From: an uncultured Gammaproteobacteria bacterium
Lineage (GTDB): Bacteria; Patescibacteriota; Patescibacteriia; Patescibacteriales; JAGXOH01
DNA: 61,219 nucleotides
NCBI GenBank assembly: GCA_964635515.1
Contig: CAZWNU010000003.1
Coordinates: 1-61,219, forward strand
Direction: 5' to 3'
In this document: piece after piece, positions 1 through 61,219 of the stretch
Layout of the letters: the number at the start of each line of letters is the position of its first letter
How positions within the stretch are numbered: position 1 is the stretch's first letter
Notes under the pieces: generated by a model
Told to the model about the DNA's origin: nothing
What the model saw: only the letters and a program-made list of their open reading frames with translations
Databases searched by the model: none
Position numbers and translations under genes: made by a program

Positions 1-73
1 GGGTAGCTCAGTTGGTTAGAGCGCGGCACTCATAACGCCGAGGTCGTGGGTTCAACCCCCACTCCAGCCACCA
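1..73 (+). tRNA. tRNA-Met(CAT), elongator type; about 4 nt of the 5' end cut off by the window edge; CCA encoded
   Basis: D-arm GCTCAGTTGGTTAGAGC, anticodon loop CT-CAT-AA at 29-35, T-arm GTGGG-TTCAACC-CCCAC, 3' end TCCAGCC-A-CCA. Resembles E. coli elongator tRNA-Met (CACTCATAA); Ile2 not fully excluded. Confidence 0.9.
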
Positions 74-158
74 GTAAAATTTTTGATTGTTAAACACTGG
101 CAGCCTTGCTTCTCCGATTCGTAATTCTATTTCAAATAATGTAGTATATTGTTTATCA

Positions 159-231
159 GCACCGTTAGCTCAGTTGGTAGAGCAGCTGCCTCTTAAGCAG
201 ACGGTCGGAGGTTCGAGCCCTCCACGGTGCA
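159..231 (+). tRNA. tRNA-Lys(CTT), CCA not encoded
   Basis: Acceptor stem GCACCGT/ACGGTGC, anticodon loop CT-CTT-AA, T-arm GGAGG-TTCGAGC-CCTCC. Confidence 0.93.
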
Positions 232-292
232 CTTAAGAATTAAGATCAATTTTTAAGGTTCAATCAAATTTTCTGATTCCAGGGGATTTAAA

Positions 293-321
293 TTGACTAA
301 TTTTAGGATTTAAATTATAAT
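293..321 (+). promoter_or_regulatory. sigma70-type promoter for rpmF-nusB-rnc-pilT
   Basis: TTGACT (293-298), 17-nt spacer, TATAAT (316-321), 40 nt upstream of the rpmF ATG. Confidence 0.7.
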
Positions 322-360
322 TTCATTTTAATAGAAAGATAAGAAACTTAAAGCAAAACT

Positions 361-564
361 ATGGCAGTACCCAAGAAAAAAAGAACCAAGGGGTCGGTAG
401 GAAAAAGAAGATCTCATCACGGACTAGACCCAGTCCAGCTTTCTAAGTGTCCTAAGTGTAATCAGGCCACTAGACCTCATACGGCTTGCCCCAATTGCGG
501 AACCTATAAAAACAGGGAGGTTTTGAAGTCAGATATTTCTTCTAAAAAGACCGAGTCGAAATAA
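361..564 (+). CDS. rpmF: 50S ribosomal protein L32 (Zn-ribbon form)
   Basis: MAVPKKK start, RRSH motif, CxxC...CxxCGxY. Confidence 0.97.
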   Translation: MAVPKKKRTKGSVGKRRSHHGLDPVQLSKCPKCNQATRPHTACPNCGTYKNREVLKSDISSKKTESK

Positions 565-595
565 TTTATTCTTTAAAACTTAACATCCAAGAGTC

Positions 596-1072
596 ATGTC
601 CAATCGTCACTTAGCTAGAACTATAGCAATGCAGTCTATTTTTTGTTGGGATTTTAATGGTGGACAGGAGCAGGATTGCCAAAAAATTGTTCAGAACAAT
701 TTTTCCAAGTTCGCTCCCAAGTTTAACGATGACGGCTTTGTTGTTTCTCTTGTAAAAGGAGTCTTGGATAACCTGGATCAGGTAGATAGCTACATCATTA
801 AACATGCCACTGAGTGGCCTCTGGAGCAGATTACCATTATAGATAGAAGTATTCTAAGAATAGGTGTTTATGAGTTGGTTATGGATGATGATGTCCCGGC
901 TAAAGTGGCTATAGACGAGGCTATAGAGATAGCAAAGGCCTTTGGCGGAGAATCCTCTGGTAAGTTTGTGAACGGGGTTCTGGGGGCTATTTTCAGGGAG
1001 TTACCTGAAGAAAAAAAAGGAGAGGAAAAGAAGCAGAGCCCGACAGAGAGTTCGGATAAACAGGGCCATTAA
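596..1072 (+). CDS. nusB: transcription antitermination factor NusB
   Basis: [44 protein letters not shown]. Confidence 0.96.
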
Positions 1073-1155
1073 TGATTAACTCTATATTACTGTCTTATCA
1101 GATTATTTCTAAAGAGAGTAAATAATTTAATGAGGTTGTAATATAGCCTAGAAAA

Positions 1156-1857
1156 ATGATTCAGGAAAAAGATTTTTCTAAGCTGGAAAAAAAGATCGGC
1201 TTTAACTTTAAAAATAAAGAGTTGTTACAACAAGCTTTGGTGCATCGATCCTATTTAAACGAGAATCCCAATTTTTCCTTAGGTAATAATGAGAGGTTAG
1301 AGTTCCTAGGTGATGCTGTTTTGGAGATTGTGGTTACTGAATACTTGTATTTTAATTTTCCGGAAAAGGAAGAAGGTGAGTTGACCAATTTTAGGGCTAG
1401 TTTAGTTAATACCCAGCTACTGTCAACAGTAGCCAAGGACTTGGGATTAGACGGATATCTTTATCTTTCCAAGGGAGAGGCCAAAGACAAAAATGAGAAA
1501 TCCAAAAAAAGTATTTTGGCTGATACCATAGAGGCTCTTACCGGAGCTGCTTATCTGGATCAAGGTAGAGAGGCGGCAGAGGTATTTGTAAAGAAACATA
1601 TACTTTCCCGTCTTGACCATATCTTAGAGAACAAATTATACCTTGACCCTAAGTCAAAGTTTCAGGAGAAATCCCAGGAAAAATATAGCATTACTCCCCA
1701 CTACAAAGTTTTAAAAGAGGAGGGTCCGGATCATGATAAAATTTTTGAGATCGGTCTCTATTTGGGTGATAGGTTGGTTTCTACTGGAACCGGCTCCTCT
1801 AAACAAGAAGCGCAAATAAAAGCGGCGGAAGAAGGAATTAAAAAAGAAAATTGGTAA
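1156..1857 (+). CDS. rnc: ribonuclease III
   Basis: NNERLEFLGDAVL signature, ADTIEAL acidic residues, C-terminal dsRBD (DPKSKFQE...GPDH...GSSKQEAQ). Confidence 0.98.
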   Translation: MIQEKDFSKLEKKIGFNFKNKELLQQALVHRSYLNENPNFSLGNNERLEFLGDAVLEIVVTEYLYFNFPEKEEGELTNFRASLVNTQLLSTVAKDLGLDGYLYLSKGEAKDKNEKSKKSILADTIEALTGAAYLDQGREAAEVFVKKHILSRLDHILENKLYLDPKSKFQEKSQEKYSITPHYKVLKEEGPDHDKIFEIGLYLGDRLVSTGTGSSKQEAQIKAAEEGIKKENW

Positions 1858-1873
1858 TTAAATTATTAATATT

Positions 1874-2923
1874 ATGAAGATCGAAAACATTTTCAAGGAA
1901 GCAGTCAAAAAAAAGGCTTCTGATGTTCATCTAATGGTGGGCTTAAAGCCATTCTTAAGGATTGACGGCCAATTAAAATCTCTAGAGAAAGAAGGGGAGA
2001 TCACTAATCAGGAATTAAAAAAAGAAACTTTTTCTCTTATAAGTTCTGATCAAAAGGAGCGTTTCCTCTCGGAGTATGATCTTGACTTCAGTTATTCTTT
2101 GAAAAGCGGAGAAAGATTCCGTGTCAATCTTCATTTTGAGAAAAACAATTTGGGTTTGGTGGCCAGGGTTATTGAGGAGGATAAGCCCACACTGGAGGAG
2201 ATAGGCATGCCTTTGGATATAAGTAAAGGACTGTTGAATGGCAAGCAGGGTCTGATATTGGTAACCGGTCCCACCGGTTGCGGTAAGTCGACCACTTTGG
2301 CCGCTATGATTGAGTATATTAATAATAATAGGAACTGCAATATCATCACCTTTGAAGATCCGATCGAATTTTTGTTCAAATCGAAAAAAAGCATAATAGC
2401 TCAAAGGCAGCTGGGAAGTGATATGAAAGCTTTTGCCAGTGGTTTGAAATATGCCATGCGTCAGGATCCTGATGTAATTATGGTAGGTGAGATGAGAGAC
2501 TTGGAAACAATTGCCACCACTATTACCTTGGCCGAGACCGGACACCTGGTCTTAGCCACTCTTCATACCTACAACTCTGCCCAGACAATAGATAGAATTA
2601 TTGACATCTTTCCTCCCCACCAGCAGAACCAGGTCAGGTCCCAGGTTTCTTCAACCTTGAAAGCTGTTTTTTCTCAGCGCTTACTCACTACTGCCGATCA
2701 GTCCGGAAGGGTGGCAGCCAGGGAGGTGATGTTGAACAATCCGGCCATTGCCAACTTGATCAGAGAGGGTAAAATTTCCCAGATTAAAAACACCATGGAT
2801 ACCAGTAAAGAAAAAGGCATGATGACCATAGATAGTGATATTAAGAGGCTATATCAGGAAGGTAAAATAGAAAAAGAAGAAGCTAAAATCAATATGGAAA
2901 ACCCCGAGTCTTTAAAGCAATAA
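1874..2923 (+). CDS. pilT: type IV pilus retraction ATPase PilT
   Basis: ASDVHL, Walker A GPTGCGKST, EDPIEF, RQDPDVIMVGEMRD, AETGHLVLATLHT, AIANLIRE (AIRNLIRE-like). Confidence 0.93.
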   Translation: MKIENIFKEAVKKKASDVHLMVGLKPFLRIDGQLKSLEKEGEITNQELKKETFSLISSDQKERFLSEYDLDFSYSLKSGERFRVNLHFEKNNLGLVARVIEEDKPTLEEIGMPLDISKGLLNGKQGLILVTGPTGCGKSTTLAAMIEYINNNRNCNIITFEDPIEFLFKSKKSIIAQRQLGSDMKAFASGLKYAMRQDPDVIMVGEMRDLETIATTITLAETGHLVLATLHTYNSAQTIDRIIDIFPPHQQNQVRSQVSSTLKAVFSQRLLTTADQSGRVAAREVMLNNPAIANLIREGKISQIKNTMDTSKEKGMMTIDSDIKRLYQEGKIEKEEAKINMENPESLKQ

Positions 2924-2941
2924 TTCCGGAGCACTCCCCCC

Positions 2942-2969
2942 TTGACATCGTATTTGGATGGTGTATAGT
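2942..2969 (+). promoter_or_regulatory. promoter for the stand-alone 23S rRNA gene
   Basis: TTGACA (2942-2947), 16-nt spacer (as in rrn P1 promoters), TATAGT (2964-2969), followed by an AT-rich leader. Confidence 0.65.
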
Positions 2970-3101
2970 ATATAAAGTAATTTAATAAAATTAATTCGAG
3001 TTTAAGTTAACGAAATAACTAAGAAATAATTTTTATTTCGTTTTTCTTTTACTAAAGATTGAAACTCTATATATTTTTTAGAGTTTTAGTATTTAGTAAA
3101 G

Positions 3102-3113
3102 GAACTTTAACAA
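3102..3113 (+). promoter_or_regulatory. boxA-like antitermination element in the 23S leader
   Basis: GAACTTTAACAA resembles rrn boxA (TGCTCTTTAACA); preceded by a hairpin AAACTCTA...TAGAGTTT (3062-3086). Confidence 0.5.
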
Positions 3114-3178
3114 TTGAAAAGTCTTATAGTCTAGAAAATTAAGAATCCATACTTATAATTTTAAGATTGTGAGTGTGG

Positions 3179-6174
<2,996 letters not shown>

Positions 6175-6238
6175 CACACTCTTAGTTTTAAATTTATTTT
6201 TGGATCTTAACAAAAAACAAAAGAAGGAGGACTATAAA

Positions 6239-6538
6239 ATGACAGTAGAGAAGCATTTTTTTGATGACCTGGAAGCATCCAGGAAGTATGTGGAGTCATC
6301 CAATGAGGAGAAGTTTACCTTGGAAGTTGAACTTCCCAGAAAGCTTATATTGGAAATTCTTAAGGTCGCTATTAGAAGGGAGGTCGGATTAAAAAAGTTG
6401 TTTCAAAAAATGATCAAGATGGTCTTTGTTTTCGATGAGATTGAGCGTGTTGACAGCGGAGTCCGGATAGTTGTAAAACGATCCCCTGAAGAAGAGGGGG
6501 AGCGATTCGTTTTCTTCGAGAAAACAGGGGATGAATAA
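6239..6538 (+). CDS. hypothetical 99-aa protein in the 23S-5S spacer, possible ribbon-helix-helix fold
   Basis: Open frame (the ORF track starts at TTG 6200); ATG 6239 has AAGGAGG at 6224-6230; FTLEVELPRKLILEILKVAIRREVGLKKLFQKM resembles the RHH/CopG pattern. Confidence 0.7.
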   Translation: MTVEKHFFDDLEASRKYVESSNEEKFTLEVELPRKLILEILKVAIRREVGLKKLFQKMIKMVFVFDEIERVDSGVRIVVKRSPEEEGERFVFFEKTGDE

Positions 6539-6575
6539 AGTCAGTCAAGGCCAAAGCTCATCTGTTTAAAAACTT

Positions 6576-6619
6576 AAAGTTTAAAGGTAGATTAATTTTT
6601 TAAACTACCTTTAAACTTT
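6576..6619. repeat. perfect 15-bp inverted repeat between the spacer ORF and 5S
   Basis: AAAGTTTAAAGGTAG (6576-6590) / CTACCTTTAAACTTT (6605-6619). Confidence 0.85.
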
Positions 6620-6639
6620 ATCTTAGAAAGACACCATCG

Positions 6640-6756
6640 TTCTGGTGGTTCAAGCGAAAGGGCAACACCTGATCCCATACCGAACTCAGAAGTTAAGCCT
6701 TTCAGCGCCGATGGTACTTGGGGGTTTACCCCTGGGAGAGTAGGCCACCGCCAGAA
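6640..6756 (+). rRNA. rrf: 5S rRNA
   Basis: Helix I TTCTGGTGGT/ACCGCCAGAA; ACACCTGATCCCATACCGAACTCAGAAGTTAAGC; GCCGATGGTAC; GGGAGAGTAGG. Confidence 0.97.
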
Positions 6757-6952
6757 CAATGGTGTTTTTTTGTATTAATTTCACTTTATTTTTGAAAATT
6801 TATTAAGATCAACTGTTAACTCTTTTAATAAAGACATGAGAGTTGTGTTTTTTTTGATCAAAATTCATGTTAAACTTAGAGTATAAATACTAATAAACAG
6901 TTCTTAAATAGATTATTTCCTAGCAGTTTATTTAAGACCTGTTTGGTCAAAT

Positions 6953-8782
6953 ATGTGTGGAATAGTTGCTTATACCGGCACCAAGGAAGCTTTGCCAATT
7001 CTTTTGGACGGTTTAAAAAGACTGGAGTATCGGGGATATGATTCTGCCGGAATAGCCATATCCGATGATAGTAGTGAGGTTAAAAGCCTTAAATCTGTGG
7101 GCAAAATATCAAAATTGGAAGAGGGTCTCGGGGGTAAGCGATTTCAAGGTTGTTTGGGTATAGCTCATACCAGGTGGGCCACTCATGGTGTTCCTACTGA
7201 AAAAAACGCTCATCCTCACCGTGACTGTTCCGGTAAGATCTGGTTGGTGCACAACGGGATCATAGAAAATTTTCAAACCATTAAAGAGCAGTTACAGAAG
7301 GAGGGTCATAAGTTTCAGTCTGACACAGATTCCGAGGTTATGGTCCATTTGGTGGAAAAATTCTATCAAGGTGACCTGACAGAGGCCTTAAAACAGTCCT
7401 TGTCTTTAATTGAGGGTGCTTATAGTTTTGTGGTTATGCATCAAGATGAACCGGATAAGCTAGTGGTTGCTAAAAAGGGTAGCCCCTTAGTTTTAGGCTT
7501 GGAAGAAGACGGGGTTATAATTGCCTCAGATGTTACTGCTATTATAAGACACACCAGGAATGTGGTGTATTTGGAGGACAAGGAGATAGCTGCTGTAGAA
7601 GGGTCTGATTTTAAAATCTTTGATTGGAATAATAAAACCCAGTCTCGAGAGACGAAAAAAATTGATTGGAACCTGGAAGAATTAGAAAAAAAGGGTTATC
7701 CCCATTTCATGTTGAAAGAAATATTTGAACAACCCAACTCCATCAGAGAAAGCTTGAGGGGAAGATTGATTCAAGAAGAGGGCAGGGTTAAGCTGGGAGG
7801 ACTGGATCTTGTAGCAGACCAACTCCTTCCCTTAAATAATCTGGTCAATGTAGCTTGCGGAACTGCCTATTATGCCGGCCTGGTGGGAGAATGCATGTTG
7901 GAAGAGTATGCCGGAATTTCCACTAAGGCTGTTATCTCCTCAGAATTTCGTTATCGAAAGCAGGTTCTGAATAAAGATTCCGCTATTTTAGGTTTAAGTC
8001 AATCCGGGGAGACTGCCGACACCTTAGCGGTTATTAATGAGGCTAGAGAAAAAGATATTCTCAGTTTGGGTATAGTGAACACAGTTGGTTCAAGTATCGC
8101 TCGAGCCACCAAGGCTGGTGTGTATAATCATATTGGACCGGAAATAGCAGTAGCCTCGACCAAGGCGTTTACTTCTCAGCTTGTTATTTTGGCCCTACTA
8201 ACGGTTTACCTGGGCAGAATGAGAGACATGTCTTTGGCTATGGGAGAAAGAATTACCAAGGAAATAGAGTTATTACCCCAGAAGGCGGAAGAGGCTTTGA
8301 AAGAGGATGAGCGGATTAAGGTGGTTGCTCAGAAATATCATCAAGTTTCCGGCTTTGCTTTTTTGGGAAGAAAGTATAATTACCCTATAGCCTTGGAAGG
8401 AGCTTTAAAATTAAAAGAGATATCTTATATCCATTCCGAGGGTTTTGCCGGAGGGGAAATAAAACATGGCCCCCTAGCCTTGATAGATGAAAATTTCCCT
8501 TCTTTATTTGTAGTACCCCAGGATAGTGTTTACAAGAAAAATTTGAGTAATATCCAGGAGATAAAAGCAAGAGGGGGGCCGGTAATAGCTTTGGCCACTC
8601 AAGGTGATGAAGAGATAAAAAAGATAGTTGATGATGTTATATATATACCCAAAACTTTGGAAATGTTGACCCCTATTATCTCGGTCATTCCTCTGCAGCT
8701 CTTTGCTTATCATATGGCAACTTTAAACGGAACTGATGTGGACAAGCCCAGGAATCTGGCCAAATCGGTCACGGTGGAATAG
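6953..8782 (+). CDS. glmS: glutamine--fructose-6-phosphate aminotransferase
   Basis: N-terminal MCGIV, LEYRGYDSAG, HTRWATHG, HNGIIEN, SQSGETADT, VASTKAFT, PRNLAKSVTVE. Confidence 0.98.
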   Translation: MCGIVAYTGTKEALPILLDGLKRLEYRGYDSAGIAISDDSSEVKSLKSVGKISKLEEGLGGKRFQGCLGIAHTRWATHGVPTEKNAHPHRDCSGKIWLVHNGIIENFQTIKEQLQKEGHKFQSDTDSEVMVHLVEKFYQGDLTEALKQSLSLIEGAYSFVVMHQDEPDKLVVAKKGSPLVLGLEEDGVIIASDVTAIIRHTRNVVYLEDKEIAAVEGSDFKIFDWNNKTQSRETKKIDWNLEELEKKGYPHFMLKEIFEQPNSIRESLRGRLIQEEGRVKLGGLDLVADQLLPLNNLVNVACGTAYYAGLVGECMLEEYAGISTKAVISSEFRYRKQVLNKDSAILGLSQSGETADTLAVINEAREKDILSLGIVNTVGSSIARATKAGVYNHIGPEIAVASTKAFTSQLVILALLTVYLGRMRDMSLAMGERITKEIELLPQKAEEALKEDERIKVVAQKYHQVSGFAFLGRKYNYPIALEGALKLKEISYIHSEGFAGGEIKHGPLALIDENFPSLFVVPQDSVYKKNLSNIQEIKARGGPVIALATQGDEEIKKIVDDVIYIPKTLEMLTPIISVIPLQLFAYHMATLNGTDVDKPRNLAKSVTVE

Positions 8783-8813
8783 TTTTTATATCTTTTTAAT
8801 ATTTTAATTTTTT

Positions 8814-9773
8814 ATGACCAAGAAAATTACCACCATAGGGGGCGGGAGCGGTCAGTATATTCTTCTTTACGGACTTCGGGATGTTTCTGATTTCCAAATC
8901 AGTGCAGTGGTTTCCATGGTAGATAGTGGTGGAAGTACCGGCAGACTTAGGGATGAGCTAGGGGTCCTTCCTCCGGGTGATATTTTGAAATGCCTTTTAG
9001 CCCTCTCTTCATATCGAGATTCGGCTAGAGAGATCCTGCAAAAAAGATTTCAAAGCAATGATAAATTGGCGGAGCATAGTTTAGGGAATATGCTTTTGAG
9101 TATGCTTTCTCAGTATTGCAATGATTTTGCCGAAGGAGTTGAGGCTTTGGGAGAGGTTTTAGAGAGCAAGGGCAAGGTTCTGCCGGTAACCACTGACAAG
9201 GCCACCTTGGTGGCGGAATTGACTGACGGCTCATGGCTTTTCGGAGAATCAGCCATTGACCTTCCTCGAGGAGATCAAAGGGAGAAGATAAAAAGGACTT
9301 TCTTGGTCCCTCATCATAGTGACTCCATAAAGGTTTATCCAGAGGTTTTGGAGTCTATCAAAGAAGCTGATTATATAATTTTGGGTCCGGGCGATCTTTA
9401 TACCAGTATTATACCCAATTTATTGGTAGAAGGAGTTAAAGAGGAACTGGCCCAGAGTTCGGCTCGTCTTGTTTACATCGGAAATATCATGACCAAGTTT
9501 GGAGAGACTGATGATTTTTCCGCTGGGGATTTTATAGATAAACTGGAGGAGTTTTTGCCCAGAAAATTGGATAAAGTTATTTTCAATAAGGCTTATCCCG
9601 ATAGTGATATTTTAGCTAAATATGAGGATCAAAAAGCCTACTTTGTAAAACCGCCCCGGGAAGACTCAAAAGAAAGGAGTTTTATAAATGAGGATCTTTT
9701 AAGTGTTTCCGGAGGCGTAGTCAGGCACGATCCGGACAAGCTTTCCGGTTTATTGCAAAGAATTTTATTATGA
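8814..9773 (+). CDS. yvcK: YvcK/GlmR (UPF0052, CofD-like) family protein
   Basis: IGGGSG, VDSGGSTGRLR, PPGDI, HSLGN, GPGDLYTSIIPNLLV, RHDPDKL. Confidence 0.9.
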   Translation: MTKKITTIGGGSGQYILLYGLRDVSDFQISAVVSMVDSGGSTGRLRDELGVLPPGDILKCLLALSSYRDSAREILQKRFQSNDKLAEHSLGNMLLSMLSQYCNDFAEGVEALGEVLESKGKVLPVTTDKATLVAELTDGSWLFGESAIDLPRGDQREKIKRTFLVPHHSDSIKVYPEVLESIKEADYIILGPGDLYTSIIPNLLVEGVKEELAQSSARLVYIGNIMTKFGETDDFSAGDFIDKLEEFLPRKLDKVIFNKAYPDSDILAKYEDQKAYFVKPPREDSKERSFINEDLLSVSGGVVRHDPDKLSGLLQRILL

Positions 9774-9800
9774 TCACAGATCAAGATCTAAATTTTTATT

Positions 9801-10304
9801 ATGATTGTTTTTTTTGATTTTGATGATACTTTATTTGATAGAAATAAATTTATATCCGCCTTGGCCGGGAGGATGGGTCTGAGTCGAGATGAGTTTTTGG
9901 AAACTTACACTCGTTATTTCAAAGACAAGAAAAGACCTTATTCTTGCGAGAAGCACCTTGAGACCTTGAAGAGACAAGACAGGTGGACAGATGTTGATTC
10001 CTTCCTCCAGGACCTGTCCGACTTTGTTCATCCCGAAGCTCATAATCTGATCCGAAAATATAAAACTCGAGCGGACCGGGCCATATTATTAAGTTATGGT
10101 GAAGAGAATTTCCAGAAAATCAAGATCCAGGCCTCGGGTTTGGCTGGATATTTTGATGAAGTAATAGTGACTCAAGACAAGGTTGCTGTTTTGAAGCATC
10201 TAATTTCAGAGAAAGAAAAAGCCATCTTTATTAACGACAAAGAAGAGGAAAATAAAGAAGTAAAAAGAATTTTGTCCAACATAGAGGTGGTGGATGTTTT
10301 TTGA
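9801..10304 (+). CDS. HAD-superfamily hydrolase
   Basis: Motif I FFDFDDTLFD; LLSYG...FQKIKI; motif IV-like FINDK. Confidence 0.8.
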   Translation: MIVFFDFDDTLFDRNKFISALAGRMGLSRDEFLETYTRYFKDKKRPYSCEKHLETLKRQDRWTDVDSFLQDLSDFVHPEAHNLIRKYKTRADRAILLSYGEENFQKIKIQASGLAGYFDEVIVTQDKVAVLKHLISEKEKAIFINDKEEENKEVKRILSNIEVVDVF

Positions 10305-10363
10305 TTTTCTGCCTGTATCTTTAAAGTTGGGATTTTGTCCGAGATTGAAGAATAATTTATTTT

Positions 10364-11059
10364 TTGAATATGAAAGCAGTTATACTAGCAGCCGGTCGGG
10401 GGACTCGTTTAAGACCCCTGACCCAAAAGACTCCCAAAGCCTTGTTGTCAGTCCAAGGCAAAACACTGATTGAACATAATTTAGAAAAACTTCCGAAAGA
10501 GGTCAAGGAGGTGATAATTGTTATTAATTATTTGGGAGCTCAAATAAAAAGACACCTGGGAGAAGAGTTCCGAGGAAGGAGAATAAGGTATGTGGAGCAG
10601 CCGGAGTTGCTCGGCACCGGTCAGGCTGTTCAAATCTGTGAACCCTTTTTAAAAGACAGGTTTTTGGTTTTTATGGGAGATGATATCTATGATTCCCGTG
10701 ATTTTGAGGTCTGTCTCAACAGGGAAACCTGTTTAATGGTCAAGGAGATGCCTAAAGATTTTTCCGGAGATACAATAAGGGTTGATAAGAAAGGTTTTTT
10801 TCAAGATATAACAGAGGGGGATGAGAGTGATAGTTTCAAGTTAGCCAATATCGGGCTTTATATGCTGGATCAGAAATTCTTTGATTTCGATCTGATCCCC
10901 TTGAAGAACAAAAAGGAGTTCGGCCTTCCTCACACTTTAGTAGAGGTTTCTCGATATCATCCTATCAAAGTGGAGAGGGCTAATTTTTGGCATCAGGTAA
11001 ACAGTCTGGAAGATTTTGAAAGCTTGGTAGAATTTTTCGGATCTGTCAAAAAATGTTAG
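10364..11059 (+). CDS. sugar-phosphate nucleotidyltransferase (GlmU N-terminal-like, no acetyltransferase domain)
   Basis: KAVILAAGRGTRLRPLT..TPKAL, LLGTGQAV, FLVFMGDDI; 231 aa with no left-handed beta-helix. Start may be ATG 10370. Confidence 0.85.
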   Translation: MNMKAVILAAGRGTRLRPLTQKTPKALLSVQGKTLIEHNLEKLPKEVKEVIIVINYLGAQIKRHLGEEFRGRRIRYVEQPELLGTGQAVQICEPFLKDRFLVFMGDDIYDSRDFEVCLNRETCLMVKEMPKDFSGDTIRVDKKGFFQDITEGDESDSFKLANIGLYMLDQKFFDFDLIPLKNKKEFGLPHTLVEVSRYHPIKVERANFWHQVNSLEDFESLVEFFGSVKKC

Positions 11060-11098
11060 AGTCAAGAGGCATGTAAGATTAATTTTACAAGTTCTATT

Positions 11099-11800
11099 AT
11101 GACCGCTTCAGTTATCTTAAGTATTTTAGCCCTTTATTCCGTTGGTATTATTCTCATTATCTCCGGTGTAGAGGCTTTAAAGAGGTTTAAGAAAAATCTT
11201 TCTGAAAGGTACTTCGGTTATGGACTTATTTGTTTGGGAATTGTCCTCGGTCCTTTAATGGGAACCAGAACTGTTTTCGGAATCCAGGGCTATCACTCTA
11301 TCGATTTTTCTTTGGCTGCCCTCAATCAGCTTGTTTTGATATTGGGAATAGCTGCCTTTGGCTTTTCTTTTTCTTACAAGATTTTTTCCGGCAAAGCCAG
11401 GGTGGCCGCTAAGATTTTCTGGATATTGGTGGCTGTTCTTCTTTTCGGAGCCTGGATATTGGCTTTGAAGTTGGGAGCCTATGATGGTCCGCATGTTTCA
11501 AGATGGGGGACAGAATATGAGCCTACCGGCTTTGCCAAACTGGCCTCGATAAAGATGGTGGTTTTTTTGGCCTTATTTAATTTGGCTTTTTTGATTCGAC
11601 GTCTCTATGAATGGCATCAGAAAAGAAAAATAAATTATGATTTTTATATCGGTCTTACATTCATAGTTTTCCTCTGTTTTTTTATTTTCGAGCAGCTCGG
11701 TCAGATGGATACCTGGAAACTTCTTTTTTCCCGGGTTGTCTTCAATGCTTTGGCTGTCACGTTTTTCCTTTTGTACACCAAGGAATCCTTTAAGGAATAA
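11099..11800 (+). CDS. polytopic (about 7 TM) membrane protein, putative sensor input
   Basis: Seven hydrophobic segments; lies 11 nt upstream of the histidine kinase. Confidence 0.6.
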   Translation: MTASVILSILALYSVGIILIISGVEALKRFKKNLSERYFGYGLICLGIVLGPLMGTRTVFGIQGYHSIDFSLAALNQLVLILGIAAFGFSFSYKIFSGKARVAAKIFWILVAVLLFGAWILALKLGAYDGPHVSRWGTEYEPTGFAKLASIKMVVFLALFNLAFLIRRLYEWHQKRKINYDFYIGLTFIVFLCFFIFEQLGQMDTWKLLFSRVVFNALAVTFFLLYTKESFKE

Positions 11801-11811
11801 AATGATTTTTT

Positions 11812-13344
11812 ATGAAAAAGTCGGTTTTTCTTAAAATTTTTTTCTTTTTAACAGTAGTGGGAGTCGCTCCTCTGGTCTTGGCTTTGTCTTTGGAGTATAA
11901 GAATATCTATGATCTCTCCCAAGAACTTCATTCTATGCCAGAGGTTGATCAAGAGATAATTGAAAAAGTGGACCTGGTCATAGCTGACACTAAAATATTG
12001 ATTGTGCTCATTTTCTTTTTTACTATCATTTTAGTTGTTCTGATGTCAACCGTTTTAAGCAGGAAGATGACTTCGCCTTTGCATAAATTAATAGACGCTT
12101 CCAACAAGATAAGTCAGGGAAGATTTAGTACTCAGGTAAAGATTGAGAGCGGGGATGAGTTTGAAGTTTTGGGGAGAGCCTTTAATAAAATGGCCAAAGA
12201 TCTCAAGTCTTACGACCGTGATTTGAATAAGGCCCTGGAGGCTTCCAGGCAGTCTCAAAAAGTGGCTGAGGGGGAAAGGGAGAAAACCAAAATGACCTTG
12301 GATAATTTACGAGATGGCTTGATGGTCTTGGATGAAGAGAATAAGATCGAATTTTTGAACCCTCAGGGAGAAAAAATATTGGGAGTAAAAAGCTCCCAGG
12401 TAAATGGCAAAGGCTTGAGTGATTTGAGAAAATTTCCCAAACTGGGTAAGCTTAATCGGTCTTTGAATAAAAAAATAAAAAACTGGCAGGACAAAAAAGA
12501 ACTCTACTTGGAGGACCCTTTGAAAAAGTTTTTTGAGGTGAGCGAGGCAGTCATGAAAGATAAAGAGAGCGGAGAAAGAAAAAGAATAATAACACTCCAT
12601 GACATCACCCGAGAGAAAGGGATTGAAAGAATGAAGAATGAGTTCATTTCTATTGCCGCTCATCAACTAAGGACACCCCTTTCGGCTATAAAGTGGAGCT
12701 TGGAATTCTTAGAAGATGAATTGAAGAAAAAACTGGGGGAGGATTATTCGGGTGAGATCGAGGATTATTTGGAAAAAAATATTTCTTCCAATGAAAGAAT
12801 GATAAGTTTAGTTAATGATTTATTGAATGTTTCCCGAATAGAAGAAGGAAGGTTTATTTATCAAACAAAAAAAATATCTCTTCCGAAATTGCTTAGGGAG
12901 GTGATAGAGCAGTCTAGTTCTAAGGTCAAGAATAAAAATATAAAATTAAAAATTACTAAACTCCCGAATGATCTACCTGAGGTCAAGGTGGATGAAGAAA
13001 AAGTAAAACTAGCTATTCAAAACTTGGTTGACAATGCTATTAAATATTCTTTCCCAAAAGGAAGGGTTTTATTCAGATTCAGGAAGATAAAAGAAAAGAG
13101 AAAAACCTATGTGCAATTGGAGGTGGAGGATAATGGGATGGGAATTAGCCTGGAAGATCAAGAAAAGATTTTTCTTAAATTCTCTCGAGGAAATAATGCT
13201 ATGAAATCTCAAACTGAAGGATCTGGATTAGGTTTATTCATTGCAAAAAATATAGCTGAGGCCCACCAAGGAGATCTTTGGTTTGAAAGTTCTCTGAATA
13301 AGGGATCGATTTTCTATCTTCGTTTACCCACAGAGAAAAAATAA
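11812..13344 (+). CDS. sensor histidine kinase (2 TM, HAMP, PAS, HisKA, HATPase)
   Basis: HAMP PLHKLIDASNKISQG..DEFEVLGRAFNKM; H-box AAHQLRTPL; N-box NLVDNAIKY; DNGMGI; GSGLGL. Confidence 0.93.
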   Translation: MKKSVFLKIFFFLTVVGVAPLVLALSLEYKNIYDLSQELHSMPEVDQEIIEKVDLVIADTKILIVLIFFFTIILVVLMSTVLSRKMTSPLHKLIDASNKISQGRFSTQVKIESGDEFEVLGRAFNKMAKDLKSYDRDLNKALEASRQSQKVAEGEREKTKMTLDNLRDGLMVLDEENKIEFLNPQGEKILGVKSSQVNGKGLSDLRKFPKLGKLNRSLNKKIKNWQDKKELYLEDPLKKFFEVSEAVMKDKESGERKRIITLHDITREKGIERMKNEFISIAAHQLRTPLSAIKWSLEFLEDELKKKLGEDYSGEIEDYLEKNISSNERMISLVNDLLNVSRIEEGRFIYQTKKISLPKLLREVIEQSSSKVKNKNIKLKITKLPNDLPEVKVDEEKVKLAIQNLVDNAIKYSFPKGRVLFRFRKIKEKRKTYVQLEVEDNGMGISLEDQEKIFLKFSRGNNAMKSQTEGSGLGLFIAKNIAEAHQGDLWFESSLNKGSIFYLRLPTEKK

Positions 13345-13353
13345 AACATTGAT

Positions 13354-14607
13354 ATGCGTCAAGTACTTGATTTTCACATTCATTCTAAATATTCCCGGGC
13401 TTGTTCTCCTTCTTTGGTTTTAGCTAACATTGATAAAATTTGTCGAGACAAGGGAGTGGACGTGATCGGAACTGGTGATTTTACTTACCCTCATTGGTTC
13501 GATCACATAAAAAGCGAACTCGAGGAGATAGGGGAGAGCGGCCTTTATCGTTTTAAAAGGGCTCGGGATGAAAAGATCAAATTCCTGCTATCCACCGAGT
13601 TGGCCCTTATTTACAAAGACGGGGATCGAGCCAGGAGAATACATTTGGTCCTTCATGCTCCCCAACTGAAAGCAGTAGAGGAACTTAATAGATATTTGGA
13701 CAAGAAGTTTAATATTCGTTCTGACGGCAGACCTATTTTAGGAATGAGCGCTCCGGAGTTGATTAAGCTTTGTCTAAAAATACATCCCCGATTTTTGATT
13801 TACCCCGCTCACATTTGGACTCCTTGGTTCGCGGTCTTTGGTTCTAAGTCGGGATTTAATAGTATAGAAGAATGCTTTCATGATCAAAGCGAGCATATTT
13901 ATGCTTATGAGACCGGTCTTTCCAGCGACCCTGAGATGAACTGGAGACTTTCTGCTTTGGACGAACTAACCACTCTGTCTAATTCTGATGCACACAGTTT
14001 GCCTAATATCGGAAGAGAGGCCAATGTCATGGACTTAGACAAGATCACCTATCAAGAGATCTATGAGGTGATAAAGAACAAGGATTTATCCAGGTTTTTG
14101 GAAACAATTGAGTTTTATCCTGAAGAAGGTATGTATCATTATGATGGTCATAGAGAGTGTGGTTTTAGCTGCGAACCTCAAAAGACCAGGGGGCACAAAA
14201 ACATTTGCCCGGTCTGCAAGAAAGAGTTGACAATCGGAGTTATGAACCGAGTGGAAGAGTTAGCTGACAGGGAAGAGGGTTTTGTGCCTGAGAATCATAT
14301 ACCTTTTAGAAAATTAGTGGAGCTAGATAAAATCATCGCCGAAGCCGAGGGGGTCAAATCCAGGAAATCTAAAAAGGTTCAAGGTATATATAGGAATTTG
14401 ATCAACAAAGTCGGAAGTGAGATTAAGATTCTAACAGAGATTGATCCTGACCAAATTGCCTCGGTTGCCGGTCCGGAGATAGCCGAGGGTGTGAGAAGGG
14501 TCAGGGAGGGCGATTTAATAGTGGAACCGGGTTTTGATGGTCAATATGGAAAAATAAAGATTTTTAAACCAGAAGAAAAGAAATCCCGCCAAAAACCTTT
14601 GTTTTAG
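13354..14607 (+). CDS. endonuclease Q family (PHP domain, Zn-ribbon) DNA repair endonuclease
   Basis: DFHIHSKYSRACS, GTGDFT, PAHIWTPWF, ETGLSSD, SNSDAHS, GMYHYDGHRECG, CPVCKK, PGFDGQYG. Confidence 0.88.
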   Translation: MRQVLDFHIHSKYSRACSPSLVLANIDKICRDKGVDVIGTGDFTYPHWFDHIKSELEEIGESGLYRFKRARDEKIKFLLSTELALIYKDGDRARRIHLVLHAPQLKAVEELNRYLDKKFNIRSDGRPILGMSAPELIKLCLKIHPRFLIYPAHIWTPWFAVFGSKSGFNSIEECFHDQSEHIYAYETGLSSDPEMNWRLSALDELTTLSNSDAHSLPNIGREANVMDLDKITYQEIYEVIKNKDLSRFLETIEFYPEEGMYHYDGHRECGFSCEPQKTRGHKNICPVCKKELTIGVMNRVEELADREEGFVPENHIPFRKLVELDKIIAEAEGVKSRKSKKVQGIYRNLINKVGSEIKILTEIDPDQIASVAGPEIAEGVRRVREGDLIVEPGFDGQYGKIKIFKPEEKKSRQKPLF

Positions 14608-15347
14608 CTTTCCGCTCTTTTGCTTTCTCGAACCAGGTCTAGGATGTGCAAATAACCAAGAACAAGGATCAGGATTGAAGCCAGACTTAGGGTTCTTGCC
14701 TGGGCTAGAGGGGTTGTTTTCGCATCAAAACCTAATCCCAAGAACCACGTATCCTCACCCTCGACTTCTTCCCTGTCGGTGCTTGAAACGATGCTTTCTT
14801 CTTCACTCTCGGATTTGGTCGGATTGTTTTTCTCTCCCTTGATCGGTGTGGCAAAAACTTGGACCACCAGAACGGAAGAGTGACTTTGATATTCGTTTTC
14901 CATTTCAACCACAGCCATTCCTATCTCCTGGTATTCGGGATATAATAAATTTTTTTTATGGGAGGGGGAGTTCATCCAGGCTTCGATTATATCTTCACTG
15001 GATGAGAAGTCCAGAGCCAGATTTTCTCCCACATAGGAGTAAGCGTATCCTGTTTCTACTACCCAATCCGAAAAATTTTTTTCAGCAGTGCTGTGTTTGA
15101 AAAGATCATGTTCTTTCAAGAACAAAGCTTTATTGTTAGCCGCCTTGGTTAAGGACTTATCAACTTTTATTCTATCCAAATCTTTCTTATTCCTTTCTTT
15201 GTTGGTCAGTTCAATTATTCTCTCTGAGGTTATTTCGGAGGCAACAACCGTTTTGGGGCATAAAAAAATCCCTACCACAAGTAGAGATGTTGCCAATGCC
15301 CAGAAATAAATAAAGCTCTTTTTTGAGTTTTTTTCTTTGGTTGTCAT
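14604..15347 (-). CDS. CAP/SCP-domain exported protein with C-terminal TM
   Basis: IIELTNKER, GENLA, AWMNSPSHKKNLL, EIGMAV; N-terminal signal and C-terminal hydrophobic segment. Confidence 0.88.
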   Translation of the reverse strand: MTTKEKNSKKSFIYFWALATSLLVVGIFLCPKTVVASEITSERIIELTNKERNKKDLDRIKVDKSLTKAANNKALFLKEHDLFKHSTAEKNFSDWVVETGYAYSYVGENLALDFSSSEDIIEAWMNSPSHKKNLLYPEYQEIGMAVVEMENEYQSHSSVLVVQVFATPIKGEKNNPTKSESEEESIVSSTDREEVEGEDTWFLGLGFDAKTTPLAQARTLSLASILILVLGYLHILDLVRESKRAES

Positions 15348-15560
15348 TTTTTGTTTTTATTTTTGTTTTTTCTGCAGTGTTTTCGTAACCCTTTATTTTA
15401 AGTAAGGTTTACTTAACTTTAATTCTTATTATATCACAAAAAATCAATTATTTCAAGGGTACATCTTGTGCAAAACAGACTTTTAAATTTATTAACTTCT
15501 TTTTTTATGTTATTATTCATATATGAAGAATATAATTAAACAGGAGTATCTTTCACTATT

Positions 15561-16604
15561 ATGAACAAACTGAAAACTTTATTTTTTTACCCTCTGCTGT
15601 TTTTAGGATTGGGTTTTTTTCTCTTTTCCGATCCGTCGACCTCTTTTGCTTCCCAGGGCCCGGGTTGGGAAAATGAGGGAGTAGACAGATTGAAGTATGT
15701 GCTAAGAGGTCAAATATTACTTCAAGTTCAGGATCAGGGCCAAGCTTATTATATCAGCCCCGAGGATTTGAGCTTTAACTTCTTGGGCCGACCGGAAGAT
15801 GCCTTCCGAATCCTGCAAGAGAAGGGAGTTGGGATAAGTAATGAGGATCTATCTAAGATCCGGCCAGCTGTAAGCCATTTAACCGGAAAAGATTCAGACG
15901 GTGATGGTCTGCCTGATAAATTTGAAAGGGCCATGGGAACCGATCCTTTCGATCCGGATACGAGCGGAAACGGCTACACAGATAAAACTGAAATTAAACA
16001 CGGTTATGATCCCTTAAGGAAAGAGGGCAGACTTCCTCTGGACGAGGCCTTTGCTCGAAAACATCAAGGCAGAATTTTTCTTCAAGTAGAAGGTAGCGGA
16101 GAGGCATGGTATGTCAATCCCGAAGATAATTTACGTTATTTTCTGGGACGTCCGGCTGATGTTTTTAATGTTATGGGCAAGTTGGGTCGAGGTTTTCCCA
16201 ATAATATTTTTGATAAATTAAAAGGAGAGGAGGTTGAGCTTTCCAAGAGAATAGTGATTGATACCGGAAATCAGAGGTTGAGCTATTATTGGGGCGGGGT
16301 AAAAATGGGGAAATACCTGGTTTCCACCGGAAAGGCAAGCACCCCCACTCCCCCTGGAAGTTACCATATTATCAATAAGGTGGAATTGGCCTGGTCTCCC
16401 TTGGGTCTATGGATGCCTTATTGGATGGGCTTGGGCACGGGCAGGATCGGCATCCACCAACTTCCCTATTGGCCCAACGGTTATCGCGAAGGAGTATGGA
16501 ATCTGGGAACTCCGGTTTCTCATGGTTGTATAAGACTGGGCATTGAAGAGTCGAAGAGGTTGTATGAGTGGGCTGAGGTAGGCACCCCTGTCTATATTTA
16601 TTAG
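15561..16604 (+). CDS. L,D-transpeptidase (YkuD) with two repeated domains flanking a Ca-binding DxDGDG repeat
   Basis: Signal peptide; VSTG..TPTPPG; IGIHQLP; SHGCIRL; DSDGDGLPD..GTDP; repeats GQILLQVQDQGQAYYISP and GRIFLQVEGSGEAWYVNP. Confidence 0.88.
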   Translation: MNKLKTLFFYPLLFLGLGFFLFSDPSTSFASQGPGWENEGVDRLKYVLRGQILLQVQDQGQAYYISPEDLSFNFLGRPEDAFRILQEKGVGISNEDLSKIRPAVSHLTGKDSDGDGLPDKFERAMGTDPFDPDTSGNGYTDKTEIKHGYDPLRKEGRLPLDEAFARKHQGRIFLQVEGSGEAWYVNPEDNLRYFLGRPADVFNVMGKLGRGFPNNIFDKLKGEEVELSKRIVIDTGNQRLSYYWGGVKMGKYLVSTGKASTPTPPGSYHIINKVELAWSPLGLWMPYWMGLGTGRIGIHQLPYWPNGYREGVWNLGTPVSHGCIRLGIEESKRLYEWAEVGTPVYIY

Positions 16605-16667
16605 ATTTAACTCCTTTTTTCTAATTTAAAAAGACTTACAAGAAAAAGCCTTTTAAAGTGGTTTTAA

Positions 16668-16696
16668 TTGCTAAAAAGGCTTAGCTTTGTTATAAT
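16668..16696 (+). promoter_or_regulatory. sigma70-type promoter (extended -10) for DUF4012-mreB-GT4
   Basis: TTGCTA, 17 nt, TATAAT, with TG one base before the -10. Confidence 0.55.
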
Positions 16697-16728
16697 TCGC
16701 TTATAAAAAGATCCCATATTGATCATTT

Positions 16729-18768
16729 ATGTGGCACTCTCACCATTCTAAAAAAATAGATTTTCTCCAAACATCCGGCAGGCTAAGGAGATTGTGGAAC
16801 AATCTCCCGATCATAAAAAGGCGGAGAAGAAGAGAAAAATTCTATAAAATTTTTAAAACTTGGTCTTATTTAGTCTTTTTTTTACTTTTTTTTCTCTTCA
16901 TAATAATTGGAGGATCTCTGATAAATCTTCATAGATATTATGACCACTCTATGTCTGGTAAAAATCAGATTGAAAGAGCTTTGCAGGAGTTTGAAGCAGG
17001 AAATTTCTCCCAAGCCGAGTCCTTGGCTCGAGAGTCAGAAGCCAATTTCTCTTTAGTGGTAGACATGCTAGAAAGGTTGAAAGGTAATTCTTTGATCAAG
17101 CTCTCTCCGGGGTTAACACACCAGATTTCTAACTATTCCAACCTTTCCAAGAGCGCTTTACTTGTTAGCAAATCCATAAGACAAGGTTCCGGTTTATTGC
17201 TTCAGTTTCAAGGAATTGTTGATTATTCAGATATCCATCAATTAGCCAGACTGGATGACAGTGAAAGAGTGGAAATGTTAAGGTTATTGTATGAAGCGGA
17301 TCCCGAGGTTAGAGGAGTGAATGCTAATTTGGGACTGGCCCTAATGAAGCTATCCCGAATGGATGAAGATCTTCCCTTTTTCCCCTTTAAAGAGGAATTG
17401 AAAAGAGCAGAAGAACAACTCTTTGAGGCCAGGGAGAGCCTGAATCATTTGATAGATATTTCTTCCTTGATGACCAAGTTGGCCGGATATCCCAGGACTT
17501 CGAATTTTTTGGTCTTTTTTCAAAACAGTGATGAGCTAAGGCCTACCGGCGGGTTTTTAGGAACATACGGTATTTTAAGTGTTAAGGATGGTGATATAGA
17601 GAGATTTGATACCCACAACATTTACCACATGGATATGCCCCTGGAGGGCATCTTAGAAGTGGAACCTCCGGAGCCAATAAAAAAATATTTGAACAGAAAT
17701 TGGTATATGAGAGACGCCAATTGGTCTCCTGATTGGCCCACCTCGGCAGAGAAGTTAAATTGGTTTTTTCACAAAGAGGATCAACTTCTTCCCCCTGAAA
17801 ATCAAATCAATGAGTTTACCGGAGAATTTGATGGAGTTATTGCGGTTACGCCCGATTTTGTCAAAGATCTGATAGCAATTACCGGTCCTTTGGAGGTGGA
17901 AGGTGAGGTTTATGACAAAGATAATTTTGTCGACGTTCTACAGTACCAAGTTCAAAGGGGTTATCCGGAAACAGACAGGAGTGCCTGGGAAAGAAAAGAG
18001 GTGGTGGGAGAGATTTTGACATCCTTGCAAGAAGAAATTTTTAATTTACCAGATGGGAAATGGCCGAGTGTCACACCCTCTGTTAAGAATAGCCTGTTTA
18101 AAAAAGATATCCTTTTCTATTTTTTCGAGGATTACTATCAGGATATAGCCAAGGGTTTGGATTGGACCGGGCACATCAAGGACACTCCGGGTGATTATTT
18201 AATGGTGGTAGATTCTAACATGGCCGCGCTAAAAACGGATTCAGTCATAGAGAGAGGTTTTAATTACTCCTTGGATCAGAGTTTGAATGGCCTTTTTGTC
18301 GATTTAAGGATCAACTATTCTCATCATGGAGAACCTAGTTGGAAAATTTCCGAGTATAAAAGCTATACCAGGGTTTTGACCCCCTTGGGAAGTGAATTGT
18401 TAGAGATCGAAAGGAATAATCTGGGGCCTGCGACAGATCCGGATATAAAAATATCCGAGGTCGGAGGGAAGACTTCTTTTGAGACTTTTTTCACCTTGCA
18501 GCCAGGAGAGGTGGGGAGTTTGCACCTAAGATATAAGTTGCCGGAAGACCTGGAAGAGGCCATAGAAAGAAGCGATTCTTATTCCCTGCTTGTCCAGAAA
18601 CAACCCGGAACCATTCTTAAAAACTCTTTAATTGACATAAGTACTAATAATAAGATAAAATCATATAATCCCCAAGGCTTTTATGTTAATTTGAAAGATG
18701 ATTATTCAGTTAGCTGGAGATCGGATATTGTCGGAGATAAAAAGATAGAGATTATTTTTGAAAATTAA
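16729..18768 (+). CDS. DUF4012-domain membrane-anchored protein
   Basis: One N-terminal TM, coiled region, then FQNSDELRPTGGFLG, RDANWSPDWPTSA, DGVIAVTPDF, VVDSNMAALKTD. Confidence 0.85.
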   Translation: MWHSHHSKKIDFLQTSGRLRRLWNNLPIIKRRRRREKFYKIFKTWSYLVFFLLFFLFIIIGGSLINLHRYYDHSMSGKNQIERALQEFEAGNFSQAESLARESEANFSLVVDMLERLKGNSLIKLSPGLTHQISNYSNLSKSALLVSKSIRQGSGLLLQFQGIVDYSDIHQLARLDDSERVEMLRLLYEADPEVRGVNANLGLALMKLSRMDEDLPFFPFKEELKRAEEQLFEARESLNHLIDISSLMTKLAGYPRTSNFLVFFQNSDELRPTGGFLGTYGILSVKDGDIERFDTHNIYHMDMPLEGILEVEPPEPIKKYLNRNWYMRDANWSPDWPTSAEKLNWFFHKEDQLLPPENQINEFTGEFDGVIAVTPDFVKDLIAITGPLEVEGEVYDKDNFVDVLQYQVQRGYPETDRSAWERKEVVGEILTSLQEEIFNLPDGKWPSVTPSVKNSLFKKDILFYFFEDYYQDIAKGLDWTGHIKDTPGDYLMVVDSNMAALKTDSVIERGFNYSLDQSLNGLFVDLRINYSHHGEPSWKISEYKSYTRVLTPLGSELLEIERNNLGPATDPDIKISEVGGKTSFETFFTLQPGEVGSLHLRYKLPEDLEEAIERSDSYSLLVQKQPGTILKNSLIDISTNNKIKSYNPQGFYVNLKDDYSVSWRSDIVGDKKIEIIFEN

Positions 18769-18779
18769 GTCAATTTTGT

Positions 18780-19787
18780 ATGTTTATAAAAAGAATCGGT
18801 ATTGATCTGGGTACCACCTATACTTTAGTTCATTTGCCCAAAAGAGGGATTGTAATAAATGAACCCAGTGTAGTAGCCGTGTCAGTAGAAGATAAAAAGG
18901 TTTTAGCGGTCGGTAACGAGGCTAAGGACATGTTAGGCAGGACACCTGATTCCATAATCGCTGTCCGTCCCTTAAAGGACGGAGTTATCGCTTATTACAA
19001 GACAACCGAAGCTATGTTGCGTTATTTTGTTAACAAAACCTTGGGTGGGTTTCGCCTGTTCCGTCCCGAGGTTATGGTGGCGGTACCGGCTGGAATTTCT
19101 TCTACCGAGAGGAGGGCGGTGATCGAGGCTACCATAGCTGCCGGAGCTAAGGCAGCTTATATAATAAAGGAGCCCATTGCAGCGGCCATTGGCGCTGATA
19201 TTCCCATTAGTTCGGCTTCCGGGCACATGATCATTGATGTGGGAGGCGGAACCTCTGAGATTGCTGTCATCTCTTTGGGGGGAATAGTTTCCTCCAATTC
19301 TGTTAGGGTGGGGGGAAATAAATTTGATGCCGCCATTCTGGAGCATATCAGGAGGAAGTATAACTTAGCAGTAGGTGAGAAAATGGCTGAGGAAATAAAA
19401 ATTGAGATTGGTTCAGCCTTGTTCTTAGAGGATAAATTGTTTATGGATATTAGGGGTAGAGATATAATTTCCGGTCTGCCACGGAGCATAACAGTAAGCA
19501 GTGATGATATCACAGAAGCTCTACAGAATGATCTTGAGGCCATTATTGTGGCTGCCAAAAAAGTTTTGAACGACACTTCTCCGGAGTTGGCGGCTGATGT
19601 TATGGATAAGGGAATCGTTTTATCCGGAGGTTCAACTTTGTTGAAGAACATAGACCAACTTTTTTCCAGAACCATAGGAGTGCCGGTGTATGTGGCGGAT
19701 GAGCCCATTTTGTGTGTGGCCAAAGGAACCGGAATCGCTTTGGACAACCTCGATTCTTACAAACGTTCCATCTTAGCTACTAAATAA
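18780..19787 (+). CDS. mreB: rod shape-determining actin homolog MreB/Mbl
   Basis: IGIDLGTT, NEPSVVA, RPLKDGVIA, EPIAAAIGA, DVGGGTSE, GIVLSGG, DEPILCVAKGTG. Confidence 0.96.
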   Translation: MFIKRIGIDLGTTYTLVHLPKRGIVINEPSVVAVSVEDKKVLAVGNEAKDMLGRTPDSIIAVRPLKDGVIAYYKTTEAMLRYFVNKTLGGFRLFRPEVMVAVPAGISSTERRAVIEATIAAGAKAAYIIKEPIAAAIGADIPISSASGHMIIDVGGGTSEIAVISLGGIVSSNSVRVGGNKFDAAILEHIRRKYNLAVGEKMAEEIKIEIGSALFLEDKLFMDIRGRDIISGLPRSITVSSDDITEALQNDLEAIIVAAKKVLNDTSPELAADVMDKGIVLSGGSTLLKNIDQLFSRTIGVPVYVADEPILCVAKGTGIALDNLDSYKRSILATK

Positions 19788-19791
19788 TTTT

Positions 19792-21084
19792 ATGATCATA
19801 GGCATAGACGTCAGTCGGGCTAATCGAAGACAAAAAAGCGGTACTGAGTGGTATTCCTATCATTTGATTAAGAATTTAGCCCAAATCGACCCTGAAAATC
19901 AGTACATTCTTTATACGGATTCTCCTTTAAGAGGAGGTTTGTTGGATTTGACCCGTTCTGATATGGATGAAGACAATCACCAAGAAGGGGAAGTAAAATT
20001 TGACAAGAAGGGATTTCAAATCATTAAAAGTCCTCATAATAATTTTAAGGTCAAGATTCTAAATTGGCCTTTTTATTTTTTATGGACCCAGGGCAGGTTA
20101 TCTTTGGAAATGCTTTTTAGAAAACCGGATGTTTTATTTGTTCCAGCCCATACCATTCCCTTGATTCATCCTAAAAAAACAGTGAATACAATTCATGATG
20201 TCGCCTTTGAGAGAAGTCAAAATCTCTTTCGTGAAGAGAGCCTGGGGAGTGAAAGTAGACCTTTTCGTTTTTTTATTAATTTTTTGGTCAGACTTTTTAC
20301 TTTTAATAAATATAGAGCCCATTCTCTGGATTATCTAAGATGGTCTACTCGTTTTGCTTTAAAACATGCTCGCAAAATAATTACCGTTTCCCAATCCAGT
20401 AAGGAAGAAATACTGGATGCTTACGGATGTGAAAAATGCCAAAAAGACAAAATAGCCGTCGTCTATAATGGCTATGATAATCGTAACTACAAAAAAATAG
20501 AGGATCCGGTTGGTGAAAAAGAGGTTTTAGATAAATACGGATTAGAAAAGCCCTATATTCTTTATGTAGGGCGTCTAGAGAGAAAGAAGAACACGCCCTT
20601 GTTTGTGGAGGCTTATGCCGAGGCTAAGTGCGCCAACAAGGATTTTGATCCCAATTTGGTCTTAATAGGCAATGCTGGTTACGGGTATGATGAGGTTATG
20701 TATACTATCATGGAATATGACCTGGAATCCCAAGTCTTTATTCCTGGTTGGGCGGAGGAGAAAGATATGCCCTATATTTTTAATGCTGCCACCGCTTTTG
20801 TTTTTCCTTCCAAGAAAGAGGGTTTTGGCATACCCTTGCTTCAGGCCCTTGGTTGTGGAGTGCCGGTGGCCGCTTCTTGTATCCCCCCTTTCAGGGAGGT
20901 GGTTCAAGACGCCGCCTTATTTTTCAATCCTGTTGACAGGACTGAAATGTCCAAGGCCTTGGAAAGGATTGTTTTGGACAAGGATCTGAGAAGGGATCTG
21001 GTGGAGAAGGGCAGAAAGAGGGCACAAGAATTTAGTTGGCGCAAGTGCGCCCAAGAAACCCTTGAAATAATAGAAAACCTTTGA
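19792..21084 (+). CDS. GT4 family glycosyltransferase
   Basis: MIIGIDVSRA..SGTEWY, YVGRLERKKN, FVFPSKKEGFGIPLLQA. Confidence 0.92.
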   Translation: MIIGIDVSRANRRQKSGTEWYSYHLIKNLAQIDPENQYILYTDSPLRGGLLDLTRSDMDEDNHQEGEVKFDKKGFQIIKSPHNNFKVKILNWPFYFLWTQGRLSLEMLFRKPDVLFVPAHTIPLIHPKKTVNTIHDVAFERSQNLFREESLGSESRPFRFFINFLVRLFTFNKYRAHSLDYLRWSTRFALKHARKIITVSQSSKEEILDAYGCEKCQKDKIAVVYNGYDNRNYKKIEDPVGEKEVLDKYGLEKPYILYVGRLERKKNTPLFVEAYAEAKCANKDFDPNLVLIGNAGYGYDEVMYTIMEYDLESQVFIPGWAEEKDMPYIFNAATAFVFPSKKEGFGIPLLQALGCGVPVAASCIPPFREVVQDAALFFNPVDRTEMSKALERIVLDKDLRRDLVEKGRKRAQEFSWRKCAQETLEIIENL

Positions 21085-21132
21085 ATTTCTTCCTTTTATT
21101 CTCTTAGATATTGTGTTATAATTAAAGATGTT

Positions 21133-23274
21133 ATGATGAAACAAATAACATCTTTTTTCTTATATTCAGGGCTTTTTTTCTTGATCGGATCAAGTTTTGT
21201 ATTTGATGATTTTTTAGTTTCTGTCTCCAAAGCTGAGGAAGGTCACCGTCAGTTTTATCAAACTCAGGTTTTTGAGGACTCTGACTCTTTTGATTTTGTT
21301 CAGGCTTCCCTGCCAAATGATGAATATTTTAAATATCAATGGTATTTGAACAAGATCGGAGCCACTGAAGCCTGGAAGCATACCCAGGGCAGTTCCGAAG
21401 TAGTAATTGCTGTAATAGATACAGGGGTACAGATAGACCATCCCGATTTAGCGGATAATATTTGGCAGAACCAAGGAGAGATTGCCGGAAGTGGTCGGGA
21501 TGAAAGCAGCTCCGGTTTCATTGATGATGTTCACGGTTGGGATTTTGTTGACAATGTTCCTGACCCGTCGCCTAAAATAGAAGGGGGTTTTGTTGGGGCG
21601 GGAGTTTCTCACGGCACCATAGTGGCCGGGGTAGCAGCAGCCAGTGGCAACAATGACATAGGAGTCTCCGGTGTTGCCTGGGAGGCCTCTATAATGCCTC
21701 TAAGGGCTTTAAATGAAGAAGGAAAGGGCTCTGCTAAGGATGTCATCAGGGCTATAGACTATGCTATAAATAACGGGGCGGATATTATAAATTTGAGTTT
21801 TGTAGGTCTGGAAAGAAGTGATTCTATGAATGAAGCTCTGTTAAGGGCTCATCGAGCCGGGGTGATAGTGGTTGCGGCAGCCGGAAATGAAAGAGGGGCT
21901 GGCGAAGGTTATAATCTTAATGAGACTCCTATGTATCCGGTCTGTTATGGCAGTGAACATCAAGAAAACATTGTTATCGGTGTCGGATCCACCGATTCTC
22001 TGGATCAGAAAGCCAACTTTTCCAGCTATGGAGAGTGTATCGATATCATGGCTCCAGGTTATAGTGTTTTTAATACAGTCGTTTATGCTCCTAATAAGAG
22101 AACTCAAGACGGTGATTATTTGAATAAAGCCTATGATGGTTTTTGGTCTGGAACTTCCATGGCTGCTCCCATGGTCAGCGGAGCTTTGGCTTTGATAAAG
22201 GCCAGTAATCCCGAGCTGGATAGTAATCAGGTAAAGCAAATTCTTTTGAGTAGTGCAGACAATATTGATAGACTCAACCCTGAATACGTGGGACAGATGG
22301 GAAGCGGAAGGTTGAACGTGGGAGAAAGTGTTAAAAGAGCTTTGGATTTGTTAAATAACAAAAATTCTAAAGTTTTGATATCTTCTCGTTCTAGTCGGTC
22401 CGGTCAAGTTAAAATGTTCGATTCCGGAACCGGGATAGTGAAGGAGTTAGAGGTTTTTCCATTTGGCTTTGAAGGAGGAATTAATAATATTGGAGGAGAT
22501 TTGAATGGAGATGGAGAGCAGGAGCTCATAGTAAGCGCCGGACTCGGAGGTGGTCCCCAGGTCAGGGTCTTTTCTCTCGCCGGTGATCTAAAAAGTCAAT
22601 TTTTCGCCTACGATCCCGATTTCAGAGGAGGAGTTAACATCGCTACCGGTGATATCAATGGAAACGGAAAAGAGGAGATCATAACCGGAGCCGGACCTGG
22701 AGGTGGGCCTCATGTTAGGATTTTTGATCAAGACGGAGAGCTTCTGGGTCAATTTTTCGCCTACGATCCCGATTTCAGAGGAGGAGTTAACATCGCTACC
22801 GGTGATATCAATGGAAACGGAAAAGAGGAGATCATAACCGGAGCCGGACCTGGAGGTGGGCCTCATGTTAGGATTTTTGATCAAGACGGAGAGCTTCTGG
22901 GTCAATTTTTCGCCTACGATCCCGATTTCAGAGGGGGAGTTAACATCACTACCGCCAATGTTTCCGGAGATGACCTCCACGAAATAGTTACCGCCCCTGG
23001 CAAAGGAGGCGGGCCCCAGGTTAGGATTTTTGATCAAGACCTTCAAGTGTTAAACCAGTTTTTTGCTTACTCTCAGTCCTTTCGCGGAGGAGTCAACATT
23101 GTAGCCGGTGATATTAACCAAAATGGCAAGGAAGAGATTATTACCGGGCCTGGCTCAAGTGGCGAGCCTCATATAAGATATTTTGATGACCAAGGAAGTA
23201 TCGTGGATTCTTTTTATGCTTATGAAAGAGATTTTGATAACGGGATAAATTTAGGAATTATTAATATAAAATAA
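21133..23274 (+). CDS. secreted subtilase (S8) with C-terminal FG-GAP repeats
   Basis: Signal peptide; catalytic D (VIDTG), H (HGTIVAG), oxyanion N (AAAGN), S (GTSMAAP); 5-6 GD[IL]NG..EII...GP repeats. Confidence 0.93.
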   Translation: MMKQITSFFLYSGLFFLIGSSFVFDDFLVSVSKAEEGHRQFYQTQVFEDSDSFDFVQASLPNDEYFKYQWYLNKIGATEAWKHTQGSSEVVIAVIDTGVQIDHPDLADNIWQNQGEIAGSGRDESSSGFIDDVHGWDFVDNVPDPSPKIEGGFVGAGVSHGTIVAGVAAASGNNDIGVSGVAWEASIMPLRALNEEGKGSAKDVIRAIDYAINNGADIINLSFVGLERSDSMNEALLRAHRAGVIVVAAAGNERGAGEGYNLNETPMYPVCYGSEHQENIVIGVGSTDSLDQKANFSSYGECIDIMAPGYSVFNTVVYAPNKRTQDGDYLNKAYDGFWSGTSMAAPMVSGALALIKASNPELDSNQVKQILLSSADNIDRLNPEYVGQMGSGRLNVGESVKRALDLLNNKNSKVLISSRSSRSGQVKMFDSGTGIVKELEVFPFGFEGGINNIGGDLNGDGEQELIVSAGLGGGPQVRVFSLAGDLKSQFFAYDPDFRGGVNIATGDINGNGKEEIITGAGPGGGPHVRIFDQDGELLGQFFAYDPDFRGGVNIATGDINGNGKEEIITGAGPGGGPHVRIFDQDGELLGQFFAYDPDFRGGVNITTANVSGDDLHEIVTAPGKGGGPQVRIFDQDLQVLNQFFAYSQSFRGGVNIVAGDINQNGKEEIITGPGSSGEPHIRYFDDQGSIVDSFYAYERDFDNGINLGIINIK
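22595..22934 (+). repeat. perfect 153-bp tandem repeat (about 2.2 copies) in the FG-GAP region
   Basis: 22595-22747 equals 22748-22900; a third copy is identical to 22934; unit is 51 codons. Confidence 0.95.
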
Positions 23275-23278
23275 ATTT

Positions 23279-24301
23279 ATGAAAGGACAAGTAATTTTTG
23301 ATTGTAAAAATATTTTAGTAGTGGGAGGAGCCGGATTTATTGGCTCTCATTTATGTGATGAATTGATTAAAGAAAATAAAGTGATCTGCTTAGATAATTT
23401 TTCCACCGGGGCTGAAAGAAATATCGATCATCTATTGGCGGATCCGAACTTTGCTTTTGTTCGTCATGATATCACCAAACCGATCGATCTTAAAAAATTA
23501 AAGGATCTGCAGAAATTCAAATTACAATTTCAGGGAATACAGGAGGTCTACAACCTGGCCTGTCCCACCTCGCCGAAGGAGTTTCAGAACAATCGAGTTG
23601 CTAATTTGATGGCCAATTCTTTTGGAGTGAAGAACGTTTTGGATATAGTTATGAGAAATCAGGCCAAATTGGTTCATTTCTCCTCAGGCAGAGTTTATGG
23701 TGAGAAAAATCAAGAGAATAAGGACAAAAGAGTGCGGGAGGATGATATCGAGAGTTTTGATTTTTTATCTCAGCGTAGCGCCCATGATGAGGGAAAAAGG
23801 TTTGCTGAAGCTTTGATAGACAATTATCGCCAGGTCTATAACATAGATGCTAAAATTCTTCGTCCTTTCAGGGTCTATGGACCAAGAATGAAACTGAATG
23901 ACAACAGAATGATTCCTGATTTTGTGAACGATGCCTTGGACAACAAAGAGGTGGTTATTCCGGGAGATGAGAACTTTTCTTCTTCCTTTTGTTATGTCAG
24001 GGACATGATCGACGCCGCTCTGAAAATGATGGCCTCTAATGTTTCCGGACCCTTGAATATTGGATCTGACCTGGAGTTAACAGTGAAAGAAGTGGCCCAA
24101 AAAGTGATTGACTTGGTCGGTTCCGACTCTTCAATAAGTTTCTCAGAAAAAGATCGTTTTATAACACCTTTTCGTTTGCCGGATATTAATGCGGCTAGTA
24201 ACAAATTGGGCTGGATGCCAATATCCACTCTGGACAAAGGACTGGAGCAGACTGTGGACGACCTCAGGGCCTCTAAGGGTCTAAGAAATGTAGAGTGTTA
24301 A
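23279..24301 (+). CDS. extended SDR, UDP-glucuronate decarboxylase (UXS)-like, with altered catalytic residues
   Basis: GGAGFIGSHLC, YNLACPTSP, RPFRVYGPRM, FCYVRDMI; SSGRVYG and SAHDEGKR in place of STSEVYG and SCYDEGKR. Confidence 0.85.
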   Translation: MKGQVIFDCKNILVVGGAGFIGSHLCDELIKENKVICLDNFSTGAERNIDHLLADPNFAFVRHDITKPIDLKKLKDLQKFKLQFQGIQEVYNLACPTSPKEFQNNRVANLMANSFGVKNVLDIVMRNQAKLVHFSSGRVYGEKNQENKDKRVREDDIESFDFLSQRSAHDEGKRFAEALIDNYRQVYNIDAKILRPFRVYGPRMKLNDNRMIPDFVNDALDNKEVVIPGDENFSSSFCYVRDMIDAALKMMASNVSGPLNIGSDLELTVKEVAQKVIDLVGSDSSISFSEKDRFITPFRLPDINAASNKLGWMPISTLDKGLEQTVDDLRASKGLRNVEC

Positions 24302-24321
24302 TTTAGCTATACATAATTTTA

Positions 24322-25479
24322 ATGAATTTTTTTTATAAGAAAAAAAACCAGGAAGAAACTGAAAAGAAGAACAGGCCCGAGTCCCCCGGCAAGAAGGGGG
24401 ATAGTTTAATAGAGAGAATAAATAATTATTTTCTTCAATTTTCTCGAATCCCTCTAAAGGAAAAATTATTTTTTATTCAGTATTTCGGGATCATGTTCAA
24501 AACCGGAATCTCTTTGTCCGTGATCATGCGCACCTTGTCCAAGCAGACCTCAAATAAATATTTTGCCAAGGTGATAAATGATTTGGGAGATAGGCTGGAG
24601 GGAGGTTCTTCCCTGGCAGATAGCTTCCGGGTACATGAAAGGGTTTTTGGCACCCTATTCGTTAATATGATAGAGGCTGGAGAAATCTCCGGAAACCTGG
24701 AAAATGTTTTAAAACAGTTATATATTCAGACCAAAAAGCAGAGCGAGCTAAGATCTAAGATCAAGGGCGCTTTGACCTATCCCGTGGTTTTGGTTTTGGC
24801 CATGATCATTATCGGGGTTTTTATGATGATCTTTGTTGTCCCACAATTGACCGGAATGTTAAGAAGTTTTGGAACAGAATTGCCCCTGCCTACTAAAATC
24901 ATGGTCAATACCAGCGATTTCATTGTTAACAACGGCATTTTGGTAGGAGGTGTTTTTTTGTTGATTGTCTTGGTTTTTATCCAGATCTTAAGAACTTATC
25001 GAGGAAAATATTATTTTCATAAACTGATTTTAAAACTGCCTATCGTATCTCCGATCGCCAAAAAGATAAACTTGGCTCATTTTGCTAGGACCACCAGCAG
25101 TTTGTTGAAAACAGATATTCTGATCGTTAAGACTTTCCATATCACCGCTAATGTTCTGAAAAACTTACCTTACAGGGAAGCGGTTGAGGATATGAGTAAG
25201 AGGATTGAGAAAGGAGGTCAGATCAATGAGATTATTAGTGAGTATCCCCAGTTATTTCCTCCAGTGGTGCAACAGATAGTTTTGGTAGGAGAGGAAACAG
25301 GTGAGCTGGACAATATTTTGTTGGAATTGGCTGATTTTTACGAAAAAGAGGTGGATAATATCATGGACAACCTACCCTCTATCATTGAACCTATATTGAT
25401 TCTTTTGTTGGGAATCGGGGTGGGCGCTATGGCTATAGCCATTATCATGCCCATGTATTCCATGACCGCTACTATTTAA
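24322..25479 (+). CDS. pilC: type IV pilus platform protein PilC/GspF
   Basis: Two T2SSF domains; AGEISGNL, ALTYP, VGEETGELD, IEPILIL..PMY. Confidence 0.93.
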   Translation: MNFFYKKKNQEETEKKNRPESPGKKGDSLIERINNYFLQFSRIPLKEKLFFIQYFGIMFKTGISLSVIMRTLSKQTSNKYFAKVINDLGDRLEGGSSLADSFRVHERVFGTLFVNMIEAGEISGNLENVLKQLYIQTKKQSELRSKIKGALTYPVVLVLAMIIIGVFMMIFVVPQLTGMLRSFGTELPLPTKIMVNTSDFIVNNGILVGGVFLLIVLVFIQILRTYRGKYYFHKLILKLPIVSPIAKKINLAHFARTTSSLLKTDILIVKTFHITANVLKNLPYREAVEDMSKRIEKGGQINEIISEYPQLFPPVVQQIVLVGEETGELDNILLELADFYEKEVDNIMDNLPSIIEPILILLLGIGVGAMAIAIIMPMYSMTATI

Positions 25480-25497
25480 TTTTTTACCCTAGGGATT

Positions 25498-25938
25498 ATG
25501 AAATTTAATGAAAACGCCTATTCTCTTATAAGCGTCTTGGCCAGCTTGGCAATAATAGTTTTGATCGTAGGTCTTTCCTTGCCTCATATTAGGGCCTATC
25601 AAATTAATTCCAGACTCAGTGCCGAGGCCAGAGAGATGGCCGGAAATCTTCGTTACACTAAACAGTTAAGTGTGACCGAACAGGTCGTTCACGGGGTGGA
25701 GTTTGATATAGAGCAAGACCTTTATAGGATCAAAAGTTATGGAGAGGCCACCACCACCATAAGGACAATATCTTTGGATTCCTCTGTTAATCTGTCAGAG
25801 GTTTCGGGCCTGGATGATAATAGGCTTAAATTCAACTTCTATGGCGGAGTAAGGCAGGGTGGAGAAGTGGTTTTAAAAAACTCCGATTTAAGCACCAAAG
25901 TTATAATTAAACCTTCCGGCTATGTTAAACTTGAGTAA
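25498..25938 (+). CDS. minor pilin, FimT/GspH-like
   Basis: Prepilin-like A|YSLISVL plus hydrophobic helix; LSAEAREMAGNLRYTKQLSV; LKFNFYG; VIIKPSGYV. Confidence 0.7.
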   Translation: MKFNENAYSLISVLASLAIIVLIVGLSLPHIRAYQINSRLSAEAREMAGNLRYTKQLSVTEQVVHGVEFDIEQDLYRIKSYGEATTTIRTISLDSSVNLSEVSGLDDNRLKFNFYGGVRQGGEVVLKNSDLSTKVIIKPSGYVKLE

Positions 25939-26356
25939 AAGTAAAAAGAATTTCGGATTTTCTTTGATAGAGATTATAGTGGCCTTATCCATATTGGGTG
26001 TTGTTTTTTTTGCTTTGGTCCAGCTTTTTCCCTTCGGAGCTGACATAAACGAGTCCTCGAGAAACAAAACGATTGCTTCTTTCCTGGCGCAAGAAAAAGT
26101 AGAGGAGCTGTATTCCAAGGGTTATGGCAATATAGCCACCGGAACCATAGAGGCAAAGCAAAGACTATCTGATGAACCTCAAGACCATTTCTATAATTAC
26201 AAAAGAGAAACCCAGGTTAACTATATCGATGGTGAAATGAATTTCTCTTCTGAGGATGAGGGGATGAAAAGAGTTTCCGTCTTTGTTTACTATCCCCAAA
26301 GCTTCGGTGGTGAGGAGCAATTTTTTCAATTAGATACCATTATAACTAAAAACTAG
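25922..26356 (+). CDS. minor pilin, PilV/GspI-like
   Basis: Class III signal G|FSLIEIIVAL; ASFLAQEKVEEL. Confidence 0.8.
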   Translation: MLNLSKSKKNFGFSLIEIIVALSILGVVFFALVQLFPFGADINESSRNKTIASFLAQEKVEELYSKGYGNIATGTIEAKQRLSDEPQDHFYNYKRETQVNYIDGEMNFSSEDEGMKRVSVFVYYPQSFGGEEQFFQLDTIITKN

Positions 26357-26360
26357 ATAT

Positions 26361-27059
26361 ATGGTTAAATTTTTTTCTCCTGTGAATATTGTAATTATAC
26401 TTCTTTTTTTTGGTATCGTTTTTTTACTTCTTCAGGGTCAATCAGGGAAAAATTCAGACTCTTTTTTGAATAATAACTCAGAGGGGGGCCATGATCAGTA
26501 TTCATCTGACGATTCTGACCGGGAGGGCAAAGGTGATCCTGATTCGTTTTCAGAAAGAGACCAAGAGCATCCAACACCAACTCCGGAATTTATGAAAAAA
26601 GATCTTTACTTCCCTACTTATCCGGAGGAATCCGGGCCGGGTCAGGATCGGGAGGGTGAGAGCCTTTACAGAAGCGAGGCTTATGGTTATCAGTTTTGGT
26701 TTCCCAGTATCTGGTCTTTAAGTTTGAGTGGCAGGGAAGAGGTTCTCTTGAAACCGAGTTCGCCTGGGCCTGATGAGCTCAGACTGATGGTCAAGGCGGG
26801 ATCTGATCTGGAAGACGATTTTAAGGAGGAAAAGGAACAACTTCTTGAGGAATTTGAATTAGAAATAAAGGAAGAGGTTGTTTTTGTTGATCAGGTTTTA
26901 GCCACCAAGTATATTATCGACAAGAAATCTCTAGAGGAAAAGAGTTTTTTGATTTTTATCAATAGAAACGAACAAGATTACTTAATTGAATATTTAGGTG
27001 GTTGTCCGGATTTTCTCGGTCAGGCTGAGCAGGTGGTCGCGAACTTTGAGTTTAAGTGA
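26361..27059 (+). CDS. membrane-anchored acidic protein with PsbP-like C-terminal domain
   Basis: N-terminal TM, D/E/S/P-rich linker, YRSEAYGYQFWFPSIW motif, ends VVANFEFK; no prepilin site. Confidence 0.55.
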   Translation: MVKFFSPVNIVIILLFFGIVFLLLQGQSGKNSDSFLNNNSEGGHDQYSSDDSDREGKGDPDSFSERDQEHPTPTPEFMKKDLYFPTYPEESGPGQDREGESLYRSEAYGYQFWFPSIWSLSLSGREEVLLKPSSPGPDELRLMVKAGSDLEDDFKEEKEQLLEEFELEIKEEVVFVDQVLATKYIIDKKSLEEKSFLIFINRNEQDYLIEYLGGCPDFLGQAEQVVANFEFK

Positions 27060-27111
27060 TAATTTTAACTCAACATATTGAATTAGGTTTTTGTAACTTT
27101 TTTATATCACT

Positions 27112-27681
27112 ATGAAAAAGAAAAAAATTATTAAACCCAGAGGTTATACCTTAATGGAGTCCCTGGTAACCATGGCCCTGTTTTTAGCTATAATTTTGAT
27201 CACCGGATCCTTATATTCCTTAGCGCAGTCATATTACAATAGGGCCGAAAGCGAATTGGAATTAATTCAAAACGCCAGGGTTTCTTTTGATCGAATGAGT
27301 AGAGAAATAAGGCAATCAATTGATATAGCCAGCCCTTTATCAGCCGATCAATCTCAGGGGAGCGGAGAGATTGTGTTTCAGAACGGACATGACAGCGATA
27401 CCATAAACTATATTTATTATTATTTGGACGGGTCCAATTTGAGAAGGGCCAATTTGGTCTATTATTTTCCTGAAGAGCCTGATATCTATGTGAAGTATAA
27501 CAGTGTTAATCAGGCAGGGGAGCCCCCGGAGCAAGAGGTGCTGGAAGATAGGAAGGTGGGAGAATATTTCCATTCTGTAAATTTTTGGGGAGACGATGGT
27601 CTGGTCAATATTTCTTCGGAATTAATGAAAGAAGACTCCTCTTTTTTCTTGAGAACCTCTGTCTTTAGTAGAAATTATTAA
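27112..27681 (+). CDS. minor pilin, PilW/GspJ-like
   Basis: G|YTLMESLVTM; QNARVSFDRMSREIRQS. Confidence 0.8.
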   Translation: MKKKKIIKPRGYTLMESLVTMALFLAIILITGSLYSLAQSYYNRAESELELIQNARVSFDRMSREIRQSIDIASPLSADQSQGSGEIVFQNGHDSDTINYIYYYLDGSNLRRANLVYYFPEEPDIYVKYNSVNQAGEPPEQEVLEDRKVGEYFHSVNFWGDDGLVNISSELMKEDSSFFLRTSVFSRNY

Positions 27682-27708
27682 ATACTCATAAATCGATTCG
27701 ACACCAAT

Positions 27709-28929
27709 ATGAATATCTTTTTAGATAAAAAAGGAACCACTTTGTTAGTCACTATTTTATTAGTGGCTGTTCTTCTTTCTCTGGGCCTTTATTTTTTGGA
27801 TTTTTCTTTAACTGAGAAAAGAATATCAGAAGGACAGACCAAGGGGGTTAAGACATACCATTTAGCCGAGGCCGGAATTCAAGAGATGATCTGGAGATTA
27901 AAACATGACCAAGAGTATAAAAGCAATTTTGAGGAAGATCCGGAGTGGAGCGCTGATTTCGAGGTCTCCTCGCCTTTTGGAGGAAACGGTCATTATTCGG
28001 TAAAAATTGACAATACTGGCTTGGCCCAAGGGGATATCAGGTCGGTAGGAAAGGTAATTGAAGAGGATGGCAGGACCAGTCGGAGGATAGTAAAAACAAG
28101 AGTCTATAAAGCAGCTACCACGTCTCCGGCTTTGGATGGTTACGCTTTGTTCAGTGATAATGATTTGGATATTTTTTTGACCAATATAAGTGTTCCGGCT
28201 AGCAGTGTTCATGCCAACAACAATATAGATGTGGGTGGTCCTAATACAGAGATGTACGTGGAAAATGATTTAGGGGCGGTGAACAAAATATCCCAAAGTC
28301 ATTTTTCCAATATTGAAGTAGGAGGTGAGATGAGGGATAGCTATGATTATTCTCCTCCCCCTGAAGAATTGGAGATGCCCCCGGTATCTTTTTATGACTT
28401 AGACGATCCTGACTCTTTTAAGAGCAGGGCGGATGTGATTTATTCAGAACAAGAATTTAGAGATTTGTTGAACAACTCTTCAGGAGGGGAGCTGGTCTTG
28501 GATAATCATATTACTTATGTAGAAGGGCGAGTCCGGGTAAGACAGAACATTGATCTGATCATTAACGGCCTCTTGGTTTCTGAAGATAATATGGATATAG
28601 GCTTTTCTTGCGGTCATAATACCAGTGTTAATGTTAATTATTCCACCTCATCTCCTGCCGGGTTGATAGCTAATGGTAATATCAGGCTTAGACAGTGTCT
28701 TGCCGAGAGTGATATCAGAGGGGTTGTTTATGCTACTAGGGACATAAGGATGAATAATTTTTCCGGTGATGTAAATTTTGAAGGAGGTATGTACGCCAGG
28801 AACATAGAAATATTCAGTAATTGGAGAGACAACGCTATGAAATTTAATAAAAACATAATTAGTGACACTCTCCAGGCCACAGAGTTCTCGCCGGTGGTCA
28901 CAGTAGAGCACTGGGAAGAGGAATATTGA
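27709..28929 (+). CDS. large minor pilin, PilX/GspK-like
   Basis: KG|TTLLVTILL (no Glu5, as expected for K/X), YHLAEAGIQE, large beta-rich C-terminal part. Confidence 0.75.
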   Translation: MNIFLDKKGTTLLVTILLVAVLLSLGLYFLDFSLTEKRISEGQTKGVKTYHLAEAGIQEMIWRLKHDQEYKSNFEEDPEWSADFEVSSPFGGNGHYSVKIDNTGLAQGDIRSVGKVIEEDGRTSRRIVKTRVYKAATTSPALDGYALFSDNDLDIFLTNISVPASSVHANNNIDVGGPNTEMYVENDLGAVNKISQSHFSNIEVGGEMRDSYDYSPPPEELEMPPVSFYDLDDPDSFKSRADVIYSEQEFRDLLNNSSGGELVLDNHITYVEGRVRVRQNIDLIINGLLVSEDNMDIGFSCGHNTSVNVNYSTSSPAGLIANGNIRLRQCLAESDIRGVVYATRDIRMNNFSGDVNFEGGMYARNIEIFSNWRDNAMKFNKNIISDTLQATEFSPVVTVEHWEEEY

Positions 28930-29035
28930 TTTTGTGGTTTTAACTTGTTCCGGAATTATGGTATAATTTTTTAGAGCTAAAAAAGATTTTTATCCCGTTT
29001 TTTCTCAGCAATTGTTTTTTAATATTATCTAAAGG

Positions 29036-30136
29036 TTGGCAGCTTTATTTATGAGCATTTTTAAGAAAAATAAAAATTATCCTCTGGGGGTCGATGTTTC
29101 CGATTCTTCTATTAGATTTGCTCAGCTAAATAAGGGCTTGAAGAACAGGATAGGTCTGAGAGCTTTTGGGAGCATAGATTTGTCTCAAGGACTTATTTCA
29201 GAAGGAATAATCAAAAACGAGGAAGAAGTGGTCAAGAGCTTAAAAAAGATCTTTTCCAGCAGCAGGCTTAGTAAGCCAAATTCAAGCGAAGTGATAGCCT
29301 CCCTGCCCGAGAATAAAACTTTTGTCAAACTAATTAAAATTCAAAAATCAACCAATAAACTGGAAGATGTTGTTGAAGCTGAATTGGAAAAACACATTCC
29401 CTTTCATCCCAGAGAGATTTACTATGATTGGCAGGAAATAAGAAAAGGCAAGGATCATCATTTGGTGTTGGTTGGAGCGGCGCCTCGATCCGTGGTGGAT
29501 CAATATTATGATGTCTTTTCCAGGTCAGGTTTGACATTGGTTGCTTTGGAGATTGAGCCGATTGCCGTCTGTCGATCTATATTGGATGAAGAAACCCCGG
29601 AATTTCAGAATACCAAAGGTAAGAATCATATTTTAATAGATTTTGGTTTTTCTCATACCACTATTATTTTTTATTCTCGTGACACTGTTTTGTTTACTTC
29701 TGAAACCCAGATGTCAGGAGAAAAAATAACCCAGGAGATAGCCGGTAGCCTGAAGGTGGGCAGGAAAAAGGCTGAGAAGTACAAATTATCTCTGAGCAAG
29801 AAAAACAAGAACTACAAGAAGATAGTAAAAATAATAGACAGCAATATGGAGGAGTTGAATGTGAAATTGGGTCGGGTGATTGATTTTTATTATGAAAACT
29901 TTTCTGAGCGCGGCCCCATAGAGAGTGTTTTTTTTGTCGGAGGAGGAGCTTATATCCCTAAAATAGAAGATTATATTTCTTGCCTGCCCGCTTCTGTTAA
30001 CATAGACAAGGGTGACCCCTTATCTAAGATCAGTCAAGGAGAAAAAGCGAAAAAGATCTTTCAGGAGGAGGGAAATTTGACTTTTACTGTCGCTGTAGGG
30101 TTGGCTTTAAGTCAGATTTTTATTAAAAAGTTTTAG
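29036..30136 (+). CDS. pilM: type IV pilus assembly protein PilM
   Basis: LGVDVSDSSI, HIPF..EIYYDW, LEIEPIAV, LIDFG, FFVGGGA, FTVAVGLAL. Start may be ATG 29051. Confidence 0.9.
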   Translation: MAALFMSIFKKNKNYPLGVDVSDSSIRFAQLNKGLKNRIGLRAFGSIDLSQGLISEGIIKNEEEVVKSLKKIFSSSRLSKPNSSEVIASLPENKTFVKLIKIQKSTNKLEDVVEAELEKHIPFHPREIYYDWQEIRKGKDHHLVLVGAAPRSVVDQYYDVFSRSGLTLVALEIEPIAVCRSILDEETPEFQNTKGKNHILIDFGFSHTTIIFYSRDTVLFTSETQMSGEKITQEIAGSLKVGRKKAEKYKLSLSKKNKNYKKIVKIIDSNMEELNVKLGRVIDFYYENFSERGPIESVFFVGGGAYIPKIEDYISCLPASVNIDKGDPLSKISQGEKAKKIFQEEGNLTFTVAVGLALSQIFIKKF

Positions 30137-30142
30137 TTTTTT

Positions 30143-30676
30143 ATGTTGTTTTTGAATCTGCTGCCTCAAAAGTTTAGTCGAGAGATAAGATTAAGGAGCT
30201 TGTTTTTGATCGTGGTTAAGGCTGGTTTTGTTTTGATCTTTGTTTTTCTGGTGATAAGCTTTTCCTTTTTCACATCCGACAAGGTTTTACAGAACTTCTA
30301 TAGAGTGGTGGACAATACCAATTTTTTGATTCAAACCCAAGTAGAGGATCCGGTTGATGTCAGGGAGGTCAACCTAAAGATAAATGAGGTAGAAAGAATT
30401 AAGAAAAAATCTTTTGATTGGCTGGAATTGTTCGGGGCCGTATCTGAAATTTTACCCGAGGATATCTACGTCGAGTCTCTTAGAGTTGACAAAGAAGAAG
30501 GGCTCGCCTCTCTTACCGGCTTGGCTTTAAGCAGAGAGTCTCTGGTCTCTTTGCGGGATGAATTGGAAAGGTCGGAATATTTTTATAGCCCGGACATGCC
30601 CCTGGACAGTATTTTAAAAAGGGAGGATATTAATTTTGATATAAAAGTGAGAATAAATACAGAAAAATTCAATTAA
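30143..30676 (+). CDS. pilN: PilN-like protein
   Basis: LNLLP N-terminus, one TM, LPEDIYVESL, LTGLA.SRESL..LRDELE; position after pilM. Confidence 0.8.
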   Translation: MLFLNLLPQKFSREIRLRSLFLIVVKAGFVLIFVFLVISFSFFTSDKVLQNFYRVVDNTNFLIQTQVEDPVDVREVNLKINEVERIKKKSFDWLELFGAVSEILPEDIYVESLRVDKEEGLASLTGLALSRESLVSLRDELERSEYFYSPDMPLDSILKREDINFDIKVRINTEKFN

Positions 30677-30677
30677 T

Positions 30678-31403
30678 ATGGCCGAAAATGTTTTTCAAAA
30701 AATGAGTTTTACCCAAAAAATTGTTTATTTTATTCTTTTTGTTTTGCTTGTTCTTTTTATCTTGGTGATGTTTGTTATCAGGCCCAGTATGGCTAGCATA
30801 GAGCAGACTCGGGAGGCGGTAGCTGGCCAGAGCCAGGAGCTAAAAGAAAGGTATCTAAGGGGCATGAATGCCAGAATTATTTCTAGGAATCTTGATGAAA
30901 TAAAAGATGGTCTTGAGGTTCTGGACCAAGTATTTATCAAAAAAGACCGGTATTTGGACCTAATTACTCTTCTTGAGAACTTAGCTGAGGAAAATAATCT
31001 AGAAGAAAGGTTAAGTATTTTGACTGAAAGCTCTGAAGATAGAAATTTTTATCAAGTGGTTCCTGTTAATATGGAGTTGACAGGGAGTTTTAAGGATCAA
31101 CTCTCTTTCCTCTCCGCTCTTAAGGATAAGCCTAGTAGATTCAATATTAACTCCATAAGGATTACCAGTAAGAACCCGGAATCAATTACAGAATTAAGAG
31201 AGAGGAGGATGACTGGGGAAGAGATAGTTCTGTCCGAGCCGGATGTTTTAGACGAGGAGATTCTAGAAGAAGATGATGAGGTGGTCCCGGAGCTTGAAGA
31301 AGAATCGAATCAAGAAGAGGAAGAAGATATTCTTGAGGAGAGCATTATTCCGGAACAAGAAGTATCTTTAATGATATTCAGTGAGGTCTATTGGTTAAAA
31401 TAG
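30678..31403 (+). CDS. pilO: PilO-like protein with acidic insertion
   Basis: One TM, coiled coil, VPVNMELTGSFKDQLSFL; position after pilN. Confidence 0.75.
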   Translation: MAENVFQKMSFTQKIVYFILFVLLVLFILVMFVIRPSMASIEQTREAVAGQSQELKERYLRGMNARIISRNLDEIKDGLEVLDQVFIKKDRYLDLITLLENLAEENNLEERLSILTESSEDRNFYQVVPVNMELTGSFKDQLSFLSALKDKPSRFNINSIRITSKNPESITELRERRMTGEEIVLSEPDVLDEEILEEDDEVVPELEEESNQEEEEDILEESIIPEQEVSLMIFSEVYWLK

Positions 31404-31409
31404 AAATTT

Positions 31410-31685
31410 ATGATGGATATTAAAGATTTTAAAACTCAAAAAAGGATAATTTTCTTCTTTTTGTTAATAGTGGTTCTCTTTTCTTTGTCTTTTTCTTCCT
31501 GGTTTTTGTATGACAATTTTTATCAAACCACCACCTGGAAGGATGATTTGGGATCTAGTTTTGATAGTAAGCCTGCTATTCAGAGTGTTAATTTAAACAA
31601 AATGAGAGAGTTGATAGATTCAGATCAACAAAAGACACCCACAAGTACCCGGGAAGACTTGGATATTGATATCAATTTCAGATAA
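31410..31685 (+). CDS. small bitopic membrane protein in the PilP position
   Basis: One N-terminal TM, 91 aa, last gene of the pilMNO run. Confidence 0.55.
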   Translation: MMDIKDFKTQKRIIFFFLLIVVLFSLSFSSWFLYDNFYQTTTWKDDLGSSFDSKPAIQSVNLNKMRELIDSDQQKTPTSTREDLDIDINFR

Positions 31686-32826
31686 GGAAGATCAATTTTC
31701 GACAATATTCTCTTTTGTCCGGGGTTTTTAACTCTTGTTTTTTTCTCTCAGCTCGCTTTCTGTAATAATCATAATTATTCTTTATTTCCTTCATTTTGAT
31801 TATTAAATCTTTTTTGTCTTCAGGAATGAACAGTTCGACCATTCCTTTCTGAGATAATTCCGGTATTCCTCCCAGATCCGAGGCCAAAACGGGCAATCCG
31901 GCTTGAATGGCCTCGTAAATCACAGTCGGAGAGTTTTCGTAACAAAGAGAGGGCACGATCAAGCAGTCCGCTTTTCTCATCAACTCTTCCACTCCTTCTT
32001 TGTCTTTGCTTCCTAGGAAAAATACTCGGTCTCTAGAAGCAGATTCTTTTAGGTCTTCCTCCTCAGAGCCTCGTCCTATCACAATCAGTCTGCTTTTGGG
32101 AAGCGGATCTTTTTCAAAGGCGGAAATTAGGAAATCGATTCCCTTGTGTTTTTCCAATTGGCCTACGTATAAAAAATTAAAAAAGTCACCCTCCTTTTTA
32201 ATGCTCGACTTGGTTTTTTTGTTCGGCAGAGGGTTGCGAATTGTTTTTTTAAGCGAGTCAGGAAAGAATCTTCTTTCCTTATGAAGATCAAGGAGCCAGT
32301 GGGAAGGCGATATTACCAGATCAGGAGAACGCCAAAGTAGTCTTCCTATTCGTATATATAGCTTAGTCAGCCCGGAGGAGAGTATTTTTTCTTGACCTTT
32401 AATGATCAGGCCGCTGGGATGGAGGAGTTGAATATCATGAAGAGTATGAATATGTTTTATCCTCTTTTTCCTTAAAGCCTTGGCTGTAAGCCCTCCTATT
32501 CCTTTCAAATTATGAGTTATTACCAAATCCGGATTTTCTTTTTTTAGAATTTTTTTTAAAGCTATGTAGTTTTTCCAGTTGACAAGATCCCAGACATGCC
32601 AAAACAGACGAAGGGGTTTTGGGATTTTATCCAGATGATAATAGAGAGAAGAGAGGTGGTAAATATCTTGCTCTGCCTCAATTTTTTCTCCAGAGGGTGG
32701 TTTGCTCGTAATTATGGTCACTTCATGCCCTTCTTCGCGAAAACCTTGAGCTGTTAATTCCACTATTTTTTCAGCACCTCCTTTTTGATAAGGAGGATAA
32801 AGATTGTTGATCAAGATGATCTTCAT
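31678..32826 (-). CDS. GT4 family glycosyltransferase
   Basis: YPPYQKGGAE, YVGQLEKHKGI, PSLCYENSPTVIYEA, SDLGGIPE. Confidence 0.92.
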   Translation of the reverse strand: MKIILINNLYPPYQKGGAEKIVELTAQGFREEGHEVTIITSKPPSGEKIEAEQDIYHLSSLYYHLDKIPKPLRLFWHVWDLVNWKNYIALKKILKKENPDLVITHNLKGIGGLTAKALRKKRIKHIHTLHDIQLLHPSGLIIKGQEKILSSGLTKLYIRIGRLLWRSPDLVISPSHWLLDLHKERRFFPDSLKKTIRNPLPNKKTKSSIKKEGDFFNFLYVGQLEKHKGIDFLISAFEKDPLPKSRLIVIGRGSEEEDLKESASRDRVFFLGSKDKEGVEELMRKADCLIVPSLCYENSPTVIYEAIQAGLPVLASDLGGIPELSQKGMVELFIPEDKKDLIIKMKEIKNNYDYYRKRAERKKQELKTPDKREYCRKLIFLI

Positions 32827-32830
32827 AGCC

Positions 32831-33943
32831 TTATTTTTCCAAGATTTGATTTAGCCTTTGTCTCATTGTGCTTAGGGAGTACTCTGCCTCCGCCTTCTTT
32901 CTAGCTGCCACTCCCATTTTTTCTCTCCTAGCTGGGTCTCTTAAAAGTAAACCTATTTTATTGGCCAAGCTTTCAACCTCTCCGGTTTTGGCCAGATATC
33001 CTTCTTTTTGATTTTCAAAAACTTTCCTTACACCTGGCAGGTCGGATGCTACCACCGGCAGACCGCAGGCCATAGCTTCAATTAAAACTATTCCAAAAGC
33101 TTCACTGCTGTCGGTCGAGGGCAGGACAAAGATTTCACTCTCTCGGTAAATTTGAATTAATTTTTTTCTATCCAATTTGCCCAAGAAGCTAACTTTTTCT
33201 TCCAGGCCCAGTTTTTTCGTTTTCCTTTGATAAAAGGGTTTTAAATCGCCTTCTCCCACAATATTGATATGCCAATCATTCTCTTCCAGATGAGCGGCCG
33301 CTTCCAGAAGTTTATCTACTCCTTTGAAATAATGAGCAGTGTCCAGCCCCCCGACAAACAATATTGAGGTTCGGGAGTTTTGGGAGGAGCGGGAAGGGGA
33401 GAATTCTTCAGTGTCTACCCCAAAGGGAACCTCAAAGAATTTAGAAGAATTTTTTTGATAAAAGTTTTTCATCTGTCCGTTTTTAATGTAGTCAATACTT
33501 GAGACTATAATAGCATCGGCTTTTTTAAAAAGGCTCTTAGAGACCAGTTTGCTAGGAAAGCTTAAAATTTTAGCTGTTCTGCTTAGTCCTAAAGTATCCA
33601 TATGATAATGGATCACCAGTTTTTTTTGTCTTAACATAGTTGATTTCAGTAACCAGATTATCTCAGAGGTTCCGAAAAAGGGATAGTGAAGATAAAGGCA
33701 ATCAAATTTTTGCAGTTTCCAGATAAGTTGAATTAAAACAGCCCCGTTTCCGTATTTCAAACAGGGCCTTAAGGGTATCAGTTTTTGTTTGTCAGTATTT
33801 TTTTTCTCTTCTTTTTTTCGATATTGAGGAAAGAATGTATTCACCTCGTGTTTGGGGGTGAGGAGTTCTCCGATGTTGTGGGCGCTGTTGCCTATGCCCC
33901 CGGCATAGGGCGGGAAAGTGCAAACTATTTGTGCTATTCTCAT
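32831..33943 (-). CDS. GT4 family glycosyltransferase
   Basis: FPPYAGGIG, FVGGLD..HYFKGVD, PSTDSSEAFGIVLIEAMACG. Confidence 0.92.
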   Translation of the reverse strand: MRIAQIVCTFPPYAGGIGNSAHNIGELLTPKHEVNTFFPQYRKKEEKKNTDKQKLIPLRPCLKYGNGAVLIQLIWKLQKFDCLYLHYPFFGTSEIIWLLKSTMLRQKKLVIHYHMDTLGLSRTAKILSFPSKLVSKSLFKKADAIIVSSIDYIKNGQMKNFYQKNSSKFFEVPFGVDTEEFSPSRSSQNSRTSILFVGGLDTAHYFKGVDKLLEAAAHLEENDWHINIVGEGDLKPFYQRKTKKLGLEEKVSFLGKLDRKKLIQIYRESEIFVLPSTDSSEAFGIVLIEAMACGLPVVASDLPGVRKVFENQKEGYLAKTGEVESLANKIGLLLRDPARREKMGVAARKKAEAEYSLSTMRQRLNQILEK

Positions 33944-33998
33944 AGAAAAATTTTATCAAGAATTTACTTTAGTACAAGTGATCGTTTCAGTTTATACT

Positions 33999-34421
33999 TT
34001 AAAGCTCCTCTTTGTCAAATAGGCTTTTCTGCAATAGATAGACCATGATAAAGGCGAGTGAAGCTTGAAGGATGTCGGTTATGGATACATACCTTTGGGT
34101 TATAAGGGGTATGATCAGTATGATAATAGGCAGAGAAAAGGTTACTATATCACTCTTTAATTTATCCTCATATCTCAATTGGAGAGTTATGTCTAAACCC
34201 TCCTCTCTGGCCCTTCTTTTCTTTACCTTCCTGGTCATCTTAGTCTTTATCACAAAGATTAATCCAAAAAAAGATAAGGGGGCGAGAGATAAGATAATTT
34301 CCTTGAATCTGTCGAACTGATCCCAAAGGATGAAAAAAAATATACAAAAAATTATCAAAAGGACCAAAAAAACAAAGTTTAAAAACTCCACCACCATGTC
34401 TGTGGGTTTCATTTCTTTCAT
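33999..34421 (-). CDS. uncharacterised 4-TM membrane protein (one LKS...QA...LQKSL module)
   Basis: Hydrophobic segments; clearly similar to the adjacent 191-aa protein. Confidence 0.7.
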   Translation of the reverse strand: MKEMKPTDMVVEFLNFVFLVLLIIFCIFFFILWDQFDRFKEIILSLAPLSFFGLIFVIKTKMTRKVKKRRAREEGLDITLQLRYEDKLKSDIVTFSLPIIILIIPLITQRYVSITDILQASLAFIMVYLLQKSLFDKEEL

Positions 34422-34436
34422 ATTTTTTTGTTAATA

Positions 34437-35012
34437 TTATTTATCAAATAGGTTTTTTTGTAAGAAATAGACCACTACCAGGAAGAGAAGGGCCTGTATC
34501 AGGTTGCCGGTGTTGATTCCCTTGTTGATGAAGGCGGGGATCAACAAGATGACAATAGGGGTAAAGGAGGTTATAAATTCGCTTTTTAGTCTATTATTAG
34601 AGGTCAATTCCATAGTGATATCTCCCTCGTTGTCATTTATTAAGCTTTTTTGCAGAAAAAATACAGAAATAAAGACCACCAAGGCTTGAATAATTCCACT
34701 TAAACTAAGGCCGGCTTCTGTAAAAAGGGATATTCCCAGGGTAATAAGTGGTAAAAAGATTATTACCAAGTTGCTTTTAAGTTTATCGGATTTGTCCAGA
34801 TTCAGGACAGTATCCCTATCTTCTTCCATGCTTGTTATTTCATCCTCGTCTCCTTTAAAGAAGTTGGTCATTCTGGCAGCAAAAAAGACCATAAATAGAG
34901 CGACAGGAGCCGCTATTTGCAAAAAACCCTTAATAACATCCAGATAACTATAAAGGATGAAAAGAACGAAACAGACAATTAAAAAGTAATCTTTAGCTCT
35001 ACCTCCAAGCAT
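34437..35012 (-). CDS. uncharacterised 6-TM membrane protein (two LKS...QA...LQK modules)
   Basis: Internal duplication DKLKS..QALVV..LQKSL and NRLKS..QALLF..LQKNL. Confidence 0.7.
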   Translation of the reverse strand: MLGGRAKDYFLIVCFVLFILYSYLDVIKGFLQIAAPVALFMVFFAARMTNFFKGDEDEITSMEEDRDTVLNLDKSDKLKSNLVIIFLPLITLGISLFTEAGLSLSGIIQALVVFISVFFLQKSLINDNEGDITMELTSNNRLKSEFITSFTPIVILLIPAFINKGINTGNLIQALLFLVVVYFLQKNLFDK

Positions 35013-35029
35013 TTTTTTATTGTTAATTA

Positions 35030-35362
35030 TTATTTATTATCTTTATTTTTTATGGCTATCCCCCTGACAATATTGGTTATATCTTTCTCTATTTTAGCCA
35101 ATTTTATTCTTATTTTAAATATTAAGTAAAAAAGGACCACTACAGCCAGATAGATTAAAACTTCTATACCAGATCCGGAAAAACCAAGTCCGGCCACTAG
35201 GTTATCAATTTGTTTTATGAATATAATAGCAAAACCGGCTATTAACCAGAAGATCAGCCAAAAAACAAACTCTCCGGCTTTGATCTGCCCCTTCTGTTTT
35301 TGCCAGAAGAGTCGGGCCAAGAAAAAAGAAACTATTATTAAGGCTATTACTTGTTGAATCAT
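35030..35362 (-). CDS. DUF2304 family membrane protein
   Basis: FVFWLIFW, LVAGLGFSGSGIEVLIY, LAKIEKDITNIVRGIAI; adjacent to a GT2. Confidence 0.85.
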   Translation of the reverse strand: MIQQVIALIIVSFFLARLFWQKQKGQIKAGEFVFWLIFWLIAGFAIIFIKQIDNLVAGLGFSGSGIEVLIYLAVVVLFYLIFKIRIKLAKIEKDITNIVRGIAIKNKDNK

Positions 35363-35437
35363 ATTTTTTAGGATTTCCGGGTTCTTGAAAATCCGAATTA
35401 AAAGAAGTCTCTCAAGGTCTGTGAATTTTTAGAGTGA

Positions 35438-36103
35438 TTAATCGGTGATTTTAGCCAGGAGTAGGTCTTTTATTATTCTAATTCCTCCCCCGAAACTTTG
35501 ACCATAATCGTTATATATAACCATTATGGGAACTTCTTTGAACCTCAATTTATTCTTAAAAGTTTTATACATAATCTCGCTGCAGTGGGCCATTCCGTTT
35601 TGTTCCACTTTTATCAAGGGAGCCGTTTCTTTAGAAAAAGCTCGAAAACCGCTCTGGGGATCTGTCAGGTCGACTTTGAGTAAATGTTTGTTTACTATTC
35701 GGGCCAAGGGAAAGATCACATTTTTTTTCTGCCAAGGTATATCCGATTTTTTCTCCAAAAATCTGGAGCCAAAAACAATATCAACTTCTTTTTCCTTAAG
35801 GGGCTTTAGAACGTCTTTTATTTCTTCCGGTTTGAACTGTCCGTCAGCGTCAAAATGGACTATTATATCAGCGCCCTTTTCAAGGCAGTATTGATTGCCT
35901 GTTTCCAAGGCCGCTCCCTGCCCTTGGTTTATTAAGTGATTTAAAACCGTCACTCCATGTTTTCCAGCTTCTAGTCGTGTATTATCCCTGGAGCCGTCAT
36001 TGACCACCACTATCTCATCTACCCAGGGTTGGACCCGGGGCAGCACTTGACCTATGTTCTTTTCTTCATTCCAGGCCGGAATTACACAGAATACTTTTTC
36101 CAT
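35438..36103 (-). CDS. GT2 polyprenyl-phosphate glycosyltransferase (DPM1/PpgS-like)
   Basis: VIPAWNEE, VVNDGSRD, HLINQGQGAAL, HFDADGQF, GSRF, TDPQSGFRA. Confidence 0.9.
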   Translation of the reverse strand: MEKVFCVIPAWNEEKNIGQVLPRVQPWVDEIVVVNDGSRDNTRLEAGKHGVTVLNHLINQGQGAALETGNQYCLEKGADIIVHFDADGQFKPEEIKDVLKPLKEKEVDIVFGSRFLEKKSDIPWQKKNVIFPLARIVNKHLLKVDLTDPQSGFRAFSKETAPLIKVEQNGMAHCSEIMYKTFKNKLRFKEVPIMVIYNDYGQSFGGGIRIIKDLLLAKITD

Positions 36104-36104
36104 A

Positions 36105-37838
36105 TTATTTTTGGGTTACCCTTATTATCTCATCAATTGTAGTGACTCCCTTCCTCGCTTTAATTAAGCCGTCTTCGGTCATGGTAACCAGACCGTCCTG
36201 TCGTGCCTGTTTCTTAAGTTTTTCCTCACTAGCTTGTTCTAGGATAAGATTGGCCAGTTTGCTAGTGTTCTCCAATACCTCGTAAACCCCGATTCTTCCC
36301 TTGTAGCCCGTGTGGCCGCATTTTTCACAACCCCGACCCTTGTAAAAAAGCACATCCTCCAGTTTCTTTTCCCCTTCCGAGATCATATTTTTATCCCTCA
36401 GGCTCTCTATTATTTCTTTGGTGTTGAATTGTTTATCCAGTTCCTCAGAGGCCTTCTTAGACAGGTTGTAACTTTGGATGCAATTAAAGCATATTTTTCT
36501 GACCAGGCCTTGTGCTATGATAAGGTTGATTGTTCCGGATATTAAATAGGAGGCAATTCCCATATTACTTAGTCTGGATATAGTTGAAATGGTATCATTG
36601 GTGTGTAAAGTAGACAAGACCAGGTGTCCGGTCAGGGCGGCGTGGGTTGCTATTTCAGCGGTCTCTTTGTCCCTGATTTCCCCCACCATTATAATATCAG
36701 GGTCTTGGCGCAAGAAGGACCTGAGGCCCTTGGCAAAAGTAAATCCTATTTTGGGGTTGACCTGGGATTGGTTGATTCTGGGAATGCTATACTCTATCGG
36801 ATCCTCAATAGTAGAGATATTAACTTCCGGTTTGTTCAATATATCGAGAATAGTGTATAGGGTAGTGGTTTTACCAGAACCGGTCGGTCCGGTAACCAAT
36901 ATTTTTCCATGAGGTTTTTTAATGTTCCTTTTTATTTTTTCCAGACTTTCTTCTTGAAGGCCCAATTCTTCAAGATTCAATATTCTGCCTCCTTCGTTAA
37001 GAAGTCTCATTACTATCTTTTCTCCGTAAAAGGTAGGGATAATGGAGACTCGAAAAGACATTTTGTATTTACTGCTGTGAGCTTTGAATCTGCCGTCCTG
37101 AGGCATTCTGTGTTCATCTATTTTTAGATTAGCCAGAATTTTTATTCTGGCCACTATTCCATTCTCCAGAGATTTGTTTAAGGTCATTACATCATGGAGT
37201 ATTCCATCGATTCGGTAGCGAACGATTATTTTCTTTTCTTCCGGTTCAATATGCACATCACTGGCTTCTTGATAAATAGCATGTTCTATTATTTTGTCTA
37301 CCAACTTAATAGTAGACACTTCTTCGGCTTCATTTTTCAGGGCTTTGTTTAAATTTTTAACTCCTTCGCCTTCGCCATCCTTTGCTTCAGCAGGGAGTTC
37401 TTGTTTTAATTCTTTATGGTATTTTTTTAAGTAAGTATCTATGTTTTCCGGAGTGGTAACATAAATTTCAGGTTTTAGGCCGGTCTTTTTTTTAATGAAA
37501 TCAAAGATTTCCATTTGATCCGGCTTGGTAGTGGCTATTTTAATAGCTTTTTTGTTTTTGTCAAAAGCAATCAGGCGGTGGACAGAGGCTATTTTTTCCG
37601 GCAGGGTCATTAAAGCTTCTTTTTTGACATTTTTTTCCTCTAGGTCTGTGAATTTCAGATTATAATGTTGAGCCAACAGTTTATAAAAAGGGCCGGAAGA
37701 TATTATGTTTTTTTCCAAAAGGTATTGGGTAAAGTTCTTCCTACTCTTTTGGGCCTCTTTTTCATATTTATCCAACTGCTCTTCACTGAGTATTTGGTTT
37801 TTGATTAAGATATTTTTGATTTTCCCAGTCTTTTCCAT
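36105..37838 (-). CDS. pilB: type IV pilus extension ATPase PilB/GspE
   Basis: ASDVHIEP, RYRIDG, PQDGR, GPTGSGKTTT, TIEDPIEY, LRQDPDIIMVGEIRD, tetracysteine CFNC..CEKC, YKGRIGVYE. Confidence 0.95.
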   Translation of the reverse strand: MEKTGKIKNILIKNQILSEEQLDKYEKEAQKSRKNFTQYLLEKNIISSGPFYKLLAQHYNLKFTDLEEKNVKKEALMTLPEKIASVHRLIAFDKNKKAIKIATTKPDQMEIFDFIKKKTGLKPEIYVTTPENIDTYLKKYHKELKQELPAEAKDGEGEGVKNLNKALKNEAEEVSTIKLVDKIIEHAIYQEASDVHIEPEEKKIIVRYRIDGILHDVMTLNKSLENGIVARIKILANLKIDEHRMPQDGRFKAHSSKYKMSFRVSIIPTFYGEKIVMRLLNEGGRILNLEELGLQEESLEKIKRNIKKPHGKILVTGPTGSGKTTTLYTILDILNKPEVNISTIEDPIEYSIPRINQSQVNPKIGFTFAKGLRSFLRQDPDIIMVGEIRDKETAEIATHAALTGHLVLSTLHTNDTISTISRLSNMGIASYLISGTINLIIAQGLVRKICFNCIQSYNLSKKASEELDKQFNTKEIIESLRDKNMISEGEKKLEDVLFYKGRGCEKCGHTGYKGRIGVYEVLENTSKLANLILEQASEEKLKKQARQDGLVTMTEDGLIKARKGVTTIDEIIRVTQK

Positions 37839-37890
37839 AAAATACGCTAAAAGTATTAATTTTATTTATTATACCACACTCCAAAAACCT

Positions 37891-37918
37891 TTGACAATTT
37901 GAAAAAGGGGAATATAGT
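37891..37918 (+). promoter_or_regulatory. sigma70-type promoter for the mraY-ftsW-murG-murC cluster
   Basis: TTGACA, 16 nt, TATAGT. Confidence 0.6.
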
Positions 37919-37982
37919 ATTTGTCATGTTTTAAATTTTCAGGCAATATGATAAAGTAAAAAGTAAATTAGAGTATCTTTTT

Positions 37983-38402
37983 ATGATTAACCTTTCCAAG
38001 TTTTATCATTGTTTTTATTTAGGCAAAGAGAGAGTCGGTAGGATTTTGATGGATGTTTTTTTTCAAGACCTGTCTATAAAGATTTATTCTTTAGCAATTA
38101 TTTGCTTGAATCTACTCACCTGGTTGGCGGTTATCCTTTTGGTCAGAAGGGCCGGGGATGATCTTTTGGTCCTGCATTACAGCGTTGATTTCGGTGTTGA
38201 TCTGGTGGGAGACCCTTCTCGCTTGTATATGATCCCGGTTTTGGGAATGGTGGTCTTTTTGAGCAATGTATCGCTTTTGTTCATTCTATATCGATATGAT
38301 AATTTCAAATTCTTTTCTCACCTGCTTTTAGCTGTAGCCACGCTAGTAAATTTGTTTCTATTAATATCTTTGGGACCCATTTATTTATTTAATTTCAGTT
38401 AA
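37983..38402 (+). CDS. hypothetical 3-TM membrane protein upstream of mraY
   Basis: Three hydrophobic segments and LHYSVDFGVDLVG; 2-nt gap to mraY. Confidence 0.7.
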   Translation: MINLSKFYHCFYLGKERVGRILMDVFFQDLSIKIYSLAIICLNLLTWLAVILLVRRAGDDLLVLHYSVDFGVDLVGDPSRLYMIPVLGMVVFLSNVSLLFILYRYDNFKFFSHLLLAVATLVNLFLLISLGPIYLFNFS

Positions 38403-38404
38403 GT

Positions 38405-39460
38405 ATGGAAATTTTCTACATTATCAAAATTCTCCTATTGGCCATTACCGCCTTTATCTTCACTGTTGCCTGGACGCCCATCCTTACTCATTTTCTCTAT
38501 AAGTATAAATTAGGTAAGAAGATCAGAAATAATGGTCAAACCCCGGTTTTTACTAAGCTGCATGCCCACAAGGAGGGCACTCCGACCATGGGAGGGGTGC
38601 TTATCTGGGTAACCGCTCTTATCTTTATCCTGTTTTTCTATTATTTGGCCAGATTTTTTCCAGAGCAAGAGATCCTGCAGCATTTTAATTTTCTTTCAAG
38701 GAAAGAAACACTGCTTCCCTTAGGGGTTTTAGTGGCCACTGCTTTAGTGGGCCTATTTGACGATTGGCTGGATGTGCGGGGCAGAGGCGGATCTAAGACC
38801 GGTGGTCTGGGAATGAAGCATCGATTTTTGATCTATACCGCTATTGCCTGTATCGGCGCTTGGTGGTTTTATTTTAAATTGAATTGGACCGTTTTGGCAG
38901 TTCCTTTTTTAGGTACTTTTGAGATATCTTGGTGGTATATTCCTTTTTTCATTTTTGTGATAGTGGGAACAGCTTTTTCCGTTAATGAGACCGACGGCTT
39001 GGACGGATTAGCTGGAGGCAATCTTTTGACCGCCTTTAGTACTTTTACTGCCATCTCCTTTGTTTTGGGAAGATATGATCTGGCCGCCTTTTGCGCTGTT
39101 ATAACAGGGGCTTTACTGGCCTTTCTGTGGTTTAATATTCCTCCCGCCCGTTTTTACATGGGTGATACCGGGGCAATGAGCCTAGGAATTACTTTAGGGG
39201 TTATAGCTCTGCTTACCAATACCGCCCTGCTCTTGCCGATCATAGGTTTTGTTTTTGTTTTAGAATCTCTGTCTGTTATCCTTCAAGTTGCCTCCAAGAA
39301 GTTGCGTCAGGGAAAGAAGCTTTTTATATCAGCTCCCTTTCATCATCATTTGCAAGCCAGGGGTTGGGGAGAGCCTAAAATAGTAATGCGTCTTTGGGTT
39401 ATTGCCGGTATGAGTTCTGTTTTAGGTTTAATTATATTTCTATTAGACAGATTCCTTTAA
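38405..39460 (+). CDS. mraY: phospho-N-acetylmuramoyl-pentapeptide transferase
   Basis: KEGTPTMGG, GLFDD, NETDGLDGLA, FNIPPARFYMGDTG, APFHHHLQ. Confidence 0.97.
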   Translation: MEIFYIIKILLLAITAFIFTVAWTPILTHFLYKYKLGKKIRNNGQTPVFTKLHAHKEGTPTMGGVLIWVTALIFILFFYYLARFFPEQEILQHFNFLSRKETLLPLGVLVATALVGLFDDWLDVRGRGGSKTGGLGMKHRFLIYTAIACIGAWWFYFKLNWTVLAVPFLGTFEISWWYIPFFIFVIVGTAFSVNETDGLDGLAGGNLLTAFSTFTAISFVLGRYDLAAFCAVITGALLAFLWFNIPPARFYMGDTGAMSLGITLGVIALLTNTALLLPIIGFVFVLESLSVILQVASKKLRQGKKLFISAPFHHHLQARGWGEPKIVMRLWVIAGMSSVLGLIIFLLDRFL

Positions 39461-39495
39461 GTCTTATCGGAAACATCTTGTCAATTTAGGAAAAA

Positions 39496-40641
39496 ATGGT
39501 AAAAATTAAAAAGAGTTTAAAAAATTTTTTAGCGCCAGGGAAGAATGAACATGAACCGGACAAGCTTTTAATAGCATTAGTGGGTATTGTTTTGATCTTT
39601 GGTCTAATAATCCTTTCCAGCGCCACCTCTGTTATAGCCTACAACCGATTTGGAGATAGTTATTATTACTTTAATAGTCAATTGGTTTCCGTTATACTGG
39701 GTGTTTTTGTCTTTTTTATTTTTTCTAAGATAAATTACACTTTTTGGAAGAAGTATGCCGTATTCTTTTTGGCTGTTTCTTGCTTTTTGTTGCTCCTGGT
39801 CTTCATCCCCGGCCTGGCAGCTGACTATGAGAAAGCCCGGAGATGGATAAATATTTTCGGCTTTTCCTTGCAGCCCTCGGAGTTTGTAAAGATCTTTTTT
39901 CTAATTTATTTGGCTGCTTGGCTGGAGAGGAGAAAAGAGGATCTGGGATCGATCTCTACCGGCATCGGCCCCTTCTTATTTGTTCTGGCCGCAATCACTT
40001 TTTTGATGTTTTTGCAACCGGACATAGGCACCCTTTCGGTCGTCTTGGGTTCTTCTTTGATCGTTTATTTTGTCGGAGGAGGCAAGATCCTTCATCTGAT
40101 AGTTGTTAGTTTGATCGGGTGCAGTTTGCTTTTCGGTGCCTATCAGACCATGCCCTACATTCAAGATCGTTTTAAATGTTTTGTTAACCCCCAATTGGAT
40201 ACCAGGGATGTTTGTTATCAAGTCAATCAGTCTTTGATAGCGGTCGGTTCTGGTGGTTGGTGGGGCAGAGGCATTGGAGAAAGTAGGCAAAAATTCGCCT
40301 ATTTGCCGGAAATCAGCGGTGATTCCATTTTTTCTATTATGGCTGAAGAAGTGGGCTTTGTTTGGTCCTCTTTATTGATCTTCCTATACTTTCTGATTTT
40401 TTATAGAGGGGTCAGGATAGCCAGATATGCTGCTGATAGGTTCGGGCAGCTCTTGGCGGTGGGTATTGTCTCTTGGATCATGCTGCAAACTCTTTTGAAT
40501 ATAGGTGGTATGATAAATATAATCCCCATAACAGGAGTGCCCTTGCCTCTGTTCAGTTACGGTGGTTCGGCCATATTGGCCACTCTAATGGCCTTGGGTA
40601 TTTTGGTTAATATTAGTAAATATACCACTGACAAAAAATGA
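39496..40641 (+). CDS. ftsW: SEDS peptidoglycan glycosyltransferase FtsW
   Basis: ARRWI, QPSEFVK, QPDIGT, YQVNQSLIAVGSGG, LPEISGDSIF, GVPLPLFSYGGS. Confidence 0.95.
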   Translation: MVKIKKSLKNFLAPGKNEHEPDKLLIALVGIVLIFGLIILSSATSVIAYNRFGDSYYYFNSQLVSVILGVFVFFIFSKINYTFWKKYAVFFLAVSCFLLLLVFIPGLAADYEKARRWINIFGFSLQPSEFVKIFFLIYLAAWLERRKEDLGSISTGIGPFLFVLAAITFLMFLQPDIGTLSVVLGSSLIVYFVGGGKILHLIVVSLIGCSLLFGAYQTMPYIQDRFKCFVNPQLDTRDVCYQVNQSLIAVGSGGWWGRGIGESRQKFAYLPEISGDSIFSIMAEEVGFVWSSLLIFLYFLIFYRGVRIARYAADRFGQLLAVGIVSWIMLQTLLNIGGMINIIPITGVPLPLFSYGGSAILATLMALGILVNISKYTTDKK

Positions 40642-41708
40642 AAAAGGAAAATAAAAAAACTATCTTCTTAACCGGAGGAGGAACCGGTGGCTCGGTCTCC
40701 CCACTTTTGGCAGTGAAAAAGTCTTTGGAAAAACATTCAGTTAATTGGGCTTTTGTTTGGGTAGGCACCAGGAACGGAGTGGAAAGAGAGATGATCAAGC
40801 AGGAGAAAAATATTAGTTTTGTTTCTATTCCCAGTGGCAAATTAAGGAGATATTTTTCTTGGCGCAACTTTGTTGATCCTTTTAAATTGATAATTGCTTT
40901 TTTTTGCTCTGTTTACCTCCTGTTCAAAAAAAAGCCCGACTTGGTGCTTAGTGCCGGTAGCTTCGTCAGTGTCCCGGTTGCTTGGGCGGCTTGGTTTTTT
41001 AGGGTGCCTGTTTTAATTCATCAACAAGACCTCAGGCCCGGTCTGGCCAACAAGCTAATGGCCCCTGTGGCCCGGGTGGTGACGGTTGCCTTTGCCAGCT
41101 CTCTAAAAGACTATGGAGCTAAGGCTAAACATATAGGAAACCCTTTGGAAATCGATCCCGGTCAGGGAGGAGGCGGGACCGGATTTGCCCTTGATCCCGA
41201 CTCCCCGGTCATCTTAATTACGGGCGGGGGCACAGGCTCCCTGGCTATTAACAGTTTGGTGGAGGAGAATATTGATGATTTACTTGAGATAGGTCAAATA
41301 TTTCACATAACTGGTAGAGATAAGAAAGTTTTAAATAAAAGATCCGGATATTTTGTTTTCCCCTTTCTGGAGCGTGAGTCTATGTTTGAGATTATTAGGA
41401 GGGCGGATGTGGTTGTGAGTCGAGCCGGCCTGGGGTCTTTGACCGAATTATCTTTTCTGGGAAAGCCAAGCATCTTAATTCCTTTGCCCGGGACCCATCA
41501 AGAAGATAATGCCCAAGAATTTAAAAACCATGAAGCAGCCCTTGTTTTGGATCAAAGGAAGCTTTCCGGAGAAGAGTTTAAGAACAGTATTAAAAGCTTG
41601 GTTGAGGATGAATCTCGGCGGAGAGAATTAAGTCAAAACATTCAAGGAGTTGTTAAACCGGGAGCGGAGCGGGAGATGCTTAGTATAATAAGACAGATAG
41701 TAAAATAA
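40638..41708 (+). CDS. murG: lipid II GlcNAc transferase MurG
   Basis: TGGGTGGSV, GSFVSVPV, HQQD..PGLANK, GNP, GGGTGS, SRAG, HQEDNA. Confidence 0.95.
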   Translation: MKKENKKTIFLTGGGTGGSVSPLLAVKKSLEKHSVNWAFVWVGTRNGVEREMIKQEKNISFVSIPSGKLRRYFSWRNFVDPFKLIIAFFCSVYLLFKKKPDLVLSAGSFVSVPVAWAAWFFRVPVLIHQQDLRPGLANKLMAPVARVVTVAFASSLKDYGAKAKHIGNPLEIDPGQGGGGTGFALDPDSPVILITGGGTGSLAINSLVEENIDDLLEIGQIFHITGRDKKVLNKRSGYFVFPFLERESMFEIIRRADVVVSRAGLGSLTELSFLGKPSILIPLPGTHQEDNAQEFKNHEAALVLDQRKLSGEEFKNSIKSLVEDESRRRELSQNIQGVVKPGAEREMLSIIRQIVK

Positions 41709-41744
41709 TCCGATAAATAAAAGTTATCGGTCAAACATAGTTTT

Positions 41745-43142
41745 ATGGACTTATCACGAATCAAAAAAATTTACATGATTGGAATTAAAGGGGTGGGTAT
41801 GACCATGTTGGCTCAATTTCTGAATCAAAAGGGTTTTAAGCTGAGCGGCTCTGATATTCCTGAGGAGTTTATGACCGATCAGACCTTAAAAGATGTCGGG
41901 ATTGAGGTCAAGAATGAATTTGATCCCAAAAATATACCCGGAGACACAGATCTAATAATTTATTCCACCGCCTATACCGAAAACACCAATCCGGAATTGG
42001 CTTGGGCGCAGAAGAACAAGTTTAAAACTCTCAGTTATCCCGAGGCTTTGAGTGATATTTTTAATCAATATTATGGTTTGGCGGTTACCGGAAGTCATGG
42101 CAAGACCACTACAACCGCTTGGTTGGGCTATGTTATGTTTCGAGCCGGTTTAAAACCCAATGTTTTAGTGGGTTCTCGGGTCGAGCAGTTCCAGGGCAGC
42201 GCCCTGGTAGGCCAATCGGATTATTTAGTGATCGAGGCTGATGAGTATCAGAATAAGCTTCAGTATTTTAATCCTAAGGCAGTTCTGTTAAACAACATTG
42301 AACACGATCATCATGATTTTTTTCCCACTCCTGAAAGTTACCTCCAAGCTTTTCTGAGTTTTATAAAAAGAATTCCCAGCAAAGGTTTTTTAGTGGCCAA
42401 TTTGGACGATCCTCAGATCCTCCATCATGCCGAGTCGAATTGCCAAGGGAGGGTTATTAGCTACGGAGTGGAGAATGAACAGGTCGATTTTTTCGGTTAT
42501 GATCTAAGACAAGACAGGGAAAAACAGTATTTCAAGGTCAGGGTCAAGGAAAAAGAAGAAGAGGGAGAGTTGGGAGATTTTAGTATTTCCTTGCCAGGCA
42601 AGCACAATATCTATAATGCCTTAGCTGTAATAGCCACCTCCATGGAACTAGGACTCGGTCTCCTGGAGATTCGAACCTATCTGGAGGAATTCCAAGGCAC
42701 CCATAGAAGGTCTCAGGTTATGGGAGAATTTCGAGGAGCTGTGCTAATAGATGATTATGCTCATCATCCCAGTGAGATTAGAACTACGCTTTCCGGTCTC
42801 AGACAGATCTATCCTGACAGAAAGATGAGAGTAGTTTTTCATCCTCATACTTATTCTCGAACCAAGGCCTTGCTAAAAGAGTTTTCCGAAAGTTTTGATG
42901 AAGCTCAGGAATTGATTGTCCTGGATATTTACGGTTCTGCCAGAGAGGAGCAGGGAGGAGTCCATAGCCGGGATTTGGTAAACAAGGCTAAAAAACACAA
43001 TCCCGAGCTTCAGGTCTCTCACATCCCCACTCTTAGGGAGTGTGAGGATTATTTAAGAAAAACTTTGGAATCCGGGGATCTGGCGGTTTTGATGGGAGCC
43101 GGAGATGTTTTTCGCATCGGGGACAATCTGGTAAAAGATTGA
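41745..43142 (+). CDS. murC: UDP-N-acetylmuramate--L-alanine ligase
   Basis: IGIKGVGM, GSHGKTTT, EADEY, PGKHNIYNA, DDYAHHPSE, FHPHTYSRT, MGAGD. Confidence 0.96.
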   Translation: MDLSRIKKIYMIGIKGVGMTMLAQFLNQKGFKLSGSDIPEEFMTDQTLKDVGIEVKNEFDPKNIPGDTDLIIYSTAYTENTNPELAWAQKNKFKTLSYPEALSDIFNQYYGLAVTGSHGKTTTTAWLGYVMFRAGLKPNVLVGSRVEQFQGSALVGQSDYLVIEADEYQNKLQYFNPKAVLLNNIEHDHHDFFPTPESYLQAFLSFIKRIPSKGFLVANLDDPQILHHAESNCQGRVISYGVENEQVDFFGYDLRQDREKQYFKVRVKEKEEEGELGDFSISLPGKHNIYNALAVIATSMELGLGLLEIRTYLEEFQGTHRRSQVMGEFRGAVLIDDYAHHPSEIRTTLSGLRQIYPDRKMRVVFHPHTYSRTKALLKEFSESFDEAQELIVLDIYGSAREEQGGVHSRDLVNKAKKHNPELQVSHIPTLRECEDYLRKTLESGDLAVLMGAGDVFRIGDNLVKD

Positions 43143-43218
43143 TTTTGTAATGTTTTTCTTTGAGCCACGTATTATTAAGTAGAGAAAAATTATTTTCGAT
43201 TTCTAGATCGAAGTCATG

Positions 43219-43242
43219 GAGGAGTAAAAAACTCCTCTTTTT
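43219..43242 (+). terminator. putative intrinsic terminator after murC
   Basis: GAGGAGT/ACTCCTC stem followed by TTTTT, ending 10 nt before the ABC gene start. Confidence 0.5.
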
Positions 43243-43251
43243 ATTGTTTTT

Positions 43252-45048
43252 ATGCGTAAGAAAAAAAAGGAAAAAATTAGATCAGCCGGAGGCGGGAGTT
43301 TCTGGAAGCAGTTATGGTCCATCCTCAGTCCTTCTCATAAGCAAATTAAATACTTGCTTTTTTTGATTGTTGTTTTCCGTTTGGTTCAGATCATCACTCC
43401 CTATATTATCAAATTGATCATTGATATTCTTTCCGCCTTCAGCCCGGAACAGGTGGTTCCTCTTATTCTTTTGATAATCATGCTTTTTTTCAGTGAGCAG
43501 TTGGCTTCAGCTATATCTTACTTCAAAGACAAGAAGACTTTTCGAGTTTTGGTCGAAGTGGAGTATTATCTACCTTTAAGGGTTCAAGAAAAACTGGTCA
43601 ACCTTTCTCTGGATTATCATGAAAGAGAAAATACAGGGAATAAGATCACTAAGATAGAGAGGGGAATCTCCAAAATTGTTCAACTATTGGCCAATATGGC
43701 TTTTGAGGTTGTTCCCACCGTATTTCAGTTGATTTTAACTTTAATAGTCTTAACCATCTTGGATTGGAGAATTGGTCTTTCTTTTGCTTTTTTCTCTCCC
43801 TTATTCATTTTAATTACTCTTAAGGTGAATCGAGACCTATATCCGATTCGAAAGAGTAGATATGAAAAACACGAGGAGTCTTCCGGTAAGATGGGGCAGT
43901 CGATAATAAATATCAACACAGTCAAATCTTTTAACCAAGAGGAAAGAGAGTTGAATGAATACGGAGGGATAAAGGAGAGAGTTCGGGATTGGGAGCTTTC
44001 CGAATGGTTTAAATTGCTCAAATGGAATCTGGGACGAAATTTTATTATCGATCTGGGCCGGGTTACCATATTATTCTTAAGTACCTATCTGGTTTGGCAG
44101 GGCCAAGTCAGTATCGGTTCCTTAGTCTTTGCTGTTACTTTGTCAGAAAAAGCCTATTTCTCCCTTTATCGTTTGTCTCGTTTTTATGACAGGATAGAAG
44201 AGGGGGCTGAGGCAGTTAACCGTTTTGTGGATATTATCAACGAAAAACCCAAGATTGAAAATCCTAAAAACGGCCTCAAACCGAATCGGATAGACGGCAG
44301 GATTGAATTCGAGGAACTTGATTTTAGTTATGGAGAAGATGTTAACAGAGATGTTTTTAAAGCCTTGGACAAAGTGAGTTTAAAGATCCCGCCCGGCAAG
44401 GTCACCGCTCTGGTCGGTCCTTCCGGGGGAGGTAAATCCACCATTGCCAAGATGATCTACAGACATTATGATCCTCAAAAAGGGAGAATTAAGCTTGATG
44501 GAAGTGATTTGAGAAAGTATGACCTTTATGCTCTAAGAAGTTCTATTGCCATAGTGCCTCAGGAAGTGGAAATATTCGACCTGAGTATCAGGGATAATAT
44601 AGCCTATTCCAAGCCCGGCGCCAGTTGGTCGGAGATCAAGGAGGCCGCTCGGATCGCCAATGCCGAAGATTTCATTAAGAATTTACCTCAAGGCTATGAC
44701 ACTTTAGTGGGAGAAAGGGGAATGAAGCTCTCCGGAGGTCAGAGACAAAGATTAGGCATTGCCAGAGCCGTTCTAGCCAATCCTTCCATCCTGATCTTTG
44801 ATGAGGCTACCAGTAACCTAGACAGCTATAGTGAAAAGTTGATCCAGAAATCTATGAGAAAGATCAGTCAAGGCAGGACCATGATAGTTATAGCTCATCG
44901 TTTAAGCACTATTCAGAGAGCTGATAAGATAATAGTTCTGGAGCGCGGCAGGGTGTTGGAACAGGGTTCTCACCGGGAGTTGGCCCGGATTGACGGAGGT
45001 CTATACAAAAAGCTTTTGGATCTACAAAAGACTGGTAGTATAGATTAG
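43252..45048 (+). CDS. half-size ABC exporter (TMD + NBD, MsbA/MdlB-like)
   Basis: Multi-TM N-terminal domain; GPSGGGKST, LSGGQRQR, LIFDEATS, IAHRLSTI. Confidence 0.93.
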   Translation: MRKKKKEKIRSAGGGSFWKQLWSILSPSHKQIKYLLFLIVVFRLVQIITPYIIKLIIDILSAFSPEQVVPLILLIIMLFFSEQLASAISYFKDKKTFRVLVEVEYYLPLRVQEKLVNLSLDYHERENTGNKITKIERGISKIVQLLANMAFEVVPTVFQLILTLIVLTILDWRIGLSFAFFSPLFILITLKVNRDLYPIRKSRYEKHEESSGKMGQSIININTVKSFNQEERELNEYGGIKERVRDWELSEWFKLLKWNLGRNFIIDLGRVTILFLSTYLVWQGQVSIGSLVFAVTLSEKAYFSLYRLSRFYDRIEEGAEAVNRFVDIINEKPKIENPKNGLKPNRIDGRIEFEELDFSYGEDVNRDVFKALDKVSLKIPPGKVTALVGPSGGGKSTIAKMIYRHYDPQKGRIKLDGSDLRKYDLYALRSSIAIVPQEVEIFDLSIRDNIAYSKPGASWSEIKEAARIANAEDFIKNLPQGYDTLVGERGMKLSGGQRQRLGIARAVLANPSILIFDEATSNLDSYSEKLIQKSMRKISQGRTMIVIAHRLSTIQRADKIIVLERGRVLEQGSHRELARIDGGLYKKLLDLQKTGSID

Positions 45049-45097
45049 AATTTATCAGAAGTAGATTTAAGATCGCTTTCAGGGTTGATTAAAGTTA

Positions 45098-45133
45098 AAA
45101 ACCCCCTAAAAATATTTTATTTTAGGGGGTTTT
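45098..45133. terminator. bidirectional terminator between the convergent ABC gene and dapA
   Basis: AAAACCCCCTAAA / TTTAGGGGGTTTT 13-bp inverted repeat. Confidence 0.75.
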
Positions 45134-45160
45134 AGGGTTTTTTTGCTACCTGCCACGAAT

Positions 45161-46204
45161 TTATTCGTAGAGTTCGTAGACGAGCGATTCCAGATATTTT
45201 TTCGTAGCCAGGTTGAAAATCGTGTCGGTCTGGAAAACCTGGGAAAGGAATTTGAAGTCTACTTCCCTTCTTTTGTATTGGGTGTCAAGCACATCCGTGA
45301 TTTTTTGTATTCCTCTATATGTCATTTTCCCAAGGGGTGGTCGGCAAGGCCCTACCGGTATTCCCAGCAGATTCATAATCGTTTTGACGGGCAGGGGGTT
45401 TCTGCTTTTGTTCAAAACTTTTCCATAAGAAGTTTCTTCTTCGGTTACGACGTTTACCAGGTCAAGCACTTCTCGGATTTCCTGATGGAAAGGATTTGGA
45501 AGATCTTCAAGGTGGGATTTTATCATGCATCTCAAGGGAAATGGGAAAACATTGGACATAACGGAAATGGCGCCGTCCGCCTTGATCTCCGGATCCAGCA
45601 TCAGTTCATTGGTCAAATGGTCGTCCCCGCTCAGTATAGATAGTTCCGGTCCGCACAATTCCCTGGTCTTTTTAATACCTTCCAGGTCTCCTGTAGCTAT
45701 CTTGACGCAGTTAATGTTGGAGAATTGTTGATGGAGAATGGCCAAGTGTGGAGGCAGAAGCTCGCATCCGGTTCGTCCCGGGATGATATAAGGAATGATT
45801 TCAATTTTCGGATAAGCGGATGCAATGGGGAGAATATATTCTTTCATGATTTCTCTTGAGCTGGGCCCATTGTAATAAGGGTCTACCAGTAATACCGCAT
45901 CCGCTCCGGCTTGGACCGCCATCTCGGTCAGGTCCATCGCCTCTAACAGATTGTTGCTTCCGGTTCCGGCCAGGCAGAGGCATCTGCCGTTCACCTTTTT
46001 TACTCCGAATTCAATGATTTTTTTGTGCTCCTCCGGAGATATGGTAGGACTCTCTCCGGTGGTGCCGACAAAGAGAATGCCATCCACCCATGAAGATAAT
46101 TGAAATTCAATCAGCTTTTCAAAATTGTCCCAGGCGATTTCCCCGTCTTTCCTAAAAGGGGTAACGATTGCGGTTATTAATCCTTGAATTTTTTTGGTCG
46201 TCAT
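45161..46204 (-). CDS. dapA: 4-hydroxy-tetrahydrodipicolinate synthase (DapA family)
   Basis: TAIVTPF, GTTGES, AGTGSN, PYYN, catalytic Tyr (PYIIPGRTG) and Schiff-base Lys (VKIATGD), LSGDD, NPLPVK; SD AAGGAGGT. Confidence 0.85.
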   Translation of the reverse strand: MTTKKIQGLITAIVTPFRKDGEIAWDNFEKLIEFQLSSWVDGILFVGTTGESPTISPEEHKKIIEFGVKKVNGRCLCLAGTGSNNLLEAMDLTEMAVQAGADAVLLVDPYYNGPSSREIMKEYILPIASAYPKIEIIPYIIPGRTGCELLPPHLAILHQQFSNINCVKIATGDLEGIKKTRELCGPELSILSGDDHLTNELMLDPEIKADGAISVMSNVFPFPLRCMIKSHLEDLPNPFHQEIREVLDLVNVVTEEETSYGKVLNKSRNPLPVKTIMNLLGIPVGPCRPPLGKMTYRGIQKITDVLDTQYKRREVDFKFLSQVFQTDTIFNLATKKYLESLVYELYE

Positions 46205-46471
46205 TGTAACCTCCTTTTTGCATCTTTTTTTGGGAATTGATTTTTTCCAATATTCCTATATTTTTGTGAAAGACCAGCACTTAATTGAGTAAAGATTAAA
46301 CAATCAAATGATTTTTGTCAATTATTAGCATCCCCCTAGAGTCCTGATGTCGGATTTTTGTTAAGGAGCAATCGGTTGATCAGGGGTTAGTGAAGAGGTT
46401 TTTGAATCAAAAAACTTTGTTTCTTAATTTTTATTTGTTAAACTGATTAAAAGGAAGAATAATATTCGATT

Positions 46472-47419
46472 ATGGAGATAGAAAAGAGGATAATAGAAAA
46501 CAGAGATCTTAAGGATCTGACCACTTTTCAAATCGGGGGTCGGGCCAGGTTTTTTTTGGAAGTTAAAAATGAGGATGACCTGATAAAGGTTCTGCAATGG
46601 GCTGGGAAGAGGCGGTTAAAATTATTTTTTTTGGGCGGCGGGAGTAATATTTTGTTCAGTGATGAGGGTTTTGACGGTTTAATTCTCAAGATGGCCAATC
46701 AAGAGTTCGAAATCAAGAAAAACTTGATCACCGGTGGTGGCGGGCTTGGTCTGGTTAAAATAATTAAGGAAGCGTCCCGATACGGTCTTTCCGGCCTGGA
46801 ATGGGCAGCCGGGATTCCGGGCATTACTCTGGGCGGAGCTATTCGCGGCAATGCCGGAGCCTTTGGTTTTTCCATGGCCGAATCTGTCAAATCGGTTTTA
46901 GCTTACGACACCAAACAGGAAGAATGGAAGAAATTTGGTCATAAGGACTGCCTCTTCGCTTATCGAAATAGCGTCTTTAAGCAAAGACCGGAGTTACTTA
47001 TTTGGAAGGCCGATCTGGAATTAAGTTTTTCCGAATCGGAAAAGGTCAAGCAAGAAATCAAGGAGAACGTGGGTAAAAGGATCAAGATTCAACCCAAAAA
47101 TCCCAGTGCCGGTAGCGTGTTCGAGAATTTTCAATTCGATTATTTGAAACAAAGAGCTCCTAGTTTGGCTGATCGGGCCCAATTTGAAGGGGTGGTTAAA
47201 GGCGGCATGGTCGGTGCCGGTTGGGTGATAGATCAACTGGACCTTAGAGGTAAGAGGATGGGGAAAGCTCAGATCAGTGAGAAGCACGCTAATTTTATTA
47301 TCAATTTGGGCGGAGCCAGCGCGCTTGACGTTATTGCCCTGGTCAGCTATGTTAAGCAAAAAGTCAGGCAAAATTTCAATCTTCAGTTACAAGAGGAGAT
47401 TCAATATGTCGGTTTTTAA
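46472..47419 (+). CDS. murB: UDP-N-acetylenolpyruvoylglucosamine reductase
   Basis: TTFQIGG, LGGGSN, GIPG.TLGGAIRGNAGA, FAYRNS, PSAGSVF, ISEKHANF, LQEEI. Confidence 0.96.
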   Translation: MEIEKRIIENRDLKDLTTFQIGGRARFFLEVKNEDDLIKVLQWAGKRRLKLFFLGGGSNILFSDEGFDGLILKMANQEFEIKKNLITGGGGLGLVKIIKEASRYGLSGLEWAAGIPGITLGGAIRGNAGAFGFSMAESVKSVLAYDTKQEEWKKFGHKDCLFAYRNSVFKQRPELLIWKADLELSFSESEKVKQEIKENVGKRIKIQPKNPSAGSVFENFQFDYLKQRAPSLADRAQFEGVVKGGMVGAGWVIDQLDLRGKRMGKAQISEKHANFIINLGGASALDVIALVSYVKQKVRQNFNLQLQEEIQYVGF

Positions 47420-47442
47420 TTTTTAACTTTATTACTAGACCA

Positions 47443-48936
47443 ATGAAAGTTCCTGAATATGTGACAAAAATAGTGTCTCAACTGGAAAAATCCGGCTACG
47501 AAGCCTATATCGTAGGAGGTTGTGTTCGAGATATACTGCAAGCAAAAACTCCCAAGGATTGGGATGTGACCACTAACGCCTTACCGGAACAGATTTTGGA
47601 TGTTTTTCCCGATGGCAAGTATGAGAATCGTTTCGGCACTGTTTTGCTTCCGATAGAGAAAAAGGAGGAGGCAGTGGATGTGGTTGAGATAACTACTTAC
47701 AGATCGGAAGTGGGCTATAGTGATCGGAGGCGCCCGGATGAAGTGAAATTCGAAAAAGAATTGGACAAGGATCTATCCAGGCGAGATTTTACCATCAATG
47801 CTTTGGCTATGAAAAAAAAGAGCAGCCCTGTGTCTGTTTCTCATCGGATCAAAGATGATCACAAAATAGAAAAAAACGGTTATATCATCATTGATTTTTT
47901 CGGAGGTGAGGAAGACATTAATAAAAAGATCATTCGAGCTGTGGGCGAGCCTTTGGATAGATTCAAGGAAGATGCTTTGCGTATGATGCGAGCCATCAGA
48001 TTAGCTGTGGAGCTTGATTTTGATCTGGAGCCGAAAACCCGAAGAGCTATTTACAAGATGGCAGGAGCTATTAAGTTCATCGCCAAGGAAAGGGTCAGGG
48101 ATGAGCTGATCAAGATCCTGGAATCCGATCGCGCTTATGAAGGTATTATGATGCTACATGATAATAAGTTGTTGCAATATATTTTACCGGAGTTGGAAGA
48201 AGGGGTTAATATTGACCAGAATCGTCATCACATATATACGGTCTTTGAGCACAATGTCTATTCTTTGAAAAATTGCCCCAATAAGGATTGGCGGGTTCGT
48301 TTCGCCGCCCTGGTCCACGATATCGCCAAGCCTAAAACCAGGAAGATGGTTAAAGGGGAGTATACTTTTTACAACCATGAATATTTGGGAGCTAAGATGG
48401 TTACTCGAATCACTAAGAGGTTAAAATTCAGCCATAAAGATGCAGATAAAATAATAACTTTGGTTAAGGCTCATATGTTTTACTATAATGTTGGGGAAGT
48501 AACCGAGTCTTCGGTTAGACGGTTGATCAGAAAAGTGGGGGAAGAGAACTTGAAGGACCTGATAGATCTGAGGGTGGCGGATCGCTTGGGTTCGGGTGTT
48601 CCTAAAGCCAAACCCTACAAGCTCAGGCATTTGGAATATATGATGAAAAAGGTCAGGAAGGATCCGATTTCCGTGAAAATGCTCAAAATTAACGGAGAAG
48701 ATTTGATGAAAGAATTAAAATTGGAACCCGGTCCCAAGATAGGGGCGATTTTAGATGTCCTTTTAGGCGAGGTTTTGGATGATCCCAAGTTGAATACCAA
48801 GAAATATTTATTAAAACGGGCTCGAGAGCTGGATAAGGCGGAGTTGGACCAACTTCGGGAATGGGCCCGGGATAGGATAGGAGAAGAAGAGGATAAAAAG
48901 GATAAAAAGATAAAAAAAGAGTTTTGGGTAAAGTAA
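47443..48936 (+). CDS. cca: class II tRNA nucleotidyltransferase (CCA-adding) with HD domain
   Basis: VGGCVRD, DWDVTT, RRDFTINA, EDALRMMRAIR, ERVRDE, HDIAKP. Confidence 0.9.
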   Translation: MKVPEYVTKIVSQLEKSGYEAYIVGGCVRDILQAKTPKDWDVTTNALPEQILDVFPDGKYENRFGTVLLPIEKKEEAVDVVEITTYRSEVGYSDRRRPDEVKFEKELDKDLSRRDFTINALAMKKKSSPVSVSHRIKDDHKIEKNGYIIIDFFGGEEDINKKIIRAVGEPLDRFKEDALRMMRAIRLAVELDFDLEPKTRRAIYKMAGAIKFIAKERVRDELIKILESDRAYEGIMMLHDNKLLQYILPELEEGVNIDQNRHHIYTVFEHNVYSLKNCPNKDWRVRFAALVHDIAKPKTRKMVKGEYTFYNHEYLGAKMVTRITKRLKFSHKDADKIITLVKAHMFYYNVGEVTESSVRRLIRKVGEENLKDLIDLRVADRLGSGVPKAKPYKLRHLEYMMKKVRKDPISVKMLKINGEDLMKELKLEPGPKIGAILDVLLGEVLDDPKLNTKKYLLKRARELDKAELDQLREWARDRIGEEEDKKDKKIKKEFWVK

Positions 48937-49424
48937 CTTTTAATTTTATGAATCCTAAAGATTATGATTTTATAACCAATATCTGTTATGTTTTCAACCG
49001 AGACGGGCAGGTGCTTCTACAGAGAAAAGCTCGAGGTTTTGGTCAGGGCAAATGGAACGGGCCCGGGGGTAAAAAGGAGAAAGGAGAAAGTATAGAAGAT
49101 TCGGTTAAAAGAGAAGTTTTGGAAGAAACTTGTTTAGAGATCTTGAATCCTCGGATAAGAGGGGAGTTGGGCTTTGTTTTTCCTGATAAAAAAGACTCTT
49201 TCTTTTCTTATGTTTTCGTAGTTACAGAGTTTCAAGGAGAACCCAAAGATACCGGCGAGGGTGTTTTAAAATGGTTTGATCTAGATAATATTCCTTTAGA
49301 GGAAATGTGGGATGATGATCGTTATTGGCTTAAGAGAGTTTTAGGAGGGGAGTATTTAAAGATGAAATTTTATTTCGACAAAGAAGGTAGGGTGGATAAA
49401 TACAAAGAAATCCAGCTCTCCTGA
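48924..49424 (+). CDS. MTH1-like 8-oxo-dGTP diphosphatase (Nudix)
   Basis: RGFGQGKWNGPGGK, Nudix box GESIEDSVKREVLEET, MWDDDRYW. Start may be ATG 48948. Confidence 0.88.
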   Translation: MGKVTFNFMNPKDYDFITNICYVFNRDGQVLLQRKARGFGQGKWNGPGGKKEKGESIEDSVKREVLEETCLEILNPRIRGELGFVFPDKKDSFFSYVFVVTEFQGEPKDTGEGVLKWFDLDNIPLEEMWDDDRYWLKRVLGGEYLKMKFYFDKEGRVDKYKEIQLS

Positions 49425-49431
49425 TTCCGGT

Positions 49432-50778
49432 TCAATATTCCAGACACCATTTAATGCTTCGAGGTATCTCCTCGATCAGATCAGAGGCCTTGTAGTAATA
49501 CGAGGCTTTTTTAGTTATTCTATCCCCGGCCAGACCGTTTAGAAAAGCTCCGGCGCAGGCGGAAAGGAAGATATCGTTTGTTGCTGCTAAGCCGGTGACC
49601 AGACCGGCCAAAACATCCCCGCTTCCCCCCTTGGTCATTCCCGGATTGCCTGAGTTATTTATTTTCACTTCCCAGCCATTACTGATGATATCTTTTCTTC
49701 CTTTGAGCAATATGGTGCATCGGTATTTCTTTGCCATTTTTTCCAGATTCTCCTTATTCGCCTTTAACTTAAAGAGATCTTCGAATTCTTGGGAGTGGGG
49801 GGTGAGAAGGCAGTTTGGGTTGAGTAGTTTTTTATCCAAAACTCTTAAACCATCAGCGTCCAGGATGATCTTTTTATTCCTATTTTCTCGAAGTATCTTT
49901 TTTACCCGGGTCGCGGTCTCCGGTCCTGTTCCCAAGCCCGGCCCCAGGAGAATAGAGTCAGACCTCTTTAGATATTTTTCAATCTCTTTTTCCGGGATTG
50001 ATATGAATTCCGGCAAGCTCGGCTTCAACTTTTTTATTAGATCCCTGTTTTCTGGAGTAGAAGAAATAAATACCAGATCTACTACCTTAGCCGCCATTTT
50101 AGAAGCTAGAAGAAGGGCGCCATGGTATTTTTCATTGCCTGCCCAGATGAAAACTTGGCCGTTCTTTCCTTTTCTAGAGTTTTCCTTTGCTCGATTCAGA
50201 GCCTTTACTTCTCCTACACCAATACTCTCCTTAAGCCATTTAGGATAGGATATGTCCAGAGTAACTGCTTTATCGGTCTTGGGTATCATTAAGGACAAGT
50301 TCAGATCGGGCTTGAATCCTGGAGCGGGCAGGTCTAGGGATATCTTTTCGGCCTGGATATGATTCATTTTTTCAATAATAGAAGGGTAGGGCTCTTTTAG
50401 TTTTTGGGAGATTCCGGTGCCAAACAAGCATTCAACTACCAAATCCGCCTTTTGGGGCAGATCTTGGGCCTTCACTCCGTAATATTTTTCTCCTTTGAAT
50501 TTTTCCCAATTTTTTCGAGTGAGTTCGGATTTGATCTGTTGAGGAACCAGGAAGACTGCAGGATAGTTATCTTTTTTCAAGTATCTGGCCGCCACTAAAC
50601 CATCACCCCCGTTGTTTCCGGGGCCACAGATGAAAACAATCTTTTTCTTGTTTCCTATTTTTTCTCTTATGGTCTTGGCTATTTGCCTCCCGGCATTTTC
50701 CATCAGTTTTTCTAAGGGGTAGTTATGGTAGCGAGCGTTTTCGTCATAGATGAGGCTTTTTTTAACAGGATCCAGCAT
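49432..50778 (-). CDS. nnr: bifunctional NAD(P)H-hydrate epimerase/dehydratase
   Basis: LMENAG, GPGNNGGDG (YjeF-N); KGKNG, GPGLG, LDADGL, LTPHSQEF, LLKG, GNPGMTKGGSGDVLAG (YjeF-C). Confidence 0.93.
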   Translation of the reverse strand: MLDPVKKSLIYDENARYHNYPLEKLMENAGRQIAKTIREKIGNKKKIVFICGPGNNGGDGLVAARYLKKDNYPAVFLVPQQIKSELTRKNWEKFKGEKYYGVKAQDLPQKADLVVECLFGTGISQKLKEPYPSIIEKMNHIQAEKISLDLPAPGFKPDLNLSLMIPKTDKAVTLDISYPKWLKESIGVGEVKALNRAKENSRKGKNGQVFIWAGNEKYHGALLLASKMAAKVVDLVFISSTPENRDLIKKLKPSLPEFISIPEKEIEKYLKRSDSILLGPGLGTGPETATRVKKILRENRNKKIILDADGLRVLDKKLLNPNCLLTPHSQEFEDLFKLKANKENLEKMAKKYRCTILLKGRKDIISNGWEVKINNSGNPGMTKGGSGDVLAGLVTGLAATNDIFLSACAGAFLNGLAGDRITKKASYYYKASDLIEEIPRSIKWCLEY

Positions 50779-50948
50779 AAATTTAATATATTATTCTTCT
50801 CTCCAGCTTATTATAATTTGTTCTTTGTCACAAGTACGTTGTATTAAATCATCTAAAATGACACTGAAATTCATGGCAAATCAAAAGCAGTTAATTACTA
50901 AACTGCCATGAACAGAGAAGAGTTAAAATTATATAAAGTTTACAAATT

Positions 50949-50979
50949 AAAAAAGGCTTATCCAGGGTCGAAGTAAGCC
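50949..50979 (-). terminator. intrinsic terminator after the ATPase gene
   Basis: On the minus strand: GGCTTA...TAAGCC followed by TTTTTT. Confidence 0.6.
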
Positions 50980-51012
50980 ATAACTTAATACCTTGTTAGT
51001 ACGACAGATAAA

Positions 51013-52260
51013 TTAAAACAACTCTCTAAAAGGGCTAAAAATAATGTTAGTGGCACCTTTTTTTTGTTTATGACTCCAAGACTTGTTAATAATAAACACT
51101 TTGGAAGGAGAGTAAGTGTCAATAAAACTATGAATAGATCGACCCAATTGGGGTTGTTTCAAGTTTTTAAACTTGGCTTCATAAGGAATCAACCCTTCTC
51201 CGGTTTGTAAAACAAAGTTTATTTCAGCTCCATTTTTGGTTCTCCAAAAATTAAGTTTATCAGTAGAATAACTGGTTTTATCTTTTAGAGCATTATGAAC
51301 AAAGTTTTCAAATAAATATCCGGCTTCGTCCTTTTTTTCCAGGGGATTGGCTTCTCCTAAAACATAGTTTTTTAAACCTAGATCAAAAAAATAATAAAGT
51401 GGAGCTTTGCTCAGCTCTTTTCTAGGGTTAGTAAAAAAAGGGGTAAGCTTTGAGATAATAAAGGTTTTTTCTAGATAAAACAAATATTTTTTTACATAGA
51501 TTTGTGATAAGTTCAAAGTATTGGCCAATTCAGAGTAGTTAACAGTCCGACCAACTTGAGAAGAGATTAGTTTAATTAAATTGCTAAACTCTTCCACCTT
51601 TCCCACGTTTAACCAAAAAGCAATGTCTTTTTCTAAATAACTCTTGTAAATCTCGTCTAAAAACCTTATTTTTTCTTCATAAGTAGAAGCTAGAACAATT
51701 CTGGGGTAGCCACCAAAAACAAGATATTCTTTAAGCAAGGCTTCTCCTTGTTCTGAATTGATTTTAAAAAATTCAGCCCATTTACCTTCATACTGATAAT
51801 CGGTTTTGTAATTAACAAATTCTTTAAAATTTAAAGTATTTAGATTAAAAATTAATTTTCTGCCAGCCAAAGATTCATGAATTTTTTCTTTTAATTCTAA
51901 ATTACCTGATCCAGAAACGATAAATTTGTAAGGTAAGTTCATGTCATACAAGCCTTTTAAAAAAAGTCCGGAGTTTTCTTTTCTTTGAATTTCATCAATA
52001 AAAATGTAAGCCTTTTTGTCTCCTATTTCTAGTTTAATTTTATTTATTAAAGCACTAGCTGAAACAAAATGAGGTTTGTCTTTTTCAATATCCAAACTTA
52101 AATAAAGAGTTTTTTGTCCTTTTTGGTCTAAACTCTCTTTTAAAAATTTCATAACAGTAGTTTTGCCACATTGCCTGGGGCCAGTGATAATTAGAATCTC
52201 TTTAATATTTAGGTATTTCTTTAATTCAGTTAATAGTTCTCTTTTGATTTTTTTAGTCAT
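51013..52260 (-). CDS. ATP-binding protein, AAA_14 + DUF4143 family
   Basis: GPRQCGKTT, FIDEIQ, SGS, ESLAGR, GGYP, HTH-like SELANTLNLS, YFFDLGL, EINF...EAK; visibly AT-rich. Confidence 0.88.
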   Translation of the reverse strand: MTKKIKRELLTELKKYLNIKEILIITGPRQCGKTTVMKFLKESLDQKGQKTLYLSLDIEKDKPHFVSASALINKIKLEIGDKKAYIFIDEIQRKENSGLFLKGLYDMNLPYKFIVSGSGNLELKEKIHESLAGRKLIFNLNTLNFKEFVNYKTDYQYEGKWAEFFKINSEQGEALLKEYLVFGGYPRIVLASTYEEKIRFLDEIYKSYLEKDIAFWLNVGKVEEFSNLIKLISSQVGRTVNYSELANTLNLSQIYVKKYLFYLEKTFIISKLTPFFTNPRKELSKAPLYYFFDLGLKNYVLGEANPLEKKDEAGYLFENFVHNALKDKTSYSTDKLNFWRTKNGAEINFVLQTGEGLIPYEAKFKNLKQPQLGRSIHSFIDTYSPSKVFIINKSWSHKQKKGATNIIFSPFRELF

Positions 52261-52288
52261 AAAGCGATAATTTTAAAACCATAGTTTT

Positions 52289-52316
52289 ATTATAGCACGA
52301 TAATTTTGAAAGTCAA
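52289..52316 (-). promoter_or_regulatory. sigma70-type promoter of the ATPase gene
   Basis: On the minus strand: TTGACT, 16 nt, TATAAT with TGn extension. Confidence 0.6.
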
Positions 52317-52393
52317 GTTTTGTTCTAGTCCAGCTCATTTTGGACAACAAGCCATTATTAAGTAAATAATCCACAATGGCCTTGCTGGAAAAG

Positions 52394-52430
52394 AAAAACC
52401 TTCCCGGGCAGGCCACCCGAGAAGGTTTTT
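52394..52430 (-). terminator. intrinsic terminator after the secreted protein gene
   Basis: AAAAACCTTC..GGG / CCC..GAAGGTTTTT stem with T-tract. Confidence 0.75.
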
Positions 52431-52451
52431 TGAGAGAGTTTAATTAGAGTT

Positions 52452-52940
52452 TTATCTTGAATTTTTGCCTTGAAAGCCAGAGCTCTTATTTCTGCCAAAG
52501 CCTTTTTCCATTCCCATCTCTTCTTTTATTTTCCTCATTTCTTGTTTGAAGTCCTCATGGTTTTCAAGTTGAGAGAATTCCTCTTCCCCTAATCGGTCGG
52601 ATAAGGGGCAATTGTCACCGATTGCCTCTTGCCAAGATTGGAAGTCACCTGAGTTTATGGCGTTTTGGATTGCTTCTGATCTCAAAGAGACTCTGATCTG
52701 CTCTCTCTCTTGCTTGAACTCATCACGTCTAAGGACCAGATCTTCTTTCCATTCTTCTCTTTCTTTTATCCAGCTATCCTTTTCTTCTTCACTTAAATTG
52801 CCCTTACTACCTTTGCCCGGGAAGAAGGAAAACCCATTTTCATCACTGGCGGCCAGAGAGGCGGTGGCAACACTTCCTATTGCCACCAAAGAAATTAAAG
52901 CGGCCGAACCGGCAAGGAATAAGTTCTTTTGTTTTTTCAT
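52452..52940 (-). CDS. secreted helical/charged hypothetical protein, probable ECF target
   Basis: Signal peptide (MKK...ATASLAA), E/K/R-rich helices, AINSGDFQSWQEA, Gly-rich tail. Confidence 0.75.
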   Translation of the reverse strand: MKKQKNLFLAGSAALISLVAIGSVATASLAASDENGFSFFPGKGSKGNLSEEEKDSWIKEREEWKEDLVLRRDEFKQEREQIRVSLRSEAIQNAINSGDFQSWQEAIGDNCPLSDRLGEEEFSQLENHEDFKQEMRKIKEEMGMEKGFGRNKSSGFQGKNSR

Positions 52941-53035
52941 AATGTTTTTAATATTCAGCTAAATGTTAATCGATTTAGCCAAACATCAAGGTTACTTTTA
53001 ATGATTTCTTTAAAGAAATCTTTGGGGCCCTCACC

Positions 53036-53048
53036 TAAGTAATACGCA
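53036..53048 (-). promoter_or_regulatory. candidate ECF promoter element, copy 1
   Basis: TGCGTATTACTTA on the minus strand; 12/13 identical to 54459-54471. Confidence 0.55.
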
Positions 53049-53060
53049 TTAATCCCAATT

Positions 53061-53846
53061 TTATTTTAAGCATTCCTGTTCCGGTTGCCCGAATTCACGA
53101 TTTATGTTTCTTTGAAAGAAGTTTTTGCCCGAGCCCATAGGTAGGATTTTGTAAGCGGTGAAGTGATTTTCATTTTCCTTTTCTCCCAAGACTCTGATTA
53201 AGTTTCCATCTCGGATCTGCTCTTGGGGCTCGGATCGATTTGATCCAAAACTGTTTTTTTGAAACTCGGTTTTTACGATCCAGTCTCTACCTTCACAGCA
53301 CCTGAAGTTGAATGTATTATCTTCTGTTGCGGCAATTACCATTCCGGATAATCGTCCCTTGTTCGGTTGGCACCAGAATTCGGTTCTGGGGTTGATTATT
53401 TTGCCATAATAAGGAGCCCTGCCGCTCAAAACCTCGTCAATTGCCTTACCTACTCCGGAATAGAAAAAGATGATCCCTAGAATTACTCCGATCAAAACCG
53501 TGAAGAACAACAGAAAGGGGATCGAATATCTATATCCTCTCTTGGTGTTTTTTAGATCATAGATCAGAATTGAGATAAATATGAACAACATTAACATCCA
53601 GAAGATCGGGAGGAAGAGCAAAATAAATTCTAGCCAACCATCAGTTAGTCGGCCATAAATTTGCCAGTCATCAGATTGGAAAATGTATATGATAACCGAG
53701 ACAGCAACTCCTTCCAAAAGTAAAAAAATTGCTCCAATTACCCAAAAAAGACGATTTCTAAGAGTAAAGATCCATTTCGGTCTGGGCTTTAGATTCTCGG
53801 ACTGGATTCTGTTTAATAATTTTTGAGCAGAATTAGGCTTGGTCAT
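53061..53846 (-). CDS. putative anti-sigma factor (3 TM plus extracytoplasmic OB-like domain)
   Basis: Overlaps the sigma stop by 14 nt; short basic cytoplasmic N-terminus, 3 TM, GRLSGMVI...IRVLGE. Confidence 0.65.
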   Translation of the reverse strand: MTKPNSAQKLLNRIQSENLKPRPKWIFTLRNRLFWVIGAIFLLLEGVAVSVIIYIFQSDDWQIYGRLTDGWLEFILLFLPIFWMLMLFIFISILIYDLKNTKRGYRYSIPFLLFFTVLIGVILGIIFFYSGVGKAIDEVLSGRAPYYGKIINPRTEFWCQPNKGRLSGMVIAATEDNTFNFRCCEGRDWIVKTEFQKNSFGSNRSEPQEQIRDGNLIRVLGEKENENHFTAYKILPMGSGKNFFQRNINREFGQPEQECLK

Positions 53847-54438
53847 ATCGCATATTCAAGTTATTTTTTTGAAATTCTTTTAAGCATTCTTGCTTAGCCT
53901 CTTTGATCAAAGTGGCCACCGTTCCCTGGGGTTTCATTATGATATCGGATATTTCTTTGTAGCTTTTTTCTTCCAGGAATCTTAGAAACAAAACTTCTCG
54001 ATGCTTCTTTTTCAATTTACCCAGAACATTATCCAGTTTTTGTTTCAAAAGTTTAAGATCCATTTCTTTTTCCAAATCCAACTTACTTGCCAAAGTTTCA
54101 ATCATTTCTTCAGATAATTCAACAGAGAAATTTTCCGCTCTGATTCTTTTCTTCCTAAAACTACTGACTACCTGATTATGGGCGATCCTGTAGATCCAAG
54201 AAGAGAATTTTAAATCAGTATCAAAATCAGTCAGGTTGCGGAAAGTTTTAAGAAATATTTCTTGCAATATATCCTCAGCTTCCTCAGGGGAGACATTGGT
54301 AATTCTCCTAATGTAGTGATATAGTTTGATTTCATAACGGTCAATTAGATGAACAAAAGCATCCCGATTTTCAAGAGTTTCCCTCACTAATTTTTCATCA
54401 GTTTTTTTATTTGAATGATTGGATTTTTCTTCTGTCAT
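53833..54438 (-). CDS. ECF RNA polymerase sigma factor
   Basis: Region 2 AEDILQEIFLK..FSSWIYRIAHN; region 4 LRFLEEKSYKEISDII.KPQGTV. ATG 54438 preferred over GTG 54453. Confidence 0.92.
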   Translation of the reverse strand: MTEEKSNHSNKKTDEKLVRETLENRDAFVHLIDRYEIKLYHYIRRITNVSPEEAEDILQEIFLKTFRNLTDFDTDLKFSSWIYRIAHNQVVSSFRKKRIRAENFSVELSEEMIETLASKLDLEKEMDLKLLKQKLDNVLGKLKKKHREVLFLRFLEEKSYKEISDIIMKPQGTVATLIKEAKQECLKEFQKNNLNMRYDQA

Positions 54439-54458
54439 AGAAACATAATACACCTTAG

Positions 54459-54471
54459 TAAGTATTACGCA
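54459..54471 (-). promoter_or_regulatory. candidate ECF promoter element, copy 2 (autoregulatory)
   Basis: TGCGTAATACTTA on the minus strand, 20 nt upstream of the sigma ATG. Confidence 0.55.
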
Positions 54472-54773
54472 AATTATTCTGTTTTTTTTGGTTTTGACCT
54501 GATAGAGAGGAGGTGGTGATCGGTCTTTTTTATCAAGGAAAAACCAAGTTTTTTGGATTATTTGTTTTTCCGGGTGTATAATTGATAATAGAAGTTCAAG
54601 CCGACCCTGAATTCGTCTTGAAGAAAATTTTACATTAAAGTAGAATTTTGATTATTAGCAGCAGAACCTTGGTATTCAGAAGGAGATAGTGGTTAAGGAT
54701 ATGATTATTGGTTCAAGATTTTTGAGATTCTCAACCGATTTTAGGTTACGATTTTTCAATTAAGATAATTATT

Positions 54774-55049
54774 ATGTCTTCCAGAAAATTAGTCCTGGAT
54801 CTTCATCCGATCTACAATAAAGGAGATTTAATAGAAAAGGAGTTAGAATCGGTTATCCAAGAAGCAATAGAGAAGAAGGCTAGAGAGGTGGAGATAATTC
54901 ATGGCAAGGGGAGTGGTCAACTGAAAAAAAGGGTGTTGAGGTTTCTGGACCGGAAAGAGATTAAGTCCCGATACCACCGTTTGAAAAAAGATTCTGACAA
55001 CTCCGGTCGAGTATTCGTCTACTTTCGTTGGCCCGGTTCCCAAAAGTGA
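54774..55049 (+). CDS. stand-alone Smr-domain protein
   Basis: LDLH, EIIHGKGSGQLKKRVLRFL, NSGRVFVYF. Confidence 0.88.
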   Translation: MSSRKLVLDLHPIYNKGDLIEKELESVIQEAIEKKAREVEIIHGKGSGQLKKRVLRFLDRKEIKSRYHRLKKDSDNSGRVFVYFRWPGSQK

Positions 55050-55105
55050 ATTTCCGATTTAACAAAAAAGTCGCAATCAAATTACGACTTATGTCTTTGT
55101 TCGGA

Positions 55106-55240
55106 TTAGATCAGATTGTTTTCAACTAATTCCTTTTGTCTTTTCCTCCTTCTTTTCTTTCTTCCGGCGCCATTTTCCTCTGCTTTGTTCTTAATGTTTT
55201 GACTTCTCAGCTTGGAGTCCTTTCTCCTTTTTTTGGTCAT
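55106..55240 (-). CDS. 44-aa Lys/Arg-rich small protein (absent from the ORF track)
   Basis: MTKKRRKDSKLRSQNIKNKAEENGAGRKKRRRKRQKELVENNLI*, translated by hand; SD AAGGAGGT at 55246-55253. Confidence 0.6.
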   Translation of the reverse strand: MTKKRRKDSKLRSQNIKNKAEENGAGRKKRRRKRQKELVENNLI

Positions 55241-55416
55241 ATTCAACCTCCTTGATGAGATGTTTGTTGTTTTAATGGCTCCAGTTAGGTTTTTTAAGTT
55301 TACAACGATTTCAAGATTAGCTCAAGGTCTAGAAGTGTTTTTTAAGAACGAGTTTGTCCAGGTCGATTGGTTTTGAATAAAAAAAACGGTCCGGGTTTTT
55401 TAATCTATTCTTGGTT

Positions 55417-55449
55417 AAAAAAACCTCAGCCTGATCAAGCTGAGGTTTT
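55417..55449 (-). terminator. terminator immediately after tRNA-Glu
   Basis: AAAACCTCAGC/GCTGAGGTTTT stem with T7 tract on the minus strand. Confidence 0.8.
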
Positions 55450-55453
55450 CTAG

Positions 55454-55525
55454 TACCGCCACGGGGAATCGAACCCCGGTCTCCAGGATGAAAACCTGGT
55501 GTCCTAACCACTAGACGATGGCGGC
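55454..55525 (-). tRNA. tRNA-Glu(TTC), CCA not encoded
   Basis: Minus strand GCCGCCATCGTCTAGTGGTTAGGACACCAGG-TT-TTC-AT-CCTGGAGACCGGGGTTCGATTCCCCGTGGCGGTA. Confidence 0.95.
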
Positions 55526-55606
55526 TTTGTTTTTCTCAATCGGGCTAGCCGGGAGAAAAAATAAATATTGCATTTTTCCAAAAGGAAAAATGCAAAACTA
55601 GTATTT

Positions 55607-55635
55607 AGTATAGAAAAGTTTTTTGTTTTAGTCAA
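55607..55635 (-). promoter_or_regulatory. sigma70-type promoter of tRNA-Glu
   Basis: On the minus strand: TTGACT, 17 nt, TATACT. Confidence 0.6.
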
Positions 55636-55674
55636 ATCCCCGAGGTTATTAAAACCGTGATCCTTTATCGACTC

Positions 55675-55707
55675 AAAAAGCCCTTTGTTATTTGATCAAA
55701 GGGCTTT
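55675..55707 (-). terminator. terminator after the 157-aa ORF
   Basis: AAAGCCCTTTG / CAAAGGGCTTT 11-bp stem with T5 on the minus strand. Confidence 0.7.
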
Positions 55708-55713
55708 CTCTTT

Positions 55714-56187
55714 CTAGTGCCTCGCTTCCAATTTCGCGACATGGAAACCACAAATTAATTCATCCGCTTGTAAGGGGTGGGTAAATTTTAGGTTTTTGGC
55801 TCCCAGGCCCTTAAGTAGACGCCTTTCTTTCCTGTTGATATTCTCCAAGAATATTTCCAGTTGGCTTGGTTGGGTGTTTTCCAAGGTGCATTTGTGGAAA
55901 ATTAAGAAAAACAGGCCCGAGCTCTCATCAAAGATGACTTGTTTCAGGCCATAATAACTCTGCTGGTCGGGAGCCACACCCCAAGCTATATCCGGGCCGT
56001 TTTCTAACTTGGTCTTTCCCCAGGGCAACCCCCTTCCTCTTGTGAATGATTTTAGGAATTCTATTTCTCTTTGCCTTTCCCTCCCGTTCTCGGACAAGAG
56101 GCAGAAAATGATTTTTTTACTTCGAAATGATCCCAGTTTAGTAAATTCATTTTTAAAGGTTACCGATCTTTTGTTGCTAGGTTTCAT
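55714..56187 (-). CDS. hypothetical protein (157 aa, no family recognised)
   Basis: Open frame with SD GAGGAGG and its own downstream terminator. Confidence 0.65.
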   Translation of the reverse strand: MKPSNKRSVTFKNEFTKLGSFRSKKIIFCLLSENGRERQREIEFLKSFTRGRGLPWGKTKLENGPDIAWGVAPDQQSYYGLKQVIFDESSGLFFLIFHKCTLENTQPSQLEIFLENINRKERRLLKGLGAKNLKFTHPLQADELICGFHVAKLEARH

Positions 56188-56281
56188 GTCGCCCCTCCTC
56201 TGAATTTGATTTTACATTTAACTCAAAGTTTTGTATTGTGCTATTATTAAGATTAATATATAAATTTTTTAAAGTCAAAAT

Positions 56282-57322
56282 ATGAAAATTTTAGGTATTG
56301 AAACCAGTTGTGACGAGACTGCAGCTTCAGTGATCGAGGCCGGAGAGAGGGGAATTAAGGTTTTGTCTAATATGGTTTCTTCTCAGGTAGAGATCCACAA
56401 AAAATACGGGGGTGTTATTCCGGAAGTGGCCGCCCGTCAGCATATATTGAATATTTTACCAGTGATCAACAAGGCTTTGGAAGAGGCCGGGCTTAACAGA
56501 AATACCGCCCCAAAGGAGTTAAAAGCAGTAGCTGTGGCCAACGGCCCCGGCTTGATTACTTCTTTGATAGTGGGAGTAGAATCAGCCAAAAGCCTGTCCT
56601 TTGCCTGGAATCTTCCTTTGATTCCTATTAACCATATTGAGGGACATATTTACTCTAATTTCATAGAGCACGCGGATCAAATAAGGTTTCCGGCCTTGGT
56701 TCTGACTGTTTCAGGGGGTCATACCATGTTGGTTTTGATGAAGGGTCATCAAAATTATCAGATAATCGGTGATACCCGAGATGATGCAGCGGGTGAAGCT
56801 TTTGATAAAGCGGCCCAAATTCTGGATCTGGGATATCCCGGAGGTCCGGAAGTGGCCAGAAGGGCGGGAGAATTTAAAAAACAAGGCAGCTCCACAGACA
56901 TTGTTTTCCCCCGTCCCATGCTTAAAAGTAATGATTTTAATTTTTCTTTTTCCGGATTAAAAACTTCTCTTTTGTACAAAGTTGAGAAAGACAAAGATTG
57001 GCAGAGCAAGGTCTCTGCCTACTCTTTCAGTTTCCAAGAGGCTATTATAGATGTCTTGACCCAGAAGGCCATACGAGCAGGAAAAGAATTCGGGATAAAG
57101 ACACTTATGTTGTCCGGAGGGGTTTCAGCCAATTCGGAGCTGGTCGATCATTTGAGAAAGGAGGTCAAAGAAAGCTTGGAAGGAGTAGAATTTTTTCATC
57201 CGGAGAGAGCCTATACCACAGATAATGCCGCTATGATAGCAGCAGCTGCCTACTACCGAGCCAGGGCTGGAAAATTTCAAAACCCCGGAGATGTCTCCGT
57301 TCACTGCAATGCCGAGTTGTGA
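56282..57322 (+). CDS. tsaD: tRNA threonylcarbamoyltransferase TsaD
   Basis: ILGIETSCDET, GGVIPEVAARQH, GPGL, NHIEGH, SGGHT, DDAAGEAFDK, FSFSGLKT, TDNAAMIA. Confidence 0.97.
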   Translation: MKILGIETSCDETAASVIEAGERGIKVLSNMVSSQVEIHKKYGGVIPEVAARQHILNILPVINKALEEAGLNRNTAPKELKAVAVANGPGLITSLIVGVESAKSLSFAWNLPLIPINHIEGHIYSNFIEHADQIRFPALVLTVSGGHTMLVLMKGHQNYQIIGDTRDDAAGEAFDKAAQILDLGYPGGPEVARRAGEFKKQGSSTDIVFPRPMLKSNDFNFSFSGLKTSLLYKVEKDKDWQSKVSAYSFSFQEAIIDVLTQKAIRAGKEFGIKTLMLSGGVSANSELVDHLRKEVKESLEGVEFFHPERAYTTDNAAMIAAAAYYRARAGKFQNPGDVSVHCNAEL

Positions 57323-57338
57323 GTTCTTGATCCTATTT

Positions 57339-59723
57339 TTATTTCTTCTTCTTTTGTTTCTCTTCTTCCTTGTTGACTACCTGCGTGGTCTTGATCACTG
57401 TATCCGGGATTAGGGAAATACTATCTATACCGCAGTCTACCAAAAATTCATTGAATTCCGGGAAATCACTCGGTGCCTGGCCGCAGATGCCCACCTTGGT
57501 CTTGGTCTTTTTGGCCACTTCAATTAATTTTTTGATCATCATCTTCACCGATTCATTTTTTTCATCAGCTTTACCGAGTATATGGAACATGTTTCCGGCA
57601 TCCCGATCGATTCCCAGAGTCAGTTGGGTCAGGTCGTTAGAGCCGATGGAGAAACCATCGAATTCCTTGGCAAATTCTTCAGCCAGCAGAATATTGGTGG
57701 GGATTTCAGCCATAACGTAGATCTCCAGATCGTTCTTACCTTGTTTCAAGCCGTTTTTAGCCATGATCTTTTTAACTTCCTTTCCTTCCTCTACGGTTCG
57801 ACAGAAAGGGACCATGATCTTTAGGTTGTTCAAGCCCATTTCCTCTCGTACCCTCCTCAAGGCTTCACATTCCATTTCAAAGGCGGGTAGGAATTCCTCT
57901 GAATAGTATCTATTAGCTCCTCTCCAGCCGATCATGGGATTGGATTCTTGGGGTTCATATTCTTCGCCCCCGATCAAGTTGGCATATTCGTTGCTCTTGA
58001 AATCGGACAGCCTAACAATGCAATCTTTAGGGTATACTGAAGAGGCGATAGTACCTACCCCCTCGGCCAATTTTTGAATGAAAAATTCTTTAGTATCTTC
58101 AAAGCGATCTGTGATTTGGTCAATTTTCTTTTTCAATTCCTTGTCTTTTATCTTTCTATAGTTCAGAAGAGCCAGAGGATGGATTTTGATATAGTTGTTT
58201 ATAATAAATTCCAGTCTGGCCAGGCCGATTCCGTCATTCGGGACAAAAGAAGAGGGAAAGGCCAGGTCAGGAGAGCCGACATTCATCATCATCTTGGTCC
58301 GTGGTCTTTTCAGGTTTTTGATGTCGACTTTATTTATTTCATAAGAGATCTTTCCTTGGTAGATGTAACCGGTCTCTCCTTGAGAGGCGTCTACGGTGAT
58401 ATCTTGTTTAGATTTAACCTTTTCGGAAACATCTCCGGTTCCGACCACGCAAGGTATGCCCATTTCCCTGGAAACTATAGCCGCATGGCAAGTTCTTCCT
58501 CCCTTGTCGGTCACAATAGCTGAAGCTATCTTCATGATCGGCTCCCAGTCCGGATCTGTCATATCTGTTACCAAGACCTCGCCTTCTTTGAATTTTTTAA
58601 TATCAGCCAGATCCATTATTCTGTGGGCAGAGCCGTGTCCGATCTTATCTCCCACGCTTTGTCCGGTGGTTATTACTTTTCCGTTTTCTTTTAACTTATA
58701 CCTTTCTATAACATTCTTGTCCTTAACACTGTTCACCGTCTCTGGTCTAGCCTGGACGATATAGAGTTTACCTTCCTTTCCATCCAAGGCCCACTCCATA
58801 TCCATCGGCATTTGGTAATGCTTTTCTATCATTATCGCCCAATCAGCCAATTGTTTCACCTGTTCATCTGAAATCGATTGTTTTTTTTGATCCTTTTTTC
58901 CCACTTTCATATCCTTGACCGGATTAGTGGCGCTTTTGCTGTAGACCATTCTTAAAGACTTGGCTCCGATGGATCTGGATATGATCGCTCGAGTGGGCTT
59001 AAACACCCAAAATTCATCCGGATTAACTTTTCCTTGGACGATGTTTTCTCCTAATCCGTAAATGGAATTTATTAGAACTACGTTTTCAAAACCGGATTCA
59101 GTATCCAGGCTGAACATTACTCCACTGGAGGCTAGGTCAGAGCGGATCATTTTTTGAACCCCTACCGACAGAGCGATATCAAAGTGATCAAAGCCCCGAC
59201 TTTCTCTGTAGGAAATGGCTCGATTGGTAAAAAGAGAGGAAATACATCTTTTTATAGCTTTTAAAAGCTCTTTTTCTCCCCTGATATTCAAGTAAGTTTC
59301 TTGTTGTCCGGCAAAGGAAGCGTCAGGCAGATCTTCAGCTGTGGCTGAAGATCGAACCGCCACATCCAGATTCTTTGATCCTGATTGACTTGATAGTTCT
59401 TTGTAAGCTTTAGCTATTTCATCTTTCAGGTCCTGGGGGAGCTGGGCTTTCAAGATCAAGTTTCTAACCTTCTCTCCTCTTGTGTAGAGATCATTCACAT
59501 CTTCCGGGTTCAGTCCTTCCAGAGCCTGCCGAATCTTTTTCTTTAATCCCGCTTTTTCCATAAAGTGGTCATAGGCGCTGGCTGTTGTGGCAAAGCCGTT
59601 GGGAACTCTGACTCCGCTCTTCTTGAGTTTGCTGTACATCTCTCCCAGGGAAGCATTCTTTCCTCCCACCTGAGGAACATCTTTGTTGTTCAATTCGTCA
59701 AAGAATTTTATAAATTTGGACAT
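57339..59723 (-). CDS. ppsA: phosphoenolpyruvate synthase (pyruvate, water dikinase)
   Basis: VGGKNASLGEM, AVRSSATAEDLPDASFAGQQET, QARPETV, GGRTCHAAIVSRE, NPMIGWRG, FSIGSNDLTQL, GICGQAPSD. Confidence 0.97.
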   Translation of the reverse strand: MSKFIKFFDELNNKDVPQVGGKNASLGEMYSKLKKSGVRVPNGFATTASAYDHFMEKAGLKKKIRQALEGLNPEDVNDLYTRGEKVRNLILKAQLPQDLKDEIAKAYKELSSQSGSKNLDVAVRSSATAEDLPDASFAGQQETYLNIRGEKELLKAIKRCISSLFTNRAISYRESRGFDHFDIALSVGVQKMIRSDLASSGVMFSLDTESGFENVVLINSIYGLGENIVQGKVNPDEFWVFKPTRAIISRSIGAKSLRMVYSKSATNPVKDMKVGKKDQKKQSISDEQVKQLADWAIMIEKHYQMPMDMEWALDGKEGKLYIVQARPETVNSVKDKNVIERYKLKENGKVITTGQSVGDKIGHGSAHRIMDLADIKKFKEGEVLVTDMTDPDWEPIMKIASAIVTDKGGRTCHAAIVSREMGIPCVVGTGDVSEKVKSKQDITVDASQGETGYIYQGKISYEINKVDIKNLKRPRTKMMMNVGSPDLAFPSSFVPNDGIGLARLEFIINNYIKIHPLALLNYRKIKDKELKKKIDQITDRFEDTKEFFIQKLAEGVGTIASSVYPKDCIVRLSDFKSNEYANLIGGEEYEPQESNPMIGWRGANRYYSEEFLPAFEMECEALRRVREEMGLNNLKIMVPFCRTVEEGKEVKKIMAKNGLKQGKNDLEIYVMAEIPTNILLAEEFAKEFDGFSIGSNDLTQLTLGIDRDAGNMFHILGKADEKNESVKMMIKKLIEVAKKTKTKVGICGQAPSDFPEFNEFLVDCGIDSISLIPDTVIKTTQVVNKEEEKQKKKK

Positions 59724-59873
59724 AGGATTTATTTTAGTTAAGGTTTTTAAATTATTCAGATATAGGGGTTAAATAAAGATAACTACCCAGGTGTTTCAGG
59801 TAGAAATATTTTGCTTTTGGTCTGCTCTAAAGCCGGATGAGACCCCATCCTTTTTAGTTATTGTTATTTTTAT

Positions 59874-60194
59874 TTACAAATTGAATTTTTTACTCCATTC
59901 ATAGACCAAAGGAACTTCGAACCATTCTCCGTTCAGTGTTTTCATGATGCTGACCAAACAGATCACTATCAGGACCAAGGAAAAGAACCAACCTATAATG
60001 GGAATGATGGTCAAAAAGCTCAAGATAAAAAGAACCAATCCCTGTTTGGCATGGAATTGAGCAAAATCGGAATTTCTTTTCAGAAGTAGGGGTATCAAGA
60101 ACAAGATCCAGATATAGGAGAGGGCAGCCACGGCTTTATTGATCTCAATATCCAGTTTTTGGGAATTTTTAGATTCTATTTTTTTCTTCGGCAT
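59874..60194 (-). CDS. DUF4870-like small membrane protein
   Basis: AALSYIWILFLIPLL, FAQFHAKQGLVLF, GEWFEVPLV. Confidence 0.75.
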   Translation of the reverse strand: MPKKKIESKNSQKLDIEINKAVAALSYIWILFLIPLLLKRNSDFAQFHAKQGLVLFILSFLTIIPIIGWFFSLVLIVICLVSIMKTLNGEWFEVPLVYEWSKKFNL

Positions 60195-60263
60195 AGTTTT
60201 TATTTGATTTATTATCTATTATATTGTTATTATATCATATAGTTAAATTAAAACAAAAACTGA

Positions 60264-60347
60264 GCGGATGTGGCGGAATTGGTAGACGCGCATGATTCAG
60301 GTTCATGTGGAGTTTTCTCTGTGCGGGTTCGAGTCCCGCCATCCGCA
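60264..60347 (+). tRNA. tRNA-Leu(CAG), CCA not encoded
   Basis: GCGGATG/CATCCGC acceptor stem, GGCGGAATTGGTAGACGC D-arm, CATGA-TT-CAG-GT-TCATG, long variable arm, GCGGGTTCGAGTCCCGC. Confidence 0.95.
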
Positions 60348-60356
60348 CTTGGTTAC

Positions 60357-60392
60357 AAAAAACCGCCTATCCAAGAGGAAGGCGGTTTTTTT
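60357..60392. terminator. bidirectional terminator between tRNA-Leu and the convergent ORF
   Basis: AAAAAACCGCCT / AGGCGGTTTTTT. Confidence 0.85.
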
Positions 60393-60425
60393 GATTATTG
60401 TTCCTTTTTAAGATTTTTGTATTCT

Positions 60426-61217
60426 TTATTCTAAAAACTCAAAAGAAGAGATCATGTCTTGGCATCGGCTATGGCTTCCGGAGCAGTTTATTATATAGGC
60501 ATAACCGTTTTTGAAGGCATATAATTTTGTCTCGGGCACTTCCTCCAGGGCATGGTTAGTCGTATCTTCTGTCACGCGAAGGTAACTTGCTTTAAAAGAG
60601 TTTTCCGCTTCCACCACATTTTTTTCTAATTCTAATTCCGAGATATTTTCTTGCTCGTTCAAGCTATTTATTCTCAGGTCATAACCCACTTGATCTTGGC
60701 CAACAAAGATTGAAGTAGAAACTTCTCCTTCTATTGCCAAGGAGACAGAGGCCATGGGGTCCTCCTCTTCCATTAAGTCCGAGTCTCCGGGAAGGTCTAT
60801 TTTAAATCCATAATCTTCATTTTCGTAAGTTTTGTGTCCACTCTCTTCTTCAGTCAATTCAAAATAGTCTATTTCTACCTCACCCTCATCAGAAACAGTG
60901 AATCCGGCTTCTGCTTGAAGGGCGATGTGTCCATCTTCATAGTCTACCAGGACAGAGTTGTCACTCAGGAATTCGATATTAGTGACAAAGAAATTTCCGC
61001 CCAAGACCGCTTCCTCAGGAGATAACTCAGAGATATTGTCTCTGATGTATTGTTCAGCCGCTTCCTGACTGTCCAATTCTTCCTCCTCTTCTTCTATTAA
61101 GTCAAAATAGTCTATTTCTACCTCACCCTCATCAGAAACAGTGAATCCGGCTTCTGCTTGAAGGGCGATGTGTCCATCTTCATAGTCTACCAGGACAGAG
61201 TTGTCACTCAGGAATTC
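60426..61217 (-). CDS. acidic, probably exported, protein with tandem 81-aa domains and PsbP-like C-terminus; 5' end lies beyond the window
   Basis: The frame is open from 61217 to the stop at 60426, so the TTG 61076 start is not the real start; repeated ..VDYEDGHIALQAEAGFTV..; YENEDYGFKIDLP; ends ISSFEFLE. Confidence 0.75.
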   Translation of the reverse strand, partial: EFLSDNSVLVDYEDGHIALQAEAGFTVSDEGEVEIDYFDLIEEEEEELDSQEAAEQYIRDNISELSPEEAVLGGNFFVTNIEFLSDNSVLVDYEDGHIALQAEAGFTVSDEGEVEIDYFELTEEESGHKTYENEDYGFKIDLPGDSDLMEEEDPMASVSLAIEGEVSTSIFVGQDQVGYDLRINSLNEQENISELELEKNVVEAENSFKASYLRVTEDTTNHALEEVPETKLYAFKNGYAYIINCSGSHSRCQDMISSFEFLE

Positions 61218-61219
61218 GA
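60859..61219. repeat. exact direct repeat with 243-bp period, running off the window end
   Basis: 60859-60976 is identical to 61102-61219 (118 nt visible). Confidence 0.92.

Follow-up and report, generated by a model that had tools for sequence, protein, structure and literature searches.

The spacer between the 23S and 5S rRNA genes of this uncultured soda-lake patescibacterium very probably harbours a real protein-coding gene, a 99-codon open reading frame (ORF) behind a perfect Shine-Dalgarno (SD) sequence, which we read as a lineage-restricted, fast-evolving accessory gene. Its message would be a by-product of the processing of pre-rRNA, and its product, predicted to be a small cytoplasmic α/β protein with a basic pair of helices resembling a helix-turn-helix (HTH), might bind nucleic acid. 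Taken jointly, accessory gene, proposed mechanism and proposed activity have by our estimate a probability of roughly 0.55.

Throughout, “the window” denotes the entire stretch of 61,219 nt of contig CAZWNU010000003.1 that was analysed. It contains no 16S gene. The Rfam-defined ends of its 23S and 5S genes enclose a spacer of 465 nt, and the unit to which both belong comprises the following features, all on the forward strand:

2942-2969 (+): sigma-70-like promoter candidate, TTGACA-16-TATAGT, the best for the 23S-ORF-5S unit, with 11 of 12 consensus matches (a consensus match only)
3146-3178 (+): 5′ strand (leader side) of the predicted 23S processing stem, from a ViennaRNA fold of leader plus trailer
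3179-6175 (+): 23S rRNA gene, complete (Rfam RF02541, 2601 bits, model positions 1-2925)
6176-6204 (+): 3′ strand of the predicted 23S processing stem, pairing with 3146-3178; the last part in common with an ORF-less allele
6205-6626 (+): variable segment (leader, SD, ORF and hairpin), in place of which a co-occurring close lineage has 29 nt (assembly-graph bubble, X2 and X4)
6224-6230 (+): Shine-Dalgarno sequence AAGGAGG, 8 nt (ACTATAAA) ahead of ATG 6239, read from the sequence
6239-6538 (+): 99-codon ORF (ATG 6239, TAA 6536-6538), encoding a protein of 11.8 kDa and pI 5.4
6575-6620 (+): AU-rich hairpin of 16+4 bp, with 20 nt from its end to the 5S gene
6632-6640 (+): 5′ flank extending 5S helix I; CACCATCGTTCTGGTG (6632-6647) pairs with CGCCAGAACAATGGTG (6749-6764)
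6641-6756 (+): 5S rRNA gene (Rfam RF00001, 100.5 bits)
6749-6771 (+): terminator-like end of the unit, consisting of the extended 5S helix I (stem arm 6749-6764) and then T7

Upstream of the 23S gene lie genes for NusB (596-1072), RNase III (1156-1857; 1.3 kb ahead of the 23S gene) and a PilT-like ATPase (1874-2923), and the promoter candidate is found directly 3′ of the stop codon of the latter. The 5S gene is followed by genes for GlmS (6953-8782) and a CofD-like protein, and the order NusB - RNase III - 23S - 5S - glmS recurs in two relatives (L176 and L178). A mechanical ORF list also contains a TTG-started version of the spacer ORF, which begins at 6200 and has 112 amino acids.

A protein gene with a strong SD on the rRNA strand of this spacer had been proposed by a sequence-only reading of the window, and the arrangement of SD, spacing, start codon and 99 codons bears this out. 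The same reading saw no terminator between the 23S gene and the ORF. In agreement with this, a scan of the forward strand for promoter-like and terminator-like sites found none in the interval from the 23S gene to the ORF, and the only terminator-like site on this strand 3′ of the 23S gene is the stem arm 6749-6764 with its T7, behind the 5S gene. The hairpin reported to follow the ORF is likewise present, although its given length of 15 bp was too short: 16 perfect pairs (6575-6590 with 6605-6620) enclose four further inner pairs. Compared with Rfam at E<=1, the spacer yielded nothing beyond sub-threshold sRNA and miRNA-hairpin noise.

Several measures distinguish the ORF from a fortuitous one. 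Dinucleotide shuffling of the spacer produced an ORF of at least 99 amino acids in 69 of 5000 shuffles and of at least 112 amino acids in 23 of 5000 (p about 0.005-0.014). The in-frame codon log-likelihood of the ORF is 0.308 per codon, compared with a mean of 0.303 (sd 0.072) for real genes of the window, while its five other frames all have negative codon scores; among stop-free off-frame stretches, no more than 1.7% attain the score of the ORF. The SD is unusual for its surroundings, as 49 of the 54 predicted genes of the window have no SD core of at least 4 nt at a usable distance and a core of at least 6 nt is present in only four. Because ORF length, host codon usage and perfect SD coincide, a chance ORF is improbable.

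The spacer is also authentic as assembled. It is identical in contigs from six public DNA runs (2012-2022), in one ENA assembly and in the window, and the contigs that lead from 23S through spacer and 5S to glmS without differences include ones of 16.6 kb (X3), 1031 nt (X1) and 787 nt (X6) and an ENA contig of 3660 nt (L001). Sequencing depth of the spacer equals that of the single-copy glmS flank (5.7 versus 5.6 and 12.1 versus 10.2), and in X3 the single 16.6-kb contig has a depth of 18.9. A chimeric join between 23S and 5S, which had been named as a possible source of error, is thus refuted by identical independent contigs and by a depth equal to that of the single-copy flank. Six runs of soda-lake or salt-lake metagenomes (2012-2022) contain 98-100% of the sampled spacer words.

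A homologous ORF occupies the same position in a second species. This species (L165), whose GlmS is 73% identical to that of the window, has a 23S-5S spacer of 632 nt with an ORF of 114 amino acids (P0123; 13.4 kDa, pI 5.6), again behind AAGGAGG. The two proteins align without gaps over 67 residues with 30% identity and 57% positives (pairwise E 2e-7) and have in common the motifs LE..KVA and L..LF as well as an MT start. The surrounding spacer DNA gave no alignment between window and L165 outside the ORF, and because it is unalignable around both ORFs, the similarity appears to have been kept at the protein level. The 114-amino-acid ORF was found on seven contigs (L165 and six more, from JGI, ENA and an NCBI MAG) and, wherever a contig extends into the neighbouring rRNA genes, is situated between 23S and 5S. 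AAGGAGG is present in L165 and in L169-L173, and all leaders that were read retain the SD, although they vary otherwise. Synteny in relatives is the decisive evidence for a gene. Polymorphism within the L165 species amounts to one variable site in the 345 nt of the ORF, which is too low for a selection test. The sequence-only reading had named a lack of homologues in the 23S-5S spacers of related genomes as grounds for rejection; this is answered, if barely, by one positional homologue with a conserved SD.

The family is otherwise an orphan. A word-indexed search of 5.8 billion proteins with the window protein retrieved only the protein itself, and phmmer, run exhaustively against 1.84 billion representatives, returned the protein itself and an 893-amino-acid polyubiquitin-like protein (P0002). 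Kinship with the latter was rejected despite its E-value of 6.8e-9, a value that adds up seven weak matches to repeats, with 25 bits for one repeat; a ubiquitin-like β-grasp identity was rejected as well, as P0123 does not align in register with the P0002 repeats. A profile built from the two ORF proteins found no new member among the 5.8 billion proteins or among viral contigs, tblastn produced no meaningful match in phages or plasmids, and no further copies of the ORF were found elsewhere in the window, in 182 loci, or in phages, plasmids and viral contigs. In these searches, the known family therefore consists of two protein clusters. The best GlmS matches are about 60% identical and belong to Patescibacteria/CPR MAGs. 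When GTDB genomes and JGI metagenomes were scanned with GlmS as anchor, relatives reached at most 61% identity, and only two distant loci there had retained the 23S-5S-glmS synteny. P0123 was found only via GlmS relatives with 70-77% identity, which were retrieved individually.

Most relatives do without the ORF. Seven related species with the same synteny as the window have ORF-less spacers, of 74 nt (L180), 145 nt (L176), 148 nt (L083), 157 nt (L080), 246 nt (L072), 247 nt (L178/L179) and 255 nt (L166/L167). A rough neighbour-joining tree of GlmS places the two ORF-bearing species in different subclades, each with ORF-less neighbours, and this patchy distribution could have arisen by repeated gain or, equally well, by repeated loss. 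An ORF-less allele even occurs alongside the window sequence. In the assembly graphs of X2 and X4, a bubble separates a path of 504 nt, identical to the window (depth 3.1 and 12.1, respectively), from a path of 111 nt (depth 2.5 and 5.8), in which position 6204 is joined to 6627 via 29 unrelated nucleotides (ATTTCAGGTTTTAATTTACCTGAATTAAA) with a 7-bp hairpin of their own, so that the spacer of this allele has 72 nt. The short path differs from the window by two mismatches in 6153-6204. Since the downstream glmS contig in X4 has a depth of 10.2, close to that of the ORF allele alone, the short allele most likely stems from a co-occurring, very close but distinct lineage. The absence of the ORF from close relatives indicates that the gene is dispensable.

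The hairpin in front of the 5S gene, on the other hand, is probably not tied to the ORF. The 110-nt stretch that contains it (6536-6645) folds with -26.6 kcal/mol (z = -4.55), and none of 200 shuffles folds as well; no T-run follows the 6575-6620 stem. Relatives without the ORF, and likewise the ORF-less allele, also have a hairpin beside the 5S gene, which in four lineages ends about 20 nt 5′ of 5S. The palindrome AAAACTTTT..AAAAGTTTT was found only beside 5S, upstream of it in L083, L165-L173 and L168 and downstream in L166/L167. Because ORF-less relatives and the ORF-less allele have such a hairpin too, that of the window is probably not a terminator or operator belonging to the ORF, and its distribution suggests that 6575-6620 is probably a clade-wide element for the processing or stability of pre-5S RNA.

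As to the protein, profile searches offer little guidance. Pfam hmmscan at E<=10 found no family for either protein, PHROGs, NCBIfam, PADLOC and PDB gave no significant match for the window protein, and neither protein matched an anti-phage defence family in PADLOC. Single-sequence AlphaFold models have a low confidence (pLDDT 58 for the window protein and 47 for P0123), yet both place a helix at the N-terminus, a pair of helices in the centre and a β-hairpin at the C-terminus. For the window protein, the modelled order is α-β-α-α-β-β, with a strand at residues 25-30 and helices at 34-47 and 51-58 at pLDDT about 58-67; the short strand before its helix pair has no equivalent in P0123, which is modelled with a helix at 27-30. 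Basic charge is concentrated in residues 41-60 only, with a net charge of +6 in the window protein and +4 in P0123. From these models, we predict a small α/β protein whose basic pair of helices resembles an HTH. The ORF protein contains the stretch MTVEKHFFDDLEASRK.

What this fold would do is more doubtful. Because residues 34-60 hold the sole basic patch of an otherwise acidic protein, we tentatively suggest nucleic-acid binding through the central HTH-like pair, be it in rRNA maturation or on DNA, a guess that has the odds against it; the acidic overall charge is an argument against general binding of nucleic acids. In winged-helix domains such as the N-terminal domain of Fur, α-β-α-α-β-β is the canonical order; the predicted topology suits them no less than it does a ribbon-helix-helix fold with extensions. 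The only matches of the two-sequence profile in PDB, all sub-threshold, were five Fur domains and one Fur fusion chain at E-values of 0.04-0.2; NCBIfam Fur gave a likewise sub-threshold E of 0.14. However, these values are not significant, and the recognition helix implied by the HMM alignment is not the one implied by the topology mapping. Foldseek returned no match at E<=0.001 and none to a winged-helix domain. Its best E-value in PDB was 0.34, and its scattered matches to uS8, HflX and Alba were treated as noise.

The position of the ORF suggests how it might be expressed. The sequences 3146-3186 and 6166-6204 pair almost continuously in a ViennaRNA fold, forming a predicted stem of about 40 bp, with 20 nt between its end and the SD, and a long stem between 23S leader and trailer is the classical substrate from which RNase III releases 23S rRNA. 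The ORF cassette sits exactly between this structure and the pre-5S hairpin, that is, between two rRNA processing structures. Because neither a promoter nor a terminator was found between the 23S gene and the ORF, the ORF is probably co-transcribed with the rRNA; the NusB and RNase III genes upstream and the terminator-like site behind 5S speak for the same unit. Transcription would start at the rRNA promoter near 2942 and proceed through 23S, ORF and 5S to the terminator formed by the 5S helix and T7. Cleavage of the predicted stem by RNase III would then yield an RNA beginning about 25-40 nt ahead of the SD, and its A-rich leader and near-perfect SD could recruit ribosomes, which would couple production of the protein to rRNA synthesis. 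The hairpin of 20 bp that lies 20 nt 5′ of 5S may be a pre-5S processing site and would, after cleavage, cap the 3′ end of the message. A minimum-free-energy fold had also suggested that the 23S leader (3121-3132) masks the SD and AUG (6229-6243); this was rejected, as the duplex energy is no better than that of shuffles or random genomic windows (p about 0.1-0.3). The homologous locus is arranged similarly, with no promoter-like or terminator-like site on the forward strand between the 23S gene and the ORF of L165 and with a terminator-like 5S-helix arrangement as in the window (at 2176-2191). It differs in a leader of 150 nt ahead of the ORF and in a GC-containing, terminator-like hairpin of 12 bp between ORF and 5S, which would uncouple 5S, except in the case that transcription continues through it or that it serves in processing.

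Other explanations account for parts of these data. That the ORF arose by chance or is decaying and has no function would agree with its being an orphan in which no domain was detected and which most relatives lack, and dN/dS is not measurable; yet the joint occurrence of length, host codon usage and perfect SD, and an intact homologous ORF with conserved SD and MT start in a species whose spacer is otherwise unalignable, make this extremely improbable. The gene might instead be real and stand outside the coding output of the rRNA transcript, either because it has a weak promoter of its own or because the spacer RNA is degraded and only marginally translated. Promoters in AT-rich leaders often escape a scan for consensus motifs, and in L165 both the 150-nt leader and the terminator-like hairpin behind the ORF would suit an independent unit. 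In the window, however, only 63 nt lie between the end of 23S and the ATG, about half of which belong to the processing stem, and neither species has a promoter-like site on the forward strand there, so that we regard separate expression as improbable. An identity of the product as a ribbon-helix-helix (RHH) protein of the CopG/MetJ type, as tentatively advanced in the sequence-only reading, is not supported by the comparisons made. According to that idea, a DNA-binding protein (CopG, MetJ or Arc family), which in this superfamily is an intertwined dimer with a two-stranded antiparallel β-ribbon, would regulate the rRNA promoter or the repeat of the hairpin by feedback, or be an antitoxin-like hitch-hiker. 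The window protein does resemble RHH proteins in its small size and in a β-α-turn-α order of residues 25-60, visible both in the spacing of FTLEVELP, RKLILEILKVAIRRE, VGL and KKLFQKMIKM and in the modelled strand 25-30 and helices 34-47 and 51-58, and KG-LSLENLFRM in the homologue recalls the G-x-S turn of this fold. Against it stand an additional N-terminal helix and C-terminal β-hairpin, a helix and not a strand at the equivalent place in the P0123 model, and the outward-facing residues at alternate strand positions, where RHH proteins have polar or basic side chains that contact DNA: in the window protein they are T/E/E and thus acidic, and they are not conserved in P0123 (N/S/V). Moreover, neither protein matches a Pfam family, RHH or other, at E<=10, and hhalign of the two-sequence alignment against a hand-typed alignment of eight RHH sequences, a crude test, gave a probability of 0.3%. 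No partner toxin gene is present, and the supposed operator repeat is a hairpin of a type that ORF-less relatives have as well, all of which leaves an RHH protein with a slim chance.

The patchy distribution could also reflect a selfish element that inserts site-specifically into the 23S-5S spacer, in the manner of the free-standing homing-endonuclease genes of CPR rRNA spacers, and was gained independently in two lineages; the alternative reading would then be a class of nuclease-free selfish cassettes homing to this spacer. Presence of the ORF varies between subclades, within subclade A (L165 with ORF, L180 without) and between co-occurring, near-identical lineages, the insertion always lies between the same two processing stems, and ATCTTA stands at both edges of the variable segment (6204-6209 and 6620-6625). 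Homing endonucleases have been reported between 23S and 5S in CPR (bioRxiv 10.1101/2020.03.05.979740), and a LAGLIDADG ORF is present within the 23S gene of L165, where it was detected with an E-value of 2.7e-13 and served as positive control for the nuclease search. In the ORF protein, by contrast, neither Pfam nor PHROG nor NCBIfam revealed a homing-endonuclease motif or profile (LAGLIDADG, GIY-YIG, HNH or PD-(D/E)xK), and it has no integrase or transposase motif and no Pfam or PHROG match of any kind. Nor were copies found elsewhere in the window, in the 182 loci, or in phages, plasmids and viral contigs. The two ORF proteins are 30% identical whereas the host proteins are 73% identical, the opposite of what recent transfer would leave, codon usage is host-like, and the empty allele is not clean but carries 29 unrelated nucleotides in place of the segment. 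A selfish insertion thus appears rather unlikely.

The preferred reading, an accessory gene expressed from the rRNA precursor, has partial precedents. Proteins encoded by intervening sequences of the 23S gene (PF05635; Leptospira, Coxiella) lie inside 23S helices and are four-helix bundles. Like them, the window ORF would be a small ORF on a pre-rRNA transcript and be excised by RNase III processing; it differs in lying 3′ of a complete 23S model, in the spacer, in its predicted α/β fold and in having no Pfam match. Closer in kind are protein genes in the rRNA spacers of CPR, which are already known and form a peculiarity into which the window ORF falls: circularised CPR genomes sometimes have protein genes, often for homing endonucleases, on the same strand between 23S and 5S (Lui et al., bioRxiv 10.1101/2020.03.05.979740). 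Phylum, unlinked 16S and a same-strand protein gene between 23S and 5S are shared with those cases, and the ORF belongs to the descriptive class of protein-coding insertions in CPR rRNA spacers. In contrast to their gaps of 300-500 bp and frequent homing endonucleases, it begins 63 nt after 23S and has no nuclease signature, and a perfect SD, an orphan family of two members and a positional homologue in another species set it further apart. A suggestive parallel for the SD is rpsU (bS21) of Flavobacterium johnsoniae, a single strong-SD gene in an SD-blind lineage (PMC13000453, PMC7797042). The near-perfect SD of the window ORF similarly stands out in a region in which about 90% of the genes lack an SD, although phylum and protein are different and three other genes of the window also have a strong SD. 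By analogy, the product could be conceived as a sensor or effector of ribosome biogenesis whose message is released by RNase III and translated preferentially by 30S subunits with an exposed anti-SD (immature or bS21-free), and which feeds back on rRNA processing or transcription; we consider this a long shot.

If the ORF is translated from the rRNA precursor, it would represent a clear bacterial case of a message arising as a by-product of rRNA maturation. The dosage of its product would then be tied to ribosome synthesis, and this in CPR, with their unusual ribosomes and rRNA operons. The contrast between a perfect SD and an SD-poor genome offers a handle on translation start in these uncultured bacteria. 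If the gene is merely a dispensable hitch-hiker, it would show that the 23S-5S spacer of the clade tolerates the gain and loss of coding DNA, and even then spacer ORFs of this kind should not be dismissed as annotation noise.

Two public metagenome runs from soda or salt lakes (X2 and X4) both contain a 23S-5S spacer of 72 nt that most likely belongs to a near-identical, co-occurring lineage. In this short spacer, ATTTCAGGTTTTAATTTACCTGAATTAAA stands in place of positions 6205-6626 of the window, the segment that comprises the leader, the Shine-Dalgarno (SD) sequence, the spacer ORF and the hairpin after it, and ATCTTA is found at each edge of this replaced segment.

SD usage across the 54 predicted genes of the window is sparse and bimodal. 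An SD core at usable distance is absent in 49 of them, and a near-perfect AGGAGG or AAGGAGGT precedes four, two of which are orphan ORFs with no Pfam match:

Genes of the window with a near-perfect SD
6239-6538, +, spacer ORF (start 6239)
45161-46204, -, DHDPS-family gene (start 46204)
55714-56187, -, orphan ORF (start 56187)
60426-61076, -, orphan ORF (start 61076)

A palindromic motif, AAAACTTTT(N1-10)AAAAGTTTT, was found in 10 of 179 loci of related Patescibacteria, exclusively adjoining the 5S gene, mostly upstream of it and in L166 and L167 downstream:

Occurrences of the palindrome
L083, 5518-5540
L165, 2024-2045
L166, 1531-1552
L167, 455-476
L168, 104-127 and 232-257
L169-L173, also present

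This palindrome is probably a conserved hairpin for the processing of the 5S precursor. In the relative L168 (1-278; GlmS 74%), a unit of about 125 nt occurs twice in tandem upstream of the 5S gene, each copy with a GC-containing hairpin and the palindrome; the contig stops short of where any ORF could be visible.

In L165, the relative with a 114-aa homologue of the spacer ORF in its 23S-5S spacer, the 23S gene also holds, in its 3' portion and presumably within an intron, a LAGLIDADG endonuclease ORF (630-1070, E 2.7e-13); the 23S gene of the window has no comparable insertion. As a separate observation, several tandem copies of an AT-rich repeat (...CACTTATTTTACTTAATTTACTTTTTATACTTATTTCCCC..., about 40 nt per unit) lie upstream of the malic-enzyme gene at L163 (about 470-760) and L164 (about 320-610), which come from a relative without rRNA synteny.

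The window contains four tRNA genes, two of them at its very start, upstream of nusB:

tRNA genes of the window
1-70, cut by the window edge
159-231
55454-55525, -
60264-60347

The genes for NusB and RNase III immediately precede the 23S-5S unit both in the window (596-1857) and in two relatives (L176, 594-1813; L178, 1-1076), a conserved synteny that links genes of rRNA antitermination and processing to the operon they act on. At the other end of the unit, flanking sequence lengthens helix I of the 5S rRNA by 8-9 bp and a T-run follows (window 6632-6647 and 6749-6771), an arrangement kept in L165 (2176-2197), L168, L083 and L180. Judged from this sequence arrangement, the 5S precursor stem would have a second role, as the operon's intrinsic terminator.

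Follow-up and report, generated by a model that had tools for sequence, protein, structure and literature searches.

The minus-strand gene run that starts with pilB and extends over positions 37838 to 31678 is probably a hybrid transcription unit, which would owe its origin to an inversion by which a pilus operon and an envelope glycan operon exchanged their tails. It is located in a DNA stretch of 61,219 nucleotides (the window) from an ultrasmall (Falkowbacteria-type) bacterium that belongs to a patescibacterial order. An initial annotation had listed the run as pilB, GT2, DUF2304, two membrane proteins, and two GT4 genes, and all seven ORFs were confirmed (Table 1). The reported 1-nt spacing between pilB and GT2 also holds, with stop and start codon reading TAAtATG. 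As had been described, the run converges on pilus genes; it meets pilMNO-x91, with an 8-nt overlap between the 3' end of GT4b and the convergent x91. A third GT4 (GT4c, 19792-21084) and the SDR gene (23279-24301) are indeed found beyond the pilin genes.

Table 1. Features of the window that are relevant to the proposed inversion.
Feature	Coordinates	Strand	Support
pilB, intact extension ATPase of the type IV pilus (577 aa), at the head of the run	36105-37838	-	T2SSE PF00437 1e-133; MshEN 4e-9; TIGR02538 583 bits
GT2, soluble candidate polyprenyl-phosphate sugar synthase (GacI/PpgS-like), 221 aa, 1 nt past the pilB stop	35438-36103	-	PF00535 8e-24
DUF2304, small membrane protein (three hydrophobic segments), putative activator like GacJ/Rv3632	35030-35362	-	PF10066 3.7e-16
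TM191, small membrane protein, conserved hairpin module x2	34437-35012	-	paralogue of TM140
TM140, small membrane protein, four hydrophobic segments, one module; accessory block member	33999-34421	-	paralogue of TM191
GT4a, cytoplasmic GT-B glycosyltransferase	32831-33943	-	PF00534 (Glycos_transf_1) 4.7e-43
GT4b, cytoplasmic GT-B glycosyltransferase, last gene of the run	31678-32826	-	PF00534 4.1e-27; PF13439 1.4e-20
Head of the proposed ancestral envelope operon: DUF4012, mreB, GT4c, S8 subtilase/FG-GAP, SDR	16729-24301	+	Pfam
Tail of the proposed ancestral pilus operon: pilC, four minor pilins + x232, pilM, pilN, pilO, x91	24322-31685	+	Pfam
x139-mraY-ftsW-murG-murC (dcw genes), divergent from pilB	37983-43142	+	
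Reciprocal junction of the proposed inversion, SDR (23279-24301) to pilC (24322-25479)	24302-24321	+	
Divergent intergenic region pilB / x139-mraY, best promoter-like sites of both strands	37839-37982	.	

The encoded PilB carries the Walker A motif, Asp box, Walker B motif, His box, and Cys4 motif (read as GPTGSGKT, TIEDPIEY, DPDIIMVGEIRD and GHLVLSTLHTND, with CFNC ... CEKC as the C-terminal tetracysteine motif). Its N-terminal MshEN/T2SSE_N domain (PF05157, 4e-9) covers residues 59-143. The NCBIfam equivalog TIGR02538 scores 583 bits, below its cut-off of 675.65, but is still the best-scoring full-length model; such a score is usual in divergent phyla. PilB shows 54-79% sequence identity to its positional orthologs, PilB orthologs head pilB-pilC operons in relatives, and pilC, pilM, pilN, pilO, and the pilins are all encoded within 12 kb of pilB in the window. 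PilB would still be the working motor of the adjoining pilus.

Among the 59 order-level relatives with a DUF2304 match, 13 (from 5 of 26 families) have an intact PilB ortholog on the same strand at a distance of at most 3 kb from DUF2304, which indicates that the adjacency of pilB and glycan genes is not due to chance. The block GT2>DUF2304>(TM)>GT4a>GT4b is nearly universal, and the synteny of GT4a is kept in nearly all relatives. The linkage between pilB and GT2 is not conserved at order level: GT2 is preceded by SDR in 17 of 40 order-level loci, by an intact PilB in 11, and by a degenerate PilB in 6. The corresponding numbers in a wider set of 80 loci are 30, 8, and 31, with x139 being directly upstream in another 5. 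In SDR>GT2 lineages, pilB heads a normal pilB-pilC operon. For 12 relatives in which GT2 is not behind PilB (loci L079-L088, L097, and L098; the gene upstream of GT2 in G028 was left out), the PilB ortholog (54-59% identity) is arranged as x139<|PilB>PilC>, mostly followed by pilins and PilMNO.

The basal families of the order have pilB-pilC-pilins-pilMNO as a normal operon. In these families, GT2-DUF2304-(TM)-GT4-GT4 ends an envelope operon that starts with DUF4012-mreB-GT4-subtilase-SDR and is often followed by two predicted GT-C-fold proteins. The DUF4012-mreB-GT4c-subtilase-SDR genes of the window are collinear with GT2-DUF2304-GT4a-GT4b in S-type relatives (SDR>GT2), and the S-type families are basal in a tree of GT2+GT4a+GT4b. 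All PilB>GT2 loci are assigned by this tree to one clade (SH-aLRT 100), together with convergent-type loci. The pilus and glycan operons are convergent in three families; single contigs of G056, G013, and G022 show the layout PilB PilC ... PilMNO> <GT4b ... GT2, of which G009 has a part, and SDR and S8 precede GT2 in G056 and G022. Family f6, which has the convergent layout, nests among P-type rows, so that either the tree is imperfect at this position or more than one event has occurred. The window has the SDR>PilC junction, as do 6/6 P-type relatives checked (three families), while the basal families have SDR>GT2 and PilB>PilC instead. The neighbourhood x139-mraY-ftsW-murG-murC is kept in both arrangements. 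The gap between PilB and GT2, which is 1-16 nt in most close relatives versus 80-280 nt in other families, fits an inversion scar that was compacted later.

We propose that the ancestral pilus operon, pilB-pilC-minor pilins-pilMNO, was divergent from the dcw genes. The ancestral envelope operon would have been DUF4012-mreB-GT4c-subtilase-SDR-GT2-DUF2304-(small TM)-GT4a-GT4b. Downstream of it, there would commonly have been a 640-aa protein with a predicted GT-C fold, a CDP-alcohol phosphatidyltransferase, and a PMT_2/STT3-like GT-C protein. In one sub-clade, the two operons would have become convergent neighbours, and an inversion with breakpoints at pilB|pilC and SDR|GT2 would have swapped their 3' halves. 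The predicted outcome, with pilB-GT2-...-GT4b and ...-SDR-pilC-...-pilO on opposite strands, is exactly the arrangement of the window. A single inversion with a reciprocal SDR>pilC junction would thus account for the glycan genes on both sides of the pilus genes, and co-transcription of pilB with glycan genes would be a by-product of the rearrangement.

Some observations run counter to a mere by-product. The junction has been very stable once formed. In many descendant lineages, GT2 is still preceded by a catalytically dead PilB relic under purifying selection (dN/dS 0.09-0.19), also when the pilus genes are no longer found there, which may point to a functional tie. Pilus and glycan operons had been neighbours already prior to the inversion, and this could itself reflect a functional relation.

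Co-transcription of pilB with the GT2 block, as assumed in the initial annotation, is plausible as judged from gene spacing and consensus scans. In addition to the 1-nt gap, the consensus scan revealed no terminator-like site between pilB and GT2, and the strongest promoter-like sites are upstream of pilB, where the pilB/x139 gap contains 11/12 matches at 37897-37868 (minus strand, with TG) and 37891-37918 (plus strand). The operon might be only apparent if pilB and the glycan genes were expressed separately, the latter from a promoter within the 3'-terminal part of pilB or one of the later gaps. Weak promoter-like matches do occur within the run (36133-36104, 9/12; 34018-33989, 10/12, before GT4a), there are gaps of 75 nt (GT2-DUF2304) and 55 nt (TM140-GT4a), and the gap between PilB and GT2 is 80-280 nt in several other families. 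We nevertheless consider separate expression highly improbable: a 1-nt spacing leaves no room to terminate, the number of promoter-like matches in the region is barely higher than the shuffled expectation (25 vs. 17.4 +/- 4.7), and internal promoters would supplement, not replace, read-through from pilB.

GT2 and DUF2304 are predicted to form a polyprenyl-phosphate-sugar synthase of the GacI/GacJ or PpgS/Rv3632 type, and the homology to these synthases that had been postulated for the pair is supported. GT2 is a short catalytic protein without TM helices from the DPM1/GtrB/ArnC lineage (best PDB matches: DPMS 5mlz, GtrB, and ArnC), in which the DAD and QxGFR-type columns are invariant across 12 orthologs. 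The match to NCBIfam PpgS (7e-48) covers positions 2-223 of 226 but is under the equivalog cut-off (162.9 vs. 370 bits), so that GT2 is a homolog rather than a demonstrated equivalog and its sugar specificity is not fixed by the match. The DUF2304 gene is co-oriented with GT2, 75 nt downstream. Within the order, 60 of 61 genomes encode DUF2304, with one above-cut-off copy, and the GT2-DUF2304 pair is kept in essentially all relatives.

The role of the DUF2304 family and the biochemistry of GacI/GacJ/GacL and PpgS/Rv3632 have been described (10.1101/180810). In GacI/GacJ from Streptococcus pyogenes, which has GacL as GT-C protein, and in PpgS/Rv3632 from Mycobacterium tuberculosis, a short soluble GT2 is likewise encoded beside a three-segment DUF2304 protein. 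Putative GT-C partners are likewise present, encoded elsewhere in the genome and adjoining the block in relatives. Those systems decorate wall polysaccharides. There are no rhamnan or arabinogalactan genes near the pair here. Unlike in those systems, the pair is associated with two GT4 genes, has pilB at the head, and would have had an mreB-DUF4012-subtilase-SDR operon as its ancestral layout.

It had been noted that the window lacks a recognisable oligosaccharyltransferase. This agrees with profile searches of the own genome: the window yielded neither a GT-C nor a Wzy_C gene, and all matches (six to Wzy_C, one to PMT_2) are on other contigs. The genome search for GT-C and O-OTase genes identified a candidate GT-C-fold pair on contig C6 and a pilA-Wzy_C-pilD arrangement on contig C9. 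One member of the pair (C6:14220-16103) matches PMT_2 (2.6e-6) and STT3. The other (C6:16803-18725, 640 aa) has no Pfam match and no PDB sequence match. For its AF2 model (pLDDT 78.6, pTM 0.82), the top 8 Foldseek PDB matches are all GT-C proteins (AftA, STT3, DPY19, ALG9, AglB), with a probability of 0.72-1.0 and TM-scores of only 0.27-0.40. GT4b is directly followed by one or both GT-C orthologs in 9 of 40 order-level loci, and the wider sample has additional loci of this kind. The two C6 proteins are the likely users of the GT2/DUF2304 sugar. GT2 with DUF2304 would make a polyprenyl-phosphate monosaccharide on the cytoplasmic face, while the GT4s and the SDR would supply cytoplasmic steps. 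After flipping, the GT-C enzymes would move the sugar to an extracytoplasmic acceptor in the envelope, with a wall glycopolymer, a lipoglycan, and secreted proteins as candidates.

The two membrane proteins of the run had been considered accessory, flippase, or transferase components. TM191 and TM140 are paralogous (BLASTP 5e-11 and 2e-9), with an internal module repeat. TM191 has no match in Pfam or NCBIfam, and its two-module form is found in relatives, too. Members of the TM140/TM191 family are encoded directly after DUF2304 in 25 of 99 loci, and GT4a takes this position in 52. With this position taken in only about a quarter of the loci, the small membrane proteins are accessory members of the block, and the likely transferases are the two GT-C-fold proteins encoded elsewhere. 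Where present, TM140/TM191 possibly help to flip the lipid-linked sugar.

The initial annotation had taken the pilB linkage to indicate a glycosylation system that is coupled to the pilus. On a reading as a dedicated system, the sugar synthesized by GT2/DUF2304 (plus the GT4s) would decorate pilins or pilus-associated surface proteins, and co-expression with the motor would be adaptive. The 1-nt coupling is consistent with this, as is the adjacency of pilus and glycan operons, convergent or swapped, across the whole sub-clade. There is a precedent in TfpW, a GT-C enzyme that uses polyprenyl-phosphate arabinose to modify group IV pilins of P. aeruginosa (10.1101/2020.04.19.049825), and PMT_2, matched by a C6 GT-C protein, is a family that includes protein O-mannosyltransferases. 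However, the block of the basal families is co-operonic with mreB, DUF4012, subtilase, and SDR and has no adjoining pilus gene. The pilB|GT2 junction is a derived one with a reciprocal counterpart, and the whole glycan block is kept in lineages that have lost the local pilus genes. In no locus seen are GT-C genes located beside pilin genes. The transferase gene is beside the major pilin gene for TfpO/PilO and PglL (Wzy_C family, Und-PP-linked glycans) and for TfpW (GT-C) from Pseudomonas and Neisseria; in contrast, the window has neither a transferase of either class nor an adjoining major pilin. Another candidate pilin O-OTase is encoded directly after the major pilin gene in the conserved, TfpO-like pilA-Wzy_C-pilD arrangement on C9, which is a better and more canonical candidate for pilin glycosylation than the operon of the window. 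With the linkage not being conserved, the junction being attributed to an inversion, and the likely transferases being on C6, we consider a pilus-coupled system quite unlikely.

It is unlikely, if slightly less so, that the junction made by the inversion was kept by selection because PilB has or acquires a second, non-motor role, in which it would regulate the GT2-DUF2304 synthase, act as its scaffold, or serve as its nucleotide sensor. Such an exaptation would have reached its end point in the dead PilB relics of sister lineages. In 31 of 80 species-level loci, GT2 is preceded by a degenerate PilB (PilB') of 330-420 aa, which lacks the N-terminal domains. The Walker A lysine is present in only about half of the sequences, and the Asp box, the Walker B Glu, and the His box are missing from almost all of them, yet dN/dS is 0.09-0.19. 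Family f16 keeps PilB' between SDR and GT2 despite having an intact PilB-PilC operon elsewhere (L056/L067/L074 vs. L095/L096), and PilB' and the GT2 block were moved jointly by a later inversion. Myxococcus xanthus PilB is a signalling protein for exopolysaccharide production (PMC5544727) and its functional connection with polysaccharide production does not depend on pilus assembly (PMC5544727, PMC6957770); that link is regulatory, via the Dif pathway, and not operonic, while the link considered here is one of physical gene order alone. Against a second role, PilB from the window is fully intact and its pilus genes adjoin, so that nothing here requires it. Furthermore, the glycan block is intact in 5 of 80 loci that have lost PilB' (x139<|GT2), no PilB accompanies the same block in S-type families, and long branches prevent PilB' from being placed in the PilB tree.

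The window resembles the dead-PilB-headed GT2-DUF2304-GT4-GT4 operons from other Patescibacteria, which have the identical slot between x139-mraY and GT2 and identical downstream genes. Unlike in those operons, the ATPase has its full length and every catalytic motif, and the pilus genes from pilC to pilO have not left the locus; the window presumably represents the intact, earlier state. A pilB-GT2 link that originates from an inversion would say little on sugar-coated pili. The hybrid unit would have been tolerated because both operons probably serve housekeeping functions of the envelope. As the intact precursor of a widespread relic-headed arrangement, in which the relic is under purifying selection, the pilB|GT2 pair would leave some room for a second, non-motor role of PilB.

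The seven minus-strand ORFs which the initial annotation had described as the pilB run are real, and all of them lie where they had been placed (see table). The product of pilB has retained all of its motifs (Walker A, Asp box, Walker B, His box and tetracysteine), and the start codon of GT2 is located 1 nt past the pilB stop codon (TAAtATG). A sequence scan between these two genes revealed no terminator-like site, while the strongest promoter-like sites of the region are in the divergent gap between pilB and x139. Given the 1-nt gap devoid of a terminator-like site, the co-expression of pilB with the glycan genes, as originally proposed, is probable. Upstream of pilB, and divergent from it, are x139, mraY, ftsW, murG and murC. 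At its other end, the run converges with the ORF x91 and pilO. Beyond the pilus genes, a plus-strand run consisting of DUF4012, mreB, a third GT4 (GT4c), a subtilase/FG-GAP gene (S8) and an SDR continues unbroken into pilC, four minor pilin genes and pilMNO. The ORF x139, for which no family match was obtained, is always directly upstream of mraY and is conserved across the order whichever arrangement is present. It could represent a component of the dcw cluster that has not been described, possibly FtsL-like.

Coordinates of the features in the window and on other contigs (C1, C6, C9, C22) of the same genome
Feature	Contig	Coordinates	Strand	Description
pilB	window	36105-37838	-	577 aa; T2SSE 1e-133, MshEN N-domain; best NCBIfam model TIGR02538 PilB, 583 bits
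GT2	window	35438-36103	-	221 aa, soluble
DUF2304 protein	window	35030-35362	-	110 aa; PF10066 3.7e-16
TM191	window	34437-35012	-	small membrane protein, no annotation obtainable
TM140	window	33999-34421	-	small membrane protein, no annotation obtainable
GT4 glycosyltransferase	window	32831-33943	-
GT4 glycosyltransferase	window	31678-32826	-
x139	window	37983-38402	+	139-aa ORF
S8-SDR-pilC-minor pilins	window	21133-25479	one strand
SDR/pilC junction	window	24301/24322		20-nt gap
GT-C	C6	14220-16103	-	627 aa; PMT_2 2.6e-6, and STT3
CDP-alcohol phosphatidyltransferase	C6	16170-16757	-	CDP-OH_P_transf 2.5e-33; between the two GT-C-fold genes
GT-C-fold protein	C6	16803-18725	+	640 aa; no Pfam match
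pilA-Wzy_C-pilD locus	C9	31569-35070	one strand	outside the window
WecA-like gene	C1	11883-12407		second MraY/WecA-family gene
PilT-like ATPase match	C1	13199-13993
fused double PilB	C22	2634-5666	-	1010-aa ORF; two tandem PilB/T2SSE ATPase domains

DUF2304 was detected in 60 of the 61 genomes sampled from the order, with a single copy above cut-off. The neighborhood was compared over about 18 kb around DUF2304 in 40 relatives, annotated by BLASTP against the window proteins, and in a wider sample consisting of the 80 best GT2 loci among species-representative genomes. The block GT2>DUF2304>(TM140-like)>GT4a>GT4b (> and < give gene direction) proved to be nearly universal, and the gene upstream of GT2 varies. 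This is an intact PilB ortholog (57-76% identity) in 11/40 order-level and 8/80 wider loci, the SDR in 17/40 and 30/80, and a very divergent PilB-like protein (22-31% identity) in 6/40 and 31/80; x139 is directly upstream of GT2 in five of the 80 wider loci, the only sample in which this class was counted. Where the SDR precedes GT2, it is the final gene of a DUF4012>MreB>GT4c>S8>SDR run. Judged by coordinates, 13 of 59 relatives (from 5 of 26 families) have an intact PilB no more than 3 kb away from DUF2304. The linkage of pilB and GT2 is thus conserved far above chance but restricted to part of the order. A "PilB" match near GT2 in family f5 (L048, L070) was considered as a further case and rejected, being a PilT-like paralog two genes downstream. 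We found no description of a patescibacterial pilB-glycosyltransferase cluster in the literature.

The best PilB match was examined in 20 genomes in which PilB does not adjoin GT2. In 12 of these (L079-L088, L097, L098; families f3, f24, f20, f15, f6, f21, f23), a PilB ortholog (54-59% identity) is laid out as MurG< FtsW< MraY< x139< PilB> PilC>, in most cases followed by pilins and PilMNO. Such an order is that of a canonical pilus operon, and the dcw genes from which it diverges are those found next to pilB in the window. Genomes G056, G013 and G022 carry both operons on one contig, facing each other (x139< PilB> PilC> ... PilMNO> <GT4b ... <DUF2304 <GT2), with <SDR <S8 beyond GT2 in G056 and G022; G009 shows part of the same convergent arrangement. 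If the part of such a layout that runs from pilC to GT2 were inverted, the resulting order would be x139< PilB> GT2> DUF2304> TM> GT4a> GT4b> <x91 <PilO <PilN <PilM <pilins <PilC <SDR <S8 <GT4c <MreB <DUF4012. The gene order predicted in this way is that of the window, gene for gene. If an inversion took place, a reciprocal SDR>PilC junction is to be expected, and it is present in the window as well as in all six PilB>GT2 genomes extended for this check (f1, f8, f19).

In a maximum-likelihood tree computed from concatenated GT2+GT4a+GT4b, which represents the glycan block itself and not the species, the SDR>GT2 families are basal. All loci with PilB>GT2, or with the degenerate PilB'>GT2 described below, fall into one clade (SH-aLRT 100), which includes the convergent-type loci. 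This block gene tree suggests that SDR>GT2 is the ancestral and PilB>GT2 the derived state. Between PilB and GT2, most close relatives have a gap of 1-16 nt and several other families one of 80-280 nt, which fits a rearrangement scar that was compacted afterwards.

The inversion accounts for the position of GT4c and the SDR on the far side of the pilin genes. The initial annotation had noted these two genes across the pilin cluster, and they turn out to be the head of the same ancestral operon. The second product of this inversion is the run from the subtilase/FG-GAP gene to the minor pilins, in which the initial annotation had seen a candidate adhesin-protease expressed together with pili. 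Basal relatives have GT2 instead of pilC after the subtilase and the SDR. Because the gene order arose by a swap of operon tails, the "pilus-coupled glycosylation system" which had been deduced from it does not follow. The original interpretation of pilB-GT2 is thus partly supported, as the assignment of GT2 and DUF2304 and the probable co-expression stand. The gene families involved are already known; what is new is their arrangement and its history. This calls for caution when function is deduced from operon membership in compact genomes, where a pair of genes coupled at 1 nt can be the scar of an operon-tail exchange.

Among the 80 species-level loci, the layout seen most often is MurC< MurG< FtsW< MraY< x139< PilB'> GT2> DUF2304> GT4a> GT4b> SDR< S8< GT4c< MreB<. 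This is the arrangement of the window minus pilC to pilO, with PilB reduced to 330-420 aa. In 31 loci (among them L113, L119, L125, L130, L137, L139, L149, L156-L159, L162, L164, L166, L176 and L178), the place of pilB between x139 and GT2 is taken by PilB', and five loci have lost it altogether. PilB' is devoid of the N-terminal domains, only about half of the sequences keep the Walker A lysine, and hardly any have an Asp-box, a Walker B glutamate or either of the two His-box histidines. The dN/dS ratio is 0.09-0.19 in every pair for which dS could be estimated. In family f16, PilB' is located between SDR and GT2, a position accounted for by another inversion, of the segment from PilB' to GT4b; an intact PilB-PilC operon is encoded elsewhere in the same genomes. 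A PilB phylogeny placed PilB' on very long branches outside all intact paralogs; because this is probably due to long-branch attraction, homology was instead established from position and from the GT2+GT4a+GT4b tree.

These properties of PilB' leave room for a non-motor role of PilB towards the glycan genes, gained after it had been placed before them. A precedent is Myxococcus, where PilB signals to exopolysaccharide synthesis (PMC5544727). Nothing within the window requires a second role, and that some lineages have lost PilB' speaks against such a role being obligatory. We consider it rather unlikely that the inversion created a selectable coupling of PilB to glycan synthesis, with the intact PilB of the window already moonlighting as regulator or scaffold of the GT2-DUF2304 synthase, and that this was a pre-adaptation for the loss of the pilus genes and of all ATPase chemistry in many descendant lineages, a PilB-derived pseudoenzyme being kept as a dedicated part of the glycan machinery. 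If true, the window would be a living intermediate between motor and pseudoenzyme, in which the initiating operon tail swap is still readable. The comparison supplies the origin and the intact-motor stage of the glycan operons headed by a dead PilB which recur in related genomes, and makes this evolution of a pseudoenzyme testable.

For GT2, the best curated model is PpgS, the mycobacterial polyprenyl-phospho-N-acetylgalactosaminyl synthase, which matches over the full length at 7e-48, below the equivalog cut-off. The nearest solved structures (DPMS, GtrB, ArnC) are polyprenyl-phosphate glycosyltransferases. The DUF2304 protein belongs to the same family as GacJ and Rv3632, small membrane proteins which bind and stimulate GacI and PpgS (10.1101/180810). 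Model, structures and family agree with the function originally assigned to the pair, a probable synthase of polyprenyl-phosphate sugars.

TM191 and TM140 are paralogous and have a repeated hairpin module in common. Searches against Pfam and NCBIfam returned only sub-threshold noise for them (RseC_MucC, 19.6 bits; STM3941, 19.2 bits). The family occurs in a one-module form of about 137 aa and a two-module form of about 200 aa. As only 25/99 loci have a member after DUF2304, these proteins are accessory. A function as GtrA- or ArnE/F-like flippase is a guess from size, number of hydrophobic segments and position, and stays one because three quarters of the loci do not have this family. In the genus studied here, a two-module (191 aa) and a one-module (140 aa) form are encoded in tandem (33999-35012 in the window), while most relatives having the family carry just one gene, of about 137 or 200 aa.

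The initial annotation had reported no recognizable oligosaccharyltransferase in the window, and indeed no GT-C enzyme is encoded there. Up to three conserved genes come after GT4b in 9/40 order-level loci and also in additional loci from the wider sample; they code for a polytopic protein of about 640 aa, a CDP-alcohol phosphatidyltransferase and a GT-C of about 600 aa. Their orthologs in the genome under study, syntenic with GT4b in basal relatives, are on contig C6 (14220-18725), where the two GT-C-fold genes are divergent from each other. For the 640-aa protein, Pfam and PDB profile searches gave nothing useful and the signal comes from fold comparison only. The eight best PDB matches of its AlphaFold2 model (pLDDT 78.6, pTM 0.82) are all GT-C (including AftA, STT3 twice, DPY19, ALG9 twice, and AglB), with TM-scores of just 0.27-0.40, so that it is assigned as a candidate GT-C-fold protein at the level of fold only. 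AftA, STT3, DPY19, ALG9 and AglB use polyprenyl-phosphate- or diphosphate-linked donors. The combination of a GT4 pair, a CDP-alcohol phosphatidyltransferase and GT-Cs is also compatible with a PIM/LM-like lipoglycan route as in Actinobacteria, but the phosphatidyltransferase may be merely a housekeeping enzyme.

Further genes for glycan transfer are scattered over the genome (0.91 Mb, 42 contigs). It encodes six Wzy_C-family proteins (contigs C9, C16, C29, C19, C26, C1), two Bac_transf phosphoglycosyl transferases (C17, C21), and a WecA-like protein about 0.8 kb upstream of a PilT-like ATPase match, an unusually large outlay on lipid-linked glycan transfer for this genome size. O-antigen ligase and the O-oligosaccharyltransferases of the PglL/TfpO type are members of the Wzy_C family. 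The Wzy_C gene on contig C9 codes for a 687-aa protein with a TPR-like tail and comes after a canonical major-pilin gene (169 aa, GFTLIELLVVIAIIGLL) on the same strand; pilD, ftsA and ftsZ are next in line. Orthologs of this Wzy_C protein were found in 29/41 genomes searched (our genome included), usually a few kb downstream of the second PilB paralog, and 22 of the 29 loci have one or two pilin genes of this kind ending a short distance upstream of it. Because this adjacency, which is of the pilA-tfpO type, is conserved, we consider the C9 protein a candidate TfpO/PglL-like pilin O-oligosaccharyltransferase. If the pili of these organisms are glycosylated, the pilA-Wzy_C-pilD locus, in preference to the pilB-GT2 run, is the first place to look; a study on Saccharibacteria pili merely predicts pilin O-glycosylation sites (PMC11623550). 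Contig C22 carries a fused double PilB followed by a PilT-like gene; in many relatives, the same domain is found in open frames of about 1010-1040 aa.

For the glycan genes of the window, the most economical model has four steps. GT2 and DUF2304 would load a sugar onto polyprenyl phosphate, the lipid-linked sugar would be flipped, and the two GT-C-fold proteins would move it to an extracytoplasmic acceptor, with cytoplasmic steps carried out by the three GT4s and the SDR. The GT-C enzyme GacL similarly uses a lipid-linked sugar outside the membrane (10.1101/180810). Conservation links the glycan genes to envelope-morphogenesis genes and to the two GT-C-fold proteins. Because mreB, DUF4012 and a secreted subtilase are the ancestral operon partners and the dcw genes are constant neighbors, the evidence points to a role in the cell envelope in general rather than in pili; the acceptor could be secreted proteins, pilins included.

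The cell envelope mediates the episymbiotic life of these Patescibacteria and is, to our knowledge, essentially uncharacterized. For the Falkowbacteria-type Patescibacteria, the analysis defines a nearly universal envelope glycan module with ties to mreB and to the dcw genes, made up of GT4c, the SDR, a synthase resembling GacI/GacJ, two GT4s and two GT-C-fold enzymes.
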